The notes beneath the pieces were generated by a model, which worked only from the letters and a program-made list of their open reading frames with translations, was not told where the DNA came from and did not search any database. Position numbers and translations under genes: made by a program. Below are positions 1-64,000 of a stretch of DNA of 64,000 bases, one piece after another (within the stretch, counting starts at the first letter, position 1; each line of letters begins with the position of its first letter). Origin of the DNA: Rhodothermales bacterium (GTDB lineage Bacteria; Bacteroidota; Rhodothermia; Rhodothermales; Bin80); the NCBI GenBank assembly GCA_965215475.1, contig OZ244061.1, positions 2,176,619-2,240,618 of the forward strand. Reading direction: 5' to 3'.

Positions 1-236
1 TGATACAAACGGACATTGGACACATTGGCTTTGCGCAGACGTTTGAAGGCACGTGTAACGGACCCGCGTGCGACATCTGCTCCGAGACAGTTCCACTCTG
101 GGTGTGTTTTGGCAAGCCATTCCAAGAAGCTACCATCTCCAAACCCAATTTCCAGCACAATCGGCGCGTCGCGACGAAAGAGTTCCTGATTCGTTGCGGG
201 CAGAGACAGTTTTGGCAGATCCAGGAAGAGAGGCAT
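1..236 (-). CDS. trmB: tRNA (guanine-N7)-methyltransferase, N-terminal part (gene continues beyond window start)
   Basis: Own translation of the minus strand from ATG at 236..234: MPLFLDLPKLSLPATNQELFRRDAPIVLEIGFGDGSFLEWLAKTHPEWNCLGADV... It has the SAM-binding EIGFGxG motif and N-terminal layout typical of TrmB. It is absent from the ORF track because no stop lies inside the window. Confidence 0.7.
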   Translation of the reverse strand, partial: MPLFLDLPKLSLPATNQELFRRDAPIVLEIGFGDGSFLEWLAKTHPEWNCLGADVARGSVTRAFKRLRKANVSNVRLY

Positions 237-246
237 GAATCAAGCC

Positions 247-1284
247 TTAGGCATAGAGGTATGCCATCTCAATATGCCGGGCTCCATCCTTGTCCGCAAC
301 GGCCATTTGTGCAGCTCCCCGGATACGAGCACCGGCAACTTCACCAGCTTTGTTCAAGGCATAGAAGGACACGTTAAAAGCGGGTTCTCCCTCCTGATTT
401 TGCAGTCGAGCCAGGTGCGTGTTTTTTGCAATACGCTCGCACGCATACAAACATGCATCTTCCGGGCTATCTCCCATGCGCATGCGTTCTACGATCAGAA
501 AGCTACAGCAATTCTCAAGGTTGGCTTCCCCGCGTCCAGTTGATCCGGCTGCCCCAACCTCATTGTCGCAGTAAAGGCCAGCTCCAATAATGGGAGAATC
601 CCCTACGCGACCGGGAATCTTGAAAGCCAGTCCACTGGTGGTTGTCACACTACTGATATTTCCCTTTAGATCCATTGCAGAACAATGGATCGTTCCCCAG
701 TGCTCATTACTTCGTTGCATCGCTTCCCCTAGATCTGTGTCATCGGGCCCATGGGGTGGTAAATAGTCATCCCGATTGGAAAGAGTTTCCCGCCATTGAA
801 CCCAAATTTCACGGGCTTCCTGTGTGAGAAGGTTCTCGATAGAGAAGCCGTGCATTCGAGCAAAATCCTGAGCCCCCTGTGCAACAAGAAGCACGTGGTC
901 GGTACGTTCAAGTACAAGCTTTGCAACCTTGGAGGGGTATTTAATCCCCTGGAGGGACGCTACAGCTCCTGCTCTGCACGTTGGGCCATGCATGACAGCC
1001 GAATCTAATTCAACAACGCCATTGGCATTTGGAAGGCCTCCATAGCCTACGGTTTGATCATTTGGATCTTCTTCCACCAGATTAACGCCAGCGATCACGG
1101 CATCCAGTGCATCCGCTCCCGTATTGATCTCTTCAATCGCACGGGCTACTGCACCGAGGCCATTATGACTTGCAATTGCAACCGGACCGGCAGGGGAGTG
1201 TATTTTTGGTTGAAGAAGGGTTGCTGCACTGGCAGCAGTACTGTTTCGGATGAAATCTCGGCGGGTCATGAGAGATGTTTTCAT
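247..1284 (-). CDS. Ntn-hydrolase asparaginase-2 family (isoaspartyl peptidase / glycosylasparaginase), Tat-type signal
   Basis: 345-aa ORF. N-terminal MTRRDFIRNSTAASAATLL looks like a twin-arginine signal. HWGTIHCSAMD...TTTSGLAFKIPGRVGDSPIIGAGLY matches the autoprocessing Thr region of asparaginase-2 / glycosylasparaginase enzymes. Confidence 0.8.
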   Translation of the reverse strand: MKTSLMTRRDFIRNSTAASAATLLQPKIHSPAGPVAIASHNGLGAVARAIEEINTGADALDAVIAGVNLVEEDPNDQTVGYGGLPNANGVVELDSAVMHGPTCRAGAVASLQGIKYPSKVAKLVLERTDHVLLVAQGAQDFARMHGFSIENLLTQEAREIWVQWRETLSNRDDYLPPHGPDDTDLGEAMQRSNEHWGTIHCSAMDLKGNISSVTTTSGLAFKIPGRVGDSPIIGAGLYCDNEVGAAGSTGRGEANLENCCSFLIVERMRMGDSPEDACLYACERIAKNTHLARLQNQEGEPAFNVSFYALNKAGEVAGARIRGAAQMAVADKDGARHIEMAYLYA

Positions 1285-1321
1285 TGGAGTAATTAAGGAG
1301 GGTTCATGACAATTAAATTAA

Positions 1322-1903
1322 TTATTGGCCAAGAGCTAACTGCAAAAACTCTTCGGCAGTATTGACTTCGGGATGAGATCGCATGACTTTTCGGAGTAAT
1401 TGTTCAGCCTTTGCACGGGAAACTCCAAGCGTTTCCAGAGCGGCAAGTGCATCAGCCCGGGCACTGGCGGTTCCCGACGTATCGATCTGTTCAAGATTCA
1501 GTTCGCTGATGCGATCAAATAGTTCGACCACTAGACGTTCAGCAGTTTTGCGACCAACCCCGTTGATACGTTGCAGCATGACGGGCTGTCTTAAGGTGAT
1601 GTATTTTACCAGCTCTTCAGGAGTCAGAGTTGAAAGAGCTGCAATAGCGATCTTTGGACCGATCCCTGAGACACCAAGAAACAATTCAAAGATTGCCCGC
1701 TCGCTAGGAGAAAAAAAACCAAATAACTGCTCACGGTCTTCCCGGGTGTAATGATGGGTCAGCAATCGTACCTTTTTACCAATATCAGGTATTTTATCAG
1801 AAGTAGACATCGGAATGAAAACACGGTATCCAATTCCGTGCACATCAATGACGGCATGGGTAGGTCCTTTATTGCTCAAGATTCCTTCAATGTATTCGAT
1901 CAT
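1322..1903 (-). CDS. ruvA: Holliday junction DNA helicase subunit RuvA
   Basis: 193 aa. MIEYIEGIL...VIDVHGIGYRVFIPMST N-terminus, HhH region GVSGIGPKIAIAAL and INGVGRKTAERLVVEL; classic RuvA. Confidence 0.93.
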   Translation of the reverse strand: MIEYIEGILSNKGPTHAVIDVHGIGYRVFIPMSTSDKIPDIGKKVRLLTHHYTREDREQLFGFFSPSERAIFELFLGVSGIGPKIAIAALSTLTPEELVKYITLRQPVMLQRINGVGRKTAERLVVELFDRISELNLEQIDTSGTASARADALAALETLGVSRAKAEQLLRKVMRSHPEVNTAEEFLQLALGQ

Positions 1904-1917
1904 GGATTTGGTAGATT

Positions 1918-3624
1918 ATGTCCAAGATACGACGGGCTCACAAACACAGGGATAGGATGACGCAAGAGGGGAGACCTTCACAGGGAAACCGTGCCTCCAT
2001 TGTGGCACTGGGGATTCTTGCAAGCCGTGTATTGGGTTTGATTCGATGGAGTCTTATGGCTCGCTATTTTGGCAGTGGAGCACATGCAGATGTATTGAGA
2101 GCAGCATTTCAGGCACCGAACGCTCTACAGAACCTGCTTGGAGAAGGTACAATGTCCGCAGCATTCATCCCTGTATATACTAAGATGCTTGAAGAGGGGA
2201 GGCCGGAGGCGGCGGGGCGATTTGCTGGCAGTATTCTGGGGTTATTGACGGCGGTAGTCTGTACGGGTGTGCTTTTGGGGGTTTGGTTGGCCCATCCGAT
2301 CTGTTCGATACTCATGCGGGGCTTTGTGGGAGACGCCGCAGAGGTAGCTGCCGGATTGCGGGAGGTAGATCGGCTTCTTCTGGCCGTCGATATGGTTCGG
2401 CTTGCGTTTCCAATGGCGGGCATCTTGGTTCTGTCTTCATGGGCACTGGGAGTTCTCAATAGTCACCGGCGATTTTTCATGCCTTATTTTGCGCCAATAG
2501 TATGGAATGTGACCATTATCGGCTCGCTTCTCGGTGTCGGAAGCCTGATTGGATTTACTCCAGGGGAAGATGAACTCTCTATACTGCCGGAAACTCTCAC
2601 TCGGCTTTTGAAGGCAGTTTTTCTTGGCGGGGTCATAGGTGGTTTGATGCAGTTTTTGATTCAATTGCCATCGGTTGCATGTGTGATAAAAGGATTCCAC
2701 CTCGGTCTCTCTACTCGTGTGGATGGTGTGCGCCAGGCATTGGTCGCCGTAGGACCTGCACTCGCTGGTCGAGGGGTTGCTCAACTCTCTGCGTATGTTG
2801 ACATCCTGCTCGCGACTCTTCTAATTGAGGGGGCCGTAGCAAGTATCGGGTATGCACAGGTTCTTTATATCCTTCCGATTTCATTATTTGGTCTGTCGGT
2901 TGCGGCGGCCGAGTTGCCAGAACTCACACGAATTGGAACCAGTAGTCTTTCCGGAATGGCAGACAGGATTCGCGCAGGGCTCCGGCAGGGTTTATTTCTG
3001 GCGGTTCCCACGGCTCTGGGGTACATTGCGCTGGGTTATGTGATCATTGGAGCGATTTATCGTGGGGGCTTGTTCGGAATGGACGATAATTGGCTCACCT
3101 ATATTATTCTGGCCACTTACAGTTTCGGGCTTTTGGCCACAATCAGCAGCCGCTTGTTACAAAACGGATTCTGGGCTCTTGGGGATACACGTACCCCGGC
3201 ACGTATGGCACTGCTCCGTGCCATGATTGCATTGGTAGTGGCAATCCCGGCGATGTTTGCTCTTGATCAGTTTTCGGTATCACAGATTCCAGGGATTGGC
3301 TCATCAACCCTATACTTTGGTGCGGTTGGGTTGGCCGCAGGCAGTGCTGTCGCAGCATGGGTGGAGTGGTTATTTCTTGGGCGGGCATTGAAGCACCGAT
3401 TAGGGCTGGCATTTATTCCTTGGCGCGCTGTGGGCGAAATGATACTAATGGTACTGATAGCACTAATCCCATCCTTTACGTTTTGGTACGTGGCTACTCA
3501 AAACTTGAATCCACTATGGAGTGGGATCATCATCACAGCCCTTTTTGCGGCAACCTATCTGATCCTTGCAAAAATAAGAGCTCGCCCAGAGCTCAAAACC
3601 TGGGTTGGTCGACTGAGTGTATAG
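1918..3624 (+). CDS. murJ: lipid II flippase MurJ/MviN
   Basis: 568-aa polytopic membrane ORF. ILASRVLGLIRWSLMARYFG...AFQAPNALQNLLGEGTMSAAFIPVY is the conserved MurJ N-terminal signature. The start may be the internal Met 13 codons downstream. Confidence 0.9.
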   Translation: MSKIRRAHKHRDRMTQEGRPSQGNRASIVALGILASRVLGLIRWSLMARYFGSGAHADVLRAAFQAPNALQNLLGEGTMSAAFIPVYTKMLEEGRPEAAGRFAGSILGLLTAVVCTGVLLGVWLAHPICSILMRGFVGDAAEVAAGLREVDRLLLAVDMVRLAFPMAGILVLSSWALGVLNSHRRFFMPYFAPIVWNVTIIGSLLGVGSLIGFTPGEDELSILPETLTRLLKAVFLGGVIGGLMQFLIQLPSVACVIKGFHLGLSTRVDGVRQALVAVGPALAGRGVAQLSAYVDILLATLLIEGAVASIGYAQVLYILPISLFGLSVAAAELPELTRIGTSSLSGMADRIRAGLRQGLFLAVPTALGYIALGYVIIGAIYRGGLFGMDDNWLTYIILATYSFGLLATISSRLLQNGFWALGDTRTPARMALLRAMIALVVAIPAMFALDQFSVSQIPGIGSSTLYFGAVGLAAGSAVAAWVEWLFLGRALKHRLGLAFIPWRAVGEMILMVLIALIPSFTFWYVATQNLNPLWSGIIITALFAATYLILAKIRARPELKTWVGRLSV

Positions 3625-4045
3625 CGTCAATTACTTTTTTGGTCAACGACAATTAAAAGTTTCGCTTGAATCTAGCATTGCAAGATACAAATTTGTCTAT
3701 TCAAGCGATTGCAAAACCTATGTTTCGGGGAGAAAAAATCCTCGCAGATATTCTCAGAGCAAATTTTATATTCAATCTTGTATTTTCGAGTAGGCATGGT
3801 CGTCGCATTTTGTCTCTATCTCTGGACCTAGGCGATTTTCTACGTTTTTTCAGGAGGTCACCAATAATGTTTGATGCACCTGAGCCAGATTGGAATCTAA
3901 TTAGCCCATCTTGATGTAATTTGTAGGCTGATCAATACCTTTGTACCGATATACTATGCCAGAGGAACAGTCGCCATCAAGCCAGATCCAAATACTCTGG
4001 CTCATTTTCGGTGAAATAGATAGACCTAATCAAATCCTGAGCTAG

Positions 4046-4468
4046 ATGGCACGGATTATTCATACGGGCAATACGCCAGCCAAAGAGCGCAGTGCTCATA
4101 TGCGTACCTGCGCCGAGCTACTTCGCTTATTGGCAGGAAAGGATTCCTTTGACGAGGAAGCGAAGGATATGGTCGCATTGTTTGTCTTTTCACTACGAGG
4201 AGTCTATGCGACGATTGAAAGAAGTGCCGATGTATGGGATGAGCGCAATTACTGGAAGCGTGCGGAAACTCTTCGTAATGACTGGCTCTGGAGCAAAAAG
4301 GCAGCAGATACGCTCGAAACTCTGATCCATCAAGAAGAATGGCAGAAAATCCCCGAGAGTATGATGGAGCTATTTCCGCGCTTTCAGAAAGTCAATGTTT
4401 TGACTATCACCAGGAACGCGGATCATTGGTGTGGAGCATTGAAAGCACTTTTAGCTTCTAAGGAATGA
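4046..4468 (+). CDS. hypothetical protein (140 aa), translationally coupled to yqgE
   Basis: Clean 140-aa ORF with an ATGA stop/start overlap with the next gene at 4465-4468. I recognise no motif. Confidence 0.55.
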   Translation: MARIIHTGNTPAKERSAHMRTCAELLRLLAGKDSFDEEAKDMVALFVFSLRGVYATIERSADVWDERNYWKRAETLRNDWLWSKKAADTLETLIHQEEWQKIPESMMELFPRFQKVNVLTITRNADHWCGALKALLASKE

Positions 4469-5028
4469 CCCGATACGATCCAACGGAGATTGCACCCGGT
4501 GATTTGCTCATCGCGCCGCCCAGCCAGCATTCAGATTCGTTTCATCGGGCGGTTGTGCTGATATGTGTGCATGATGCAGATGGGAGCTTGGGGGTAATCT
4601 TGAATCGTCCAACACAGCTGTCACTCAATCGTATTCTGGACGATCAAGTTGATGCACATGTGATTTATGAAGGTGGTCCGGTTGAACAGGATTGCCTGAC
4701 CTATCTTCACCGCTGTGAAGATCTCATACAGGAGTCACAACCAGTAATGGAGGATATATGTTTTTGTGGCGATATTCATGATGTAATCAATGCGGTGAAA
4801 GATCATTCGGTTAGTTCCAGGCAAATTCGCTTTTTTGTAGGATATTCCGGTTGGGCACCGGGGCAGCTAGAGCAGGAATTGAGAGCTGGAGGTTGGTTCG
4901 TGGCACACGGAGGATCGGACCTAGTTTTTGAACACGATCCTACCACACTCTGGCGCGAAATCCTTCGGGAAATGGGAGGAGAATATGCCATTCTGGCAAA
5001 CTTTCCTTCTGACCCAAGTTTGAATTAG
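4465..5028 (+). CDS. yqgE: YqgE/AlgH family protein (UPF0301)
   Basis: 187 aa. GDLLIAPPSQHSDSFHRAVVLICVHDADGSLGVILNRP and FFVGYSGWAPGQLEQEL are the family hallmarks. Confidence 0.85.
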   Translation: MTRYDPTEIAPGDLLIAPPSQHSDSFHRAVVLICVHDADGSLGVILNRPTQLSLNRILDDQVDAHVIYEGGPVEQDCLTYLHRCEDLIQESQPVMEDICFCGDIHDVINAVKDHSVSSRQIRFFVGYSGWAPGQLEQELRAGGWFVAHGGSDLVFEHDPTTLWREILREMGGEYAILANFPSDPSLN

Positions 5029-5034
5029 GCTGGA

Positions 5035-5646
5035 CTACTTCGCGTTTACCAGTTGCATAAATTCGGCACGTGTAGTTGCATCAGAGAGAAAAGTACCGCT
5101 CATCGAGCTAGTCGCCGTCAGTGCATTCTGTTTTTCTACGCCACGCATGGACATGCACAGATGTGTAGCTTCAATCACGACCGCGGTTCCATGAGGTTGG
5201 AGTACCTCATCAATAGCCTCTCGAATCTGAACCGTCAAACGTTCCTGCACCTGTAGACGACGAGAAAAGGCATCCACGACCCGGGGTATTTTACTCAGGC
5301 CAACAATATGATTCCGGGCCATATACGCAACATGGGCTTTGCCAATAAAAGGGAGCAAATGATGCTCACAAAGGCTGAATACGTCAATATCACGAACCAG
5401 AATCATTTCTTCATACTCCTCTTCAAAGATGGCGGATCGAAGAATCTCTTTTGCATCAGTCTTGTATCCTTGTGTCAGGAAGGAAAAAGATTTGGCAACC
5501 CGCTCAGGGGTTTTCAGCAAGCCATCTCGTTCGGGATCCTCGCCAAGCAGGCGGAGAATTTCGTGAACATGGTAATCAAGCCCCGAAGGAGGAACTTCGT
5601 CCTCAAGAGTCTCATCTAACAGGTCGGAGTGATTATTTCGGGCCAT
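5035..5646 (-). CDS. folE: GTP cyclohydrolase I (FolE type 1)
   Basis: [12 protein letters not shown]...[36 protein letters not shown]...QVQERLT are canonical FolE motifs. The tracked ORF extends to 5787, but I place the start at ATG 5646 (MARNNHSD...), giving 203 aa. This start overlaps the upstream PTPS gene by 14 nt. Confidence 0.9.
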
Positions 5647-6049
5647 AGTATTCAGCAGAGTTCTTGGGGGTTTCATGAAGTCGGACGCAGTAGAGGATGT
5701 CGGAAGGCAGAGCATCTGCCAGACGATCCCAGATGGCGATGACAAGGTTTTCTGTTGATGGGATGACCCCCTCGAGAAAAGGGACATCCAAGTTTAGATT
5801 TTTATGATCCAGATGACGGATAATACGATCTTGAATCACCTGGTTCAGATCTCCCAGATCCATCACATAACCCGTTTCCGGGTCGGGAGAGCTGGCAATC
5901 GTTATCTGAAGTTTGTAGTTATGACCATGCCAGTTAGCATTATTGCATGGTCCAAAAACCTGATGATTCCACTCGTCTGACTTTGCAGGGTTATGCAAGC
6001 GGTGGGCCGCGTTAAAATGTGACTCTCGTGTGAGGTAAACCGTTGGCAT
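5633..6049 (-). CDS. 6-pyruvoyl-tetrahydropterin synthase family (PTPS-II-like / QueD family)
   Basis: 138 aa. [10 protein letters not shown]...[15 protein letters not shown] resembles the CNNxNxHGHNY active-site block of eukaryote-type PTPS. It sits immediately upstream of folE. Confidence 0.85.
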
Positions 6050-6120
6050 CCAGATGAATTTTCATAGATCAAAAAGGAACGAAGCAGAGAGCGTATTGTT
6101 CGCACAGAGAACGGAGATAG

Positions 6121-6459
<339 letters not shown>

Positions 6460-6472
6460 GCCAATCATCAGG

Positions 6473-8461
6473 ATGCACGGGGGCTTTTGCAGCCTGTCGC
6501 TTCTCTTCGTCTGTGTCCTGGGGATCTCCAGTCATTGTTCGTGGGCGCAGTCTTCATTGCAGCAGAAGACCGAGTTTGCCCGTGAAGTGAATCGGTATCA
6601 ATGGAGTTCCTTGACTTCATGGAATGCAAATCTTGGTCCTTGGCAGATCGAAATGACCAACCGCTTCGTATCGGATGCGTATCTACAGTATGACCGGCGC
6701 CTTCGTTTTCGGGATGAAGATCGTCTTGATTTTTCGGTAGTACGTCCAATTCGTCCACGCTTTGGAGCAAGAGTTCATGGTAACCTTGATTGGTTCGGAT
6801 CCGGTCGTGCGTCATCCCAATCGCTTTTGCTTGGAGTTCAGATGAATCCCTTTGCAGCATTAAAGCTGGAGACATCCGTAGGGATAGGGTCGGATCGTCG
6901 TCCAGGGATTATAACAGGCAATCAGGGGAGGTTATTACGAGTAGATACTGGGCCAGCAGTGGCTGTATCGGCAGACGTGGAACCGCGAGAAATTCAAGGG
7001 TACAGGATCTCCTTTTCCTCCGATGCCTCATGGCAGCGCATTGCACCACGCAGAGTAGGAGATTTAATGTTAGAAGCCTCTGCGGCTCGGTCATTCGGTT
7101 CTGCAAGACTGGAGTCGCGCGCACGCTATTCTAGTCGCAGAAGAGATACCTACCAAGCGGTATCGTTCTTGAATCGTGGACGGATGCGTGATCCTGAATC
7201 CATTGAGGCAACAACCAGTGATACTCTGGACACGAATATCCTCATACAGGTTCCTGTTATGAATGGACTTCGCGTGATTGCACAGGCCGATGTACGACTG
7301 AATCAAAGGCGTATCCGTACTCCGCGTGCTCCCGAAGAGTCGATTACTTTCGAGACCGACTTTGGACGTCAGGCATTCACCGGCCAACTCGGAATTCATT
7401 ATATGCGCGAGCGTATTGATGCACAGTTACGAGCCGAGTACGGGGCGATCAATGAGCATAGAATCCTCAATAATAGGGACGAATTGCCCCCATCGGAAGC
7501 GGCACAGAAGCGAGCGCTTCTGCAGCAGGCAGATTATGATGAAGGCGTCTTTGCAATAAGCGGGAATGTGCGGGGGGATATTTTTTCGACACTTTCGGTT
7601 CTTTTTTCAGGCAGTTCAAGGATTGTACGACACGATACGCCCTTAGTAAATCTGGATGATCGGGATGAAGTATACCATACGGCGATGTTTACACTCCGCC
7701 ACCGCCGCAGCCGCCATTTGCAAATGGAAGCACGGATATTTGGTTCGTATCATCATACGGTATTTTTGAATGCGGAACGCTCAGCAGAAAACAATATCCA
7801 GCGCTCCTTGCGATTGCGACCATCTGTAGACTGGACCCCGACTTCACAGACACGTATTCGACTGGCCAGTGAGGTACGAGCCACATACACTACGGATGAT
7901 TTTGTGCTTCCCGGACGAAGATCTTCCGATCAGTCTGCACGTGAGATGCGCCTCGAATCTGAAATTGAACACCGCCTCTTCTCGGATACAGATCTCAGGA
8001 TGTCGGCTAGTTTTTCAGATTTACGTCTTGGGAGGCTCCAGTGGGAGGAGTTTACCGAAATTCCCTTTGACACGCTCAGGACGTATAGTGCTTGGCTAAG
8101 AATACAGACGGGGCATCGGCTTCGTGGTGAGTTGGGGTGGCGCACCTTTCTACGAAGTGATTACGACCGAGCAGTGACGGTACAATATCAGCTTCCTGTT
8201 GACCAGGATGCCAGAACACTCGGAAGTATAACTAGAAGTGGAAAACGATGGATCATTCAAACCGGTCCATCGGCCGCTCTCTATTGGACAAGGGGAGCGA
8301 CAACCTTCCGCCTGGATGCTTGGGCGAACTGGCAACAACTAAGATATCGGCTTTATGGTCAATTACCATCCTTGAATGAACGGGCTATTCGGCGAGCCGC
8401 CCGACAGCGGACGCGGCGCCTGATCCCACTTATCTCATTAAGTGCATATTGGAGTCTGTAA
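6473..8461 (+). CDS. hypothetical secreted / possibly outer-membrane protein (about 662 aa)
   Basis: Long ORF. I place the start at ATG 6473 (MHGGFCSLSLLFVCVLGISSHCSWAQS, signal-peptide-like) rather than 6377, which would overlap the HIT gene. It is Arg/Ser-rich with alternating-pattern segments suggestive of beta structure. No family recognised. Confidence 0.5.
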   Translation: MHGGFCSLSLLFVCVLGISSHCSWAQSSLQQKTEFAREVNRYQWSSLTSWNANLGPWQIEMTNRFVSDAYLQYDRRLRFRDEDRLDFSVVRPIRPRFGARVHGNLDWFGSGRASSQSLLLGVQMNPFAALKLETSVGIGSDRRPGIITGNQGRLLRVDTGPAVAVSADVEPREIQGYRISFSSDASWQRIAPRRVGDLMLEASAARSFGSARLESRARYSSRRRDTYQAVSFLNRGRMRDPESIEATTSDTLDTNILIQVPVMNGLRVIAQADVRLNQRRIRTPRAPEESITFETDFGRQAFTGQLGIHYMRERIDAQLRAEYGAINEHRILNNRDELPPSEAAQKRALLQQADYDEGVFAISGNVRGDIFSTLSVLFSGSSRIVRHDTPLVNLDDRDEVYHTAMFTLRHRRSRHLQMEARIFGSYHHTVFLNAERSAENNIQRSLRLRPSVDWTPTSQTRIRLASEVRATYTTDDFVLPGRRSSDQSAREMRLESEIEHRLFSDTDLRMSASFSDLRLGRLQWEEFTEIPFDTLRTYSAWLRIQTGHRLRGELGWRTFLRSDYDRAVTVQYQLPVDQDARTLGSITRSGKRWIIQTGPSAALYWTRGATTFRLDAWANWQQLRYRLYGQLPSLNERAIRRAARQRTRRLIPLISLSAYWSL

Positions 8462-9111
8462 TGGCAAACTCAACCTTTGGTATAAGAACTCTAGGAATTA
8501 CGGGAGGAATCGGAAGTGGTAAGTCCACCGTGTGCGCGTATATGGAAAAATTAGGAGCCACCGTCTTTGAAGCGGATCGGGTCGCACGGGATCTCATGGA
8601 ATCCAGTGATCAAATTCGTGAAGCAGTGATCGAATTATTTGGCACGAAAAGCTATACACCAGAAGGACCTCTAAATCGAAGTTGGTTAGCCGCTCAGCTG
8701 TTCAAAGATGAGGTTCGTCTGGGGCAATTAAATGCCATCGTACATCCCAGAGTCGGAGAAGCTTTTGATCGTCAGAAACAAAAACGATCGTCCGGGTTAT
8801 TGATTCATGAGGCGGCTCTGATCTATGAGGCGGGGGTATCACACCGATTGGATGCAGTTTGCGTGATCAGTGCCCCCAAAAATGTTCGCACCAAGCGTGT
8901 GATGGTTCGTGATGGAATAAGTGCAGAGAAAGTGCATGCAAGAATGCAGAGGCAATTCCCCGAGGAAGAGACAAAATCTCGCGCAGATGTGGTTTTAGTC
9001 AATACAGGAGATCTTGAGGAATTACGCGGTAAAACCGAACAACTCTATGAGTTGTCCATGAGGCAAGAAACACTCAGTACGGAGAATTTCAAGAATTTTC
9101 GTCAACTGTAG
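8461..9111 (+). CDS. coaE: dephospho-CoA kinase
   Basis: LGITGGIGSGKSTV P-loop, HPRV and the overall length fit CoaE. ATG 8461 overlaps the upstream stop (TAATG). Confidence 0.9.
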   Translation: MANSTFGIRTLGITGGIGSGKSTVCAYMEKLGATVFEADRVARDLMESSDQIREAVIELFGTKSYTPEGPLNRSWLAAQLFKDEVRLGQLNAIVHPRVGEAFDRQKQKRSSGLLIHEAALIYEAGVSHRLDAVCVISAPKNVRTKRVMVRDGISAEKVHARMQRQFPEEETKSRADVVLVNTGDLEELRGKTEQLYELSMRQETLSTENFKNFRQL

Positions 9112-10144
9112 GGAGCACAAACCCAAAGGTAGATCCACTTCCTGGGCGGCTTTCAATCATGAGTTGACTACCATGTGCGCTAAGAATGTGCTTCACGATT
9201 GCCAGCCCCAAGCCGGTTCCCCCCAGCTCCAAGGAGCGGCTAGGTTCTACCCGGAAAAATCGTTCGGTTAGGCGGGGAATATATTCAGGGGAAACCCCAA
9301 CCCCATCATCGACAACGGAAACCTTGACGGAACTTTCTTGCAATCGCCGGGCAATTACTTCAACCTGCCCACCGGTCTGACCATATTTAATGCCGTTATC
9401 AATCAGGTTGCTGAGAACTTGGCTGATGTGGTTGCGGTCAGCAACTATATCAGGGAGATTTTCAGGCATAGAGAGACGCACAGTGATGTTTCGATCTGAG
9501 GCCATTGACTCCAGAGATTCAAGAACTTCTCTACTCAATTGGAGCAGATTGAAGGGTTGCTGGTCCATGGAGAGTTCCCCCATTTCAATTCGAGCCACAG
9601 AGGATAAATCTTCCGCAAGGTTTCCTAGACGGTTCGCATTTCTTAGGATTTTATGGATAAAGGAGCGCCGGACCCGCTCATCGTCAAGAGCACCATCCAA
9701 AAGTGTTTCAGCAAATCCCCTGATCGCAAAAATAGGGGTCTTGAGTTCGTGAGAGACATTGCCCAGGAACTCACTCCGGTAATTTTCCAAGCGCTCGAGT
9801 TCCTGCATTTGATTCGCGACACGTTGATCGGCATCATGAGCAAGATCGATAAGGGAACTGAGTTCATCACGGGGGAGCGCAGTCTTTTGATGTGAAGGGC
9901 CCGTGTTGGCTTCGCCAATACCTGCGAGTGTGGATTGCAGGGCAGACATGCGTTGCATGACCATCCAATAGATTCCGAAAAAGGTAACGAGTCCGCAGAT
10001 TAGGCTGATAGATATGACGCCCCACCAAGGTAGCCTGTAGCCCACCAAGGCAGCCAAAAACAATGTGATCAGGACCAGCAAGCTCACGCGCCAAGAAATT
10101 CGAAAGGCCAATAAGCCTTTAGGGACTTGTTGTAAAGAGGGCAT
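9089..10144 (-). CDS. sensor histidine kinase (PhoR-like)
   Basis: Two N-terminal TM segments, H-box FLGNVSHELKTPIFAIRGF, N-box LIDNGIKY, G-boxes DDGVGV and GGTGLGLAIVKHIL. The 3' end overlaps convergent coaE by 23 nt. Confidence 0.88.
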   Translation of the reverse strand: MPSLQQVPKGLLAFRISWRVSLLVLITLFLAALVGYRLPWWGVISISLICGLVTFFGIYWMVMQRMSALQSTLAGIGEANTGPSHQKTALPRDELSSLIDLAHDADQRVANQMQELERLENYRSEFLGNVSHELKTPIFAIRGFAETLLDGALDDERVRRSFIHKILRNANRLGNLAEDLSSVARIEMGELSMDQQPFNLLQLSREVLESLESMASDRNITVRLSMPENLPDIVADRNHISQVLSNLIDNGIKYGQTGGQVEVIARRLQESSVKVSVVDDGVGVSPEYIPRLTERFFRVEPSRSLELGGTGLGLAIVKHILSAHGSQLMIESRPGSGSTFGFVLPTVDENS

Positions 10145-10159
10145 CTCAATCTTTGAAGA

Positions 10160-10897
10160 TTACTTATGTTCAAGGAAGCGATAACCAACCCCCTTGACGG
10201 ATTGGATATAATCAGCCCCCTGATAATTGCCCAGTTTTTTGTTGAGCTTGCTCACATGCACATCAACCGTGCGTCTCCCGACTTCTACATTCATTCCCCA
10301 AACTTTCTTAATTAAGTTTCTTCGGGTAAATACGACACCAGGGGAGTTGGCCAAAAAGTATAAGAGATCAAATTCTCTACGAGTAAAATTAATTTGAGCT
10401 CGTTCTTCGCCGTCTTTTCGGAATACCCAATACCTGTCCCGGTCAATTTCAAGATCATGAATCGAAAGGGTTGAAGCGCCGGGAATGATTCGTTGGGTTC
10501 CACGCAGGAGAGCTTTGATCTGGGAGACGATGACATCAAGGCCAAACGTTTTGGAGAGATAACTGTCAGCGCCGATATCCAATCCTTGAACATGATCCTC
10601 TTCTTCAGAGCGTGCAGAAAGGAATAAAATAGGAATGGCTTTCAGTCTAGAGTATTTTCGAATATGCTGACATACATCTAGTCCGTTCATACGAGGCATC
10701 ATGACATCAAGGACAATGAGGTCAAGATCACGAGTTTCAACGATGTCAAGTGCTTCAACACCATTACGAGCGGTAATGGTTTTCATTCCTAACCGCTCAA
10801 TGTTGTATCGCAACAGGTCAAGAATATCGTCTTCGTCGTCTACGATCAGGATGGTATGGGAATCCTGAGCAGCAGCAATGGGAGAGGTTTTTGACAT
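10160..10897 (-). CDS. OmpR/PhoB-family response regulator
   Basis: Receiver domain (ILIVDDEDDILDLL...DLIVLDVMMP) plus a winged-helix output (RREFDLLYFLA...VDVHVSKLNKKL...VKGVGYRF). Confidence 0.9.
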   Translation of the reverse strand: MSKTSPIAAAQDSHTILIVDDEDDILDLLRYNIERLGMKTITARNGVEALDIVETRDLDLIVLDVMMPRMNGLDVCQHIRKYSRLKAIPILFLSARSEEEDHVQGLDIGADSYLSKTFGLDVIVSQIKALLRGTQRIIPGASTLSIHDLEIDRDRYWVFRKDGEERAQINFTRREFDLLYFLANSPGVVFTRRNLIKKVWGMNVEVGRRTVDVHVSKLNKKLGNYQGADYIQSVKGVGYRFLEHK

Positions 10898-11249
10898 TGG
10901 AGTATTATTGAGTATATGTAGTAGAAGTGAAGCAAATGGCGGACACTAAAATTTACGGACTTATGGGTCAAGGAAGTATATCTTTTTCGGAGTTGAGATC
11001 TGTGCACCGGAAAATCAAGAGGCGAAAAACCCAAATAGCATCAGGAGGTCAGAGAAGAAGATTCAGGAACGTCTGAGTAGAAATATATGCTGAATAATAA
11101 TATAGTACAGGGGTACGGCCCATTTCAAAACCCTTTCTCGAGATATTGGGCAGGGGTTCAAAAAAATAGGTATACGACATCAATTCGTAGTTTAGTTGAA
11201 GGTTTGAGTTGGTTGATTTCAACAGGTGAGATAAAAATCGGGATTTGAC

Positions 11250-13475
11250 ATGCAGGCAACAGATCGGGGGTATGGGTTTGGAACATTACCGGTATTTCTT
11301 GCAGGAATCAGTACAATTCTGGGGGCGATCATGTTCTTGCGCTTCGGGTATGCCGTGGCTCATACAGGCCTTTTAGGGGTTGTCGGGATCATACTTCTTG
11401 GCCATTTGGTGACGATTCCAACGGCCTTGGCGCTGGCAGAGATCGCAACCAATCGAAAAGTGGAAGGCGGGGGAGAATACTTCATTATTTCGCGATCTTT
11501 CGGGACAACAATTGGCGGGGTCATTGGGATTAGCCTGTATTTATCTCAGGCAATCTCTGTTGCGTTTTATATGATCGCATTCGCCGAGGCATTTACTTGG
11601 CTGGAACCGATCTTGGCAGATCAGCTCGGGATGGGATTTGATACACGACTCGTCTCAATTCCTGCATTAGTGATGCTCCTGGCTTTGGTGTTGTCAAAAG
11701 GGGCAGATTTAGGAGTCAAGGTGCTATACGTGGTTGCGGCGATTCTGTTTGGGGCATTGCTCTTGTTCTTTTTGGGGTCTCCATTAGAAGGATTTGATCA
11801 GAATGCAGTCAGTTTGACAGGGAAGATTGTAAGTCCTGATCCATTCATTGTTGTATTTGCCATTGTATTTCCGGCATTTACGGGCATGACGGCGGGGGTA
11901 GGATTGTCAGGAGATTTGCGGAATCCGCGCAAGTCTCTGCCCAGAGGAACGTTATGGGCAACCATTGTGGGAATGGCCGTCTATATCGGAATTGTTTACA
12001 AACTGCATATCAGTGCTCCTCCAGAGTTAATGGCAGAAGATCAGTTGATCATGGCCCAGGTTTCTGTTTGGGGGCCTGCGATTCTGATTGGATTGTGTTG
12101 TGCGACCTTGAGCAGTGCGATTGGATCAGTTTTGGTAGCACCCCGGACTTTACAGGCCCTAGGAGCAGACGGTACGTTGCCGGGCAAAGGTTTGAATACA
12201 TGGTTATCTCATGGAGTGGGCAAGGCAAATGATCCTCGACATGCAACCATGATCACAGGAGTGCTAGCAATGGTGATCGTCTTTGTAGGGAATGTGGATC
12301 TTGTTGCAACCCTGATTTCGATGTTCTTTATGGTGACCTATGGTTCTCTTTGTGCGATCAGTTTCTTGGAGCATTTTGCCGCCCGACCAAGCTACAGACC
12401 AAGCTTTCGATCTCGGTGGTATATCAGCCTTCTCGGAGCCATCATTTGTTTCCTTCTGATGTTCCAGATCAGTTTATTCTTTGCAACCCTTGCGATTCTG
12501 GTTCTGGTGGCTCTGTATCAAGGGTTGCGTATAGGTAAGCGAGGAGAGGGAGATTTAGCCTCACTATTTCAGAACGCAATCACTCAGGCAACCCGCTACA
12601 TGCAAATTCGTCTGCAGCAGCGGCGTGAAGATCAGATCTCTGATGAGTGGCGTCCAAGTGTGATCATGGTGAATGACCGTACCTTTGACCGGCGAAGTCC
12701 ATTGATGATGCTACGTTGGCTATGCCATAGGTATGGCTTTGGGACGTATGTGCATTTTATAAAAGGACGGTTGACGGCTTCTACATTCTCCGAGGGTAAG
12801 CAAGTTAAAGAGCGATTATTGGAGCTTGCAAAAAAAGAGCATAGTGCAGTTTATATGGATACGGTAGTCAGCCCTTCTATTACCTCCGCACTGGCACAAA
12901 CGCTTCAGGTACCGGGGGTATCCGGTATGTCAAACAACTCAATCCTCTTTGAATTTGCACAACGGGATTCTTTGGATGTGGTCAAAGGTGTGGTAGATCA
13001 GTGTAAGTTCGCGGCAAACACGGATATGACCCTGATGGTACTTCGTCATTGTGAGACGAATTTTGGAAGTAAAGATTCAATCCATGTATGGTTAACATGG
13101 AACGACAGAGACAATGCAAACACGATGATTCTTCTGAGTTACATCCTTTTAGGGCATCCAGACTGGGAGAAAGCACAGGTGCAAGTCTTTGCCGCCTTAC
13201 CGGGAGTAGAGGTAGAGCGAACTAGGCAAGAGTTTGCTCAGTTGATTGATGAAGGGAGACTACCGATCTCGGAGAAGAATATTGAATACATGGCGATTGA
13301 GAATATTGAAGCATTCCGCAAGGTGGTTTTCAAAAAATCCTCGGATGCAGATTTAACGGTGATTGGGTTTAACATGAAAGGGCTTGAAGAGCGGGGACCA
13401 GAGGTGTTTACGAACCACACAAAATTGCATGATGTATTGTTTGTGCGAGCTCCGAGGCAGATTAAAATAGATTAG
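11250..13475 (+). CDS. APC-superfamily permease of the cation-chloride cotransporter (SLC12-like) type with a large cytoplasmic C-terminal domain
   Basis: 741 aa, about 12 TM helices (GTLPVFLAGISTILGAIMFLRFGY..., FPAFTGMTAGVGLSGDLRNPRKSLPRG), then a roughly 280-aa soluble tail as in bacterial CCC homologues. Confidence 0.7.
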   Translation: MQATDRGYGFGTLPVFLAGISTILGAIMFLRFGYAVAHTGLLGVVGIILLGHLVTIPTALALAEIATNRKVEGGGEYFIISRSFGTTIGGVIGISLYLSQAISVAFYMIAFAEAFTWLEPILADQLGMGFDTRLVSIPALVMLLALVLSKGADLGVKVLYVVAAILFGALLLFFLGSPLEGFDQNAVSLTGKIVSPDPFIVVFAIVFPAFTGMTAGVGLSGDLRNPRKSLPRGTLWATIVGMAVYIGIVYKLHISAPPELMAEDQLIMAQVSVWGPAILIGLCCATLSSAIGSVLVAPRTLQALGADGTLPGKGLNTWLSHGVGKANDPRHATMITGVLAMVIVFVGNVDLVATLISMFFMVTYGSLCAISFLEHFAARPSYRPSFRSRWYISLLGAIICFLLMFQISLFFATLAILVLVALYQGLRIGKRGEGDLASLFQNAITQATRYMQIRLQQRREDQISDEWRPSVIMVNDRTFDRRSPLMMLRWLCHRYGFGTYVHFIKGRLTASTFSEGKQVKERLLELAKKEHSAVYMDTVVSPSITSALAQTLQVPGVSGMSNNSILFEFAQRDSLDVVKGVVDQCKFAANTDMTLMVLRHCETNFGSKDSIHVWLTWNDRDNANTMILLSYILLGHPDWEKAQVQVFAALPGVEVERTRQEFAQLIDEGRLPISEKNIEYMAIENIEAFRKVVFKKSSDADLTVIGFNMKGLEERGPEVFTNHTKLHDVLFVRAPRQIKID

Positions 13476-13652
13476 ATATTTCTTTGAAGTCAAAGAGTTG
13501 TATTTGACTCAAGAAAACCATATTTGACTGCTCGTTGAAAAGAGTTGATGATTTTCCACGATCAGAAATTGCTGAAACCACAACTATGCGTATCATGCTG
13601 AACCATCATCAAAGACGTCAACCCCAAGCGAAATTCTCTATCCCAACCCTCC

Positions 13653-14483
13653 ATGCATCAGGACATTAACCACCCAAACTCAGCACAGGATCTCACTCCT
13701 ATAGAGGAGATTCAGATCAACCCGAAATCACGGGACGACATTGACCACGCGTTACGAGTTTTGCAAAAGATCGGTTCGACCGACTCAGTACGGGAGAAGG
13801 TATTATCAATGATGAAGAAACATCTGGCTACTGATGGGGGGCAACAGAATGTTGGGCGACCTGAAATGAGTCATTGGCGACAGTTTGTTCTAATCGTGAT
13901 AAAAAATACGCTCAAGTGTGACTACGATCGATTGACAGCACTGGCAAATTCATACATCCAATTACGTCAGATGCTGCAGCACGGAAGCTCAGAAAAGGAT
14001 TATATCTACTCAAGTTCAACCATACAAGGCAACTTGGCCAAGATGCCAGAGGCTCTCATGCATGAGCTTAATCCTGTCGTGACAAAATATGGATTGAAGA
14101 GGTTAATTCCTCCCCCAGAGGGTGCTCGAGGCTTCTCAGGTAGAGGATTGAAGGCAAAAGGACCTCCTTCGGATGTTAGACAGCTTTATGATGCGGTGAT
14201 GCGATCTATAGAGATGGCGTTCAAAGCATCAAAGGTGTATGGTTTCACTGGTTGGCGCCAGTATGACCATTTAAAGGGTTCTCTTGATCGCGCCTACTGG
14301 GAGCTTGGACCGTCAAACAGCTATTCAGGAAAGGTAGAGCATCTAGAAAAGTTTTTGCAGATATGCAGATACAGGATAATAAAATGCGAAAACATTCATG
14401 TTACCATTGCAGAAACGGATCCTGAATCTCCTTGGCTTGTCCGGTTGAGTGAGGCAACCGCAGAGGCAGAGAGGTTTTATGGT
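13653..14483 (+). pseudogene. ISNCY-type transposase N-terminal remnant (277 codons, no stop), in frame with downstream glgA
   Basis: INPKSRDDIDHALRVLQKI...GRPEMSHWRQFVLIVIKNTLKCDYDRLTALANSYIQLRQMLQHG resembles, from memory, the conserved N-terminal block of ISNCY-family transposases (PxSRDDIP..LRGLQ / GRPGM..W..LVLG..RL...DYD.L....N......MLGHG). PPSDVRQLYDAVMRSIE resembles a degraded PTDINLL.DA.RK.I block. The catalytic DDE region is absent. Confidence 0.5.
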
Positions 14484-15683
14484 ATGATAGAACTGGAAAA
14501 AGTAAACGTAACAGTTTTGACGAATGAATATCCACCTAACATTTATGGGGGTGCAGGAGTACATGTAAAGTATCTCGTGAGGGAATTGGCAAAGCATCAT
14601 CGGGTTCAGGTCTATGCTTTCGGGAAACAAAGACGGAGTTCGGATTCACTCAGCGTCAAGGGAATTGTGGGAACCGGGGCTCCCTCAGCCAAGGATTCTC
14701 GGTTGAACAAGCTTTTCAGTACTCTGCACCGCAATCACGCAATGGCTGCTGCGACCGAAGATGCTCAGATTATTCATGGCCATACATGGTATTCACACTG
14801 GGCGGGGATTCTGACAAAGCATCTCACCGGAGGGAAGCTGGTACTGACGACTCATAGCCTAGAACCGCATCGGCCCTGGAAAGAAGAGCAGTTGGGACGT
14901 GCATACCACATGAGCTCTTGGATTGAAAAGATCGCATATCAAGAGGCGGATGCCGTGATTGCGGTGTCACCTCAAATGAAAGAGGATGTTATGTCTCTTT
15001 ATGGAGTCAGTGACAAAAAAGTTCATGTGATCCCCAATGGAATTGATCTGGAAGAGTATCAACCTACGTTTAATGAGGCCGTTCTACAGAGCTATGGGGT
15101 AAATCCAAAGATCCCCTTTGTCCTGTTTGTGGGGAGAATTACCCGGCAAAAGGGAATTATCCATCTTCTGCGCGCAATTGCTCACCTTGATCCAGGGATG
15201 CAAATTGTCTTGGCCGCAGGAGCCCCAGATACACCGGAAATTGAAGAAGAAATGATTCAAGAGGTTGCCAAACTCAAAAAGAATGGCGACCGCCATATAG
15301 TATGGATCCGCGAAATGATGCCCTCCTTCGATTTGATTATACTCTATTCCCATGCCCGGATATTTGTATGTCCATCGGTATATGAACCGTTTGGAATCAT
15401 TAATCTCGAGGCCATGGCATGTGAAACCGCGGTGGTAGCAACGAATACAGGGGGGATTCCTATGGTTGTTGTTGATCAAGAGACAGGGCTATTGGTTGAC
15501 CCCGAGGGAGATGGTTTCGAAGAAAGATTGGCTGAAAGCATCAATCAATTGATGCGGGATCCTGATCGGAGTGAAGCTATGGGGCGTAGGGGGAGAGCAC
15601 GTGTTGAAGCCAGATTCAGTTGGGAGGTAGTTGCGAAACAGACGGTAGCACTATATAAGCGTCTGTTGACAAAAAACCAATAA
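14484..15683 (+). CDS. glgA: GT4-type glycogen synthase (Corynebacterium-family GlgA)
   Basis: From Met278 of the 676-aa ORF: MIELEKVNVTVLTNEYPPNIYGGAGVHVKYLVRELAK..., then FVGRITRQKGI and the EPFGIINLEAMACETAVVATNTGGIP glycosyltransferase C-terminal motif. The 399-aa length fits the family. Confidence 0.82.
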   Translation: MIELEKVNVTVLTNEYPPNIYGGAGVHVKYLVRELAKHHRVQVYAFGKQRRSSDSLSVKGIVGTGAPSAKDSRLNKLFSTLHRNHAMAAATEDAQIIHGHTWYSHWAGILTKHLTGGKLVLTTHSLEPHRPWKEEQLGRAYHMSSWIEKIAYQEADAVIAVSPQMKEDVMSLYGVSDKKVHVIPNGIDLEEYQPTFNEAVLQSYGVNPKIPFVLFVGRITRQKGIIHLLRAIAHLDPGMQIVLAAGAPDTPEIEEEMIQEVAKLKKNGDRHIVWIREMMPSFDLIILYSHARIFVCPSVYEPFGIINLEAMACETAVVATNTGGIPMVVVDQETGLLVDPEGDGFEERLAESINQLMRDPDRSEAMGRRGRARVEARFSWEVVAKQTVALYKRLLTKNQ

Positions 15684-15770
15684 GAAACGGCCCGAATCCA
15701 GCCTTTTTTTCAGGGAAGTTCAGTTCCCTGACAGGAATCGGGTACAGGTTCATCAATTGACGAAGTTTCT

Positions 15771-16715
15771 CTAGAGATCCGCAGGTCGCATGTTGGGTTT
15801 GAATTTGTCTCCAAAACCTGAATTGTTGGGTTCATAAGGGACTGCCGGTTCAGCATTCGCTCCGCCGTCTGGAATCTCGTGGTTTAACGCCCATAGGATC
15901 CCATTCAAGGCAAGCTTACGCATAGACTCATCCTTGAAATCATACGGATGCCCAAGTGTAGTAAAGAATACTCTGGCGGAGACACCACTTTCTCCTGTAT
16001 AGGTCTTCGTCCATGCGACGGGATTCGTAAGTGGATATTGATCCAGACGCCCAGCGTTGGCGTGACTTGATTGCAATGCTGTACCGTGAAGCAGCACGTT
16101 GGTATCGCCAAAAAGCTCCCATTCTCCACCATCTACATGGTAGAGCCATGAAAAAGCGCCAAATCCGGTCACACCACTGAGAATCGGATGTGATTGCATG
16201 TCTTCTGTAATTTCTACACGGGTCAATGGCGCATCACCATCATCAAAATGGCCATGGTGGGTGATCCATTGTTGACCGAAGACACGAGTGGGCCAGTCGT
16301 TGTTCAGGTGCTCTCGTTCCGTGTCATCCTTGTACAGGAATGCATGCGTAGTGGTACGAAAGCCCACCATTGGTTTCCCTGACTCGGCAAACTCCAGAAT
16401 ATAATGTGCTTGTGAGTCGGGAAGTGCACGAAACCGGGTGAAAAGAACCATCATATCTGCATCTTGAAGCCGTTCCAATCCCTCAATATTGTCCAGTACA
16501 TTCGGATCAATGAATCCTTCTTCATTCAAGGCATAGCAGACGCTGACCTCAAACCCATAATCTCTCTTCAAAATCCTGGCCAGCATCGGCATGGATTCCT
16601 CCGAGCGATATTCCTCGTCTCCGGTTACAAAGACAATATGGGGAGGGGAGGATGTCTGTGCTGTGCTAGCTCCCACAAGAAATAATCCGAACAAGACAAG
16701 AAACAGAAATCGCAT
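15771..16715 (-). CDS. ThuA-domain (trehalose-utilisation-like) secreted protein
   Basis: Signal peptide MRFLFLVLFGLFLVGASTAQ, then HIVFVTGDEEYRSEESMPMLARIL and ...FFTTLGHPYDF, typical of ThuA-like class-I glutamine-amidotransferase-fold proteins. The tracked ORF begins 15 codons earlier at a TTG. Confidence 0.7.
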   Translation of the reverse strand: MRFLFLVLFGLFLVGASTAQTSSPPHIVFVTGDEEYRSEESMPMLARILKRDYGFEVSVCYALNEEGFIDPNVLDNIEGLERLQDADMMVLFTRFRALPDSQAHYILEFAESGKPMVGFRTTTHAFLYKDDTEREHLNNDWPTRVFGQQWITHHGHFDDGDAPLTRVEITEDMQSHPILSGVTGFGAFSWLYHVDGGEWELFGDTNVLLHGTALQSSHANAGRLDQYPLTNPVAWTKTYTGESGVSARVFFTTLGHPYDFKDESMRKLALNGILWALNHEIPDGGANAEPAVPYEPNNSGFGDKFKPNMRPADL

Positions 16716-16816
16716 GGTATAAAGGAGATATTTTGGGATAGGGTACGACTTGGAGGCCAAGATAGATAAAGGATCTTACTTATATTAGATCCAAGCACTC
16801 ACAAGCATATGCAACC

Positions 16817-18220
16817 TTGTACAGATTGATCCCCGCATTAGTTCTAATTGCCGCGTGCACGGCTCCGCAAAGTGAGCCAGTCAACATACTGTTATTGTAC
16901 ACGGATGACCAGAGATTTAACATCATTGGTGCCTTAGGGAATCAGGAGATCAGAACGCCGAATATGGACGCACTCGTTCAGCAGGGGATCGCCTTCACCC
17001 ACGCCCATACCATGGGAGGGCTACATGGAGCCCTCTGTGCTCCCAGCCGAGCAATGCTCATGACAGGACGGCCACTTTTTCGATTAGATGGTACGGGAGA
17101 TCATATTCCACCAGAGTATATCATGTTGCCGGAAGTGGCAGCTGAGGCAGGATATGTGACATTTGGTACGGGGAAATGGCATAATGATCGCGGCTCTTTT
17201 GCACGAGCTTTTCAGGCGGGTGAGAACATTTTCATGGGAGGGATGCATATGCCAAATGTAGGGGGACACGAAGCACCCCAGTTACATGAGTATGACTCCA
17301 CAGGCACATACCCTAATACGGCTCGCCGTAACGTTGAAGGCTACTCAAGTATGCTCTATGCGGATGCGGTAATTGATTTTTTAGCACAAGCCGGGGCAGT
17401 GGGCCAGCCATTTTTGGCGTATGTATCTTTCACGTCTCCACATGACCCCAGAACCCCACCTGAACCTTTTGCAAGTTGGTATCATCCAGATTCCATCTCT
17501 CTACCTCCCAATTATTTGCCGGAGCACCCCTTTGATAATGGTGAGTTGGAAGTTCGGGACGAGATGCTTCGGGAGCACCCTCGAACGGAAACGATGATAC
17601 GCGAGGAACTCGCACTTTATTACGGAATGATCAGTGAACTGGATGCTCAAATTGGTCGGATTGTTACTGCACTCGAGGAAAATGGACAACGAGAAAACAC
17701 CCTCATTGTGATGGCAGGAGATAATGGGTTAGCCGTTGGTAGCCATGGACTTCTGGGAAAACAAAATCTATATGAGCACAGCATGCGAGTTCCGCTTATC
17801 ATTGCAGGCCCGGGAATTCCTACAAATGAACGGCGAAGCCAGTTAGTTTACATTTTCGACATTTTCCCAACCATTGCAGACTATCTGGATCTCTCGTTGC
17901 CCCCAACCGTGGAGGGGATCAGTTTGCGACCCATGATGGAGAACCCTGGATTAGTAGGGCGTAATGCGGCATTTTTTGCATATCGTGATCTTCAGCGCGG
18001 TGTACGTACGGCAGATGGATGGAAGCATATACAGCATCAAGTAGATGGAATCCATACTGAGCAGCTCTTTGATCTTAATACCGATCCGTACGAGACGCAA
18101 GACCTGGCAGCAGATTCCATGCATGGAACAAAGCTTTCCGAGATGCGAGAACTGCTCATACAGGAAAGCACTCGATGGTTCGATCCTCTGGATCTGAACG
18201 CTCCCAATTGGGGCCGCTAA
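16817..18220 (+). CDS. sulfatase (formylglycine-dependent, arylsulfatase A family)
   Basis: NILLLYTDDQRFN and the CxPxR formylglycine motif (LCAPSRAMLMTGR), plus GKWH and the C-terminal DPYETQDLA motif. The ORF begins with TTG at 16817. Confidence 0.88.
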   Translation: MYRLIPALVLIAACTAPQSEPVNILLLYTDDQRFNIIGALGNQEIRTPNMDALVQQGIAFTHAHTMGGLHGALCAPSRAMLMTGRPLFRLDGTGDHIPPEYIMLPEVAAEAGYVTFGTGKWHNDRGSFARAFQAGENIFMGGMHMPNVGGHEAPQLHEYDSTGTYPNTARRNVEGYSSMLYADAVIDFLAQAGAVGQPFLAYVSFTSPHDPRTPPEPFASWYHPDSISLPPNYLPEHPFDNGELEVRDEMLREHPRTETMIREELALYYGMISELDAQIGRIVTALEENGQRENTLIVMAGDNGLAVGSHGLLGKQNLYEHSMRVPLIIAGPGIPTNERRSQLVYIFDIFPTIADYLDLSLPPTVEGISLRPMMENPGLVGRNAAFFAYRDLQRGVRTADGWKHIQHQVDGIHTEQLFDLNTDPYETQDLAADSMHGTKLSEMRELLIQESTRWFDPLDLNAPNWGR

Positions 18221-18432
18221 GGGTTGGCGAAAAAAGAATCAATACTTTTATATTTCTAGTGCACCGTGCAAAGGCGCAATAGAAATTGGGTTAGTGTCCA
18301 GCGGATTGACTGTCCCAGTTCACTGGAATACGCAGTCTCTATTCGAGAGGACTGAATCTCTATCCAGAAAATCTTCGAAATAGGCCTGTTCCACCGAAAT
18401 AAAGGAAGAACTTGAACAAAAGCACTACGATT

Positions 18433-19551
18433 TTAGAATCCGTCGGGGGACCAATTCAATTCAAATGGATAACCATAAACGTATGCCTCCCAAGGAGAAG
18501 AGACATACAAATAATCATCATGCAAGGCAAAATCTAAGGGCTCAATATCTTTGGTTTCATTGATAGGAGAAAAGATTATTTTTCTTGCAAGTTTAGAATC
18601 ATTCCCGGATAAATCAAAAATGAAGTTATTAATTCTACGAGTAGTTGCGATTAGGTAATTAGAATCAATGAATTTAATAGTGATGGTGAATACACGCGTA
18701 CCAGGCTCCATCCTAGGATCTGCACCCCCAGGGGGAGCAGCAATAGGATCAAAATTGTCAACATCACTCCCTTCGAATCGAATCGTCTTGAAATGCCGGA
18801 ACTGATTATCATAGATAAACACATACGGGAGTCCCATGTATGCTACGGCAATATATTTACCATTGGGAGAAACCGTGACTAAATTGCCGTTTTCCCCCGT
18901 ACGATCAGCAAGATCCAGAAGAGGAAGTAACTTGAAAAATTCAATTCTAGAGTAAGGGCTAGATACGCTATATGGACAAATTAACCAGTCAATCTCATGA
19001 CACTCCAGAAATACATAACTCGGGGAAACTGAAAATCCACGATGTGTTGCTCTGGCAGAATTAAAGAATGAATTCACATATTCAAAATCTTCTGTAAAAA
19101 TTTGTATGCGCTCTGTATCCTTCACAAATATGTGCGAACCATTGTAATCCATTCCTTGCACATAAGTAAATTCTCCGGGTGCTCTTCCCCCTGAACCAAC
19201 TTTCCGAGTTAAATATCCATCATTTCCAATCGAGAATATATCGTGTCCATAAAGTTCAGAGACATAAATATCATCCTCAACTGCCAACAGATATGCCGGA
19301 GAACCAAGAATCAGTGAATCATTTTGAATTCCTAATCTAGTTGTTGCTACCCATCTCTCAGGTTCAATATCTGTATTTACTACAAGATGAGGGGCAGAAT
19401 CTAATAAACGATCAATGACAGGCGAATCTTCAAGTCGTGTAAATGTCGTTCCTCCATTCTGACATGCAGATAGTAGTACCAACAAAAACAGAATCCCCAC
19501 ATATCTCCGTAAGAAAAATGAAAATGTGCGGAGAACAGAAATGAAATTCAT
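18433..19551 (-). CDS. 6-bladed beta-propeller (NHL/TolB-like) lipoprotein
   Basis: Lipobox LLLSAC. VGSGGRAPGEFTYVQGMDYNGSHIFVKDTERIQIFT resembles the G.GPGEF...D....I..F blade motif of Bacteroidota 6-bladed propeller lipoproteins. The gene is visibly AT-richer than its neighbours. Confidence 0.6.
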   Translation of the reverse strand: MNFISVLRTFSFFLRRYVGILFLLVLLSACQNGGTTFTRLEDSPVIDRLLDSAPHLVVNTDIEPERWVATTRLGIQNDSLILGSPAYLLAVEDDIYVSELYGHDIFSIGNDGYLTRKVGSGGRAPGEFTYVQGMDYNGSHIFVKDTERIQIFTEDFEYVNSFFNSARATHRGFSVSPSYVFLECHEIDWLICPYSVSSPYSRIEFFKLLPLLDLADRTGENGNLVTVSPNGKYIAVAYMGLPYVFIYDNQFRHFKTIRFEGSDVDNFDPIAAPPGGADPRMEPGTRVFTITIKFIDSNYLIATTRRINNFIFDLSGNDSKLARKIIFSPINETKDIEPLDFALHDDYLYVSSPWEAYVYGYPFELNWSPDGF

Positions 19552-19561
19552 CCGAAGCAGA

Positions 19562-19792
19562 TCAATTCATGGTCATTCCGCATACCGAACCTCCATAACC
19601 TCCTGAACCGATATATGTGTGCACATCGTGACCCTCGCACCAAATATGCATGATCCAATCCCCCTCTTTGTCTTCACCTACATAGGTTGTACATTCGTCA
19701 TTCTTGCATACGATAACCTTATCTGCATAGGCAGGTAGTACAGTCCCAATTAAAAGAAAAAGACATAACGCCAACGAAAAGAGATACTTCAT
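19562..19792 (-). CDS. small secreted Cys-containing protein (76 aa; predicted mature about 53 aa)
   Basis: Signal peptide MKYLFSLALCLFLLIGTVLPAYA, then DKVIVCKNDECTTYVGEDKEGDWIMHIWCEGHDVHTYIGSGGYGGSVCGMTMN (4 Cys, Gly-rich tail). It lies 10 nt upstream of the propeller gene on the same strand. Confidence 0.55.
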   Translation of the reverse strand: MKYLFSLALCLFLLIGTVLPAYADKVIVCKNDECTTYVGEDKEGDWIMHIWCEGHDVHTYIGSGGYGGSVCGMTMN

Positions 19793-19940
19793 TTTGACAA
19801 GAAAATTTGGTTGAAAAATTTAAGAACAATCCCAGGATAGGTCCGGGGTGTGTCAATAAAAATGACACAAATTCGATTCATTTTTATTGAATCGGGGCGG
19901 AGTCATTTCAACCGGTTGTAAATTGGTTTAATCCAAGTGT

Positions 19941-20991
19941 TTAGCATTGTTGCCCACTCGGATTTGTGTCATTCGGAGGCTTGTTGATCCATACCTTTCG
20001 GGGTGGTTTCTGGATCTGGGGAGTACCATTGACAAATGGTCCTGGGTTGCGATCGTAGGCCTCTTTCATGACGAGCTGACGTTGCTTCCACACTCGATCC
20101 ACCTCTCGATAATGTACGGTTGTTGGATGCATCAAGGCAATGCCCGAGTGGTAGAATTCGTAGTTGTACCATTGGAAGAAGGATCGTGCCCCGCTTCAAT
20201 GGATCCGAAGCGGGGGGGTGTACCAATGATGATACTTCATGGTTCGGAAGTGCGATTCCGAATACGGATTATCCTTGGATTGATACGGTCGACTATATGA
20301 GCCTTGCACTCCTGGATCTGCAAGTAGACGTACATAGGTTTTCCTGACCATGACGGCACCTCGGTCCGAGTGGATCACCCGTTGGGGTTCATCCATCTGT
20401 TGACGTTCGATCGTGGTGGAGATGAGTTCCTTAGCGATGGTGGCAGACTCATAGGGAACCAGAGTCCCTCCCACGACATAGCGACTGAAGACATCCAGAA
20501 TGACCTACAACTTGAAGTAGATTCCTTTACGGGGGCGTTTCCGTGTGGTGATATCCCAACTCCACAGTTGATTGGGGGCTGTGGCCCGCCATTCAGGTTT
20601 CGCGTAGGATAGATGGATTCTTTGGTTTCTCCAGACGATTGTCCTGTACAATACGATACATGGTCCTCCGGTGACACCAATCCCGTCCTTCCTCTAAGAG
20701 TCTGGCCCAGATCTGACGGGGTGGTAGATCCATAAACCGCTCCGAATTCAACCCATCCAGAATCTCTGCCCGTTTCGTTGAAGGCCATCGGCGTGCATTC
20801 TGGGGGTTCCTGGTATGCACTTTTTGTGCACGTTGGCTCCGGTAATCGGTGGACTTGGATATCCCCACATATTGACAGGCATTCGGAATCCCCATGATTG
20901 CACGTAACTCAAGGATCATCTGGATCTTAGCTAGGCGTCCGTGTGCGGGCTGCTTTCGGAAAACAGCATTGAGATTTTTTTTGAATCTCAA
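19941..20991 (-). pseudogene. IS3 transposase OrfB (integrase core), disrupted
   Basis: Own translation shows pieces in three frames: ...RTMYRIVQDNRL..., PNQLWSWDITT...GIYFKL*VILDVFSRYVVG (in-frame TAG), IHSDRGAVM...SRPYQSKDNPYSESHFRTMKY, then a shift into ...FFQWYNYEFYHSGIALMHPTTVHY. That is at least two frameshifts plus one nonsense codon. Confidence 0.85.
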
Positions 20992-21334
20992 TGCTGTTGT
21001 TTGCCTTTTTCAGTTCTCTGTTCGACTGACTGAGCTCTTTCTTGAGGCGTTGGACCTCCTCGTCCTTAGCCGTCAGCTCCTTGCCAGCTTGCGTCGCACC
21101 AAACCGTGTGCCTTTTGAGTGCTGATGTCGCCACTGCGTCAGATGAGAGGAATACAAGCCCTCCCTGCGCAAAAGAGCCCCTACATCCTCGCGCGTCTCA
21201 CAGCGATCGGCTGCCTCCAGAATCCGCAGCTTATAGCTCGCACTAAACCAGCGTCGCTTGGCTCTGGGGATCCCCTCCGTTGATGGAGACTTGTGCCCCT
21301 CATCTTTGGAGTTCAAAGAATCATTCTTTTTCAT
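20927..21334 (-). CDS. IS3 transposase OrfA (HTH + leucine-zipper-like)
   Basis: KRRWFSASYKLRILEAADRC...GALLRREGLYSSHLTQWRHQ and a coiled-coil tail EEVQRLKKELSQSNRELKKAN; intact 135-aa ORF. Confidence 0.8.
   Translation of the reverse strand: MKKNDSLNSKDEGHKSPSTEGIPRAKRRWFSASYKLRILEAADRCETREDVGALLRREGLYSSHLTQWRHQHSKGTRFGATQAGKELTAKDEEVQRLKKELSQSNRELKKANNSIEIQKKSQCCFPKAARTRTPS
20962..20998 (-). promoter_or_regulatory. IS3 programmed -1 frameshift region: A8 slippery run inside a perfect 15-bp hairpin
   Basis: The plus strand reads aacagcattgagatt-ttttttg-aatctcaatgctgtt, so the arms are exact reverse complements. On the mRNA the A-run lies at the orfA/orfB frame junction (…SIEIQKK / NLNAVF…). 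Confidence 0.6.
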
Positions 21335-21518
21335 GACAATAAAAGATGGTTAGGTAAATGAAGGCCCTCGAAAAACAAGAAAAAATCGAAATCCAAGTGT
21401 GTCATCTTTTATTGGCACAGAGGGGTCATTGAACCTTTAAAGTCAACTCTTTTGAGGTTTGTTCAGCGTAGATAGGGCACGCGAAAAAACGTCTAAGATC
21501 AAATATTTTTCGTCAACC

Positions 21519-23906
21519 CTATGGTCGAATGTGTTCTTCAAAAAGTTTGAGGATTCGACGATACTCATCGGTCCAGCTTGAAGGCTCCTGGAATCCATGC
21601 CCCTCAATGGGATAGAGGGCAATCTCCCAGTTTTCCTTGCCCAACTCAATCAGGCGCTGGCCAAGTCGGACAATATCCTGAAATTGCACATTCAGGTCAA
21701 TCATGCCGTGCGGCATGAGTAACGGGTCTTCTAATCCTTCCGCAAAGTTGATCGGTGAACTGCGGGCGAACGCCAAAGAGTCCGTTGCCGGGGTATTCAA
21801 GATGTTGGAAGTATACGCGTGATTGTAATGGGCCCAGTCGGTTACACTCCTCAGAGCCGCCCCAGCACCAAAGTGCTCTGGTTCCGTGAATAGGGCCATC
21901 AATGTGATGAACCCGCCGTAAGAGCCTCCATAGATCCCAATATGGTCTGGGCCAATGTCATAAGTTTCTGTGATATACCGCGATGCATCCACATAGTCCT
22001 GTAGATCCCGTCCTCCCATATGGCGGTAAATTGCTGTACGCCAGTCCCGGCCATACCCCGCAGAGGCCCGAAAATCAACTTGCATAACGACATAGCCAAG
22101 ATCTGCCAAGAGGTTGTGGAACATATATTCGCGGTAGTAACTCGACCACCCATCGTGGACATTCTGCATGTAACCGGCCCCGTGCACAAAGAGGACTGCA
22201 GCCCCATTCGGTTCAACGGGTTCAAAGACATGAGCGGGGACCATGATCCCATCAGATGCCTCGAAGAGACGCGTTTGCGGTGTGCGCCATGGATATGCAA
22301 GCCAGGATTCGGTCTGTGAGTGGGTGATTCGGGAAGCTTCCTCCATAAGACTCTGCACAAACACTTCAGGCGGGCGCGTCTGAAGAGAATTCAGAATGCC
22401 CAATGTATTTCCATCTGGTGCGATCACCGTGGTATTTCGCCCAGGCAAGGTTGTCAGTCGCTCCCGTTCTCCACCTGTGATCGGCATTTGATAAAAATGA
22501 CGTATAGACGGCGAGCCCTCACTGCTGGTAAAAAACCATGTTTGTCCGTCCTGAGAAAGTTGAGGGTCAAAAATCTCGAACGGGCCATCGGTAAGTTGAT
22601 TTATCTTGCGAGTTTCAACATGGACGGTATACAGATGACTGTAGCCACTAGCTTCACTCTGGAAATAATAGTGCTGGTTATCGGGAAGCCATCCACCAGC
22701 ACTTCCTCCTCCGAACCAGGAAATGCCTGGGCCTGCAATCCAGGCCTCATCATGTTGTCGATCCAAGAGGTTCAGTGTGCCGGTTTCGGGGTCCAGGCGA
22801 ACGATCCAGCGGTCCTTGTTATCATCTGCCCGCACGTCCAGGACTGCATATTTACCATCTGCGCTCCAGAACGGGCCGTAGCTGAAGAGTGCCCGCTTGG
22901 ATTTGGATGAATCGATCTCCACTCCTTCCTCACGCATATATTCTGGCACGTCATAAGCCCCATCTAGTTGATGCAGATCAATTTGATACGTGGTATCGCG
23001 TGCCAAATCCTGTAGGTAAAGATTTCGATTTTGAGGTACTCGGCCAACTTTGACTCTTGCCGTAAGGACTTCCGTATATCCACTTTCGGTTACCCAGTCT
23101 AGTGCCTGTGTGCGCTTATCGGATTCAGAGCGAGCGGAGGTGACAAAAGAGACGTAGCGCTCGGTTGGATCCAATTGAAGTTGAGAGAGTGAGTTTGATC
23201 CCGCATACCATGTTGGTGGAGGATCAATCGAGTTCTCATCCCTTTCTTGAGCAGCAATACGGAGGTCTTCTTCCGTTTGCTGGTCACGGATGATCTTGAA
23301 GAGCTCGGACTGTTGTGCTTCAAGGAAAACATCCTGCTCATCGGGGTTTGATTCACTGGGGGTACGTCCATCTCTGAGGTCGGTGAGCTGGGTCAGTGCG
23401 CCGGAACGAAGAAAAAGCTTAAACAGGTTATCATCACGCTCGAAAATGATTGCATCCCCTGCAAGTGAAAACCGGGGTGAAGTTTCCGCATCACGTGTTT
23501 GGGTAAGGCGCGTTTGGATTCCAGTCTCGCGCTCGAAAAGATAGAGGTCTCCCCCTCGGGCATAGACTTTATGGGAGTGATCGGAATCATATACATGGTT
23601 GGCATGTTGCCAACCATCAAAGACGGGGCCTTGATGGAGCCGTTCCTCTCGTGACACCTTTCGAGGCGTCAGATCATTCCGAGTAATCTTATACAACGAG
23701 TCACTCTCAAATTTCCCCATCGGGTTCCAGTTGAAATAGAGGGTCTGACCCTCTTCACTCCAATAGGGTGTAGAGGGCCAATCCCCGATATAGGTGGCGG
23801 GATCTTGCATGATCGTTGCAACCGAGAGTTGTGATTCCTGGGCAAACGCAGAGAAGTAAAAGAACAGAAGGAATAACGAGGTGCCGACAGATTTGAGGGA
23901 ATACAT
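21519..23906 (-). CDS. S9-family serine peptidase (prolyl oligopeptidase / DPP-IV-like, beta-propeller + alpha/beta hydrolase)
   Basis: 795 aa, signal peptide, long propeller region, catalytic GIYGGSYGGFITL (GxSxGG) and the C-terminal acid/His region (HGMIDLNV...EGHGF). Confidence 0.88.
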   Translation of the reverse strand: MYSLKSVGTSLFLLFFYFSAFAQESQLSVATIMQDPATYIGDWPSTPYWSEEGQTLYFNWNPMGKFESDSLYKITRNDLTPRKVSREERLHQGPVFDGWQHANHVYDSDHSHKVYARGGDLYLFERETGIQTRLTQTRDAETSPRFSLAGDAIIFERDDNLFKLFLRSGALTQLTDLRDGRTPSESNPDEQDVFLEAQQSELFKIIRDQQTEEDLRIAAQERDENSIDPPPTWYAGSNSLSQLQLDPTERYVSFVTSARSESDKRTQALDWVTESGYTEVLTARVKVGRVPQNRNLYLQDLARDTTYQIDLHQLDGAYDVPEYMREEGVEIDSSKSKRALFSYGPFWSADGKYAVLDVRADDNKDRWIVRLDPETGTLNLLDRQHDEAWIAGPGISWFGGGSAGGWLPDNQHYYFQSEASGYSHLYTVHVETRKINQLTDGPFEIFDPQLSQDGQTWFFTSSEGSPSIRHFYQMPITGGERERLTTLPGRNTTVIAPDGNTLGILNSLQTRPPEVFVQSLMEEASRITHSQTESWLAYPWRTPQTRLFEASDGIMVPAHVFEPVEPNGAAVLFVHGAGYMQNVHDGWSSYYREYMFHNLLADLGYVVMQVDFRASAGYGRDWRTAIYRHMGGRDLQDYVDASRYITETYDIGPDHIGIYGGSYGGFITLMALFTEPEHFGAGAALRSVTDWAHYNHAYTSNILNTPATDSLAFARSSPINFAEGLEDPLLMPHGMIDLNVQFQDIVRLGQRLIELGKENWEIALYPIEGHGFQEPSSWTDEYRRILKLFEEHIRP

Positions 23907-23907
23907 A

Positions 23908-26900
23908 TCAAAGGTTGAGGTTAAGTGTATCTAAAGCACAGAGAGCGTTTACCAATCGAATTTGATCGGCCGTTTTGCAGTTTGACGCCAAGAGACGCGG
24001 CGAGGCAAAGATCAGGCTTAGCGCTTTTCCACGGCTCAAGGCTACATTAATACGGTTTCGGGAAAGCAAAAACCCCATTCCCCGAGGAGTATCGTCTGCG
24101 GATGTTGAGGTCATAGAGACCAGGGCTACGGCCGCTTCTTGGCCCTGGAATTTGTCAACGGTTCCCACTCTGATATCATCTGGAAGTAATTCACGTAGCA
24201 TATTTACCTGTGCATTGAAGGGGGCTACAACAATAATATCTTCGGGCTTAATTTGCCGGATTTCCTGGTGACGATCTCTCCATGAGCCCTCCAGTAAACG
24301 TTGAATGACAGATTGGATGGCGTGGCCTTCTTCTTCACAGTGCTGCATGCGAGGTTCCTCATGGTCGACTGGAACATGATAAGCCCCCGCTTCTGGGAAA
24401 GGAGAGACAAGAATCGCCTGATAGGCAGTGGCTGGATTCGCATACACACGTCCCTCATAGAACTGCTCAGAAATGTACGTACATAGTTTGGGATGCATGC
24501 GCCAAGTCTCTCCAAGAAAAAGTCCTTTATCCGATTCAACGAGGCGGCGATCCCCAAGCATCCATTCTAGGCAGGACAGGTTGGCTGGTTCGGGATGGCT
24601 AGCCTGAATTACTTGTGGAAGCTGACAAGGATCTCCAATCATAACAACATTCTTGGCACACATGGACATCCCAAAAAGGTTGGCCAAAGAGACTTGACCA
24701 GCTTCATCAATAAAGAGGTAGTCAAAATGGTCGGTCATATCCTCTCGGCAAAAAAGCCATGCCGTTCCACCCACAATACCTGCGTTGAAAAGATCAAAAC
24801 TATCACTGGAGGTGGTAACTGGATAGGGAGGCCTGGACGTCATTTTGGTTCGACTGGAAATCTTGTGGATGATCGTCGGCACTGGAGGATCTTCTTCTGC
24901 AGCATTGGCACAGGCGGTCAATACATTCCGAATCGCTTCGTGGCTATTGGAGGATACGGCAACACGATACCCTTGACGAACGAGTGACAGAATCGCTCTT
25001 GCAGAAACATAGGTTTTTCCCGTTCCAGGGGGACCCTGAACCATAAGCACACTAGATTGCATCCCACTCACGGTCTGCTGCATCCGAGTTATGGATGGAA
25101 GAGTTTCCCTACTCAAAACAGAGGGATCCCTTAAACGAGGAGGATTCCGATCAAGGAGGTCAATCACAGCTGGAGGTATATTTCCGGAGCAGATCTGTTC
25201 GATTAAGCGGAGAATCGCACGTTCAATCACCTCTGTCCGGATTGCAAAGGAGGGTAGCAGATCCAATGTATTCATCAGATATTCCGATGACCGTACCCCG
25301 ATCCTCAGAGTCACTTCCCGCTTCTTTATATCCAGGTCTTGGATTGTGACCGTTTTGATGGTGTCATCCACTGCAATGCAGGCATCTTTCTGTGCAGACA
25401 ATTTCGTGAACTGTGGAGGGAAAGAATAGATACCTTCCACGGATCGATCTACAGGATATCGGTTTTTGACATGCAAACCGGCCAGGCAATCCGTGTCTTC
25501 GATCAGATCTTCAAAGGATTTCTTCGACGCATCAAAGACCGCCCATGCTTGGGGCTTTTTTTCTCGGTAGTGAAAGAGCCCCAAATTAATAAGATTTTTT
25601 TTCAATTGATTATGCAAGGAAGAATCAAAGATTTTTTCTTTGAACTCTTCGTTGTTCAGGGCTTGTTGAAGTGATCGTTCATTTTGGGCGATCCCTAATT
25701 CTGCCGGTGCAGATTGGGTAAGTCCAGTACGTAGAGAAAGGAGCCAATCACGGAGTTTCTCTGTAGACTCACAATCCACTTGATTATAATGCTCCAGTTC
25801 CGCGAGATCTTTAGCAGCGGTTGGATCTCCTGCATCCTGCTTCAGGCGCCAGTTGTTGTATGCGATAATAGATCCGGATGCCGTCGTCACGCTCCCCGTA
25901 CGAGACTCCATATAGAAAGCTTCAAGGCTTTTGAGGGAATAATTTTCTTCAGATGCAAAAATACCTCCACGTACAACGGCGTAGAGGTCAACAAATCTCT
26001 TTTCCCGCTGCCAGCCGTCGAGCATCTCTTCCCCAAAGCTGTACTTGATGGTCAGACGGCGGAGTGCCGTCATTTCATAGGGAGCATAGTGGTAGATACG
26101 TGCGTTGGGGAATTCCTCAATTTGCTGCCGAAAAAAGTCAAAGAGCTCTCTAAGTTTCTGATGTTCTTCAGAGTGATTGTGGGCCCAGAGAGCTTTGAAT
26201 TGATCGCGGAACCAGATCCCGTGTAAATATTCGAGACCCTCTTCTCCATTTTCACGATAATGTGGGTTGCCTTCAATATCGTAGAATAGATCTCCTGGGT
26301 CAGGCTCGGGTAGCAGGTCAAATCCCTTCCCCTTGACGTGAGGTCTCAAGAGAGAAGTAGGGCCACTACCCTTTCGTCGTCCTACCTGTAGTCGTGCCTG
26401 TGTATGAAGGTTCACCAGAGTTTGAGGAGCCATCTTGGGAACCATGTCATATTTTTCGACCCCCGCCAATGCCTCCATCGTTGTGATGCCTGCCTCTTCT
26501 AAACGTGTTACCTGTTGTCCACGGATCCCGGCAACCAGATAAAGGCTATCCTCCCTCTCCCATTCAGCATTGCATCGATCACGCCACCTACACAAGTCAC
26601 ATTCGGAGCATCGTCTAGGGATTGTGGTTTCGGGATTCTCTACAAAATGTGTCAACCGTTCCCTTAACTGACGTACATAATCCGTATACTCGCTCAGCCT
26701 GTGAGTGGATCGGTTGCCTCCCCCAAGTTGCAAGTGACCATATTCAGGTTGAAGTCCTTGGATATGTCCCAGCAAATCAGAATAGATGACTAGTTGCAAG
26801 ATATGCTTGGGGGCGGGGGTGCGTTTCAGCTTCGTATCAACAACTTCATAGGAGTAACTCCCTAAAGAAGACGGCTTTTTAACCCGCTCCAAAAAATCCA

Positions 26901-27255
26901 CATAGCCCCGCCAATTTTGGTGCTGGAGTGTTGCTTGGTAGATCACATCTACGCCGCTATGGAGCGCGGCGACCGTTTGTTGAACTGCATCGGGTCCCCG
27001 CTCAATGGATACTACCGTTTTGCCTGCATTCCTGAGTAAGTTCAGGTAAGACTGTTCATGTTCATCCCCTAACTGACTGAGGAGTTCGAGATCCTGGGAA
27101 TTGGGGGTGACCTCAAGGTTCTCTCCATGTGCCTTTCTCAGATCCAGATGAGAAATATGCTTGCATGCGGAAAATCGTTGAAGATCCGATGCGTGGAGTT
27201 GTAGGGTGCCGTCTGAAGCCAGGTTCATGAATTTGGTATGATGGCCATGTTGCAA
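23908..27255 (-). CDS. RecB/Cas4-like PD-(D/E)XK nuclease + RNase H-like domain + SF1B (Dna2/Upf1-like) helicase fusion (TM0106-type)
   Basis: N-terminus: LHASDLQRFSACKH, YEVVDTKLK, CSECDLCRWRDRC (Cx2Cx5C cluster). Middle: FYDIEGNP...YHYAPYE (RNase H-like exonuclease fold as in TM0106-family proteins). C-terminus: Walker A VQGPPGTGKTY, FIDEAGQ, GDPCQLPQV, VDKFQGQE, NVALSRGK. The ORF begins with TTG at 27255; the first ATG is at 27228. Confidence 0.8.
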   Translation of the reverse strand: MQHGHHTKFMNLASDGTLQLHASDLQRFSACKHISHLDLRKAHGENLEVTPNSQDLELLSQLGDEHEQSYLNLLRNAGKTVVSIERGPDAVQQTVAALHSGVDVIYQATLQHQNWRGYVDFLERVKKPSSLGSYSYEVVDTKLKRTPAPKHILQLVIYSDLLGHIQGLQPEYGHLQLGGGNRSTHRLSEYTDYVRQLRERLTHFVENPETTIPRRCSECDLCRWRDRCNAEWEREDSLYLVAGIRGQQVTRLEEAGITTMEALAGVEKYDMVPKMAPQTLVNLHTQARLQVGRRKGSGPTSLLRPHVKGKGFDLLPEPDPGDLFYDIEGNPHYRENGEEGLEYLHGIWFRDQFKALWAHNHSEEHQKLRELFDFFRQQIEEFPNARIYHYAPYEMTALRRLTIKYSFGEEMLDGWQREKRFVDLYAVVRGGIFASEENYSLKSLEAFYMESRTGSVTTASGSIIAYNNWRLKQDAGDPTAAKDLAELEHYNQVDCESTEKLRDWLLSLRTGLTQSAPAELGIAQNERSLQQALNNEEFKEKIFDSSLHNQLKKNLINLGLFHYREKKPQAWAVFDASKKSFEDLIEDTDCLAGLHVKNRYPVDRSVEGIYSFPPQFTKLSAQKDACIAVDDTIKTVTIQDLDIKKREVTLRIGVRSSEYLMNTLDLLPSFAIRTEVIERAILRLIEQICSGNIPPAVIDLLDRNPPRLRDPSVLSRETLPSITRMQQTVSGMQSSVLMVQGPPGTGKTYVSARAILSLVRQGYRVAVSSNSHEAIRNVLTACANAAEEDPPVPTIIHKISSRTKMTSRPPYPVTTSSDSFDLFNAGIVGGTAWLFCREDMTDHFDYLFIDEAGQVSLANLFGMSMCAKNVVMIGDPCQLPQVIQASHPEPANLSCLEWMLGDRRLVESDKGLFLGETWRMHPKLCTYISEQFYEGRVYANPATAYQAILVSPFPEAGAYHVPVDHEEPRMQHCEEEGHAIQSVIQRLLEGSWRDRHQEIRQIKPEDIIVVAPFNAQVNMLRELLPDDIRVGTVDKFQGQEAAVALVSMTSTSADDTPRGMGFLLSRNRINVALSRGKALSLIFASPRLLASNCKTADQIRLVNALCALDTLNLNL

Positions 27256-27358
27256 AGTTACTGCCGTGTCCTTAATTTGTCGAAATCTACGGGATCAAGG
27301 GGACTCGATGATAAATTACCCGTATGGTAAGTATAAGTTAACCACTAATTTTTGTCTC

Positions 27359-28492
27359 ATGCGCAGGGTTTCATTAGTATTGATCATTGTTCTGGTGTTT
27401 ACGGCGACACATTTTTATTGGTCGGATGACCATCTTCCGTTAGAAAAAATTGTTTTGCCGGAAGGGTTTACGATTGAGGTGTACGCGGACAGCGTACCGA
27501 ATGCCCGACAAATGGCACTCTCGCCAAGTGGGGTACTGTACGTTGGTTCGCGTCAACATGGCAGTGTCCATGCCGTCGTGGATTCTGATGGTGACCTGCA
27601 CGCAGAGGAGTTGTTTCTAATTGCAGAAGATCTTGAGTTACCGACGGGATTAGCGTATCGAGACGGCTCGCTATATGTTGCTGCAGTCAGTCGCATTCTT
27701 CGCTATGATGATATTGACTCTCGGCTTCAGGATCCGCCAGAACCGGTTGTCATCGTGGACGATTTGCCAACGGAACGGCACCATGGATGGAAGTTTATCG
27801 CCTTCGGCCCAGATGGAAAGCTGTATGTGCCCGTAGGTGCTCCGTGCAATGTCTGTGAAGAGCCAGATCCTTTTGCTACGGTTCTGCGCATGAATGCAGA
27901 TGGGTCAGAAAGAGAAGTGTATGCACGGGGCATCCGGAATACGGTTGGGTTTGACTGGCATCCTGTGACGGGAGAGCTTTGGATTACAGATAACGGAAGT
28001 GACAATATCAGCCCGGATCCGGCCATCACAGATAATTTACCTTCCTGTGAATTGAATTACGCGCCAGAGCCTGGGCTGCATTTTGGGTATCCCTATTATC
28101 ACCAAGGAGATACCCCGGATCCTGAGTTTGGGGAAGGGCGCACGGAAGATGAGTTTATCCCACCTGTGATATTACTCGGTCCACATGTAGCCCCTTTAGG
28201 AATTGATTTCTATACGGGTTCGATGTTCCCAGAAGAGTATATGAATCAGGCGTTTATTGCCGAGCATGGATCATGGAATCGTAGGGAGAAAATTGGTTAT
28301 CGCATTAAACTGGTTCACTTTGATGAGGCTGGGATGGCTACAGGGCAGGAGGTTTTTGCAGAGGGTTGGTTGGATGGACAGGTTGATTGGGGTCGGCCCG
28401 TAGATGTTGAAACCCTTCCCGATGGATCGATTCTTATCAGCGACGATAAGGCGAATGCAATATACCGAGTCTCCTATTCGGATGACGAATGA
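27359..28492 (+). CDS. PQQ-dependent sugar (sorbosone/glucose-type) dehydrogenase family, membrane-anchored/secreted
   Basis: N-terminal TM MRRVSLVLIIVLVF, then GFTIEVYADSVPNARQMALSPSGVLYVGS..., HGWKFIAFGPDGKLYVPVGAPCN, RNTVGFDWHPVTGELWITDNG; a beta-propeller soluble aldose dehydrogenase-like pattern. Confidence 0.7.
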   Translation: MRRVSLVLIIVLVFTATHFYWSDDHLPLEKIVLPEGFTIEVYADSVPNARQMALSPSGVLYVGSRQHGSVHAVVDSDGDLHAEELFLIAEDLELPTGLAYRDGSLYVAAVSRILRYDDIDSRLQDPPEPVVIVDDLPTERHHGWKFIAFGPDGKLYVPVGAPCNVCEEPDPFATVLRMNADGSEREVYARGIRNTVGFDWHPVTGELWITDNGSDNISPDPAITDNLPSCELNYAPEPGLHFGYPYYHQGDTPDPEFGEGRTEDEFIPPVILLGPHVAPLGIDFYTGSMFPEEYMNQAFIAEHGSWNRREKIGYRIKLVHFDEAGMATGQEVFAEGWLDGQVDWGRPVDVETLPDGSILISDDKANAIYRVSYSDDE

Positions 28493-28764
28493 ATACGTTT
28501 GGGCATGAGTATCGGAGTGTCATTTTATTTCGGCAAAAGACACACCGTGCATGTGTAAAAAGATTATAATCTTCTCTAAGGCGTTTTCCAGAGATTTTCC
28601 GGGAAGCGGGGGTCTGCTGAGTTCCCCACGTTTTTGAGCGAGTCAAGATCATTATTGGATGTGGACATTTTCAAACGGAGGGCGATGGGGGGATTCGTGA
28701 TGTTGGAGATGGAAGAGATTCAAGGGTTTACATTTCTACTCAAGACTTCTAATTCCATCCTCCA

Positions 28765-29259
28765 ATGAGCCAGAACTCTGATCTGAAACGTGCTTATCTC
28801 CGTCATTCGAATCACCAACTGGCGGAGATCCTGTTTCACTCACCGTACATACAGGTATCGGGCAAAACTCTGGTGCCACAGAATACGCCGCGCGTACCTC
28901 AAGGACTAGAAGAAGAGCGTAAAGCATACACGCACGGTCAGATGAAAAAAGAATTGATTGATCGTTTGGGTTCACCTACTGTTGCTGACAGGATGATCCT
29001 CTCGGCCGGTTATGCACATTTGCATTATTGCCGCGGAATATATCAGGTACGAGCTGCCAAGGACGATCAAACACAGATATTTGAAACCGATCCACGCGAA
29101 GGAGTCCCGGTATCCCTTGCAAAAAAATACGCCGCAGAACTGATTGAGAAGGGAAAGGAGAATGAGAGGTGGACCATTTCGGTCCTATTGGAAGATGAGG
29201 ACGAAGAAATATATATTGCGAACCTGCTTGATCTCACGAAGGCAGTCCGGCGAGGGTAA
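28765..29259 (+). CDS. hypothetical protein (164 aa)
   Basis: Isolated clean ORF; no motif recognised. Confidence 0.45.
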   Translation: MSQNSDLKRAYLRHSNHQLAEILFHSPYIQVSGKTLVPQNTPRVPQGLEEERKAYTHGQMKKELIDRLGSPTVADRMILSAGYAHLHYCRGIYQVRAAKDDQTQIFETDPREGVPVSLAKKYAAELIEKGKENERWTISVLLEDEDEEIYIANLLDLTKAVRRG

Positions 29260-29323
29260 AGATTACGCGTTTGCGATCAAAGAGAAATGAACCTCAAACT
29301 GTCGAATGTGTTTTTGATTTTCA

Positions 29324-29536
29324 TCACCCCTCATGATTCGCGGCAATGGTTTCCAGGTCTTCAACTCTGCGTTTAAGGGAGCTCACTTCATGTTCTGTTG
29401 CGTCAAGACGAGTGATGAACTCATCCAGTTCCACCTTGTTACCCTGTCGGACTTTCCCATCCAAGTAGGTCCAAAGTACGACTAGTCCTACGAGGGCAAT
29501 TACGACGAGCGCACCAGAAATGAGAGGAAGAATCAT
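29324..29536 (-). CDS. small single-TM coiled-coil protein, PspB-like (paralog 2)
   Basis: 70 aa: an N-terminal TM helix, then LDEFITRLDATEHEVSSLKRRVEDLETI, resembling the PspB pattern (TM + RxxxLExI). Its ATG overlaps the upstream paralog's TGA (ATGA at 29533-29536). Confidence 0.5.
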   Translation of the reverse strand: MILPLISGALVVIALVGLVVLWTYLDGKVRQGNKVELDEFITRLDATEHEVSSLKRRVEDLETIAANHEG

Positions 29537-29820
29537 ATTTGTTTTGCCTTGGCTCTTTGTGCGATCATCTCAGAAGCTTCTAGGTTCACGGTTTCCTTGT
29601 TGGAAGGATCTTCAAGTAACCGGGAGACTACAATGGATTCGAGATTTTCGATGCGCCGATTTGCTGCTTCCAGTGCATCTTCTGTTTCATTTAACCGTGC
29701 GACATATTCATCCGAGAGCGGCGCCTGCATTCGGGCCTTCTTGTATTTTATCCATTTTTCAAAGGCTGCATAAGAAAAAGAAGCAAGAATAGCGATGACC
29801 GGAACGATGACCCAAATCAT
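29533..29820 (-). CDS. small single-TM coiled-coil protein, PspB-like (paralog 1)
   Basis: 95 aa: an N-terminal TM helix, then LSDEYVARLNETEDALEAANRRIENLESIV. Confidence 0.5.
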   Translation of the reverse strand: MIWVIVPVIAILASFSYAAFEKWIKYKKARMQAPLSDEYVARLNETEDALEAANRRIENLESIVVSRLLEDPSNKETVNLEASEMIAQRAKAKQI

Positions 29821-29886
29821 GATTTATGGAAAAACTATTTTCAGTAACAGATCGTAAAGGATACTCCGTTTTGAGTGTGTAGTTGC

Positions 29887-30627
29887 ATGAGTTCCCGTTT
29901 TTCTCAAATACTACGCCGGATTTTTTTGTCCAGAAAGCATCCCCGATGGAGGAAGTTGGAAGCGATTCTTGGGGTTCGGATTTACGACTTTTCCTTGTTT
30001 GAAAAGGCTCTCCGGCATCCCTCGGTCAATCGAAATCATGTGAACAGCTCCCTCCAATCCTATGAACGATTAGAATTTCTTGGTGACGCGGTACTAGGGG
30101 CGGTGGTTGCAGAGTACCTTTACAAGAAGTTTCCTGAGGAAATGGAAGGGTTTCTGACGGATATGCGATCCAAACTGGTGAGTGGAGATGCATGTGCATC
30201 AACGGCTCGAGACATGGGGTTAAGGCAATTTATAGAATTCAATCCCCAAATTGAAAAACGAGGAGGGTATGAAAGTGACTCCGTTATGGCGGACTGTTTT
30301 GAGTCCATCATTGGTGCAATTCATCTAGACCGTGGTATAACCCAATCTCGAAGATTTATTCATGAGCATATCCTGGAGAGAGTTGACTTGCAGGAACTGG
30401 TCACGGTAAATGACAACTATAAAAGCAGGCTCCAGGAATTTGTACAGTCCAAGGGGTGGCCGCAGCCAGAATACCTTGTTACGAACACGAGCGGCCCTCC
30501 ACATGATCTCATCTTCGCGATTGATGTTCACGTCAATGGGGCTTGTCTGGGTAAAGGGCAGGCAACCAGTAAAAAGAAAGCAGAACAACAAGCCGCTCAT
30601 CAGGCCTTGAAGTTCCTTTCCTCTTAG
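29887..30627 (+). CDS. rnc: ribonuclease III
   Basis: YERLEFLGDAVLGAVVAEYLY signature, ESIIGAIHLD, and a C-terminal dsRBD (NYKSRLQEFVQ...GKGQATSKKKAEQQAAHQAL). ATG at 29887; the tracked ORF starts at GTG 29875. Confidence 0.93.
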   Translation: MSSRFSQILRRIFLSRKHPRWRKLEAILGVRIYDFSLFEKALRHPSVNRNHVNSSLQSYERLEFLGDAVLGAVVAEYLYKKFPEEMEGFLTDMRSKLVSGDACASTARDMGLRQFIEFNPQIEKRGGYESDSVMADCFESIIGAIHLDRGITQSRRFIHEHILERVDLQELVTVNDNYKSRLQEFVQSKGWPQPEYLVTNTSGPPHDLIFAIDVHVNGACLGKGQATSKKKAEQQAAHQALKFLSS

Positions 30628-30688
30628 TCATTATGTAGCTGGAGAAAAAAACGTAGTCCATTATTTTTAAGAGACACACTGATTATCA

Positions 30689-33538
30689 ATGGAAACACAT
30701 CTACCGCACGCAGATCGTTTTGCCGCCCGCCATATCGGCCCATCAAAGAAAGAGGTTCAAGGCATGGTGGAAACTCTCGGTCTTGGTTCACTGGATGAGT
30801 TGATTCAGGAAACGATCCCTGAATCGATCCTGGATAACCGGCCTCTAGATGTGCCGGAGGCTCGTCCAGAACACGTTGTCATTTCTGATTTAAGAAGAAT
30901 TGGTCGCCGAAACAAGATTTTTCGTTCCTATATCGGGATGGGATATCATGACACGATTACCCCCCGGGCGATTCTCCGTTCGGTTCTCGAAAATCCATCA
31001 TGGTATACGCAGTATACTCCCTATCAAGCCGAAATTTCTCAGGGTCGCCTGGAAGCGCTTCTAAATTTTCAAACGGCTGTGATTGACCTTACCGGTATGG
31101 AGATTGCCAACGCCTCTTTATTGGATGAGGCGACCGCAGCGGCTGAGGCGATGATGATGTTCTTTCGCCTTGCGCGGAAACGGAAAAAGTTTTTGGTTTC
31201 CACTAATTGTCACCCCCAAACCATCAGTGTAGTGAAGGCAAGATCCATCCCTCTGGGGATCGACTTGGTTGTCACGGATCATACGTCTTTTGAATTTACT
31301 CCCGATGTATTTGGAGCTCTCGTTCAATATCCGGGTTCGGATGGAGTCATTGTCGACTACGAAGAGATGTGCAATGAAGCCCATCAGGGAGGTGCCTATA
31401 TTGCAGTGGCGGCTGATTTACTGAGTCTGGCCTTACTTCGTGCACCCGGACAATTTGGGGCGGATGCTGTGGTTGGTAATTCTCAGCGGTTTGGAGTCCC
31501 GCTCGGGTACGGAGGCCCGCATGCGGCCTTCTTCTCTACGAAAATGGCTTTCCGTCGCCAAGTCCCCGGCCGCATGATTGGAGTGACCGTAGATATGGAC
31601 GGTAAACCTGCATTACGGATGGCTTTGCAGATGCGAGAGCAACATATCAAGAGAGCCCGAGCAACAAGCAATATCTGCACCGCACAAGTTTTGCTCGCGG
31701 TCATGGCCGGATCTTACGCGGTTTTTCATGGAGCAGAGGGAATCAGAAATATTGCCCAGAATGTTCATATGTGGACGCTTGCGCTGGCGAAGGAATTGCA
31801 AAAACATGGTTATCACCTACGACATCAGGATTTTTTTGATACACTTTGCATTGAGAATCCACCGGATGATCTTCGAAAGAATGCAGAATCTCAGGGAATT
31901 AATCTTAGGTATCTTTCCGATGGGAGCATTTGTATCTCTTTGAATGAGACGACAACCAAGGAGCATATAAATTCGCTTCTTTCACTTTTTATTCCGGGGG
32001 CGACTGATGCTGGTGAACTGGTCGATTCTGTACCAGCATCGTATCAAGGCATTCTTCCCCGCGAGACCTCTTATTTAACTCATCCCATCTTCAGTCAGTA
32101 TCGCTCTGAGACAGAGTTGATGCGCTATCTTCACCGTCTTGCATCCCGGGACCTGTCCCTGACGACTAGCATGATTCCTCTCGGCTCCTGTACGATGAAG
32201 CTGAATGCAGCGGTGCAATTAGCTGCAGTGAGCTGGGCGGACTACAATGGTTTGCATCCATTTATTCCTCTTGATCAGGCTAGTGGCTATCAGGAAATCT
32301 TTTCGGATCTTGAGCAATGGCTGAGTGAGTTGACAGGATTTTCCGCCGTGTCTCTCCAGCCGAATTCAGGTGCGAGTGGAGAATATGCTGGACTTCTAGT
32401 CATTCAAGCTTATCTAGCCAGTAAAGGAGAAACACATCGAAATATATGTCTTGTTCCTGACTCGGCTCATGGTACAAATCCGGCAAGTGCTGTGATGGCG
32501 GGAATGAAGGTTGTAGTCGTAAAGACATTAAAAAGTGGAGATATTGATTTTGAGGATCTGAAAAAAAAGCTTTCACAGCATAGCGATCATCTGGCGGCAC
32601 TCATGATCACGTATCCAACAACATATGGGGTATTCGAAGAGCAAATTCGTGAAGTTTGCGACATAGTGCATGTGCATGGGGGGCAGGTGTATATGGATGG
32701 CGCCAACATGAACGCTCAGGTAGGTCTGTGCAAACCTGGAGATTTTGGAGCGGATGTGTGTCATTTGAATCTGCATAAAACTTTCGCGATCCCACATGGC
32801 GGAGGGGGACCTGGTGTGGGTCCTATTTGTGTTGCAGATCATCTTGCACCTTTTCTACCTGGGCATCCCCTCATCTCAACAGGCGGAGACCAAGCAATTG
32901 GCCCGGTTGCAGCGGCCCCCTACGGAAGTGCGAGTATCCTTTTGATCAGTTGGTCCTATATTGCACTTCTTGGTCCTAACGGACTTCGGCGTGCCTCGGA
33001 AGTGGCAATCCTCAACGCCAATTATCTGGCTCATCGTTTGTCGGAGCACTATGAGGTCTTGTTTCGCGGTCGGAATGGATATGTAGCCCATGAATTCATT
33101 CTTGATGTACGACCACTCAAACGTACAGCGGGGATTGATGCAGTAGACATTGCGAAACGCCTGATGGATTATGGGTACCATGCGCCGACGATGTCCTGGC
33201 CTGTTGCAGGCACGATGATGATTGAACCTACAGAAAGCGAATCCAAAGCAGAACTTGATCGTTTCTGTGAGGCAATGATTGCGATCCGCGCGGAAATAAA
33301 AGAAATCGAAGAAGGAGCTCAGGATGAAAAGCGTAACATTTTGAAACAGGCACCGCATACTACAGCATTGGTGTGTTCAGATGAATACGATCTTCCATAT
33401 ACGAGAACACAGGCAGCATTCCCAGCTCCTTGGACCAGAGAGCATAAATTTTGGCCTACAGTTCGTAGAATTGATGAAGCATATGGGGATCGAAATTTGG
33501 TTTGTTCATGTCCCCCGATAGAAGAATATCAATCCTGA
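30689..33538 (+). CDS. gcvP: glycine dehydrogenase (aminomethyl-transferring), single-chain P-protein
   Basis: 949 aa. FAARHIGP..., [12 protein letters not shown]...[26 protein letters not shown], and the PLP-lysine region [16 protein letters not shown]. Confidence 0.95.
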
Positions 33539-33542
33539 ATTT

Positions 33543-34883
33543 ATGGCGCACGACATTTTCGAACGTATAGGAAAATCTATTGAGTTACGTTTAGCCGCGA
33601 TCGCTCTGATCACATTGATCTTGATGATCCCTCTTGCCATTGTGGGGGAGCTCATCAATGATCGCAGCGAGCGGCGTGATGAAACACTATCCAATACAGG
33701 GAACGAATGGAGTGGAAAACAGACCCTCCTGGGGCCTGTGATGGTTGTTCCGTATTCTAGTTCCGAATACGTTAGTGGTACATTGGGGGAATCTCCGGGA
33801 ACCGTACGTTATGCGTTTTTTCTTCCAAATACACTCACGATTACGGGCACGGTTGAACCAGAAATCCGGTACCGGGGGATCTATCAGACGATCCTATATT
33901 CTGCAGATCTTACCATCAGTGGAAGCTTCCCGGAAGCAGACTTTAGCCGGTGGTTGATTAACGAAGAGGATATTCGGTGGCAGGAGGCCTTTATTGCATT
34001 TGGGATCACAGATATGCGAGGGATCAAGGACGAGATTCTCGTTAACTGGGCGGATACATCGTTGACCTTTGTTTCAGGGATGCAGGAAGCAAGCATATTG
34101 GCACCGGCAGGAGTCCGTACTTCCGTGGTCGCAAATGAGCCTGGCGAGTTCCAATTCAATCTTGGACTTGATGGGAACGATGAGTTGATGTTCATTCCTG
34201 TGGGCAAAACGACACGGATTGACCTTTCCTCCTCATGGCCCTCGCCCAGCTTCCGTGGGGCTTTTCTTCCGGATGAGCGAACGATTACAGAAGATGGTTT
34301 TTCTGCCAGTTGGCAGGTTCTGGATTTAAACCGGGCATTTGGGCAGTCGTGGCGTGGGGAAAGCGAAGACTTATTATTAGAATCTTCTGCGTTCGGCGTT
34401 TCACTCTATCCTCCGGTGGATCAATACCGCAAAACGCAGCGATCGACTCGTTATGGATTCTTGCTGATTGGTCTGACGTTACTGGCGTTCTTTTTGACGG
34501 AGATGCGGATCGGTCTGCGGGCACACTCCTTCCAGTATATATTAGTGGGATTGGATCTTTGTTTGTTCTTTTTAATGCTCCTTTCGCTTGGAGAGCACAT
34601 GTCATTCAATCTTGCCTACATCCTTTCCGGCATTGCAACGATCGGGCTCGCGGCCTTCTATGCCGGGGCAATGTATCGATCCCGTGGCGTTGGTTTGTTG
34701 ACGGCAGGCATCTTGGCTATTTTGTACACGTTTATTTTCCTGCTCTTGCAACTACAGGGCTACGCCCTTCTAGCTGGCAGCATTGGTCTTTACCTGCTTT
34801 TGGCACCTACGATGTATTTGACGCGCAATTTTTCAAATCTATCGGCATTATCCCGTTCAAAAAAGAGTAGCGATCCAGAGTGA
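33543..34883 (+). CDS. creD: cell-envelope integrity inner-membrane protein CreD
   Basis: 446 aa: an N-terminal TM, ELINDRSERRDETLSNTGNEWSGKQTLLGPVMVVPY, a large periplasmic part, and five C-terminal TM helices (YGFLLIGLTLLAFFL...). The family layout matches CreD. Confidence 0.8.
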   Translation: MAHDIFERIGKSIELRLAAIALITLILMIPLAIVGELINDRSERRDETLSNTGNEWSGKQTLLGPVMVVPYSSSEYVSGTLGESPGTVRYAFFLPNTLTITGTVEPEIRYRGIYQTILYSADLTISGSFPEADFSRWLINEEDIRWQEAFIAFGITDMRGIKDEILVNWADTSLTFVSGMQEASILAPAGVRTSVVANEPGEFQFNLGLDGNDELMFIPVGKTTRIDLSSSWPSPSFRGAFLPDERTITEDGFSASWQVLDLNRAFGQSWRGESEDLLLESSAFGVSLYPPVDQYRKTQRSTRYGFLLIGLTLLAFFLTEMRIGLRAHSFQYILVGLDLCLFFLMLLSLGEHMSFNLAYILSGIATIGLAAFYAGAMYRSRGVGLLTAGILAILYTFIFLLLQLQGYALLAGSIGLYLLLAPTMYLTRNFSNLSALSRSKKSSDPE

Positions 34884-34908
34884 TCCTTGCGCATGACGGA
34901 AAACTCTG
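34635..34908. repeat. direct repeat copy 1 (274 bp; creD 3' end plus 25 bp downstream)
   Basis: Base-by-base comparison with 37155-37428 (offset 2520) shows 6 mismatches in 274 bp. Confidence 0.97.
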
Positions 34909-35257
34909 CATCCTGTGAGGGATGCAAATAAAGTATGTGTGGAGTGATCAAGAGAGTGAAAGATGATGAAAAAAACTAGAAGTATTTTGTTTTGACGTGA
35001 TCATTGAAAAGAAAGAGGATTGGGGGAAAAGTTGAGAGTTTTGCGTCTCAGGGATGATGAAGAAGGCAACGAATCGCCGGCAAAGGCATGGAAGATATTC
35101 CGGAACGGTTTATCTTTTGAAGAACACAAGCGCGTTTTGTACGTGTGATTTACATCGGATCATCGCCGATCAACCCCCTAGGAGTAAACAACCGGTTCCC
35201 TGCGACCTGAACGCCCCAGAGGCTACCATTTATGCAAGTAAAAAACGGCAACCAATC

Positions 35258-36610
35258 ATGAACTTCCAATCACGAACTATTCTCGTCGGACTCCTCCTGA
35301 TGCTCCCCGTATTGGGAGAGATCAACGCCCAAAGCCAAGACATAGAAGAACTTCAACAGCAAGCCAACGAGGGAAATCTTGAAGCCCAGTTTGAACTCGG
35401 AGCCCTTTACTTCAATGGAGATGGCGTCGAACAAGATTACACGCAGGCAGCTCACTGGTACAGGAAGGCTGCGGAACAGGGACACACAGGCGGGCAATTC
35501 AATCTCGGACTCCTTTACTTCAATGGATATGGCGTCGAACAAGATTACACGCAGGCAGCTCACTGGCTCAGGAAGGCTGCGGAACAGGGACACACAGGCG
35601 GGCAATTCAATCTCGGACTCCTTTACTTCAATGGATATGGCGTCGAACAAGATTACACGCAGGCAGCTCACTGGTGCAGGAAGGCTGCGGAACAGGGACA
35701 CACAGGCGGGCAATTCATTCTCGGATTCCTTTACTTCAATGGAGATGGCGTCGAACAAGATTACACGCAGGCAGCTCACTGGCTCAGGAAGGCTGCGGAA
35801 CAGGGATACGCAGATGGGCAATACAATCTCGGACTCCTTTACTTCAATGGAGATGGCGTCGAACAAGATTACACGCAGGCAGCTCACTGGTACAGGAAGG
35901 CTGCGGAACAGGGAGACGCAGATGGGCAATTCCGTCTCGGAGTCCTTTACTTCGGTGGAGATGGCGTCGAACAAGATTACACGCAGGCAGCTCACTGGTA
36001 CAGGAAGGCTGCGGAACAGGGACACACAGGCGGGCAAGTCAGTCTCGGATTCCTTTACTTGAATGGAGATGGCGTCGAACAAGATTACACGCAGGCAGCT
36101 CACTGGTACAGGAAGGCTGCGGAACAGGGACACACAGGCGGGCAAGTCATTCTCGGACTCCTTTACGACAATGGAGATGGCGTCGAACAAGATTACACGC
36201 AGGCAGCCCACTGGTGCAGGAAGGCTGCGGAACAGGGACACACAGGCGGGCAATTCAATCTCGGATTCCTTTACTTGAATGGAGATGGCGTCGAACAAGA
36301 TTACACGCAGGCAGCTCACTGGTACAGGAAGGCTGCGGAACAGGGAGACGCACATGGGCAAGTCATTCTCGGACTCCTTTACGTCAATGGACAGGGCGTC
36401 GAACAAGATTACGCGCAGGCCTACGTATGGTTAATCATTGCCAAGGCTAATGGTGGGCTAACGGAAGAAATGACCGAATCCCTTGAAGAAGAAATCACCA
36501 GTCTACGTGGCATACTCACCCCCGTGCAGATCAATCAAGCTCAAAAGCGAGCGTCCCAACTCTACGAAGTAATTCAGACGCGCATTGCAAACAGCGACTC
36601 AGCGAACTAA
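35258..36610 (+). CDS. secreted Sel1-like repeat (SLR/TPR-like) protein
   Basis: Signal peptide MNFQSRTILVGLLLMLPVLGEINAQ, then about 10 consecutive 36-aa units GDGVEQDYTQAAHWYRKAAEQGHTGGQFNLGLLYFN (Sel1 consensus). The tracked ORF starts upstream at 35054, but ATG 35258 precedes the signal peptide. Confidence 0.88.
   Translation: MNFQSRTILVGLLLMLPVLGEINAQSQDIEELQQQANEGNLEAQFELGALYFNGDGVEQDYTQAAHWYRKAAEQGHTGGQFNLGLLYFNGYGVEQDYTQAAHWLRKAAEQGHTGGQFNLGLLYFNGYGVEQDYTQAAHWCRKAAEQGHTGGQFILGFLYFNGDGVEQDYTQAAHWLRKAAEQGYADGQYNLGLLYFNGDGVEQDYTQAAHWYRKAAEQGDADGQFRLGVLYFGGDGVEQDYTQAAHWYRKAAEQGHTGGQVSLGFLYLNGDGVEQDYTQAAHWYRKAAEQGHTGGQVILGLLYDNGDGVEQDYTQAAHWCRKAAEQGHTGGQFNLGFLYLNGDGVEQDYTQAAHWYRKAAEQGDAHGQVILGLLYVNGQGVEQDYAQAYVWLIIAKANGGLTEEMTESLEEEITSLRGILTPVQINQAQKRASQLYEVIQTRIANSDSAN
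35417..36388 (+). repeat. tandem array: nine near-identical 108-bp units (coding Sel1 repeats)
   Basis: Unit starts (GGA GAT/TAT GGC GTC GAA CAA GAT TAC) are read at 35417, 35525, 35633 ... 36281, exactly 108 bp apart, with partial or diverged units on both flanks. Confidence 0.95.
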
Positions 36611-36698
36611 TCCAGTAGAGACGCGCCCTCTGCACATCCATTCCAGTATATATTATCCTGCATTTCCATCACATAACATGGGATAACATTTAGGCGGA

Positions 36699-37154
36699 CT
36701 AAACTTTGAGGAGTTTATTACCGAGCCATGGTATCGGCTGTTCCGTTTTATAGTAGTCAGCACGAATAAAGAGTGGGTTGCACGCTCGCCTGGCAACGTC
36801 ACCCGGATTTCTTTTTCGGTAATCTGGATCCTTGCTCGTTTTGGGATTAATTCTCGGAACAGGGTGCGGGTTTCTACAGCGCCCTATCGCTCCTCGACTC
36901 GAATCACAAGGAGTCGATACAAAAAACGGGCAATGACCGTACGCTGTACCTCGACATGAATTTTCATCTGGACTGCCGAACTGAGTCATCCATGTGGAAG
37001 AAGCCAATTGTATCACTGATCACATTTTCAATAACCATGTGACGGGCATATCGGTCGATGAGGGTGGATACCGCTGCCTTGGTGAGTAGGAAGATGATAT
37101 GATCTTGTCCGAGCCCCTGAACTGCAATTTGACGAACAGATCTCGGATACTCAC
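36699..37154 (-). pseudogene. C-terminal fragment of a DDE transposase (IS4-like), frameshifted and 5'-truncated
   Basis: Own translation of the minus strand gives ...IIFLLTKAAVSTLIDRYARHMVIENVISDTIGFFHMD, then a shift to LSSAVQMKIHVEVQRTVIARFLYRLLV, then further shifts to ITEKEIRVTLP and RRACNPLFIRADYYKTEQPIPWLGNKLLKV*. This resembles transposase C-termini with Y..R...IEN...FFH.D.LSS motifs (from memory). The fragment ends exactly at the DR2 junction. Confidence 0.5.
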
Positions 37155-37428
37155 GCAACGATCGGACTCGCGGCCTTCTATGCCGGGGCAATGTATCGAT
37201 CCCGTGGCGTTGGTTTGTTGACGGCAGGCATCTTGGCTATTTTGTACACGTTTATTTTCCTGCTCTTGCAACTACAGGGCTACGCCCTTCTAGCCGGCAG
37301 CATTGGTCTCTACCTGCTTTTGGCACCTACGATGTATTTGACGCGCAATTTTTCAAATCTATCGGCATTATCCCGTTCAAAAAAGAGCAGCGATCCAGAG
37401 TGATCATTGCGCATGACGGAAAACCCTG
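37155..37428. repeat. direct repeat copy 2 (274 bp; orphan creD 3' fragment)
   Basis: See copy 1. It encodes the last 82 codons of CreD, and every one of them matches the creD copy at the amino-acid level. The tracked 70-aa ORF 37191-37403 is this fragment. Confidence 0.97.
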
Positions 37429-37457
37429 TGGGGAATTGAAGCCTATTCGGCTATGAT

Positions 37458-38624
37458 TTATTCGGGTATCATATCTTTCCAAGGGAGGATGTCAATATCT
37501 TTTCTGCGCTGCGGCTCATCACCTCCATAGACGACTGTTGCAGAGCACTCAAAAGAGGTTTTGTCAAAATGCTTCCGTACCCGGCGGAGGTTCGTCAGTA
37601 GATTTGAGGAGGCGGTTGCCGTTGATTTGGCTTCGATCAGTTGAAGATGGGAGGGAGTCTCAATGATGAGATCTACTTCTGCTCCATTTTGATCCCGATA
37701 AAAGGACAGTGCTCTTGTTGTTTCTCCGAGATTTGTTTGATGTTTGACAAATTCCGAGACCATCCAGGTTTCAAAGATGGCGCCGCGAAGGGGATGGGTA
37801 CGCAGCTGCTCGGGGGATCGAATCCCCAATAGCCAACAAACCAGTCCGGTATCGTAGAAGTGGATTTTGGGCATTTTCACCAGTCTCTTGCGCAGATTTA
37901 CATGAAAGCTTTTCAAAGGAAAGGCAATAAAACTCGCTTCAAGGACACTGAGCCAAGCCTTCGCAGTTGGCTGAGAAATTCCACAATCTCCAGCGATCGA
38001 TGAGAAATTGAGTAGCTGAGCCGTTCTTCCAGCACACAGTTCAACGAAACGCTGAAATCTGGAAAGGTCCCCAATATTGCTGATCATTCTTACATCCCGC
38101 TCAACATAGGTGTTCACATAGTTTCGCAGCCAATCGGTAGGCTTTAAACCTGAATCAAAGATTCGTGGATAAGAGCCAAAAAAAAGGGCTTCTTCCAGGG
38201 TCTGAGGATGCTGAGGGAAGCTTGAAATTTCTCGCCAAGTCAGCGGAAGCAAGTTGAAAATTGCGGTTCTCCCCGCAAGGGACTGACTGACAGATCCGGA
38301 TAAGAGAATGTTTTGTGAGCCGGTAATGATCCACTTTGCGGGATCAGGGGCTTTATCAACGATCTCTTGTAAATACGAGAGCAGATCTGGAGTCCGCTGG
38401 ATCTCATCAATGATCGCTCCTTGAGGAAACTGTGCAAGGAATCCGCGAGGATCTTCCAAAGCAAAAGCTCGATGATCTGGAGCTTCCAGGTTGATGTAGG
38501 CATGATCACAAAACACGGCTTGGCACAAAGTGGTCTTGCCACTTTGCCGGGGACCTGTGATGGTAATCACGGGAAACGCTTCGGCAGCATCCTTTATTTT
38601 TTGTGTTATTTCACGTGGGACCAT
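37458..38624 (-). CDS. AAA-family ATPase with DUF4143-type C-terminal domain (COG1373-like)
   Basis: VITITGPRQSGKTTL Walker A, IIDEIQ Walker B, and C-terminal GAIFETWMVSEFVKH, typical of the AAA_14 + DUF4143 architecture. Confidence 0.78.
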   Translation of the reverse strand: MVPREITQKIKDAAEAFPVITITGPRQSGKTTLCQAVFCDHAYINLEAPDHRAFALEDPRGFLAQFPQGAIIDEIQRTPDLLSYLQEIVDKAPDPAKWIITGSQNILLSGSVSQSLAGRTAIFNLLPLTWREISSFPQHPQTLEEALFFGSYPRIFDSGLKPTDWLRNYVNTYVERDVRMISNIGDLSRFQRFVELCAGRTAQLLNFSSIAGDCGISQPTAKAWLSVLEASFIAFPLKSFHVNLRKRLVKMPKIHFYDTGLVCWLLGIRSPEQLRTHPLRGAIFETWMVSEFVKHQTNLGETTRALSFYRDQNGAEVDLIIETPSHLQLIEAKSTATASSNLLTNLRRVRKHFDKTSFECSATVVYGGDEPQRRKDIDILPWKDMIPE

Positions 38625-38755
38625 TTTAAGGATAAATAAAGATAAAATCTTGAATCATCCTAAATATAATGCTTTTACCTCATTTGAAACTTGCAAAGGC
38701 AAATGAGAATTTCACAGGAATGAAACCTTTTGACAAAAAATATGTCAAAAGGAAT

Positions 38756-39103
38756 ATGACCATGCAAGAACTTACCAAAGTGACGGGATGCACCGCCCGT
38801 CAGGTGCGTTATCTGATTGCCGAAGGCTTCGTACCGCCGCCGACAGGAGGGAGGGCTAATGCGGTATACGGGGAGGTTCATATATCGGCGATTGAGCAGT
38901 ATCAATATCTGCGTACAGCAGGGTTTTCTCCGGCCTCAATCCGGTTATTGATGGAGGCCCAAACAGGGGTACCATTCCAAATAATTCCAGGTGTATCACT
39001 CATGATTAACGCAAATCTGATTGCCGAGCAAGTCTCCATGGATGAGTTGGAGGAGCAAATCAAATCAGTACTGAAGCAAATTTTTTCTAAACAAGACAAA
39101 TAG
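38756..39103 (+). CDS. MerR-like HTH protein
   Basis: MTMQELTKVTGCTARQVRYLIAEGFVPPP...YGEVHISAIEQYQYLRTAGFSPASIRLL fits a MerR-type HTH plus wing. The tracked ORF starts at 38669; I prefer the Met at 38756. The stop lies 8 nt before the vWA gene. Confidence 0.6.
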   Translation: MTMQELTKVTGCTARQVRYLIAEGFVPPPTGGRANAVYGEVHISAIEQYQYLRTAGFSPASIRLLMEAQTGVPFQIIPGVSLMINANLIAEQVSMDELEEQIKSVLKQIFSKQDK

Positions 39104-39110
39104 AATTCCA

Positions 39111-41357
39111 ATGACAAAAAGTACAGTTTCATCTGATTCTGCAACAGCTGACTTATTGAAATTGCCACATTTCCCTGAGCGGAGACGTCATCATGACCCA
39201 TTTGCAGACCTGGTGCATCGTGACTCGATAACGAATGATGCGCCGATGATAAAACTGGATTTCCATGTAACGATTCGTGGTGGTCTGGCTTTTGTAAAAG
39301 CAAAACGAACATACATCAACAAAACCAATGGCCCGATTGAAGCTGTGATGAGTCTGCCTGTATCGATTCATGCAGCATTTTTTGGGTTAAGTGCAGTGAT
39401 TGATGGGAAGCATTACGATGCTCAGGCAAAACCAAAGCAGGAAGCACTGGAGACATACGAAGAGGCGATTGATGAAGGCAAGGCAGCTGTACTGCATGAA
39501 GAGTTACTGCGAGGGATTCATTCGATTTCAGTGGGTAATCTTGGCGTAGGGAAAACGGTCATGATTACGGTTCGCTGGGCAGAGTTGCTGCGGTTTCATG
39601 ATGGCGTGGGTCAGTTGCGAATTCCTCTTTCCGTGGGAGATGTATATGGAATATCTCCATTGGAGGATGTGGATACACTAACTGTGGGAGGTCCTATCCC
39701 TGAGGCTACACTTCACATGCAACACGATGCAGAGAGTGTAGAATTAGCTGGCGGTAATTTGCGTCGTGAGGAGGGGGAGGTTTATTCGACAAAAATCCCA
39801 GGCAATGCTCCAATTGAACTGAAGGTGACCGGCGTAGCCCCTTCAGAATTGACCGGTATAAGCCGAGGCGGTCGTCCAGTGACTCTTCAAATATCTCCGC
39901 GCAAGAAACAACGGGTTCCTCTGAATGCCGCCGTACTTGTGGACAGATCAGACTCTATGGGTGCCCAGTGTACATATTTCGATGGGAACTCAGAAACTCG
40001 GCATGAAGCCGTAGTTCGCGGTTTACGTGAACTGCAGCCATTGCTGATAGATCAGGATCGCCTAGCTTTATGGGAGTTCGATACGGATTGTGACAGGGTA
40101 GGGGAATTTACGTCCAACAATCCAAGGGAATTTGGAAGGTTACTCACGAAGCTAAGTGGTCCTCGTGGGGGCACGGCCATCGGTAGGGCCTTAGAAAAGG
40201 TAGGTGCCTCTGAAGAAGGCAAGGACATTTTGTTGATCACCGATGGGCAAAGCTATGATTTAGATGTTCAACGGTTGGCAAAGTCGGGACATCGAATATT
40301 TGCGGTTCTGGTGGGAGAAGGGAGTTTGGAGGCGATGGTTGGGCATCTGGCCGTGCTTAGTGGAGGGGATCTTCATTTCAGTTTTGGGGCAGATGTTGAT
40401 CAGGCGATTCAGGCTTGTATAGAAGGGATGCGCCAAAAACCCAATCAGGGCGCACATTGTGATTTAGATGAAATAGGTTTGCCAGAACGTGTGGTGACGG
40501 TGCAAGGGAATGCGACGATTGAGGCATCTTGGTCCCAGGCAGTTGAGAATCCCCACGTCAATAGCGAATTCTCGGAAGCGGTTGCGGCCTATGCAGCCAG
40601 TTTGGCTTTTGCAGGTGCAGAGGAAGAATGGGCAGCGAGCATAGCAGTTCAGGCTGGATTAGTTACACACCTGACCAGTCTTGTACTTGTAGCTAAAGAT
40701 GCTCAGATCCAAGAAGAGTTGCCAAGGACAATCAAACAGTCACTACCTACTGTGCGAGAAACGGTGTTATGTTTCATCGCTCCATCCATTCGTCATGCGT
40801 CGGCACCAGATCCAAGAAAATATTATTCATCTATTGATCATTCTCGAACGGAATCTTTGGGTGAGATGGATCAGTCGTTGAGTAGCTCTCCCCTGAGCCC
40901 ATCGATTCTGGGGGGGGATATAGATGACAACCCACAAGCCCAGAATACGACTCTACATCCCATATTCAAGTCATCACCGAGTATTGATTGGGATACCATC
41001 GTAAGCTTAGGCAAGCAGATAGATTGGAATACCGAAGGATCCAAGTTGGCCCGTGGTGAGCTTAGAGGAATTCCAGAAGATATTGCAAAAGAAATCACGA
41101 ACTTGGCTGGCAAGGTAGCAGATTTCACGAATCAAATTACTGCGTCTCGACAGAAGTGGGCACTTATTTTTGTAATTGCCCTTGCGGCTTATGCAGTTCA
41201 AGGAGATTCCAAGTGGGCAGCTAGGGTATATCGAAAGATTATTAAAGAAAATAAGATGGTGCCAGAATTAAGTGGTTTAATCCTGATGTATGTTCGCTGG
41301 ATTACAGGTGAGTGGAAGAATCCAGAATCCATTACCGATCGGGATTCAGGAAAGTAG
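39111..41357 (+). CDS. VIT domain + von Willebrand factor A (vWA) domain protein with long C-terminal extension
   Basis: VIT-like N-terminus (LDFHVTIRGGLAFVKAKRTYINKTNGPIEAVMSLPVSIHAAFFGLSAVIDGKHYDAQAKPKQEALETYEEAIDEGKAAVL). vWA with MIDAS DxSxS (AAVLVDRSDSMG ... GGTAIGRALEKV ... ILLITDGQ). About 300 aa of uncharacterised C-terminus with one hydrophobic helix (WALIFVIALAAYAV). Confidence 0.8.
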   Translation: MTKSTVSSDSATADLLKLPHFPERRRHHDPFADLVHRDSITNDAPMIKLDFHVTIRGGLAFVKAKRTYINKTNGPIEAVMSLPVSIHAAFFGLSAVIDGKHYDAQAKPKQEALETYEEAIDEGKAAVLHEELLRGIHSISVGNLGVGKTVMITVRWAELLRFHDGVGQLRIPLSVGDVYGISPLEDVDTLTVGGPIPEATLHMQHDAESVELAGGNLRREEGEVYSTKIPGNAPIELKVTGVAPSELTGISRGGRPVTLQISPRKKQRVPLNAAVLVDRSDSMGAQCTYFDGNSETRHEAVVRGLRELQPLLIDQDRLALWEFDTDCDRVGEFTSNNPREFGRLLTKLSGPRGGTAIGRALEKVGASEEGKDILLITDGQSYDLDVQRLAKSGHRIFAVLVGEGSLEAMVGHLAVLSGGDLHFSFGADVDQAIQACIEGMRQKPNQGAHCDLDEIGLPERVVTVQGNATIEASWSQAVENPHVNSEFSEAVAAYAASLAFAGAEEEWAASIAVQAGLVTHLTSLVLVAKDAQIQEELPRTIKQSLPTVRETVLCFIAPSIRHASAPDPRKYYSSIDHSRTESLGEMDQSLSSSPLSPSILGGDIDDNPQAQNTTLHPIFKSSPSIDWDTIVSLGKQIDWNTEGSKLARGELRGIPEDIAKEITNLAGKVADFTNQITASRQKWALIFVIALAAYAVQGDSKWAARVYRKIIKENKMVPELSGLILMYVRWITGEWKNPESITDRDSGK

Positions 41358-41840
41358 GATCTCTGAGTGATCCGGAGTTCGGCCAAGGACTTGAACGGGT
41401 TATTTCTGATCATGGAGGCTAAACCCTGTAACATCTGTATATCCAGACTGATGTTGCCACCCTTATAGTGTCGTATTGTGTGTAGCATCAATTAGAACTC
41501 AAGCCGGTATCTGTCGAAATTTAGAGTAAAAGTTTGTCTGGAGGATGTATACAACAAAACAGGAAAGAGTCCCACACAGAGGGGAATAACGCTTGCGCAG
41601 ATGTCGATAGTGAGGCACCAGAAGAGTCCGAGAAAGTCGGCATCCCTGTTCTTCTGGAATAAGGTCATGGCTAGAGTGCCATAGCAATACTTTTGTACAG
41701 AGCGAGATCAGGGATGAAGGTGTTGGAGATATGGTCCAAACCCATACTTGATTACAATCAAGATGAGGTGGACAGCATGAACATGTACAGGAAGTGAAGA
41801 TGTTTTTCTTGATGTGTTCACATCTCGTACTTGAATTGGC

Positions 41841-42728
41841 TTATTCAGGAATGACCGAAATCTCATCTTCTGTGGGGAAATTCTCAGGCACAGGTAGAGT
41901 AACTTCACCAGTTGCCAACCATTCTGCGCTACGCTGAAGCAGGGTCCGAAAGCCCACACATCGAAGTGCGCGATCATCTATCTGTCCGTCCCATAAATGA
42001 CCGGGTAGTAAGGTCAAGACTTTCCCTTCCCCGAATTGGATCCACCAGATCATAAGTTCATGTCTTCCCGTTCCCCCGGGTTCTGTTTCACTCCATGCAG
42101 TTGCAAGCACATTCATCCCTTCTGCCGGACCGCGCTGACCATGATAGAGTTCATCATGGGGATGTAGCCATACTTCTGGTAATCCAGTCATAATTGGATG
42201 TTCGGAATCTCGAGTTGTGATGATCCAGTCGTGTAACCGTCCATGTCCAGCACCTCGGTCTTCTCCGGGGTCTATACGAATTAACCCGATCTCTTCATCC
42301 CAATAGGCCCCATACCCCACCTCTTTTCCCCTCCATAAAAGCCCGACCATTGTTTCATAGGCCTCCCATTCTGGAAAGGGATTGTTTGCGGCGTGCTGAA
42401 CCAAAACACTCCCTCCCCCCGAAACATATTCCTCAAAGCTTTTTCGAACACGTTCCGGCCACAGTTCTCCATTGTACGCTAATAGGACCATATCATAGGC
42501 ATCAAATGCAGGGTTCCAATCCTCCCAAGCTTGTTGATCTGCTTCTTTGCCCGGGGTCAAGGTTATATCAATCGAAAACATGTCTGCGTCTAGGAGAGTG
42601 CGTTCAAGATGTATTATCGTGCGCTCCCAATCATGATTGTTCTGCCCAGATACAATGAGGACAGAGGACGGATTCGGGATTCCAATCGCTAAGGCTAAGC
42701 CCCAGAAGAGGTATATCGCGGTAATCAT
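41841..42728 (-). CDS. ThuA-domain protein (second paralog in window)
   Basis: VLIVSGQNNHDWERT..., WNPAFDAYDMVLLAYNGELWPE..., VLVQHAANNPFPEW; ThuA-like pattern with a signal/anchor N-terminus. Confidence 0.72.
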   Translation of the reverse strand: MITAIYLFWGLALAIGIPNPSSVLIVSGQNNHDWERTIIHLERTLLDADMFSIDITLTPGKEADQQAWEDWNPAFDAYDMVLLAYNGELWPERVRKSFEEYVSGGGSVLVQHAANNPFPEWEAYETMVGLLWRGKEVGYGAYWDEEIGLIRIDPGEDRGAGHGRLHDWIITTRDSEHPIMTGLPEVWLHPHDELYHGQRGPAEGMNVLATAWSETEPGGTGRHELMIWWIQFGEGKVLTLLPGHLWDGQIDDRALRCVGFRTLLQRSAEWLATGEVTLPVPENFPTEDEISVIPE

Positions 42729-43068
42729 TTTGTATCTTATGACGAAATGTGATAGAGTTCAAGTATACGAAATCTCTTAATTGATAATTGCGTACTTTGC
42801 AAAAAAGATTTGTGAAATCTTGTGATTTGATCCAACAACAGAAACGAATTTCATCGGCTTAGAATTGAGTTGGTACCCAGAAGGTTCATGTTAGAGTGGT
42901 CTGCGCTTTATCAAAGAGCTAATCCAATCTCTTGGCCATTAGAACAGTATTCTAAGATCTTTGATGTGCTCGGTTAGTATGAGAGTCGGCATGCTTTTGG
43001 GAGTTACAAGCAATAACGACAACAGGGCGAACGTCAATTAGGCCTCAAAAACTTTCCTTGATACGAAA

Positions 43069-44508
43069 ATGGATTGGACAGGACTGCAGCCCGAGATGAT
43101 TCGAAGCGAGCTAGTGGAAATTGTGGGGGAGCCACATGTATCCACCGATGAATCGGATCGGCTTGTATATTCCACGGATTGGTTTTGGCTACCACAGATG
43201 TGGCTCGATCGTGGAGAAACCCCTCGTAAACCCGACTATATTGTGAGGCCAGGGAGTGCAGAGGAGATTTCAGAGATTCTTAAGGTAGCCAACAACTATC
43301 GGATTCCGGTTATCCCGTGGGGAGGTGGATCTGGCTCCCAAGGTGGTGCTTTACCTGTGTTCGGAGGAATTATTCTGGATACAAAGCGGATGAATCGGAT
43401 TATTGAGATTGACGAAAAATCTCTCACAGTCACGGCAGAAGCTGGTATCAACGGGAAGCAATTGGAATGGGCGGTGAACGAGAAGAGACTTATGCTTCCA
43501 CATTATCCCGCATCAGCAAACTGTGCAACACTTGGGGGATATTTAGCTCCGCGTGGGACAGGGACCATCAGCAATAAGTATGGGAAGGCAGAAGATCTTG
43601 TGCTACGTATGCAAGTGGTTTTACCCGACGGACACATTTTACGTACACCGATTGTGCCTCAACATGCATCGGGGCCGGATTTTTATCGTCTTTTCCTGGG
43701 ATCCGAGGGAACGTTCGGAGTGATCACCGAAGCAACGATGCAACTGGACTATCTACCCAACTGTCGGCTTCTTCGTGCAGTTCTCTTTGATGACTTGACG
43801 AAAGCACTCGAAGCTGGGCGCCAGATTATGACACGCCGGTTAGATCCTTTTGTCATCCGCTTGTATGATCCTCGCTCAACTGCCTCCCGGGTGAAGAAGA
43901 TCTTGGGGTATGAGCTTGAAGGGGCCTATATGGTCATTGGATTTGATGGTGATGAAGAGATCGCAGTTTTACAGGAGCAGAAAGCGATGGAGATCATTAA
44001 CAAATTCGGGGCGAAGGATCTTGGACGAGAACCTGGAGAAGCCTGGTGGAATCAGAGATACGATTTTTATTATCCACCTCAAAGTCTCAAGTTGCCCTGG
44101 ATGTATGGGACCACAGAAACCGTGACAACTTACGATAAAATCGAAAAGCTATACTTCGCAGAAAAGAAAGCGGTGGAAGAAGGATTCAAAGAATGGGACA
44201 TTGACTTCATTGGTCATTTTTCTCACTGGTTTCACTGGGGGGTGATGGTTTACACACGGTTCATTATTCAAAATCCACCCGATGATGCCCGTGAAGCCGT
44301 AAGATTGCATAATCGGGTATGGAATACAGCGATGACGGCAGTACTGGAAAACGGTGGGATGGTGAATGAGCATCACGGTGTCGGACTGAAGCTTTCGCGC
44401 TTCATGCGCCGTCAGTATGGAGATGCATGGCCATTACTGGAAAAGATCAAGAGATCGCTGGATCCAAACGGGATCATGAATCCAGGTAAAGTAGGGTTTG
44501 GACATTAG
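43069..44508 (+). CDS. FAD-linked oxidase (GlcD / alkyl-DHAP-synthase-like, FAD_binding_4 + C-terminal cap)
   Basis: IVRPGSAEEISEILKVANNYRIPVIPWGGGSGSQGG, LGSEGTFGVITEATMQL, C-terminal NEHHGVGLK...DPNGIMNPGK. Confidence 0.85.
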   Translation: MDWTGLQPEMIRSELVEIVGEPHVSTDESDRLVYSTDWFWLPQMWLDRGETPRKPDYIVRPGSAEEISEILKVANNYRIPVIPWGGGSGSQGGALPVFGGIILDTKRMNRIIEIDEKSLTVTAEAGINGKQLEWAVNEKRLMLPHYPASANCATLGGYLAPRGTGTISNKYGKAEDLVLRMQVVLPDGHILRTPIVPQHASGPDFYRLFLGSEGTFGVITEATMQLDYLPNCRLLRAVLFDDLTKALEAGRQIMTRRLDPFVIRLYDPRSTASRVKKILGYELEGAYMVIGFDGDEEIAVLQEQKAMEIINKFGAKDLGREPGEAWWNQRYDFYYPPQSLKLPWMYGTTETVTTYDKIEKLYFAEKKAVEEGFKEWDIDFIGHFSHWFHWGVMVYTRFIIQNPPDDAREAVRLHNRVWNTAMTAVLENGGMVNEHHGVGLKLSRFMRRQYGDAWPLLEKIKRSLDPNGIMNPGKVGFGH

Positions 44509-44516
44509 TAGCCCCC

Positions 44517-45611
44517 ATGAACACCGTCATCAACGCGATAGAGAACTGCCGCTTCTGTCTGATGTGCAGACATGTGGCTCCTGTGGGGCATGTGACACAT
44601 AACGAATCTCTTACGCCCCATGGCATTGCTTTGGTTGCTTCCATGCAACGCCATAAAAATCTTCCTTGGACCGTCAGTTCCTTGGATGTCCTCTATGCAG
44701 AACCCGATGGGGGAAATTGTCGAGCTCATTGTGTTACCGACCAGCCCTTGCCCGCTGCGATTGCTGCCATTCGTGCCGAGGTAGCGAAGGATGGGCTTGC
44801 CCCCGTCGCAATCAAACAGATCCATGATCGAATCCAGACGAATCATTCGGTCTTTGGGAGTTATCAGCCGACAGCATCACAAGGCAAATGGGGACTTTTC
44901 GTAGGAGATGCAGGCTTCAATCTTGCCCCAAAAACCATGCAGGCAGCTTTGGAGCTAGTCACTGCCTGTGGAATCGATGCAGTTCCCATAGGTCGAGGAC
45001 TTGACAGCGGATTTATTCCCTGCTCTCTTGGATATCCCGATACGGCCCGCAAGCAGGCCAAGTTGTGTATGGATGAATTGCAGGGGGGCGGTGTGAAGAA
45101 GTTATTGGTACTTTCGCCTCAAGATCTTTTCGCCTTTTCTCAGATGTATGAAGAACGATTAGGGCTGCCTTGGCCCGAAGAGGTTGTTCTGATAGATCTA
45201 GTTGATTTTCTGGCGGACCAAATTCGGGACGGACATCTCAGGATTAAGCCATTGCCGAAGACCACGCAGAATCTTACGGCCTATGTGGATCCTACACATG
45301 CGGTTCGACTTCCCGCGCGCTTTGATGATGCGCGCACACTTTGCAAAGCCGCATTAGGAGGTCCTCCTTTGGAATTATTCTGGCGCCGTGAACGTGCCCA
45401 TCCTGTCGGAAGTACGGCGATCCAGTTTACACGCCCAGACATCGGAATTCAACTTACAGAATCGCGGCTGCACGATGCCATGAGCCGAGGAGCACAAACC
45501 CTTTTGTGTGATGATCCTGCAACACTCTACGAGCTCGGTCTCCGAAATAATCATCCGATGAAGGTTCAGTGTCTGTATGAATTGTTATTTGCACAGTTAT
45601 CAGAGGGGTGA
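44517..45611 (+). CDS. (Fe-S)-binding protein with CCG-type domains (GlcF/heterodisulfide-reductase-like)
   Basis: N-terminal cluster CRFCLMCRHVAP; the C-terminal halves resemble Cys-rich CCG repeats (…VLSPQDLF…, …LLCDDPATLYEL…). It follows the FAD oxidase after an 8-nt gap. Confidence 0.65.
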   Translation: MNTVINAIENCRFCLMCRHVAPVGHVTHNESLTPHGIALVASMQRHKNLPWTVSSLDVLYAEPDGGNCRAHCVTDQPLPAAIAAIRAEVAKDGLAPVAIKQIHDRIQTNHSVFGSYQPTASQGKWGLFVGDAGFNLAPKTMQAALELVTACGIDAVPIGRGLDSGFIPCSLGYPDTARKQAKLCMDELQGGGVKKLLVLSPQDLFAFSQMYEERLGLPWPEEVVLIDLVDFLADQIRDGHLRIKPLPKTTQNLTAYVDPTHAVRLPARFDDARTLCKAALGGPPLELFWRRERAHPVGSTAIQFTRPDIGIQLTESRLHDAMSRGAQTLLCDDPATLYELGLRNNHPMKVQCLYELLFAQLSEG

Positions 45612-45613
45612 TC

Positions 45614-46840
45614 ATGGCCAATACTGTCGTGCTTATTGGTACGTTGGATACCAAAGGCCCCGAAATGGCCTATCTACGTGATCGTCTACAGGAGTTGGGA
45701 TTATCTACCATTGTGATTGATTCTGGAATTCTTGGGGAACCGCTGGACATCGTACCGGACATCCCTCATGAAAAATCAGCAACCTATGCGGGGTCAAGCC
45801 TTGAAGCCATGCGTTCGGCAGGGAGTCGGGGGAAAGCTGTTGCTTTGATGCGGAAATCACTCAGGAATCTAATGTCGGAGTTGTATGAACGTGACCAACT
45901 TGATGCCGTAGTGAGTATGGGTGGCGCAGAAGGAGCCGTTATGGGGGCGGCAGCAATGATGGTTCTTCCTGTTGGTGTTCCTAAGGTATTAGTGTCCCCC
46001 ATTGCTTCTGGATATCATTTTTTTGAGCCACTAGTGGGAACACGTGACATGATGATTGTCCACTCCGTGGTGGATATTTTAGGGCTGAATCCTATTGCTT
46101 GTAGCGTTTTTGACAATGTAGCTGCAGCACTATACGGAATGGTAATGCATGGTCGAGGCTTGTCTGCTCCAAAGGGACGCAATATTGCCATGACCATGCT
46201 TGGCAATACCACTACTGCGGTGATGGCTGCAAAAACTCGCCTGGAAAATGCGGGTTACGAGGCGGTTATTTTTCACTCCAATGGTGTGGGTGGCCCCGCG
46301 ATGGAAGAATTGGCAGTGCAAGATCAGTTTGTTGGCGTGATTGATTTTACAACCAACGAGGTATATGACCCACTTGTAGGGGGAATTCACGACGGTGGGC
46401 CCGACCGATTGGAGGTGATCGGTCGTCTAGGGCTACCACAAGTCGTTGTTCCGGGATGTATTGATTTCAGCGTCTGGAATGCAGGGACTGTACCGGACCT
46501 GTTAAACGGTCGTCCCATGTATGATCATAATCCAGAATATGTACTGGTTCGAGCCTCCAGCGATGAAATGGCAGAACTAGGAAGAATCTTTGCTCAGAAA
46601 CTCAATCCAGCGAAGGGCCCTGTTAAAATGGCGATTCCTCTCCAAGGATTATCGATTCCCAACGTGCCGGAGGGCGTGTTTTGGGATCCCGATGCCGATT
46701 CCAGATTCATTGGAGAACTCAAACAGCACTTGCGTACGGGCATTCCGATAGAACTCTATGAATGCCATGTAAATGACCCTGCATTTGGGGAAGCAGTGGC
46801 AGACTTGTTTATCCATCTAATTGAACCACAACGATCATGA
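45614..46840 (+). CDS. UPF0261 / Tm-1-like ATP-binding domain protein
   Basis: MANTVVLIGTLDTKGPEMAYLRDRL... and ...GGAEGAVMGAAAM..LPVGVPKVLVSP... match my memory of the UPF0261 N-terminal signature. The start region overlaps the upstream stop. Confidence 0.7.
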   Translation: MANTVVLIGTLDTKGPEMAYLRDRLQELGLSTIVIDSGILGEPLDIVPDIPHEKSATYAGSSLEAMRSAGSRGKAVALMRKSLRNLMSELYERDQLDAVVSMGGAEGAVMGAAAMMVLPVGVPKVLVSPIASGYHFFEPLVGTRDMMIVHSVVDILGLNPIACSVFDNVAAALYGMVMHGRGLSAPKGRNIAMTMLGNTTTAVMAAKTRLENAGYEAVIFHSNGVGGPAMEELAVQDQFVGVIDFTTNEVYDPLVGGIHDGGPDRLEVIGRLGLPQVVVPGCIDFSVWNAGTVPDLLNGRPMYDHNPEYVLVRASSDEMAELGRIFAQKLNPAKGPVKMAIPLQGLSIPNVPEGVFWDPDADSRFIGELKQHLRTGIPIELYECHVNDPAFGEAVADLFIHLIEPQRS

Positions 46841-47763
46841 TCACATCACCACCAAAAGACTTGAGTCATCTACCGAAACTCACCGAGGGAGACGATGACT
46901 TCCGAGCACAATTTTTATCTTGGGATTTGGGGAACCTGACGATAACGGATATTAGGAATTATCTCGAACACAAGGATATCATTCTGGTGCCCGTGGCAAG
47001 CTTAGAGCAACATGGTTCCCATCTGCCTCTTTATACAGACACCGTTACCGCGGTACATATCTCGGAGCGTATAGGACATCTGATCGGCGTTTTGCATTCT
47101 CCACCTATCTGGATGGGGTACTCGCCGCAGCATATGCATGAACCAGGTGAGGGGCGTGGCACCATTACGGTCCGAAGTACTACGCTTTTAGCCGTAATGC
47201 ATGATGTTGCGCGCAGTTTGATTCATCACGGATTCAATCGGATTATTTTCATTAATGGTCACGGTTCGAACATTAAGGTAGTAGATCCGGTCCTAAGAAA
47301 ACTTCGTTATGAAACAGGAGCCCTGATCAGTTTTGTAAAGCCGTATATGGAGAGATATACGGGAATATTGAAGGGACTGATGGAGAACCCGCCCGAAGAA
47401 ACACCAGGTTGGCATGCCAGTGAATTGGAGACTGCGCAAGACCTGGCGTGGAACGAAGATCTAGTTCGAATGGAGAGAGCCGCATACACCAAAGCTCATA
47501 TTCCTGATTTTCTACCGAAATCCTTTGCGAAAAAGGATGGGATGCCGGATGTGGAATTCGAGGGGTATACCTATTTCAACTTTCCAATGGATCATCATGA
47601 ATTTATTGAAAGCGGTGTTATCGGCAATCCCTTGCGTGCGACGAAAGAAAAGGGAGAAGAAGCGTTTCGGCGCCTATCTGAGCATGTGGCCCGTGGTATT
47701 TTGGAACTCATGAAAGTTCCGGTAAAAGTGCATACCCGAGAATTTGTTGATCGGGTAATGTGA
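46837..47763 (+). CDS. creatininase-family amidohydrolase
   Basis: ILVPVASLEQHGSHLPLYTDT..., INGHGSN, ...HASELETA; creatinine-amidohydrolase/MftE-like metal-binding motifs. ATGA overlap with the upstream gene. Confidence 0.78.
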   Translation: MITSPPKDLSHLPKLTEGDDDFRAQFLSWDLGNLTITDIRNYLEHKDIILVPVASLEQHGSHLPLYTDTVTAVHISERIGHLIGVLHSPPIWMGYSPQHMHEPGEGRGTITVRSTTLLAVMHDVARSLIHHGFNRIIFINGHGSNIKVVDPVLRKLRYETGALISFVKPYMERYTGILKGLMENPPEETPGWHASELETAQDLAWNEDLVRMERAAYTKAHIPDFLPKSFAKKDGMPDVEFEGYTYFNFPMDHHEFIESGVIGNPLRATKEKGEEAFRRLSEHVARGILELMKVPVKVHTREFVDRVM

Positions 47764-47819
47764 CAGGCAGGACGAAAGGTACAATCAATCCAATCCTCTG
47801 CTACCAAATGATTGATCAA

Positions 47820-48704
47820 TCAGATCAACGGGAGAAGGGTTTCAGCAGAGCGTCGAACATGCATCTCGTAAAAGTCGGAGCTAAAAACGCTACTACCGTG
47901 ATCCTCTAAAAATTTGCGCTCTGAATCTGAAATCCCTTCAGGATTCAAGTCAACACTATCAGGGAATCGGTTGGCTGGTGTTCGATCAAGTGGAGGGCAA
48001 AATTCGACAGAAAGAGCACCTTCATAGGCGATATCCTTGAGCGTTTGAATGATTGCTGGCCAGTCAAACGATCCCATGCCGCATGCCATACGGTTATTGT
48101 CTGCAACGTGAAAGTTTACCAAGCGACTACCGACCTCGTGAATTGTACTGATCGGATCATCTTCTTCCAGGTTCATATGAAAGATGTCGAGGCAAACGCC
48201 GCAATCTGGGGCGACTGCTTCTGCAAGGGCCAATGCCTGAGCTCCGCGATTGACGAAGTAGGTTTCAAACCGGTTGATCGGCTCAATGCCAATTTTCACG
48301 CCATATTCACGGCCATAGGCATTAATTTCTTTCAGCGCGTCAACACACCAATCCCATTCGTTTTCTGGTGTTGAGTCCGGGACTATTTTGCCGACCGTAC
48401 CTGGGACGACTGAAATTACTTCTCCGCCCAGCTCTCCCACCATTCGGATACAATCTTTCACGTAGGTTACGGACTTTGCACGCTGATTTTCATCCTTCGC
48501 GAGCAGGTTGCGCTCATCCAGCATGAGAGTTACACTTCCCCAACACCGCACCCCATGATCGTCCAGAAGTTTCTTAACCTCAGTCGGATCGTATTTATAG
48601 GGTTCTCCCTGGATTTCCAAGGCTTTATAACCATACTTGAGTAACCGCTTGACGGTCGTTTCAAGTGGTTCTACTTTCATCCAGTTATGAATTGCAAGGT
48701 ACAT
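47820..48704 (-). CDS. sugar phosphate isomerase/epimerase (xylose-isomerase-like TIM barrel)
   Basis: 294 aa. YKALEIQGEP..., GIEPINRFETYFVN, CLDIFHMNLEE, NFHVADNNR; typical AP-endonuclease-2/TIM-barrel family motifs. Confidence 0.8.
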   Translation of the reverse strand: MYLAIHNWMKVEPLETTVKRLLKYGYKALEIQGEPYKYDPTEVKKLLDDHGVRCWGSVTLMLDERNLLAKDENQRAKSVTYVKDCIRMVGELGGEVISVVPGTVGKIVPDSTPENEWDWCVDALKEINAYGREYGVKIGIEPINRFETYFVNRGAQALALAEAVAPDCGVCLDIFHMNLEEDDPISTIHEVGSRLVNFHVADNNRMACGMGSFDWPAIIQTLKDIAYEGALSVEFCPPLDRTPANRFPDSVDLNPEGISDSERKFLEDHGSSVFSSDFYEMHVRRSAETLLPLI

Positions 48705-49486
48705 GAGTGCTTAATGATTACTGAGGAGCTGTTTCCAACAAGATAATTCCCTCGAGTCAATAATTGGCATCAAGTTCCAGATGATCATTATTTCATGGAG
48801 TTTCAGTATACCTTCCTTCATAGAAATACTTCGCTTTGAAACGAGGCACATATTTTGCCAACAAGTACTTACGTGCCATCAAGAGCAAGCGTAGAAATTA
48901 GAGTATATGCTGAGAATCTTACGGGAATGAAAATTATGGACACTATGATTTTTTTCACTGCTCAGTTCAGCTTTGAAAATACAAGATCCTGACGAGTACA
49001 CCACCATCGTCTGCATTTATCCGGTTGGCAGAATGGTAGTTCATAAATAATTTTGAGGATTGGTTCTGGAAGTAGGCACTTTGGATGAAATGCAGTCAGA
49101 AGTGTTCTATATTAGGGCCGGTATTCCTGTGGGACAATCATGGATTGATGGACTTAGAGAGAGCCAATGTAACGCTGCGCCGGTCATTTCATGAGGTACT
49201 ATCTAGAGACACAGATCTGATACATCATCCAGCATCTTTGCATAAAGTAATAGACTCTTATTTTGCTGTGGGAAGATAGATTATATGTTCAGATGACCAC
49301 CTATGCAGGGCAAATATTCGACTACTGGAGGGAGGGGGGATATTTGGAAAATGAAGGATTAAAGCTGAGATGAAACTCCCGACGGAACCATGCTATTCAG
49401 GTATCAAGATAGCGTAAGAGTGATGGGGCCAGCGAAGATAAAAGTTGCTACTAACTTCAGGCTATTCCTTGCACAGAAACTCTCTC

Positions 49487-52400
49487 CTAAGGCATGCCAT
49501 TCTCGCATTCAATCGCCATCCAACATAGAAGCTTAATATCATCTATGTCTATGAGGGGTAGGGCAGGCGGGGGTTGACTTCGCTCTATACCTGTGTTCAT
49601 GACATATTCTACGAGATCATTTGACAGAGAGTATTTCTCCGATTGTTGCAGATCTTCTCTGGACTTGAAAAGAGTGCGGAGCTCATTCTGCTCACGGCGT
49701 GGCCAAGGTGATTCCAGAATGTCAAGAGCATCTCTTGTGAGATCCGACTCTATTTCTCGTGGAGGATATTCACGAATAAATTCAGCAACCTGATGATTTA
49801 TCCGATCTACTTTGGGTTGTAGGTTTGCCGGATCTGTCTCGTGCATCCAGTGTGCCATAATATGGGACTGAGCATCATCCCAGAAATCGTAGACATGCTC
49901 ATGAAGATTGTCTGGATACCAAGTTGAAGTAGTTTCGTCACATTCAATTATGCGCAGGCAGGTTCCCAGTTCATGGATGATGGATTCTTTCCCACCAGTC
50001 GGTTTCCAGTCAGAGTCCGCAGGGACGAAGCGCAGATAGGTTCGTTCATAATCTGAATCATGTCCAACGACTGCACAGAAAAACAATCCGCGCTGATTCC
50101 CTTTTCGCATGCCCGAACCAGCTTTCCAAGGTAACGTTTCAATTTTCTTCCCCAGTTCTTTATGAGCTTTACGGAGTGTCTGCCTGTATTCTTCGCCGGT
50201 CTGGGCAGCCGCAACGGTTCCTCCACGCTCGAAAAGGGACGGATCTTCTCGTAGGAGCTTTTCAATTTCCTGGCGTGTTTCGGTGAAAACCTGATCCCCA
50301 TGTGCACCTTCTTTGAGAGGTGCTGAAACCCCAACGCTGGCTGCCGCCATGGCCAGTTTTCCGAGAATCCGTGATTCCAGATTCAGAAGCTCATCAAGCC
50401 GGTCAGCCGGGAAGATGGTTCGTAGGAATACCCGTTTGTGTTGGCTGTTGATTCGGTCAATGCGTCCGTGTCGCTGTACCAGTCGCATCGGGTTCCATGG
50501 AACGTCATAGTTGATGATGTGGCGGCATTGTTGCAGGTTTACCCCTTCGGCTAGGATGTCTGTCGTAATCAGGATATCGTACCGATCTGTATCTGAACCA
50601 GATCGTGCTTGCATGGAGACGGGAGCAAACCCTAAAACGGCTTTGTTCTTGGAAACTCCACCAAATTCTCGAGAGCCGCTGACTGCGGCGAGACGGCCTT
50701 GGTATGGAGAAAGTTCTGGGCGTTTTTTGAGTTCCTGTTTCAGGAAATCCCAAATCCACTTAACGGTATCTGCAAAGGAGGAGAAAATCAGAACTTTTCG
50801 CTTCTGGGCTTCGTCAATGGCATCGGATGCTTCGTATTCGGCCTGTGTCGCGATTTCAATGAGTTCATCTGACAATGACCTGAGTTTGGCATCACCTTGA
50901 TTGGATATGGATGCCGCGGAGTCTTCTAAACTTTGAAGCAGGTCTCGGTCGCGTGACACATGTCTTTTTAGGAGCGTAGTGTCAAAGGCTCTGGCGTCTG
51001 CAATCTCTTCAGAATGTTTTTTCAAAAGATCTTCAAAGATAATTTCGTCGTCTCCTGAAACTTCCTGATCTTTCAGGAAAGCTGTCGTCACAACATGCCC
51101 TTTCTCTAGAGCTTCAAGAAACTGGTCATGCTGCCGAACCATTTTTCGTATGGTTTCTCTAAAGGCAAAGCAGGAAGACTCAAATCGTTTCAGTAATCCA
51201 GAACGTAGTAGCCCCGTCATGGCTCGCATGCGGCCATTTTCTTCCTGATCTAGGGGTTCAATCCGATATGAATCTGGCATGTAGCGAGCGAAGCGGATGT
51301 TACGGTTTCCATCGGGATCAAGTGTTTTCTCTAGTTGGTCAAAAAATCCAGGCAATTGATGCTCCAATGCGTAGCGAACTGTGATAGCTTCGGGTTTGGG
51401 AAAAACGATAGCTCTTCGAGTTCCATCGGATCCTTTGATGGTATCATTGGGATAATGTTTTTTTACAAATTGGCGTGTCCGTTTGACTGTGGTTGCATCA
51501 ATGATCGGATAGAGTATATCGGGGCTAAGGTTTGTAGGATTCGTTCGCATGGCTTCCATAAAACGTTGCCGGATTGACAGGATTCCCCGGTCCGCGAGAT
51601 GTGCATCCTGTCGTACAAAGAAGTGGATTAGGTAATAGAGATCCCAGAGCGAATTGTTGACCGGAGTTGCTGTGAGCAGGAGGAGATCTCGTTTTTGACC
51701 AAATAGCAGGCGACGCAGAACCGCAGCTCGGGTTGGAGTATTAGGGTTGCGGTAATTATGAGCTTCGTCAATGATGACGAGTTGGTATTCTTTCAGCGGC
51801 TGTTGCAGATGCTCCTTGGCCGCCTTCGGGCGCTGTTGGTCGCGTAGTTGTTGATCATTTGCTAACTCTTCAAAGGACATACACTCTATGGCCCGAGATA
51901 TTCCATATTCATTTAGAAATTGCTTCCATGTAGTGTCACGTAGGGCAGCAGGGCATATCAATAGTGCACGTTGGCGTTGAGCGCTATAAATTTGCAAGAT
52001 TTCTCCGGCAATGAAGGTTTTACCAAGTCCAACCTCGTCGGCTACAATTGCCCCACCTCTTTCCCGGATCAGGCGGCGTGCACGGGCAACACCATGTTTC
52101 TGAAAGGTTGTTAGCGGAAGGTTTTTGTCCTCTTGAATTTCTTCCTCCATCTCTTTGCCGTAGAGTTGCCATAGCACTCGAAGGAAAATGATCCATGGTG
52201 CTTGCATCTCAAAAACTACCTCATAGATCTCCGCCAGATTGTAGGGTTCCGCCTCCTCCCAAAGATCATCAAACCATTCTTTGGCTTCATGGAGAATCGT
52301 AGGATCAGGGCAACCCAAATTCAACTCTAGATTTTCCGTGAGTCCAGCCTGGGTCAAGTTTGACGAGCCGGCAATGATACCCCCATTTTCATGGGAACTA

Positions 52401-52855
52401 TGGATATAAGCCTTAGCGTGCAGAAAGGATTTTGTATATCTCCGGACTTGCATATTGCCGCGACGGAGGATAGTGATCAGTGCTTCCAGTGCTACACGAC
52501 TGGTTTGAGTGAAGGGTAATTGATCTCGATCATATGCGAGGTTTTTTGCCTGATTATTCCAAGCTGCATGGATGCGCCGTTTTTGGTGGTCTATGGAAGT
52601 TTCGTTGAGTCGTTTTGGGTCGGGAATGGGAAGGCCGCTCGGCTCGGCTCCAAGCAATAGCCGAACATTGGGGATGTCTTTAAGCTGATCGGCAATGTAT
52701 CTGAACCCTGCTGGACTGAAAAAGGCCGTAGCAATTCGAAGTTGATCGGGAGCCTGATCTGCGTGCTCGGAATCAGAGCTTTGTAGAGTTTCCGTCAGTA
52801 CCCGGGCAAGTGTATTCCCCTTTTGATTATCGATAAAGGCGGTTTCTTTGTTCAT
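49487..52855 (-). CDS. PLD-family nuclease domain fused to SNF2-family helicase/translocase (1122 aa)
   Basis: N-terminal PLD HKD motif SFLHAKAYI...IIAGSSNLTQAGL. SNF2 motifs I ADEVGLGKT, II IIDEAHNYRN, III LLLTATPVNN, V/VI ILITTDILAEGVNLQ and LVQRHGRIDRI, plus a roughly 280-aa C-terminal extension. I place the start at ATG 52855 (MNKETAF), which overlaps the upstream gene's TGA. Confidence 0.88.
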   Translation of the reverse strand: MNKETAFIDNQKGNTLARVLTETLQSSDSEHADQAPDQLRIATAFFSPAGFRYIADQLKDIPNVRLLLGAEPSGLPIPDPKRLNETSIDHQKRRIHAAWNNQAKNLAYDRDQLPFTQTSRVALEALITILRRGNMQVRRYTKSFLHAKAYIHSSHENGGIIAGSSNLTQAGLTENLELNLGCPDPTILHEAKEWFDDLWEEAEPYNLAEIYEVVFEMQAPWIIFLRVLWQLYGKEMEEEIQEDKNLPLTTFQKHGVARARRLIRERGGAIVADEVGLGKTFIAGEILQIYSAQRQRALLICPAALRDTTWKQFLNEYGISRAIECMSFEELANDQQLRDQQRPKAAKEHLQQPLKEYQLVIIDEAHNYRNPNTPTRAAVLRRLLFGQKRDLLLLTATPVNNSLWDLYYLIHFFVRQDAHLADRGILSIRQRFMEAMRTNPTNLSPDILYPIIDATTVKRTRQFVKKHYPNDTIKGSDGTRRAIVFPKPEAITVRYALEHQLPGFFDQLEKTLDPDGNRNIRFARYMPDSYRIEPLDQEENGRMRAMTGLLRSGLLKRFESSCFAFRETIRKMVRQHDQFLEALEKGHVVTTAFLKDQEVSGDDEIIFEDLLKKHSEEIADARAFDTTLLKRHVSRDRDLLQSLEDSAASISNQGDAKLRSLSDELIEIATQAEYEASDAIDEAQKRKVLIFSSFADTVKWIWDFLKQELKKRPELSPYQGRLAAVSGSREFGGVSKNKAVLGFAPVSMQARSGSDTDRYDILITTDILAEGVNLQQCRHIINYDVPWNPMRLVQRHGRIDRINSQHKRVFLRTIFPADRLDELLNLESRILGKLAMAAASVGVSAPLKEGAHGDQVFTETRQEIEKLLREDPSLFERGGTVAAAQTGEEYRQTLRKAHKELGKKIETLPWKAGSGMRKGNQRGLFFCAVVGHDSDYERTYLRFVPADSDWKPTGGKESIIHELGTCLRIIECDETTSTWYPDNLHEHVYDFWDDAQSHIMAHWMHETDPANLQPKVDRINHQVAEFIREYPPREIESDLTRDALDILESPWPRREQNELRTLFKSREDLQQSEKYSLSNDLVEYVMNTGIERSQPPPALPLIDIDDIKLLCWMAIECENGMP

Positions 52856-53208
52856 TCTACAGGATCCAGTACAAAGCGGGCGTTTTCTTGGTACCAATTC
52901 TGGCGTCTCTGGCACAGGTATACCGTACCTAACAGGTTAGCACTGGGCTTTGAAATTTTATGTTCTCCCATTGTCCATAAATCTTGGATAGGCAACCTAT
53001 CTTCCATTGGTTTTGACAGGAAAAGAGAGCCAATGGGAGCATGCGTGAAATTGGCAAAAGCCTTCATTTGCCTGAGTGTGGGCACTTTCTCACCGCTTTC
53101 CCAATCGTCATATGTAGGAAAGCGTTTACGCAGTTTTTCCGGGTTGACTTGACCATGCTCGCATGCCCAGCGAAGCAATTCGGGGTTTACGTCTATGCAT
53201 GGGGTCAT
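52852..53208 (-). CDS. XRE-type HTH protein resembling the N-terminal half of HTH-ImmA/IrrE (COG2856-type) proteins; peptidase part absent
   Basis: MTPCIDVNPELLRWACEHGQVNPEKLRKRFPTYDDWESGEKVPTLRQMKAFANFTHAPIGSLFLSKPMEDRLPIQDLWT... matches, from memory, the pattern (inpe.L.WAR...g.s.e.la......v..WE.G...PT..Ql..lA....vP.g.lFL..P.....pi.DfR). It ends after 118 aa with no HExxH region. ATGA overlaps at both ends (53205-53208 and 52852-52855). Confidence 0.65.
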   Translation of the reverse strand: MTPCIDVNPELLRWACEHGQVNPEKLRKRFPTYDDWESGEKVPTLRQMKAFANFTHAPIGSLFLSKPMEDRLPIQDLWTMGEHKISKPSANLLGTVYLCQRRQNWYQENARFVLDPVE

Positions 53209-56200
53209 TGCCTTTTTCTCCATTTTTGATAATGACGAAGTACGCCCGAGAGACGAACTCCATAATCCCAGCCTTCGCGGAAGGTTTCGAAGATGTGGAC
53301 GAGTTGCGATTCGCTGAGCTCATACAGATGCGCGACCACGGCATCCAGTTCATGAATATGATCTTCTTTTTCAGCTTCATCCAAGGGGCCGTAGGCAACT
53401 TCAACCTTGTTAGCCCACTTGGCAAAGCGATCATCTGGGCAGGCGAGTCGCGCGGCAAGCTCAACGGTACGTTTCCATAGTGGACTTTTTCGCGAAGAGC
53501 GGGGGATAGGAAATGGATTTATCACGAAATAAGAGAGGCTAATTTCGACAAAGCGACGTGCATACCAATCCAATGGGATTGACGAAAGAATCCCGAGGAG
53601 AAAAGCTTGATCTTTTTCATCTCCACGAGGCCAGAGAAAATACGGCCCCTTAGCAGTTATGAATACATTTGGCGGTATAAGGCAGGTGATAACGGTCCGT
53701 TGATCCGTAGCACGTGCAACATCCCTGAACGCTATTCGTGCTCGGTAGCAGGGTAAGGTTGCACGGTTTAATCGATACTCTAGGGGAAATTCCGAGTGTA
53801 CACTACGGTGGTTTTTTCCCCCTCTCTGACGCTTGGATTGTAGAAAATCTAGGACAGGCTCAGGATCCGCCCATGCGTAGTACGTACCCGTATCGGGTGT
53901 CCAGAGATCGAAAGATGCTCCCTTATATACGGGCCAGAAACCATCGGGGCGTTTTTCATTTTCCAAATCCATAAGATATTTCTGAAACGTGGGATCTAGC
54001 TCGCGGTCTGGGCGTGCTCGCCACCCCCCCCCCACATCATTATCATATATTTTCAGGTCCAGCCTAGGAGACTTACGAAGCTGGGCAAATACCTGAACCG
54101 AATCTGATTTCGGCAAGAGAGGAAGGGAAACCGTGTCGTTCCAGTTGTTGATCTCTTCAAGGGAAAAGACTTGAGGATTCTTGGTTGTTTTTGTCCCAAA
54201 GTCAGCCAATGAATTATAGGGGCCTCTCAGTGAGATTGCTTTTCCCGCGGGTTTCCCATGTTGTGCACATAAGAGGACAATAGTATATTGTGGAGTTACT
54301 TCGTCAAATACCCATCCTCTACGATTTTTCAATGTGGTGACTTCCACATCTGACGCTTGGGCAAACAATGCTTTCCGAAAGTGTTCTGATCCCTTGGCAG
54401 AAAATGCATTTCGTGGTAGTACGACCCCGATGTATCCACCATGTTCACACGTGAGCCTCCAGAAACGCCAGCAAAACGCCTTATAGAGATCAGGGTCTCC
54501 CGTACCGATTCCGGGGAAATCACCACTGACGAGAACTTTCCGTAATGTGTACGTTTCTTTAATTTCACGCTCATAAAGTACAACCAAATCAGGGCGCTCG
54601 TTTCGTAGACTCTCCTTTTCGGCTTCTTGTTCGCGCTGAGGTTTCCCACGTAATCCCGGAAAGTGTCGCCCCCAGAAAGCATCTTGTTCTATTTTAATTT
54701 TTTCCCAAGGGGGATTGCCAAGGATTACATCAAACCCCGCACGTGGGCGCAGAAATACCTCAGGGAAGGCAATCGGAAAATGAACCGCAGAGAGGGAACC
54801 CAAATCTTGGCGGGTGACATCAAGGGCTTCCTGCATCTTCGGGGTTTCCAAGTCGAGCGAATCAGAAAGTTCTTCCCACTCGTCAAGAATTTCTCTGATA
54901 ACTGGGTTATTGCTAATCGGTGCAGCAGTCAAGAGGTCACAGAATATTTCCGTGCTTTGAAGTGCAATACGAATATCATCCTGCGCGGTGCGTGCTTTCT
55001 CAACATCCTCCAGAGAGGAATCATTACTGTTCGCGAGGCGCCGAAGAGGCTTTTCCGCTTTTCCAAGCAGCCTCTGGGAGTCAAGATTAAATAATGGAAT
55101 AGAAAGCTCCTGGAACTTATTCCGCAACTCGGCAATGCTTCCTACGCCAACCAGTGCATTCCCCTGAATCAGTGTTCGGTCAAGAAAAGAAAGAGGTAAT
55201 CCGGGGACGAACGTGTGAATCCAAACGGCAAGTCGTGCAAGTTGAACAGCAAGCGAGTTGATGTCCACCCCGTAAATACACCGCCGGGCGATGAGGCGCC
55301 GAAGGAGTTGACTATCTTCAATGGGATCATCTTTGCTGGTCTCACTCAGATTTTCCTTTGCAACAGATCTCAGTTCCGCCAACTCATTCATGATGCCAGG
55401 TAGGTTGCGTCCAGCAAGATAGTCCGCCATCTGTTGCTCCATGAGATCAATGGCACTGATCAGAAAATGTGCAGAACCCATCGCAATGTCTGCCACACGG
55501 AAATCAAAGAATGCTTCATCGGCATCGGTATCATCCAACGCGTCGAGCCTCTCAAAATGATCTTTTAAAGCAGACTTCAAGGCTCCATCTAATAGATGAT
55601 CCACAGCAAAGGCTTTTGTGTAATAACTGCCAGAAGATTTCCGTGCTCCAGACTGGTTGTGCAGATAGACATCTCCCGCAGAGACAGCCGGGGTCTGTCC
55701 TTCTTTGGCGGGCACGTACACGTCATCACCGTTCTTTTGTCTTTTCAGCACAAGATCCATGTCCGCCTTTGCTAACCCAGATTCAAGGAGACCTTCATAG
55801 ATGGTGCCAAATTCACGCACCCCGAGCGAGCGAAAATCAACAGCTCCCAGACCTTCAGGAGTCTGAGTCACCAGCAGATCGCGAAGAGCGACTTCAAAGC
55901 AGTCATTGGGTAGCGTAATCTCTGACAGTGCGGCACCTGCTTTGGAAATCTCTGCATCATCTAGGAACAGGGCCCCGCCATATGCCGGCACATCCCATTC
56001 AACATTTCCCCGTGCGATGGCCTGCCAAAGATCCATGGTCTCCCGCCAGTGTGTGGCCCCCTCGGCGATCTGAGTTTGCTCTCTTTTGGCTTCTGCCAGT
56101 TCCCGTGCTTTCATTTTCAGGGAGCGGCGTTGATACGCACTGTTATTTTGATAGGGGAGTAGATCCCGATCTTCCGCATACGCAATGAACAGGAGACGAA

Positions 56201-57269
56201 ACAGAACAATCAGAGCCATCTCGTAGGTCAAGGCAAGTTCGTCAGGATCAGGATCAGCGATTCCGCGTGCTTGTACGATTCCTTGCGCCAGAGTGGGGAC
56301 GACATCTTCGTAAATACGTTCTCTTAGGCGTTTGGCGAGATCGCCGGCAAAGCGTGTAGATCCTTCCAAGAGCTCATACAGACTCCCACCAGATGCCAGT
56401 GCCTCGGCCGAATAGAGGAGCCATAGATAATGCAGCTGCTCATCAGAAAGAAGCCAAGGCTGGCATTCAATGTAGGTCTCGGTACGACCACGACGACCTA
56501 CACCCACATTGATATCTGTTGCATAAAGACGAATCCGATTTTCTTGGGTAAAGAGGATCCATTTCAGGTTCTTACTATCTGCCTTTCTGAATGCATAGCT
56601 AACCGGAGAAAGAAGGTTAAAGCGTTGCTCTTTGTTTTCCACCGACTCTCCTTCATGTAGCATCACAGCGAGTGCCGTATCCCGGTCATTACTTCTCAGT
56701 ACGCTTGTCAGGTTGTCTAGCGGTTCAATAGAAAATCCGAGAGCTTCCAATAGAGCTTCCCCTTGAAGCCCGATTGCGACCTGTGCCTTTCTTCTGGCAC
56801 GTTGGAGGTCTGCTCGTTGTGGTACGCCGTACTCCAGTTCATGTAAGGCCAATAATCCTTCATTTCTGAGTCCAGGTAGCTTTGTCTTGAATGAGGGTAG
56901 TGTTTGGGATAGAATACGAAGTGCCGCATGCCGGTCGGGTTGGTCCAACAGTTCACGACATAGCCGCTCGACTTGTCCAAGGTTCCTATCAGGATAGATG
57001 GGTGGCTCCTCACCGGTAGCACCACACAAGGATGCTTTATCCGAACGGAGGATGACTAGGATCAGAGGAGCTGCTCGATTTCCTTTACGATCTCTCCATA
57101 TTTTACGTATCTCCCCATCACTCGGGTTTTTCAGTGCATGTGCAACGACTACCTCCATGGCGTGAGTACCCTCACCAATGAAGAGGCCAATCGGTTGGAG
57201 GCCAGAACTCACGATTGGTGACCAAGGCAATCGGTTTCGGTCGGAAAGAAACTCTATGTTCTCCTGCAT
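53205..57269 (-). CDS. large gamma-class N6-adenine DNA methyltransferase with Eco57I/PglX-like core, C-terminal TRD-like region and N-terminal degenerate nuclease-like module (1354 aa)
   Basis: GSYYTKAFAVDHLL (motif X-like), VADIAMGSAHFLISA (motif I-like), IYGVDINSLAVQLARLAVWIH...LIQGNALVG, VILGNPPWEKIK (motif IV NPPW), DLYKAFCWRFWRL...GGYIGVVLPRN. About 500 aa follow motif IV, including DQRTVITCLIPP...LLGILSSIPLDWYARR, as in type IIG/IIL enzymes. ATG at 57269; the tracked ORF starts at TTG 57287. Confidence 0.85.
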   Translation of the reverse strand: MQENIEFLSDRNRLPWSPIVSSGLQPIGLFIGEGTHAMEVVVAHALKNPSDGEIRKIWRDRKGNRAAPLILVILRSDKASLCGATGEEPPIYPDRNLGQVERLCRELLDQPDRHAALRILSQTLPSFKTKLPGLRNEGLLALHELEYGVPQRADLQRARRKAQVAIGLQGEALLEALGFSIEPLDNLTSVLRSNDRDTALAVMLHEGESVENKEQRFNLLSPVSYAFRKADSKNLKWILFTQENRIRLYATDINVGVGRRGRTETYIECQPWLLSDEQLHYLWLLYSAEALASGGSLYELLEGSTRFAGDLAKRLRERIYEDVVPTLAQGIVQARGIADPDPDELALTYEMALIVLFRLLFIAYAEDRDLLPYQNNSAYQRRSLKMKARELAEAKREQTQIAEGATHWRETMDLWQAIARGNVEWDVPAYGGALFLDDAEISKAGAALSEITLPNDCFEVALRDLLVTQTPEGLGAVDFRSLGVREFGTIYEGLLESGLAKADMDLVLKRQKNGDDVYVPAKEGQTPAVSAGDVYLHNQSGARKSSGSYYTKAFAVDHLLDGALKSALKDHFERLDALDDTDADEAFFDFRVADIAMGSAHFLISAIDLMEQQMADYLAGRNLPGIMNELAELRSVAKENLSETSKDDPIEDSQLLRRLIARRCIYGVDINSLAVQLARLAVWIHTFVPGLPLSFLDRTLIQGNALVGVGSIAELRNKFQELSIPLFNLDSQRLLGKAEKPLRRLANSNDSSLEDVEKARTAQDDIRIALQSTEIFCDLLTAAPISNNPVIREILDEWEELSDSLDLETPKMQEALDVTRQDLGSLSAVHFPIAFPEVFLRPRAGFDVILGNPPWEKIKIEQDAFWGRHFPGLRGKPQREQEAEKESLRNERPDLVVLYEREIKETYTLRKVLVSGDFPGIGTGDPDLYKAFCWRFWRLTCEHGGYIGVVLPRNAFSAKGSEHFRKALFAQASDVEVTTLKNRRGWVFDEVTPQYTIVLLCAQHGKPAGKAISLRGPYNSLADFGTKTTKNPQVFSLEEINNWNDTVSLPLLPKSDSVQVFAQLRKSPRLDLKIYDNDVGGGWRARPDRELDPTFQKYLMDLENEKRPDGFWPVYKGASFDLWTPDTGTYYAWADPEPVLDFLQSKRQRGGKNHRSVHSEFPLEYRLNRATLPCYRARIAFRDVARATDQRTVITCLIPPNVFITAKGPYFLWPRGDEKDQAFLLGILSSIPLDWYARRFVEISLSYFVINPFPIPRSSRKSPLWKRTVELAARLACPDDRFAKWANKVEVAYGPLDEAEKEDHIHELDAVVAHLYELSESQLVHIFETFREGWDYGVRLSGVLRHYQKWRKRQ

Positions 57270-57517
57270 GATGATCTCAAAGAGCAAATGGGTTTATGGA
57301 TGTTTTGATGACACTAGATTCTACAATGTTTCGGGTAGCTAATATAGGGATACTATAAGATTCCTCAAGATTTTTATTCATATCCGTCATGATATCGTGT
57401 TCAGCGATAATATATTTTAACTTGTAGGTTTTTTCTCAACGCAGTGTATGGCGATTCTGCTGGAAGTGGGACAGTCAAAGTGGAATTCCGGAACCTTCGA
57501 AGCCGTAACTATGTCCA

Positions 57518-58687
57518 ATGGCTTTCCAGAAAGAGTATTTTCCTTTTCCCAGAGAACCCGAGTTTATGCCTCCTAGTTCTTCCCATGTACCTGATTATGT
57601 CCCTGATCGTGGGCCTGCCAAGTACTTTCATGGGCGGGAGCGAATCATAGGCAACTTCGACAAACTTGTCAAGGACTCCATGGACACACAGAAAGGGTCT
57701 ACATTCCTGATCCAAGGTGCACCAGGCGCAGGAAAGACGGCACTGTTAGAGGAAATGGCGATAAATGCTCTGGAACATCGTTGGGATGTCGCTGAAGTCA
57801 ATTTAGGAGACCTGTACAATCCCGTCCAGATGGCGCAAACTCTTGGCAAACGCTATATCTCTCGCAAACAGGGCACCTTCAAAACGGATGCAAAGGTGGT
57901 GGGTACCGAGCAGATCAAAGAAGTTGCAGGGGATTCAAGTGTATCTCAGGTACTCGAGAAGATGAACCCCAAACGGGGAGTACTTCTCATTCTGGATGAG
58001 GCCCAACGAGTTGGTCGCTTCCTCAACACCTCAAATGAGATTCAGGTAATGGAGACCTTGGATAAGATTCATAATGGTAAACTGCCCCATCCCGTCATCC
58101 TGCTTGCAGCGGGGTTGGGGATGTCAAAAGCGTCTTTTGGTGACTTGGAGATTTCGAGATTCAAGGGAGGATGTTTTGTAGAATTAGGCGCTTTGGATAA
58201 AGATTCGGAACGTGCAGTGATCCAGGATTGGCTTGTCAAAGAGGGAGGCGCCAAGGGAGATCCTGACGCATGGATGGATGCAATTGCGAAGAAAACGCAT
58301 GGGTGGCCTCAGCACATTTCGGCGTATGGAGATGCCGCGGCCAAGCAAATCCAACACGATGACGGGGAGATGACTCCCGAAGGGCTCGAAGTTGTGTACC
58401 GATTGGGAGCAGAAAGACGTGAGGCGTACTACAAGCAACGTGCGGAAAAGATTAGTAGAAAAGAGCGCCGTAGTTTGGCGAGACTGATCCAGGATATTTC
58501 TATCGAAGATGGGCTGGACAAGAACGATATTAAGGCGTTTCTGTCACGTGAGTACGGCTCTGCAGATGCGAAGGATTTATTCAAGAGGGTCGTAGAGCGT
58601 GGGATCCTGCACAGTCAGGATGGCGCCTATACCATTCCGATTCCATCCATGCACGCTTGGCTGATTTCGAACTATGCCAGTGAGTGA
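57518..58687 (+). CDS. P-loop NTPase (AAA_16/AAA_22-like) with C-terminal winged-helix-like tail
   Basis: FHGRERIIGNFDKLV...STFLIQGAPGAGKTALLEEM (Walker A), VLLILDEAQRV (Walker B). The C-terminal ...RVVERGILHSQDGAYTIPIPSMHAWL resembles a wHTH. It is divergent from the MTase operon across a 248-bp spacer (57270-57517). Confidence 0.7.
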   Translation: MAFQKEYFPFPREPEFMPPSSSHVPDYVPDRGPAKYFHGRERIIGNFDKLVKDSMDTQKGSTFLIQGAPGAGKTALLEEMAINALEHRWDVAEVNLGDLYNPVQMAQTLGKRYISRKQGTFKTDAKVVGTEQIKEVAGDSSVSQVLEKMNPKRGVLLILDEAQRVGRFLNTSNEIQVMETLDKIHNGKLPHPVILLAAGLGMSKASFGDLEISRFKGGCFVELGALDKDSERAVIQDWLVKEGGAKGDPDAWMDAIAKKTHGWPQHISAYGDAAAKQIQHDDGEMTPEGLEVVYRLGAERREAYYKQRAEKISRKERRSLARLIQDISIEDGLDKNDIKAFLSREYGSADAKDLFKRVVERGILHSQDGAYTIPIPSMHAWLISNYASE

Positions 58688-58932
58688 TTAGAGACGCCTC
58701 CGATTCCGCGCTCCATTCTTCCTCCGTCCCGCGAGCGGGATTGAATCGAGAGAACTCTGATATCTATGTCACATTTGCCGTCAGAGGCGCGAAACTACCC
58801 TAAAATCAATAATCGCTCGAAAAAAACAGTCTTCTTTGTGCATTCAAAAATGCACGTAAATAGCGTGTATCTGCGCAGAGTATTCAATGGAGTGCGCTAG
58901 TTTTGTTGATCAGCAAAAAATAGATGTACCCC

Positions 58933-60381
58933 TCACGATAAAATTCCGTGCATGATCCTTCCTCCTACATCTGTGAGGCGAATATCACGTCCGCTGAATC
59001 GATAGGTCAAATGTTCATGCTCGAGCCCCAGTAGATACAACATCGTTGCATGTAGATCATGGATGGTAGTTTCCTTATCAATCACCCGATAACCATACTC
59101 ATCTGTCGATCCATAGACGGTACCTCCTTTGATGCCCGCTCCAGCAAGCCAAATGCTGAATGCTGATGGATTATGATCTCGTCCGTTTGTGCCCTGTGCA
59201 AAAGGAGTCCGCCCAAATTCTCCTGCCCATATCACGAGCGTATCCTCGAACAGACCGCGACTTTTTAGATCTCGGATTAAGCCTGCGATGGGCTGATCTA
59301 CGGCATGAGCATTCAACTCATGCCCCTCCTTGAGATTTGAATGCTGATCCCAGCGGTCCGCAGCAACATTGGGGCAGGTGAGTTCAATGAACCGAACCCC
59401 ACGCTCAACCAAGCGCCTGGCAAGGAGGCATTCAGTAGCGTATATACGTGTATTGGGATCCGGTGAATCCATCCCATAGAGCTTTTTCGTCGCTTCCGTT
59501 TCACCGGAAAGATTGGTCAATTCAGGGACCGAAGCCTGCATCCGGTAAGCTAACTCATAATTGGTGATTGCGGATTCGACATGATTGGCATGACCAATAC
59601 GGCCAAGCAAGTGCTTGTCGGTTCGGCTCATGAGGTTGAGTTTTCTGCGCTGCAGGTCAGAGGTAGGTTCCTGCGGTTCAATGTTCGGGAGTGGCATGTC
59701 CCCAGCTCTGAAAATTGATCCCTGATATGCAGCAGGTAGAAACCCGCTGTTGAAATTATCCAAGCCTCCAGGTGGAATTAAGCCACCATCAAGGACCACA
59801 TATCCCGGCAGATCCTGATTTTCGCTGCCGAGTCCATAATTAACCCAGGCTCCCATTGAGGGGCGCCCCTGAATTCCGATTCCCGTATGAAGAAAATAAT
59901 TGGCGTTCGTATGCTCCGGGAAGTCGGCGACCATGGATCGAACAACGGCAAGGTCGTCAACGCACTGTCCGATATGAGGAAACAGATCGCTCACTTCAAT
60001 ACCACTCTCTCCATAACGCCGAAAATCCCAAGGACTTTGTAAGATCTTGCCGATACTGTTGAACTGTGTGGCATCCACCGAGAATTTATCATGTGGATTT
60101 TCGCCATTCTCTCTGGCAAGACGCGGTTTCGGATCAAAGCTGTCCACTTGTGATACGCCTCCGTCCATGTACAGGAAGATGATGCTACGTGCTTTCGGGA
60201 TCAATCGCCCTGGCCTAGGATGCAATGGGCTTGTCTTGGATGGTGCAACCTGTGCAACCATATTACCGAAAGCTGAACTTCCCATCAACCCCAACAGAGC
60301 GACACCGCCAAAGCCGTTTCGGCACATGGTCAGCATTTCTCGGCGTGTCATTCGGCATGTCAGCCGGTGTGGGCCACTCAT
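58933..60381 (-). CDS. DUF1501-domain (sulfatase-fold) protein with Tat-like signal
   Basis: MTRREMLTMCRNGFGGVALLG...; IIFLYMDGGVSQVDSFDPKP..., GRDH, WAGEFGRTP; typical DUF1501. TGATG overlap with the upstream DUF1553 gene. Confidence 0.85.
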   Translation of the reverse strand: MSGPHRLTCRMTRREMLTMCRNGFGGVALLGLMGSSAFGNMVAQVAPSKTSPLHPRPGRLIPKARSIIFLYMDGGVSQVDSFDPKPRLARENGENPHDKFSVDATQFNSIGKILQSPWDFRRYGESGIEVSDLFPHIGQCVDDLAVVRSMVADFPEHTNANYFLHTGIGIQGRPSMGAWVNYGLGSENQDLPGYVVLDGGLIPPGGLDNFNSGFLPAAYQGSIFRAGDMPLPNIEPQEPTSDLQRRKLNLMSRTDKHLLGRIGHANHVESAITNYELAYRMQASVPELTNLSGETEATKKLYGMDSPDPNTRIYATECLLARRLVERGVRFIELTCPNVAADRWDQHSNLKEGHELNAHAVDQPIAGLIRDLKSRGLFEDTLVIWAGEFGRTPFAQGTNGRDHNPSAFSIWLAGAGIKGGTVYGSTDEYGYRVIDKETTIHDLHATMLYLLGLEHEHLTYRFSGRDIRLTDVGGRIMHGILS

Positions 60382-63365
60382 CAGATCAGGTAAATAAATT
60401 CTTTTTGATTAAAGATCACGTGACAATACGCGGACCAAATATCCACAGAAGATAAGATCTGCTGCGAGATCAAACCGAGCTGCTCTGCCTCGGTTTTTAT
60501 AAAGGTTTCTGCTTCTGCTAATTCATTTGATTCTGGAAGTCTTGCAAACGCTTTCAAGTAAATATGCTCAATTCTGTCCCGAATATTAACATGGGCATGA
60601 CGTACCAAGAGCTCTCCCCAATGTCGGGCTTGTCCGGCAATGAAGGAATCATTGAGCATCGTAAGAGACTGTGCAGGTACATTACTGGAATTGCGAGCTC
60701 CAAATGTAGAGAACGGGATTGGCATATCAAAAGATAGCATCATTGGCGGGAGAAAATTGCGCCGAATCGCAAGGTAAACACTTCTTCGACCATCTCCATC
60801 CAATGGTCCATTGACCGAAGGCCGACCTCGCCCCTTCATAAACTCTGTCAAATAGATGGGGATTGGGGGGCCATACATGGTAGAGTTCAACTGCCCCGAT
60901 ACGGCCAGAATGCCGTCACGAATCGCTTCCGCCTCTAATCTTCGCACAGGATAATGGGATAGAAGCAGATTAGATGGATCCAACTCCATGATACCTACAG
61001 GCGGCTCGGAAGAACGTTGGAATGCATCGGAAAGGAGAATTTCTCTTAAAACCGATTTGATAGACCACCCAGATTTTACGAAGCGCAAGGCCAAATCGTC
61101 CAATAATTCTGGATGGGTCGGCAGACTTCCCTGAGCTCCAAAATTGTCGACGGTTTCGACGATGCCTCTACCAAACGCATGATGCCATAATCGATTCACC
61201 ATGACGCGTGCCGTCAGGGGATTCGAAGGATCTATGATGGCTTGTGCGAACTCCAGTCGCCCGCTAGATGTCCCAGTAAAAGGAGTGCTCGTTGAATCCA
61301 GTGCGGTAAGAAATCGGTGGGGAACAGGCTCGCCATCTGGAGTTTTGTAGTTGCCTCGTCCGAATACGGCACTGGTAACCCGATCCCCTTCCGTCATGCC
61401 GATAAAAAATTCTGCAGAGGGAAGCAGTTGTTTGATGTGTTGTTTATGACGAATCTGTTCATGGATCTGAGGACGTTGGAGTTCTCCTGATTCCAAGGCT
61501 TGGTTGATCGCCGTAATTTGCGCTGGGCTAGCTTTTTCTTGTGCCCAGGCGTAAATGGCGGATTCAAGGATCGCTTCATCATGTTCTAGGTATGGCAGAT
61601 CAGAAGCGGCATCATCATGCGCCAGAGCATAGGCAATCTCAAAGTAGGATGAATCGTGGATCGTGAGCATATGCTGATCCGTAACAAAGCGGTGTTTATC
61701 ATAGGTTCCGACCAGTAGCTCCAGATATGCTTTGTGGCCGTTCCATAAACTCACGTCAAACTGGTAGGGTATGAGTGTGTCACTGTTGAGCTCCTGATCC
61801 AGAGATCCATGGATTGGTGCGCGGATCAGTTGGAAGTTGTCAATCACCAGCCGCAGAGCAGATTTGTACCCCTTGGCCATAACGGTAATAGAATCACGAC
61901 TAAGCGTAAAGGTCGGAGAGCGAAGTGCACCGGGAAGTCCCTGTGAGATCTGTCGACTGCTGGTTACGCCTTCGGTGAGTTGGAGAAAACGTTCTTCTTC
62001 AATGAAGGGGGAGCCGTGTGGAGGTGCATCGTCAAATGCGATCCCATTGGCAATCCATCCACTCCGTGTCCCATTGCGAAAATCTCCTAACATTTCCCAT
62101 GTCCCGGTAGTGTTCTGAGTTGCAGAACGGGGGTTCATTCGACTGGTGGGAATAGCGGGTGCGGATCCTAGAGATGACTGCCACCTGTTGGCGATATTCG
62201 AACGCAACGTTTGATTGAAATCAATGAGATTCTTTACGACGTCTGTATATTCGTCCGACAGAATAGGGACAGGAGTAAACCGTGCACTCTCGACGATGCC
62301 GTAGAGTGAATAGTAATCACGGGTTGGGATCGGATCAAATTTATGATCATGGCATCGGGCACAGGCAACCGTCAGGCCCTGAAAGGTTTTTGTTGTTACA
62401 TCAATGATGTTGTCGATACGATCCGCTTCATCAATCCTCGTGTCAACAGGGCTGTGTTTTCCTTCTCCAAGCGCAAAATATGCCGTCCCGATTACCGACT
62501 CATTGAACCCTTCGTCAGGATTACGCCTAGGGTGTTCTAGAACATCCCCAGCGAGATGCTCCAGAACAAGCTGGTTATAGGGGACATCTTCGTTGAATGC
62601 CCGAATGAGATAGTCACGGTATTGCCATGCTCCCTGAATCGTAAAATCGAATTCGTGCCCTTTCGATTCCGAGTACCGGACGAGATCCATCCAGTGGCGC
62701 GCCCAACGTTCTCCATATGCCGTAGAAGCGAGCAGGCTGTCTACGACCCGGACATAGGCATTGGGAGAATCATCTTGCTCAAATGCCTGAACAGCATCAG
62801 GTGAGGGGGGGAGCCCGGTCAGCACATAAGAAGCACGTCGAATCAAACTGGCCCGGGGTGCCAGGTCCGCAGGGGGGATCCCGTTTGCTGTAATCCGTTC
62901 GTGCAACCGATCATCTATGGAGCGTTGATCTTCTGATCTCTGTGGTGGAATCAACGCCCAGTGGGTTTTATATTCTGCTCCCTGATCAATCCATCTGGCG
63001 ATGAGTGCAATTTCATGTTCGGTGAGGACCTTGTTCATCTGAGCAGGAGGCATCCGCTGTTTGGGATCATCTGTCTGAATGCGATGAATGAGCAGGCTAC
63101 GTTTGGCACTTCCCGGAACAATTGCACGTCCGCCGGAACGCTTGGCCGTTGCTCCAGTGTAGGTGTCAAGACGGAGATCGGCTTCTCGTGTGCTGACGTC
63201 AGGGCCATGACACACGTAACAGGAGTTCGAGAGGATGGGGCGAATGTGATAATTGAAATCTACCTGATCAGGCAACGTCGGATCTGACGTGGAGCATCCC
63301 AGAACAGAAAGTCCTAATCCGAAGAGGAGGAAAAGAACACGATGGCAGATCAGAGATCTTTTCAT
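60381..63365 (-). CDS. PSCyt (CxxCH cytochrome-like) + DUF1549 + DUF1553 (PSD1) protein
   Basis: Lipoprotein-like signal ...LSVLGCS, heme-binding-type motif SNSCYVCHGPD, second CARCHDHKFDP motif (DUF1549), C-terminal DUF1553-like region (FGRGIVETVDNFGAQG). Canonical partner of DUF1501. Confidence 0.85.
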   Translation of the reverse strand: MKRSLICHRVLFLLFGLGLSVLGCSTSDPTLPDQVDFNYHIRPILSNSCYVCHGPDVSTREADLRLDTYTGATAKRSGGRAIVPGSAKRSLLIHRIQTDDPKQRMPPAQMNKVLTEHEIALIARWIDQGAEYKTHWALIPPQRSEDQRSIDDRLHERITANGIPPADLAPRASLIRRASYVLTGLPPSPDAVQAFEQDDSPNAYVRVVDSLLASTAYGERWARHWMDLVRYSESKGHEFDFTIQGAWQYRDYLIRAFNEDVPYNQLVLEHLAGDVLEHPRRNPDEGFNESVIGTAYFALGEGKHSPVDTRIDEADRIDNIIDVTTKTFQGLTVACARCHDHKFDPIPTRDYYSLYGIVESARFTPVPILSDEYTDVVKNLIDFNQTLRSNIANRWQSSLGSAPAIPTSRMNPRSATQNTTGTWEMLGDFRNGTRSGWIANGIAFDDAPPHGSPFIEEERFLQLTEGVTSSRQISQGLPGALRSPTFTLSRDSITVMAKGYKSALRLVIDNFQLIRAPIHGSLDQELNSDTLIPYQFDVSLWNGHKAYLELLVGTYDKHRFVTDQHMLTIHDSSYFEIAYALAHDDAASDLPYLEHDEAILESAIYAWAQEKASPAQITAINQALESGELQRPQIHEQIRHKQHIKQLLPSAEFFIGMTEGDRVTSAVFGRGNYKTPDGEPVPHRFLTALDSTSTPFTGTSSGRLEFAQAIIDPSNPLTARVMVNRLWHHAFGRGIVETVDNFGAQGSLPTHPELLDDLALRFVKSGWSIKSVLREILLSDAFQRSSEPPVGIMELDPSNLLLSHYPVRRLEAEAIRDGILAVSGQLNSTMYGPPIPIYLTEFMKGRGRPSVNGPLDGDGRRSVYLAIRRNFLPPMMLSFDMPIPFSTFGARNSSNVPAQSLTMLNDSFIAGQARHWGELLVRHAHVNIRDRIEHIYLKAFARLPESNELAEAETFIKTEAEQLGLISQQILSSVDIWSAYCHVIFNQKEFIYLI

Positions 63366-63439
63366 GAAAAACAAGCGAACGTAATTGCCTTAAATTAAGG
63401 CAAATCGCGTTGGTATTTTTGGGGAATCCTTACATCACC

Positions 63440-64000
63440 ATGAACCCCAGAATTTTCATCGTACTTCTTTGGACAGGCTTAATCGTTGGCTGCAGCGAGA
63501 ATACCGTCACACAAGATCCAGAAGATCTGGAACCATAGATTGCATTACGTTCTGTGGCTCCCTTCCCTGTGGGGGTGGCAATTCAGTCAAGCAGATTAAG
63601 TTCTGTGCTCCATTCAGGACTAGTCCACACGGTGTTCAGTAGCGTGACGGCAGAGTATGAGATGAAGATGAAGCATCTGACGAGTCCTTCAGGAGGCTAT
63701 GTTTGGATGCATGCAGATGATGTCGTTGCCTTTGCTAAAGAGCATAATATGCAGATTCATGGGCATGCACTGGTATGGCATCAATCTACACCCGTTTGGC
63801 TAGAAAAATTCAGTGGAACGGACACAGAATTTGAAGAGGCGGTAAAAAACTATATCGTGACCGCCGTCCAACGATATCAAGAGGATGTCGTCAGTTGGGA
63901 TGTAATCAACGAGGCCTTTGAGGATGGATCAGGAGAACTATGCAATTCGGTGTTCCGTCATCGTATGGGGCCGGATTATATTGCCCGCTTATTCAAGTAT
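63440..64000 (+). pseudogene. GH10 endo-1,4-beta-xylanase, interrupted by an in-frame TAG (63536-63538) after the lipoprotein signal peptide; 3' end beyond window
   Basis: Own translation: MNPRIFIVLLWTGLIVGCSENTVTQDPEDLEP*IALRSVAPFPVGVAIQSS...FSSVTAEYEMKMKHL...YVWMHADDVVAFAKEHNMQIHGHALVWHQSTPVWL...VVSWDVINEAFEDGSGEL...MGPDYIARLF. The HGHxLVWHxQxPxW and WDVxNEA blocks are GH10 signatures. Confidence 0.8.

Follow-up and report, generated by a model that had tools for sequence, protein, structure and literature searches.

A close described counterpart of the arrangement reported here is prophage e14 of E. coli, in which icd extends into the prophage and icdC, a C-terminal pseudogene, lies at its far end; the two icd copies carry conservative differences, and recombination between them removes the insert and yields a chimeric gene (PMC13626634). 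When a circular molecule entered the E. coli chromosome by one crossover, 109-950 bp of the homologous segment ended up duplicated (PMC3240628), and homology-facilitated illegitimate recombination (HFIR) has been invoked to account for gene 3′ ends that were displaced and now lie as orphans further down (PMC5361080).

The locus analysed here lies in a 64-kb window, i.e. the whole stretch of 64,000 nucleotides that was studied, from a Rhodothermales bacterium. As in e14/icd, a gene 3′ end, here that of creD, occurs twice around inserted DNA, the upstream copy keeping the gene intact and the downstream copy forming an orphan. Unlike e14, an element of about 15 kb with its own site-specific recombination and SOS-induced excision, the insert is only 1.7 kb long and carries one passenger gene, no integrase was found, and the site is unused in 13 related loci. 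We consider it probable that the locus is a recombination scar rather than a working device, formed when the insertion of a Sel1 block duplicated the end of creD and later altered by an insertion sequence (IS), a deletion and gene conversion. The scar is ordinary in kind, though well preserved. The following features were recognised:

33543-34883, plus strand: intact creD, 446 aa (Pfam CreD, NCBIfam CreD, synteny)
34521-34908, plus strand: creD 3′ segment of 388 bp, presumably the part originally duplicated (relic and DR2 joined)
34635-34908, plus strand: DR1, functional copy of the 274-bp repeat (repeat search, direct comparison)
34905-34928, minus strand: hairpin at the DR1/cargo junction, putative terminator (terminator-like site from a scan; junction alignment with relatives)
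34909-36631, plus strand: true inserted block of 1723 bp, comprising 349 nt ahead of the Sel1 gene, the gene itself and 21 nt (blastn, strain comparison)
35258-36610, plus strand: gene of a Sel1-repeat protein, 450 aa from the ATG at 35258, hydrophobic N-terminus (Pfam Sel1)
36632-36655, plus strand: 24-nt creD relic, left stub of the orphan copy, directly abutting the IS outer end (matches creD 34521-34544)
36653-37154, minus strand: IS1380-like (IS4-superfamily) remnant with the outer inverted repeat and the last ~150 transposase codons, two frameshifts, 5′ two-thirds deleted (profile search, BLASTP, tblastn)
37155-37428, plus strand: DR2, right part of the orphan creD 3′ end, joined to native downstream sequence (repeat search, relatives)
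37458-38624, minus strand: AAA_14/DUF4143 ATPase gene, native convergent neighbour of creD (Pfam, PADLOC, synteny)

The CreD protein matched Pfam CreD with E=2.5e-138 over profile positions 2-425 of 428 and the NCBIfam CreD equivalog with E=8e-136, and it is identical to protein P0126, encoded on a 3.71-Mb contig. The gene gcvP lies directly upstream of creD, as it does in all relatives (synteny with L001-L010), and the convergent neighbour was identified as an ATPase by Pfam (DUF4143, E=1e-49; AAA_14, E=1e-27) and PADLOC (PDC-S01, E=9e-101). In nine loci of other species (L001, L003, L004, L005, L006, L010, L015, L016 and L017) creD is followed directly by the homologue of the sequence from 37429 onwards, with the ATPase gene adjoining. 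None of the 13 loci examined from related Rhodothermales has a second creD 3′ end: at each, either the site is empty or creD ends only once. The empty site postulated in the first-pass annotation is thus present in relatives, and this synteny supports an insertion into an ancestral creD-ATPase arrangement. The hairpin at 34905-34928 stands in place of the palindrome CCCCATGGGG that in the relatives belongs to the native convergent terminator between creD and the ATPase gene, and uses the same T-run; judged from its position, it probably serves as the terminator of this gene pair.

The two repeats are 274 nt each, spaced by 2520 nt, and align without gaps at 98% identity, and the sequences flanking them on either side are unrelated to each other. 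Our own comparison gave exactly six mismatches, as many as counted before (34646, 34775, 34790, 34868, 34886 and 34905). Checked codon by codon, the first four are indeed silent third-position changes in the creD frame (GGG/GGA Gly, GCT/GCC Ala, CTT/CTC Leu and AGT/AGC Ser), and the remaining two lie 3 and 22 nt past the TGA stop. Four silent changes out of four would have a probability of ~0.004 (all substitutions) to ~0.02 (transitions only) if codon position were random, so the pattern of differences is non-random. The earlier statement that the repeat is much too long for a transposition target-site duplication is likewise supported.

The same junctions occur in another strain of the same species, assembled from other samples (L014, ERZ25072152, and L011, ERZ25068762, whose coverage is limited to the 24-nt relic and the IS remnant, together with DR2 and the genes beyond it). 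This strain differs from that of the window by 1.4-7%, and L011 and L014 agree at every DR2 site except for two single-base insertions private to L011. As the junctions are identical in the second strain, the structure is a real, old insertion and no assembly artefact.

The interval between the repeats (34909-37154, 2246 bp) contains the Sel1-repeat gene, whose product matched Pfam Sel1 with E=1.5e-115 and 10 repeats. The gene is built of ten 108-bp tandem units (35288-36559), mostly 86-96% identical to the reference unit, with two end units at 74% and 62%, and in strain L014 it has 7 units fewer. The inserted block 34909-36631 is present in L014, gave no blastn match in L001-L010, is absent from all other species examined and has no further copy within the 64-kb window. 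A scan of the 2.2 kb and of ORFs up to ~15-20 kb away detected no integrase or recombinase domain, and no tRNA or known RNA was found in or near the block.

The transposase fragment between the Sel1 gene and DR2 gave no direct Pfam or NCBIfam match; its identity as a broken transposase, proposed in the first-pass annotation, was confirmed by a profile search, in which it matched the C-terminal part of ~550-585-aa proteins. These proteins carry DDE_Tnp_1 (E=7e-11 in P0133) and score below the cut-off of the NCBIfam IS1380 model (E=2e-21). The fragment aligned with residues 428-552 of P0133 (BLASTP, E=9e-28), and the homology begins at the codon straddling 37154/37155, which bears out the claim that the fragment ends exactly at the DR2 junction. 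The reading frame changes at 36985/36988 and ~36791 (tblastn). As in the IS1380/IS4-superfamily, the remnant protein aligns with the C-terminal region of ~580-aa DDE_Tnp_1 transposases and the outer end is similar to the inverted repeat in a full-length relative; this terminus was located by aligning the remnant with the complete IS in L018 (inverted repeats 2700-2728 and 4788-4816), a family member with only 42% protein identity. Unlike intact IS1380 elements, the remnant retains only the C-terminal ~125-150 aa, about a quarter of the gene, with two frameshifts, and hence cannot be active.

Beyond the outer end of the IS, positions 36632-36655 match creD 34521-34544 at 21 of 24 nucleotides. 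The match is short and beats 200 of 200 dinucleotide shuffles, though narrowly: its local alignment score is 36, the shuffles scored 25 +/- 2.4 with a maximum of 35, and none of the 200 reached 36. The motif CCATTCC of the relic is also present in the creD of relatives L001, L010 and L015. Relic and DR2 are colinear and in the same orientation with the IS remnant between them, so the orphan copy would once have been at least 388 bp long, i.e. the last 363 nt of creD including the stop and 25 nt downstream, before the IS and a deletion divided it. The earlier description of a 2246-bp insert carrying the Sel1 gene and a broken transposase is therefore right about the two elements, and not about the extent of the insert: since a creD relic lies beyond the IS outer end, the IS remnant sits inside the orphan copy, and the cargo is confined to 34909-36631.

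The first-pass annotation had read the six differences as those between a native and a foreign allele, acquired under purifying selection in two genomes and preserved since. All four coding differences are silent, as this reading expects, and a second allele would indeed come in if an occupied allele recombined with an empty one. When the differences were polarised with the second strain and outgroups, however, five of the six proved private to the functional copy DR1 of the window and only 34646 fell on the orphan; selection on the working gene alone then suffices for the silent-only pattern. Within the 274-bp repeat, eight sites, one of them a 3-nt insertion, sort the copies according to strain and no site sorts them according to copy, whereas in the 24-nt relic two sites group by copy and none by strain (Fisher P=0.022); the comparison covers two haplotypes, the second from contigs of 2-3x coverage in which some private differences may be errors. 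Paralogues within a strain are closer (6 and 14 differences) than orthologues between strains (17 and 17). These patterns indicate that gene conversion has homogenised the 274-bp copies within each strain, and the behaviour of the relic shows that the duplication is older than the strain split and that only the long repeat is being homogenised. The signal of allelic origin sought in the earlier reading is thereby erased. Moreover, the orphan of strain L014 has two amino-acid changes (34710 I>V and 34729 T>M), and by our own count the orphan lineages hold 3 non-synonymous against 4-6 synonymous changes, not significantly off neutrality. All four repeat copies are equidistant from each outgroup, with 39-44 differences to L001 and L010, so neither DR1 nor DR2 stems from a different species; one of them may have been supplied by a donor within the same population. 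Taken against these results, preserved native and foreign alleles are unlikely.

Mutation and conversion in their simple form leave two observations partly unexplained. Between strains, DR1 has diverged at silent sites 3.5-fold more than the upstream genes (11 in 78 codons vs 52 in 1313, P=4e-4), which speaks for a second allele, and the private changes in the window number 5 on the constrained copy vs 1 on the orphan (P=0.004). To account for both, one would need either conversion from the orphan to the gene in one strain or the import of another allele.

Duplicated tuf genes and rRNA operons are examples of concerted evolution by gene conversion. The creD repeats resemble such dispersed repeats in that paralogues within a genome are more alike than orthologues between genomes, and differ from them in that one partner is a non-functional 274-bp fragment.

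The history that we propose starts from a gcvP-creD-ATPase locus, with creD and the ATPase gene convergent, in the ancestor of this Rhodothermales species. The 1.7-kb Sel1 block (34909-36631) would have been put into the terminator just past creD, and the terminal ~388 bp of the creD region (34521-34908) would have been duplicated in the process; creD remained whole with the upstream copy, and the one downstream, still attached to the native ATPase flank, was left as an orphan with no function. An IS1380-like element would then have entered the orphan at the equivalent of ~34541-34545, and a deletion would have taken the 5′ two-thirds of the IS and 90 bp of orphan creD, leaving the 24-nt stub, the 0.5-kb IS remnant and the 274-bp DR2. 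The reverse order of the block insertion and the IS insertion and deletion is also possible. After the strain split, RecA-type gene conversion between the 274-bp copies probably recurred in each strain; the copies would for this reason still be 98% identical here, and the remaining differences, mostly on the selected functional copy, would be silent.

Judged from topology, the duplication most likely arose by one homologous crossover within creD and one illegitimate join, either when a circular DNA with the Sel1 gene and a creD 3′ end integrated by a single crossover (Campbell-type), or when a linear fragment of sister-strain DNA recombined by HFIR. This combination of exchanges is shared with both processes, and the presumed 388 bp falls in the range of 109-950 bp (PMC3240628). 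Those were laboratory events with plasmids or transforming DNA, whereas no donor, circle or microhomology was observed here, so that the match is one of outcome only; clear microhomology was not established at the novel junctions 34908/34909 and 36631/36632. At Rhs, CDI and T6SS effector loci, too, an incoming 3′ end with a passenger gene is anchored on the conserved part of a gene and pushes the old end downstream as an orphan (PMC5361080). There, however, a new toxin tip and an immunity gene change the function, whereas here the two ends specify one and the same peptide, with an unrelated Sel1-repeat protein as the passenger.

A degraded site-specific island of the e14/icd type, whose attP brought a replacement creD 3′ end that displaced the native one and which later lost its integrase and most of its length, e.g. 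by an IS-associated deletion, is quite unlikely. Its layout would fit that of e14, and a deletion did happen right beside the orphan, but no integrase or recombinase domain was detected in the 2.2 kb and the scanned ORFs up to ~15-20 kb away, and the 13 related loci with nothing integrated at the creD 3′ end argue against a recurrent att site. Furthermore, the orphan begins at 36632, immediately behind the 21 nt that follow the Sel1 stop, and any further island genes would have required a second exact deletion. A replication error within one genome by template switching (MMBIR/FoSTeS-like) is very unlikely; the creD terminator hairpin would have stalled a fork, which then took 1.7 kb of a Sel1 locus elsewhere in its own chromosome as template and resumed 388 bp upstream, giving a templated insertion with a flanking duplication. 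Such an error would place the left junction well, at the centre of the terminator palindrome, where the insert starts with another hairpin on the same T-run, and would need no second genome, donor DNA or circular intermediate; the block has no second copy in the window, however, and the process is poorly documented in bacteria compared with single-crossover integration.

The IS1380 family, including ISEcp1, mobilises DNA past its right end. The remnant is distantly IS1380-like and the Sel1 gene lies beyond its right end, so one-ended (ISEcp1-like) mobilisation of Sel1 together with creD sequence was considered and found highly improbable: the DR2 junction is within the transposase gene and not at an IS end, transposition duplicates a few bp and not 274-388 bp, and creD rather than Sel1 lies immediately outside the IS right end, which indicates that the IS landed in creD sequence. 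A mis-join or a collapse of strain variants is hardly credible, even though the chromosome is evidently metagenome-assembled and the 2% difference between copies resembles strain variants, because the order DR1-cargo-orphan-ATPase and its junctions recur in independent assemblies (L014, with L011 from the relic to the downstream genes), the entire structure is only 2.8 kb long, and the IS remnant and deletion mark the orphan independently.

For the organism, the recombination scar favoured here means that homologous recombination between DR1 and DR2 can still delete or amplify the Sel1 cassette. As one partner is non-functional, conversion can also feed neutral changes of the orphan into the working creD; an additional Asp and a P>S replacement, both in the CreD tail of strain L014, may illustrate such orphan-to-gene conversion.

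The segments 34635-34908 (DR1, the functional copy of the creD 3' end) and 37155-37428 (DR2, the orphan, i.e., the displaced copy) form a 274-nt direct repeat with six mismatches and no gaps, and the flanks of each copy are unrelated. The factual statements of the first-pass annotation were all confirmed: four mismatches (34646, 34775, 34790 and 34868) are silent third positions within creD, and the remaining two (34886 and 34905) lie 3' of the stop codon. The chance of four out of four coding changes being silent under random substitution is P ~0.004-0.02. The repeats are separated by 2246 bp which, as described earlier, hold a Sel1-repeat gene and a transposase fragment. The locus comprises the following features:

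33543-34883, creD (Pfam CreD PF06123, E=2.5e-138, profile positions 2-425 of 428)
35258-36610, Sel1-repeat gene with ten tandem units
36632-36655, 24-nt match to creD (the relic)
between the repeats, minus strand, transposase remnant (profile search and BLASTP)
37458-38624, AAA_14/DUF4143 ATPase gene adjoining creD

The creD product is a member of the CreD family with a full-length profile match; it scored 453 bits against the NCBIfam equivalog NF008712 (cut-off 275) and is identical to the database protein P0126, encoded on a contig of 3,710,873 bp. The CreD relatives in the genome collection all belonged to Rhodothermales MAGs (70-91% protein identity), and a JGI metagenome scan with CreD gave no relatives. 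The empty site foreseen in the earlier annotation was found in nine loci from other assemblies (L001, L003, L004, L005, L006, L010, L015, L016 and L017), in which creD is followed directly by the homologue of 37429-38680, the region of the convergent ATPase gene. These genomes show ~82-84% DNA identity to the window, or less, and therefore represent other species. As a second creD 3' end was present in none of the 13 related loci searched within +/-10 kb, the arrangement in the window is a derived insertion, unique to this lineage.

The CreD protein P0004, 99% identical to that of the window, is encoded on L014 (43.8-kb contig, ERZ25072152) and on a contig of 3,709,413 bp. Together with L011 (5.8-kb contig, ERZ25068762), which is 99.8% identical to part of it, L014 represents a second strain of the same species; the haplotypes found for this species come from two strains, both occupied by the insertion. 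The order in L014 is that of the window (creD with DR1, upstream region, Sel1 gene, IS remnant, DR2, ATPase), the junction sequences are the same, and substitutions amount to 1.4-7%, depending on the segment. Because order and junctions are shared with a contig from another sample, an assembly artefact, raised previously as a possible source of the structure, is very unlikely.

At the position corresponding to window ~36673-36677, L014 carries a complete 2.3-kb IS1380-family insertion sequence (IS; L014 12383-14685) with a 530-aa transposase (NCBIfam IS1380, 224 bits) and the inverted repeats CCCCCCTTATTCATCTCAA and CCCTTCTTATTCATCTCAA, flanked by ATAAC. The window reads ATAAC-ATGGG-ATAAC at 36673-36687, that is, both 5-bp target copies with five extra bases, of which the last three are the IS-terminal GGG. 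Such a sequence resembles the footprint of an excised IS more than a site that was never occupied, a reading that is unproven. The two strains also differ in CreD. At 34527, within the creD segment matched by the relic, the window has Ser (TCC) where L014 and the compared related species have Pro (CCC/CCA), and the C-terminal tail of the L014 protein shows an extra Asp and a P>S change; these small protein differences cluster within the repeated segment or close to it.

When the three reading frames of 36699-37191 were scanned directly against Pfam and NCBIfam, the transposase remnant had no match. A frame-corrected translation led to three short ORFs in other assemblies and from these to a profile matching 977 proteins, including full-length proteins of ~550-585 aa that aligned only over their last ~110-125 residues. 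The full-length relatives carry DDE_Tnp_1 (E=7e-11), and the remnant itself matches only the C-terminal end of this domain (positions 145-198, E=0.02; database protein P0001). In BLASTP, the window fragment aligned to residues 428-552 of the full-length relative P0133 (E=9e-28), starting at the codon straddling 37154/37155, so that the fragment does end exactly at the DR2 junction, as had been noted. The remnant is homologous to the DDE transposase domain (IS1380-like, IS4 superfamily). P0133 and another full-length relative, P0157, scored 76 and 73 bits against NCBIfam IS1380, below the cut-off of 180, and the family of the remnant is a distant relative of IS1380, not a curated member of it.

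The outer end of the IS was placed by alignment to a full-length element with 29-nt inverted repeats (L018 2700-4816). This alignment begins in the coding region, comes within 1 nt of the L018 IRR terminus and puts the window terminus at ~36653/36654; approximately 12 of the 16 terminal nt match the IRR, a comparison of a single end, the left one being deleted. Truncated C-terminal remnants of the same IS family are present in other Rhodothermales contigs (L012 10001-10498 and L013 1044-1541), and their proteins, P0002 and P0003, are 57-58% identical. An intact copy closer than ~42% identity was not found, and the family appears largely extinct in this Rhodothermales group.

Directly outside the IS end, the repeat search revealed the relic, which matches creD 34521-34544 at 21 of 24 positions and is colinear with DR2 across the IS. 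Its score of 36 compares with 17 +/- 2 for shuffles in a 340 x 200 nt comparison; when the whole 5' part of creD was compared with the whole 2246-bp interval on both strands, the score was again 36, and shuffles gave 25 +/- 2.4 with a maximum of 35 (0 of 200 reached 36). The relic has CCATTCC, as does creD of related species, where creD of this species has CCTTCC. On the simplest reading, the orphan would originally have been a copy of creD 34521-34908 (388 bp), which the IS entered at the position equivalent to ~34541-34545. A subsequent deletion would have removed the 5' two-thirds of the IS (~428 codons and the left end) together with 90 bp of creD (34545-34634) and formed the 37154/37155 junction. 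In this reconstruction, the true insert is probably 34909-36631 (1723 bp), and the transposase fragment is a later arrival in the orphan rather than cargo; we regard it as likely rather than certain because the relic is short.

The left side of the locus retains the native continuity gcvP-creD-DR1 and the right side that of orphan and ATPase, and the novel junctions are 34908/34909 and 36631/36632. One homologous exchange within creD combined with one illegitimate join would produce this topology. Either a circular DNA that bore the Sel1 block together with a creD 3' end may have integrated, or a linear fragment of an 'occupied' sister allele may have entered by homologous exchange upstream and an illegitimate join at 34521. 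The flanking duplication (274 bp observed, 388 bp reconstructed) fits the product expected of single-crossover integration or homology-facilitated illegitimate recombination (HFIR). Single-crossover integration in E. coli gave duplications of the homologous segment of 109-950 bp (PMC3240628), and HFIR has been put forward to explain how gene 3' ends are displaced and left as orphans (PMC5361080). The left junction lies at the centre of the creD/ATPase terminator palindrome, and the cargo opens with another hairpin on the same T-run; breakage or template switching could plausibly occur there. At 36631/36632, the sequences show only a possible 2-nt overlap (GC). A replication template-switch within one genome would be a further alternative.

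The locus could also, with low probability, be a degraded island of the e14/icd type, and direct repeats of the creD 3' end do border both ends. However, the defining enzyme is absent from the scanned region: no Pfam or NCBIfam match to a tyrosine or serine recombinase occurred in 34909-37154, and none was found in ten large ORFs (18433-29259 and 41841-58687) or in the neighbours at 37458-41357, which leaves the cognate integrase envisaged by the first-pass annotation without a candidate in these regions. Nor does the arrangement recur, since the site is not reused in the 13 related loci (+/-10 kb). A large tandem duplication followed by deletion was rejected as requiring more events, and no second cargo copy lies within 27 kb downstream. 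One-ended mobilisation of the IS1380/ISEcp1 type was rejected because the DR2 junction falls inside the transposase gene and creD lies outside the right end of the IS. Target-site duplications in transposition are typically 2-14 bp and lie immediately outside both element ends; such an origin was rejected, in line with the earlier assessment that the repeat is too long, as it measures 274 bp (~388 bp as reconstructed), with one junction inside the transposase gene and the other at no IS end. A tRNA-type attachment site was rejected because there is no tRNA or tmRNA in 30-42 kb and no Rfam match at E<=0.1 in 33-39 kb.

To follow the copies after the insertion, DR1 and DR2 of both strains were aligned with outgroups, and the variable sites were tabulated. 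At eight sites (34718, 34793, 34805, 34808, 34818, a GAT insertion after 34871, 34875 and 34882), both copies of one strain share a state that differs from the other strain, and by comparison with the outgroups at least three of these are derived in each strain. Nowhere in the 274 bp is there a site that distinguishes DR1-type from DR2-type sequences across strains. Paralogues differ at 6 (window) and 14 (L014) positions, and orthologues at 17 and 17. The grouping of sites by strain and the closer similarity of paralogues than of orthologues are the signature of concerted evolution, i.e., gene conversion between the repeats after the strain split, and the pattern in the four sequences needs at least one event per strain. 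The relic shows the opposite pattern, with two copy-specific sites across strains and no strain-specific ones (Fisher P=0.022); it is too short and isolated for conversion. These copy-specific sites prove that the duplication is older than the strain split.

Five of the six differences in the window are private to DR1 (34775, 34790, 34868, 34886 and 34905), and the orphan has only 34646, for which the chance of a single change being silent is 0.26-0.38. Silent changes on a selected gene need no special explanation, and the proposal that both copies diverged under purifying selection in different genomes was not supported by the sites on which it rests. The L014/L011 orphan carries two amino-acid changes (34710 I>V and 34729 T>M), and the changes in the orphan lineage, three non-synonymous against 4-6 synonymous, do not depart significantly from the neutral expectation by our own calculation. 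All four copies are equidistant from each outgroup, so neither copy came from another species; a donor from the same population is possible. Silent divergence of DR1 between the strains is high (11 in 78 codons vs 52 in 1313 codons upstream, P=4e-4), and private changes are in 5:1 excess on the constrained copy (P=0.004). These values would follow if the older-diverged orphan had overwritten the functional end in one strain, or if another allele had been imported. The extra Asp and the P>S change of the L014 CreD, both situated beyond the end of the Pfam domain (residue 430) in an unconserved tail, would fit conversion from orphan to gene. Since selection on one copy together with homogenisation gives the same picture, differences between gene and orphan that are all silent do not show selection on both copies, which is a caution for work from sequence only.

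The Sel1 units of the window (35288-36559) are 108 bp (36 aa) each, repeated ten times and mostly 86-96% identical in DNA. The L014 gene (L014 11761-12315) encodes a 184-aa protein with three units against ten; this difference of seven means that the repeat number changes quickly between strains. A homology search with the Sel1 protein was dominated by generic Sel1 proteins with at most 60% identity and gave no pointer to the source of the cargo, and neither the cargo nor the IS nor the Sel1 gene occurs a second time in the 64-kb window. Host-interaction roles in symbionts are frequently discussed for proteins of the Sel1-repeat class, and the locus with its rapidly changing passenger therefore marks a strain-variable trait.

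The neighbourhood is variable as well. The ATPase and ThuA genes are separated by a MerR-family regulator gene and a gene for a 748-aa VIT/VWA-domain protein (38669-41357); in L003, L015 and L016, ThuA comes almost immediately after the ATPase, and 38669-41357 is therefore a second strain- or species-variable insertion adjoining the studied one. A PADLOC match (E=9e-101) links the ATPase itself to the candidate defence family PDC-S01. Gene calling divides the ATPase gene of L014 into two parts (86 aa and 209 aa), which may reflect real decay or a low-coverage sequencing error. Defence-type genes occupy 49487-57287, where a Type IIG restriction-methyltransferase of 1360 aa (PADLOC REase_MTase_IIG, E=2e-295) is encoded next to a 1142-aa HKD(PLD)+Snf2 helicase (PADLOC C3a139, E=6e-62, and DrmD-like matches). 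After these come the gene for an AAA ATPase (57518-58687) and two large ORFs without annotation (58933-63374).

In outcome, the locus is like e14/icd-icdC (PMC13626634) and like Rhs/T6SS C-terminal displacement; in mechanism, integration of the Campbell type or by HFIR is the closest parallel, and after the insertion it behaves as dispersed repeats under gene conversion do. No new kind of element is involved; the locus is one more example of known processes. The analysis adds that the repeat was probably once longer, that the IS probably hit the orphan secondarily and that the silent pattern reflects selection on one copy with homogenisation. It is highly improbable that the eukaryotic-like Sel1-repeat gene is a reversible, integrase-free cassette that spreads between strains, anchored to a housekeeping-type gene at its conserved 3' end, with the 274-bp repeats kept alike by conversion and allowing it to be switched off by deletion, switched back on or amplified. 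If true, the cassette would bring the spare gene end with it and would be a general way in which uncultured Rhodothermales shuffle host-interaction genes. The repeats are predicted to leave the Sel1 cassette deletable or amplifiable by homologous recombination, which could matter for strain variation. On its own, the locus is a local piece of genome history. It provides a clean natural case in which a lineage of uncultured Rhodothermales captured a foreign gene and duplicated a gene end without any integrase, and it illustrates how IS insertion, deletion and gene conversion then overwrite such scars.
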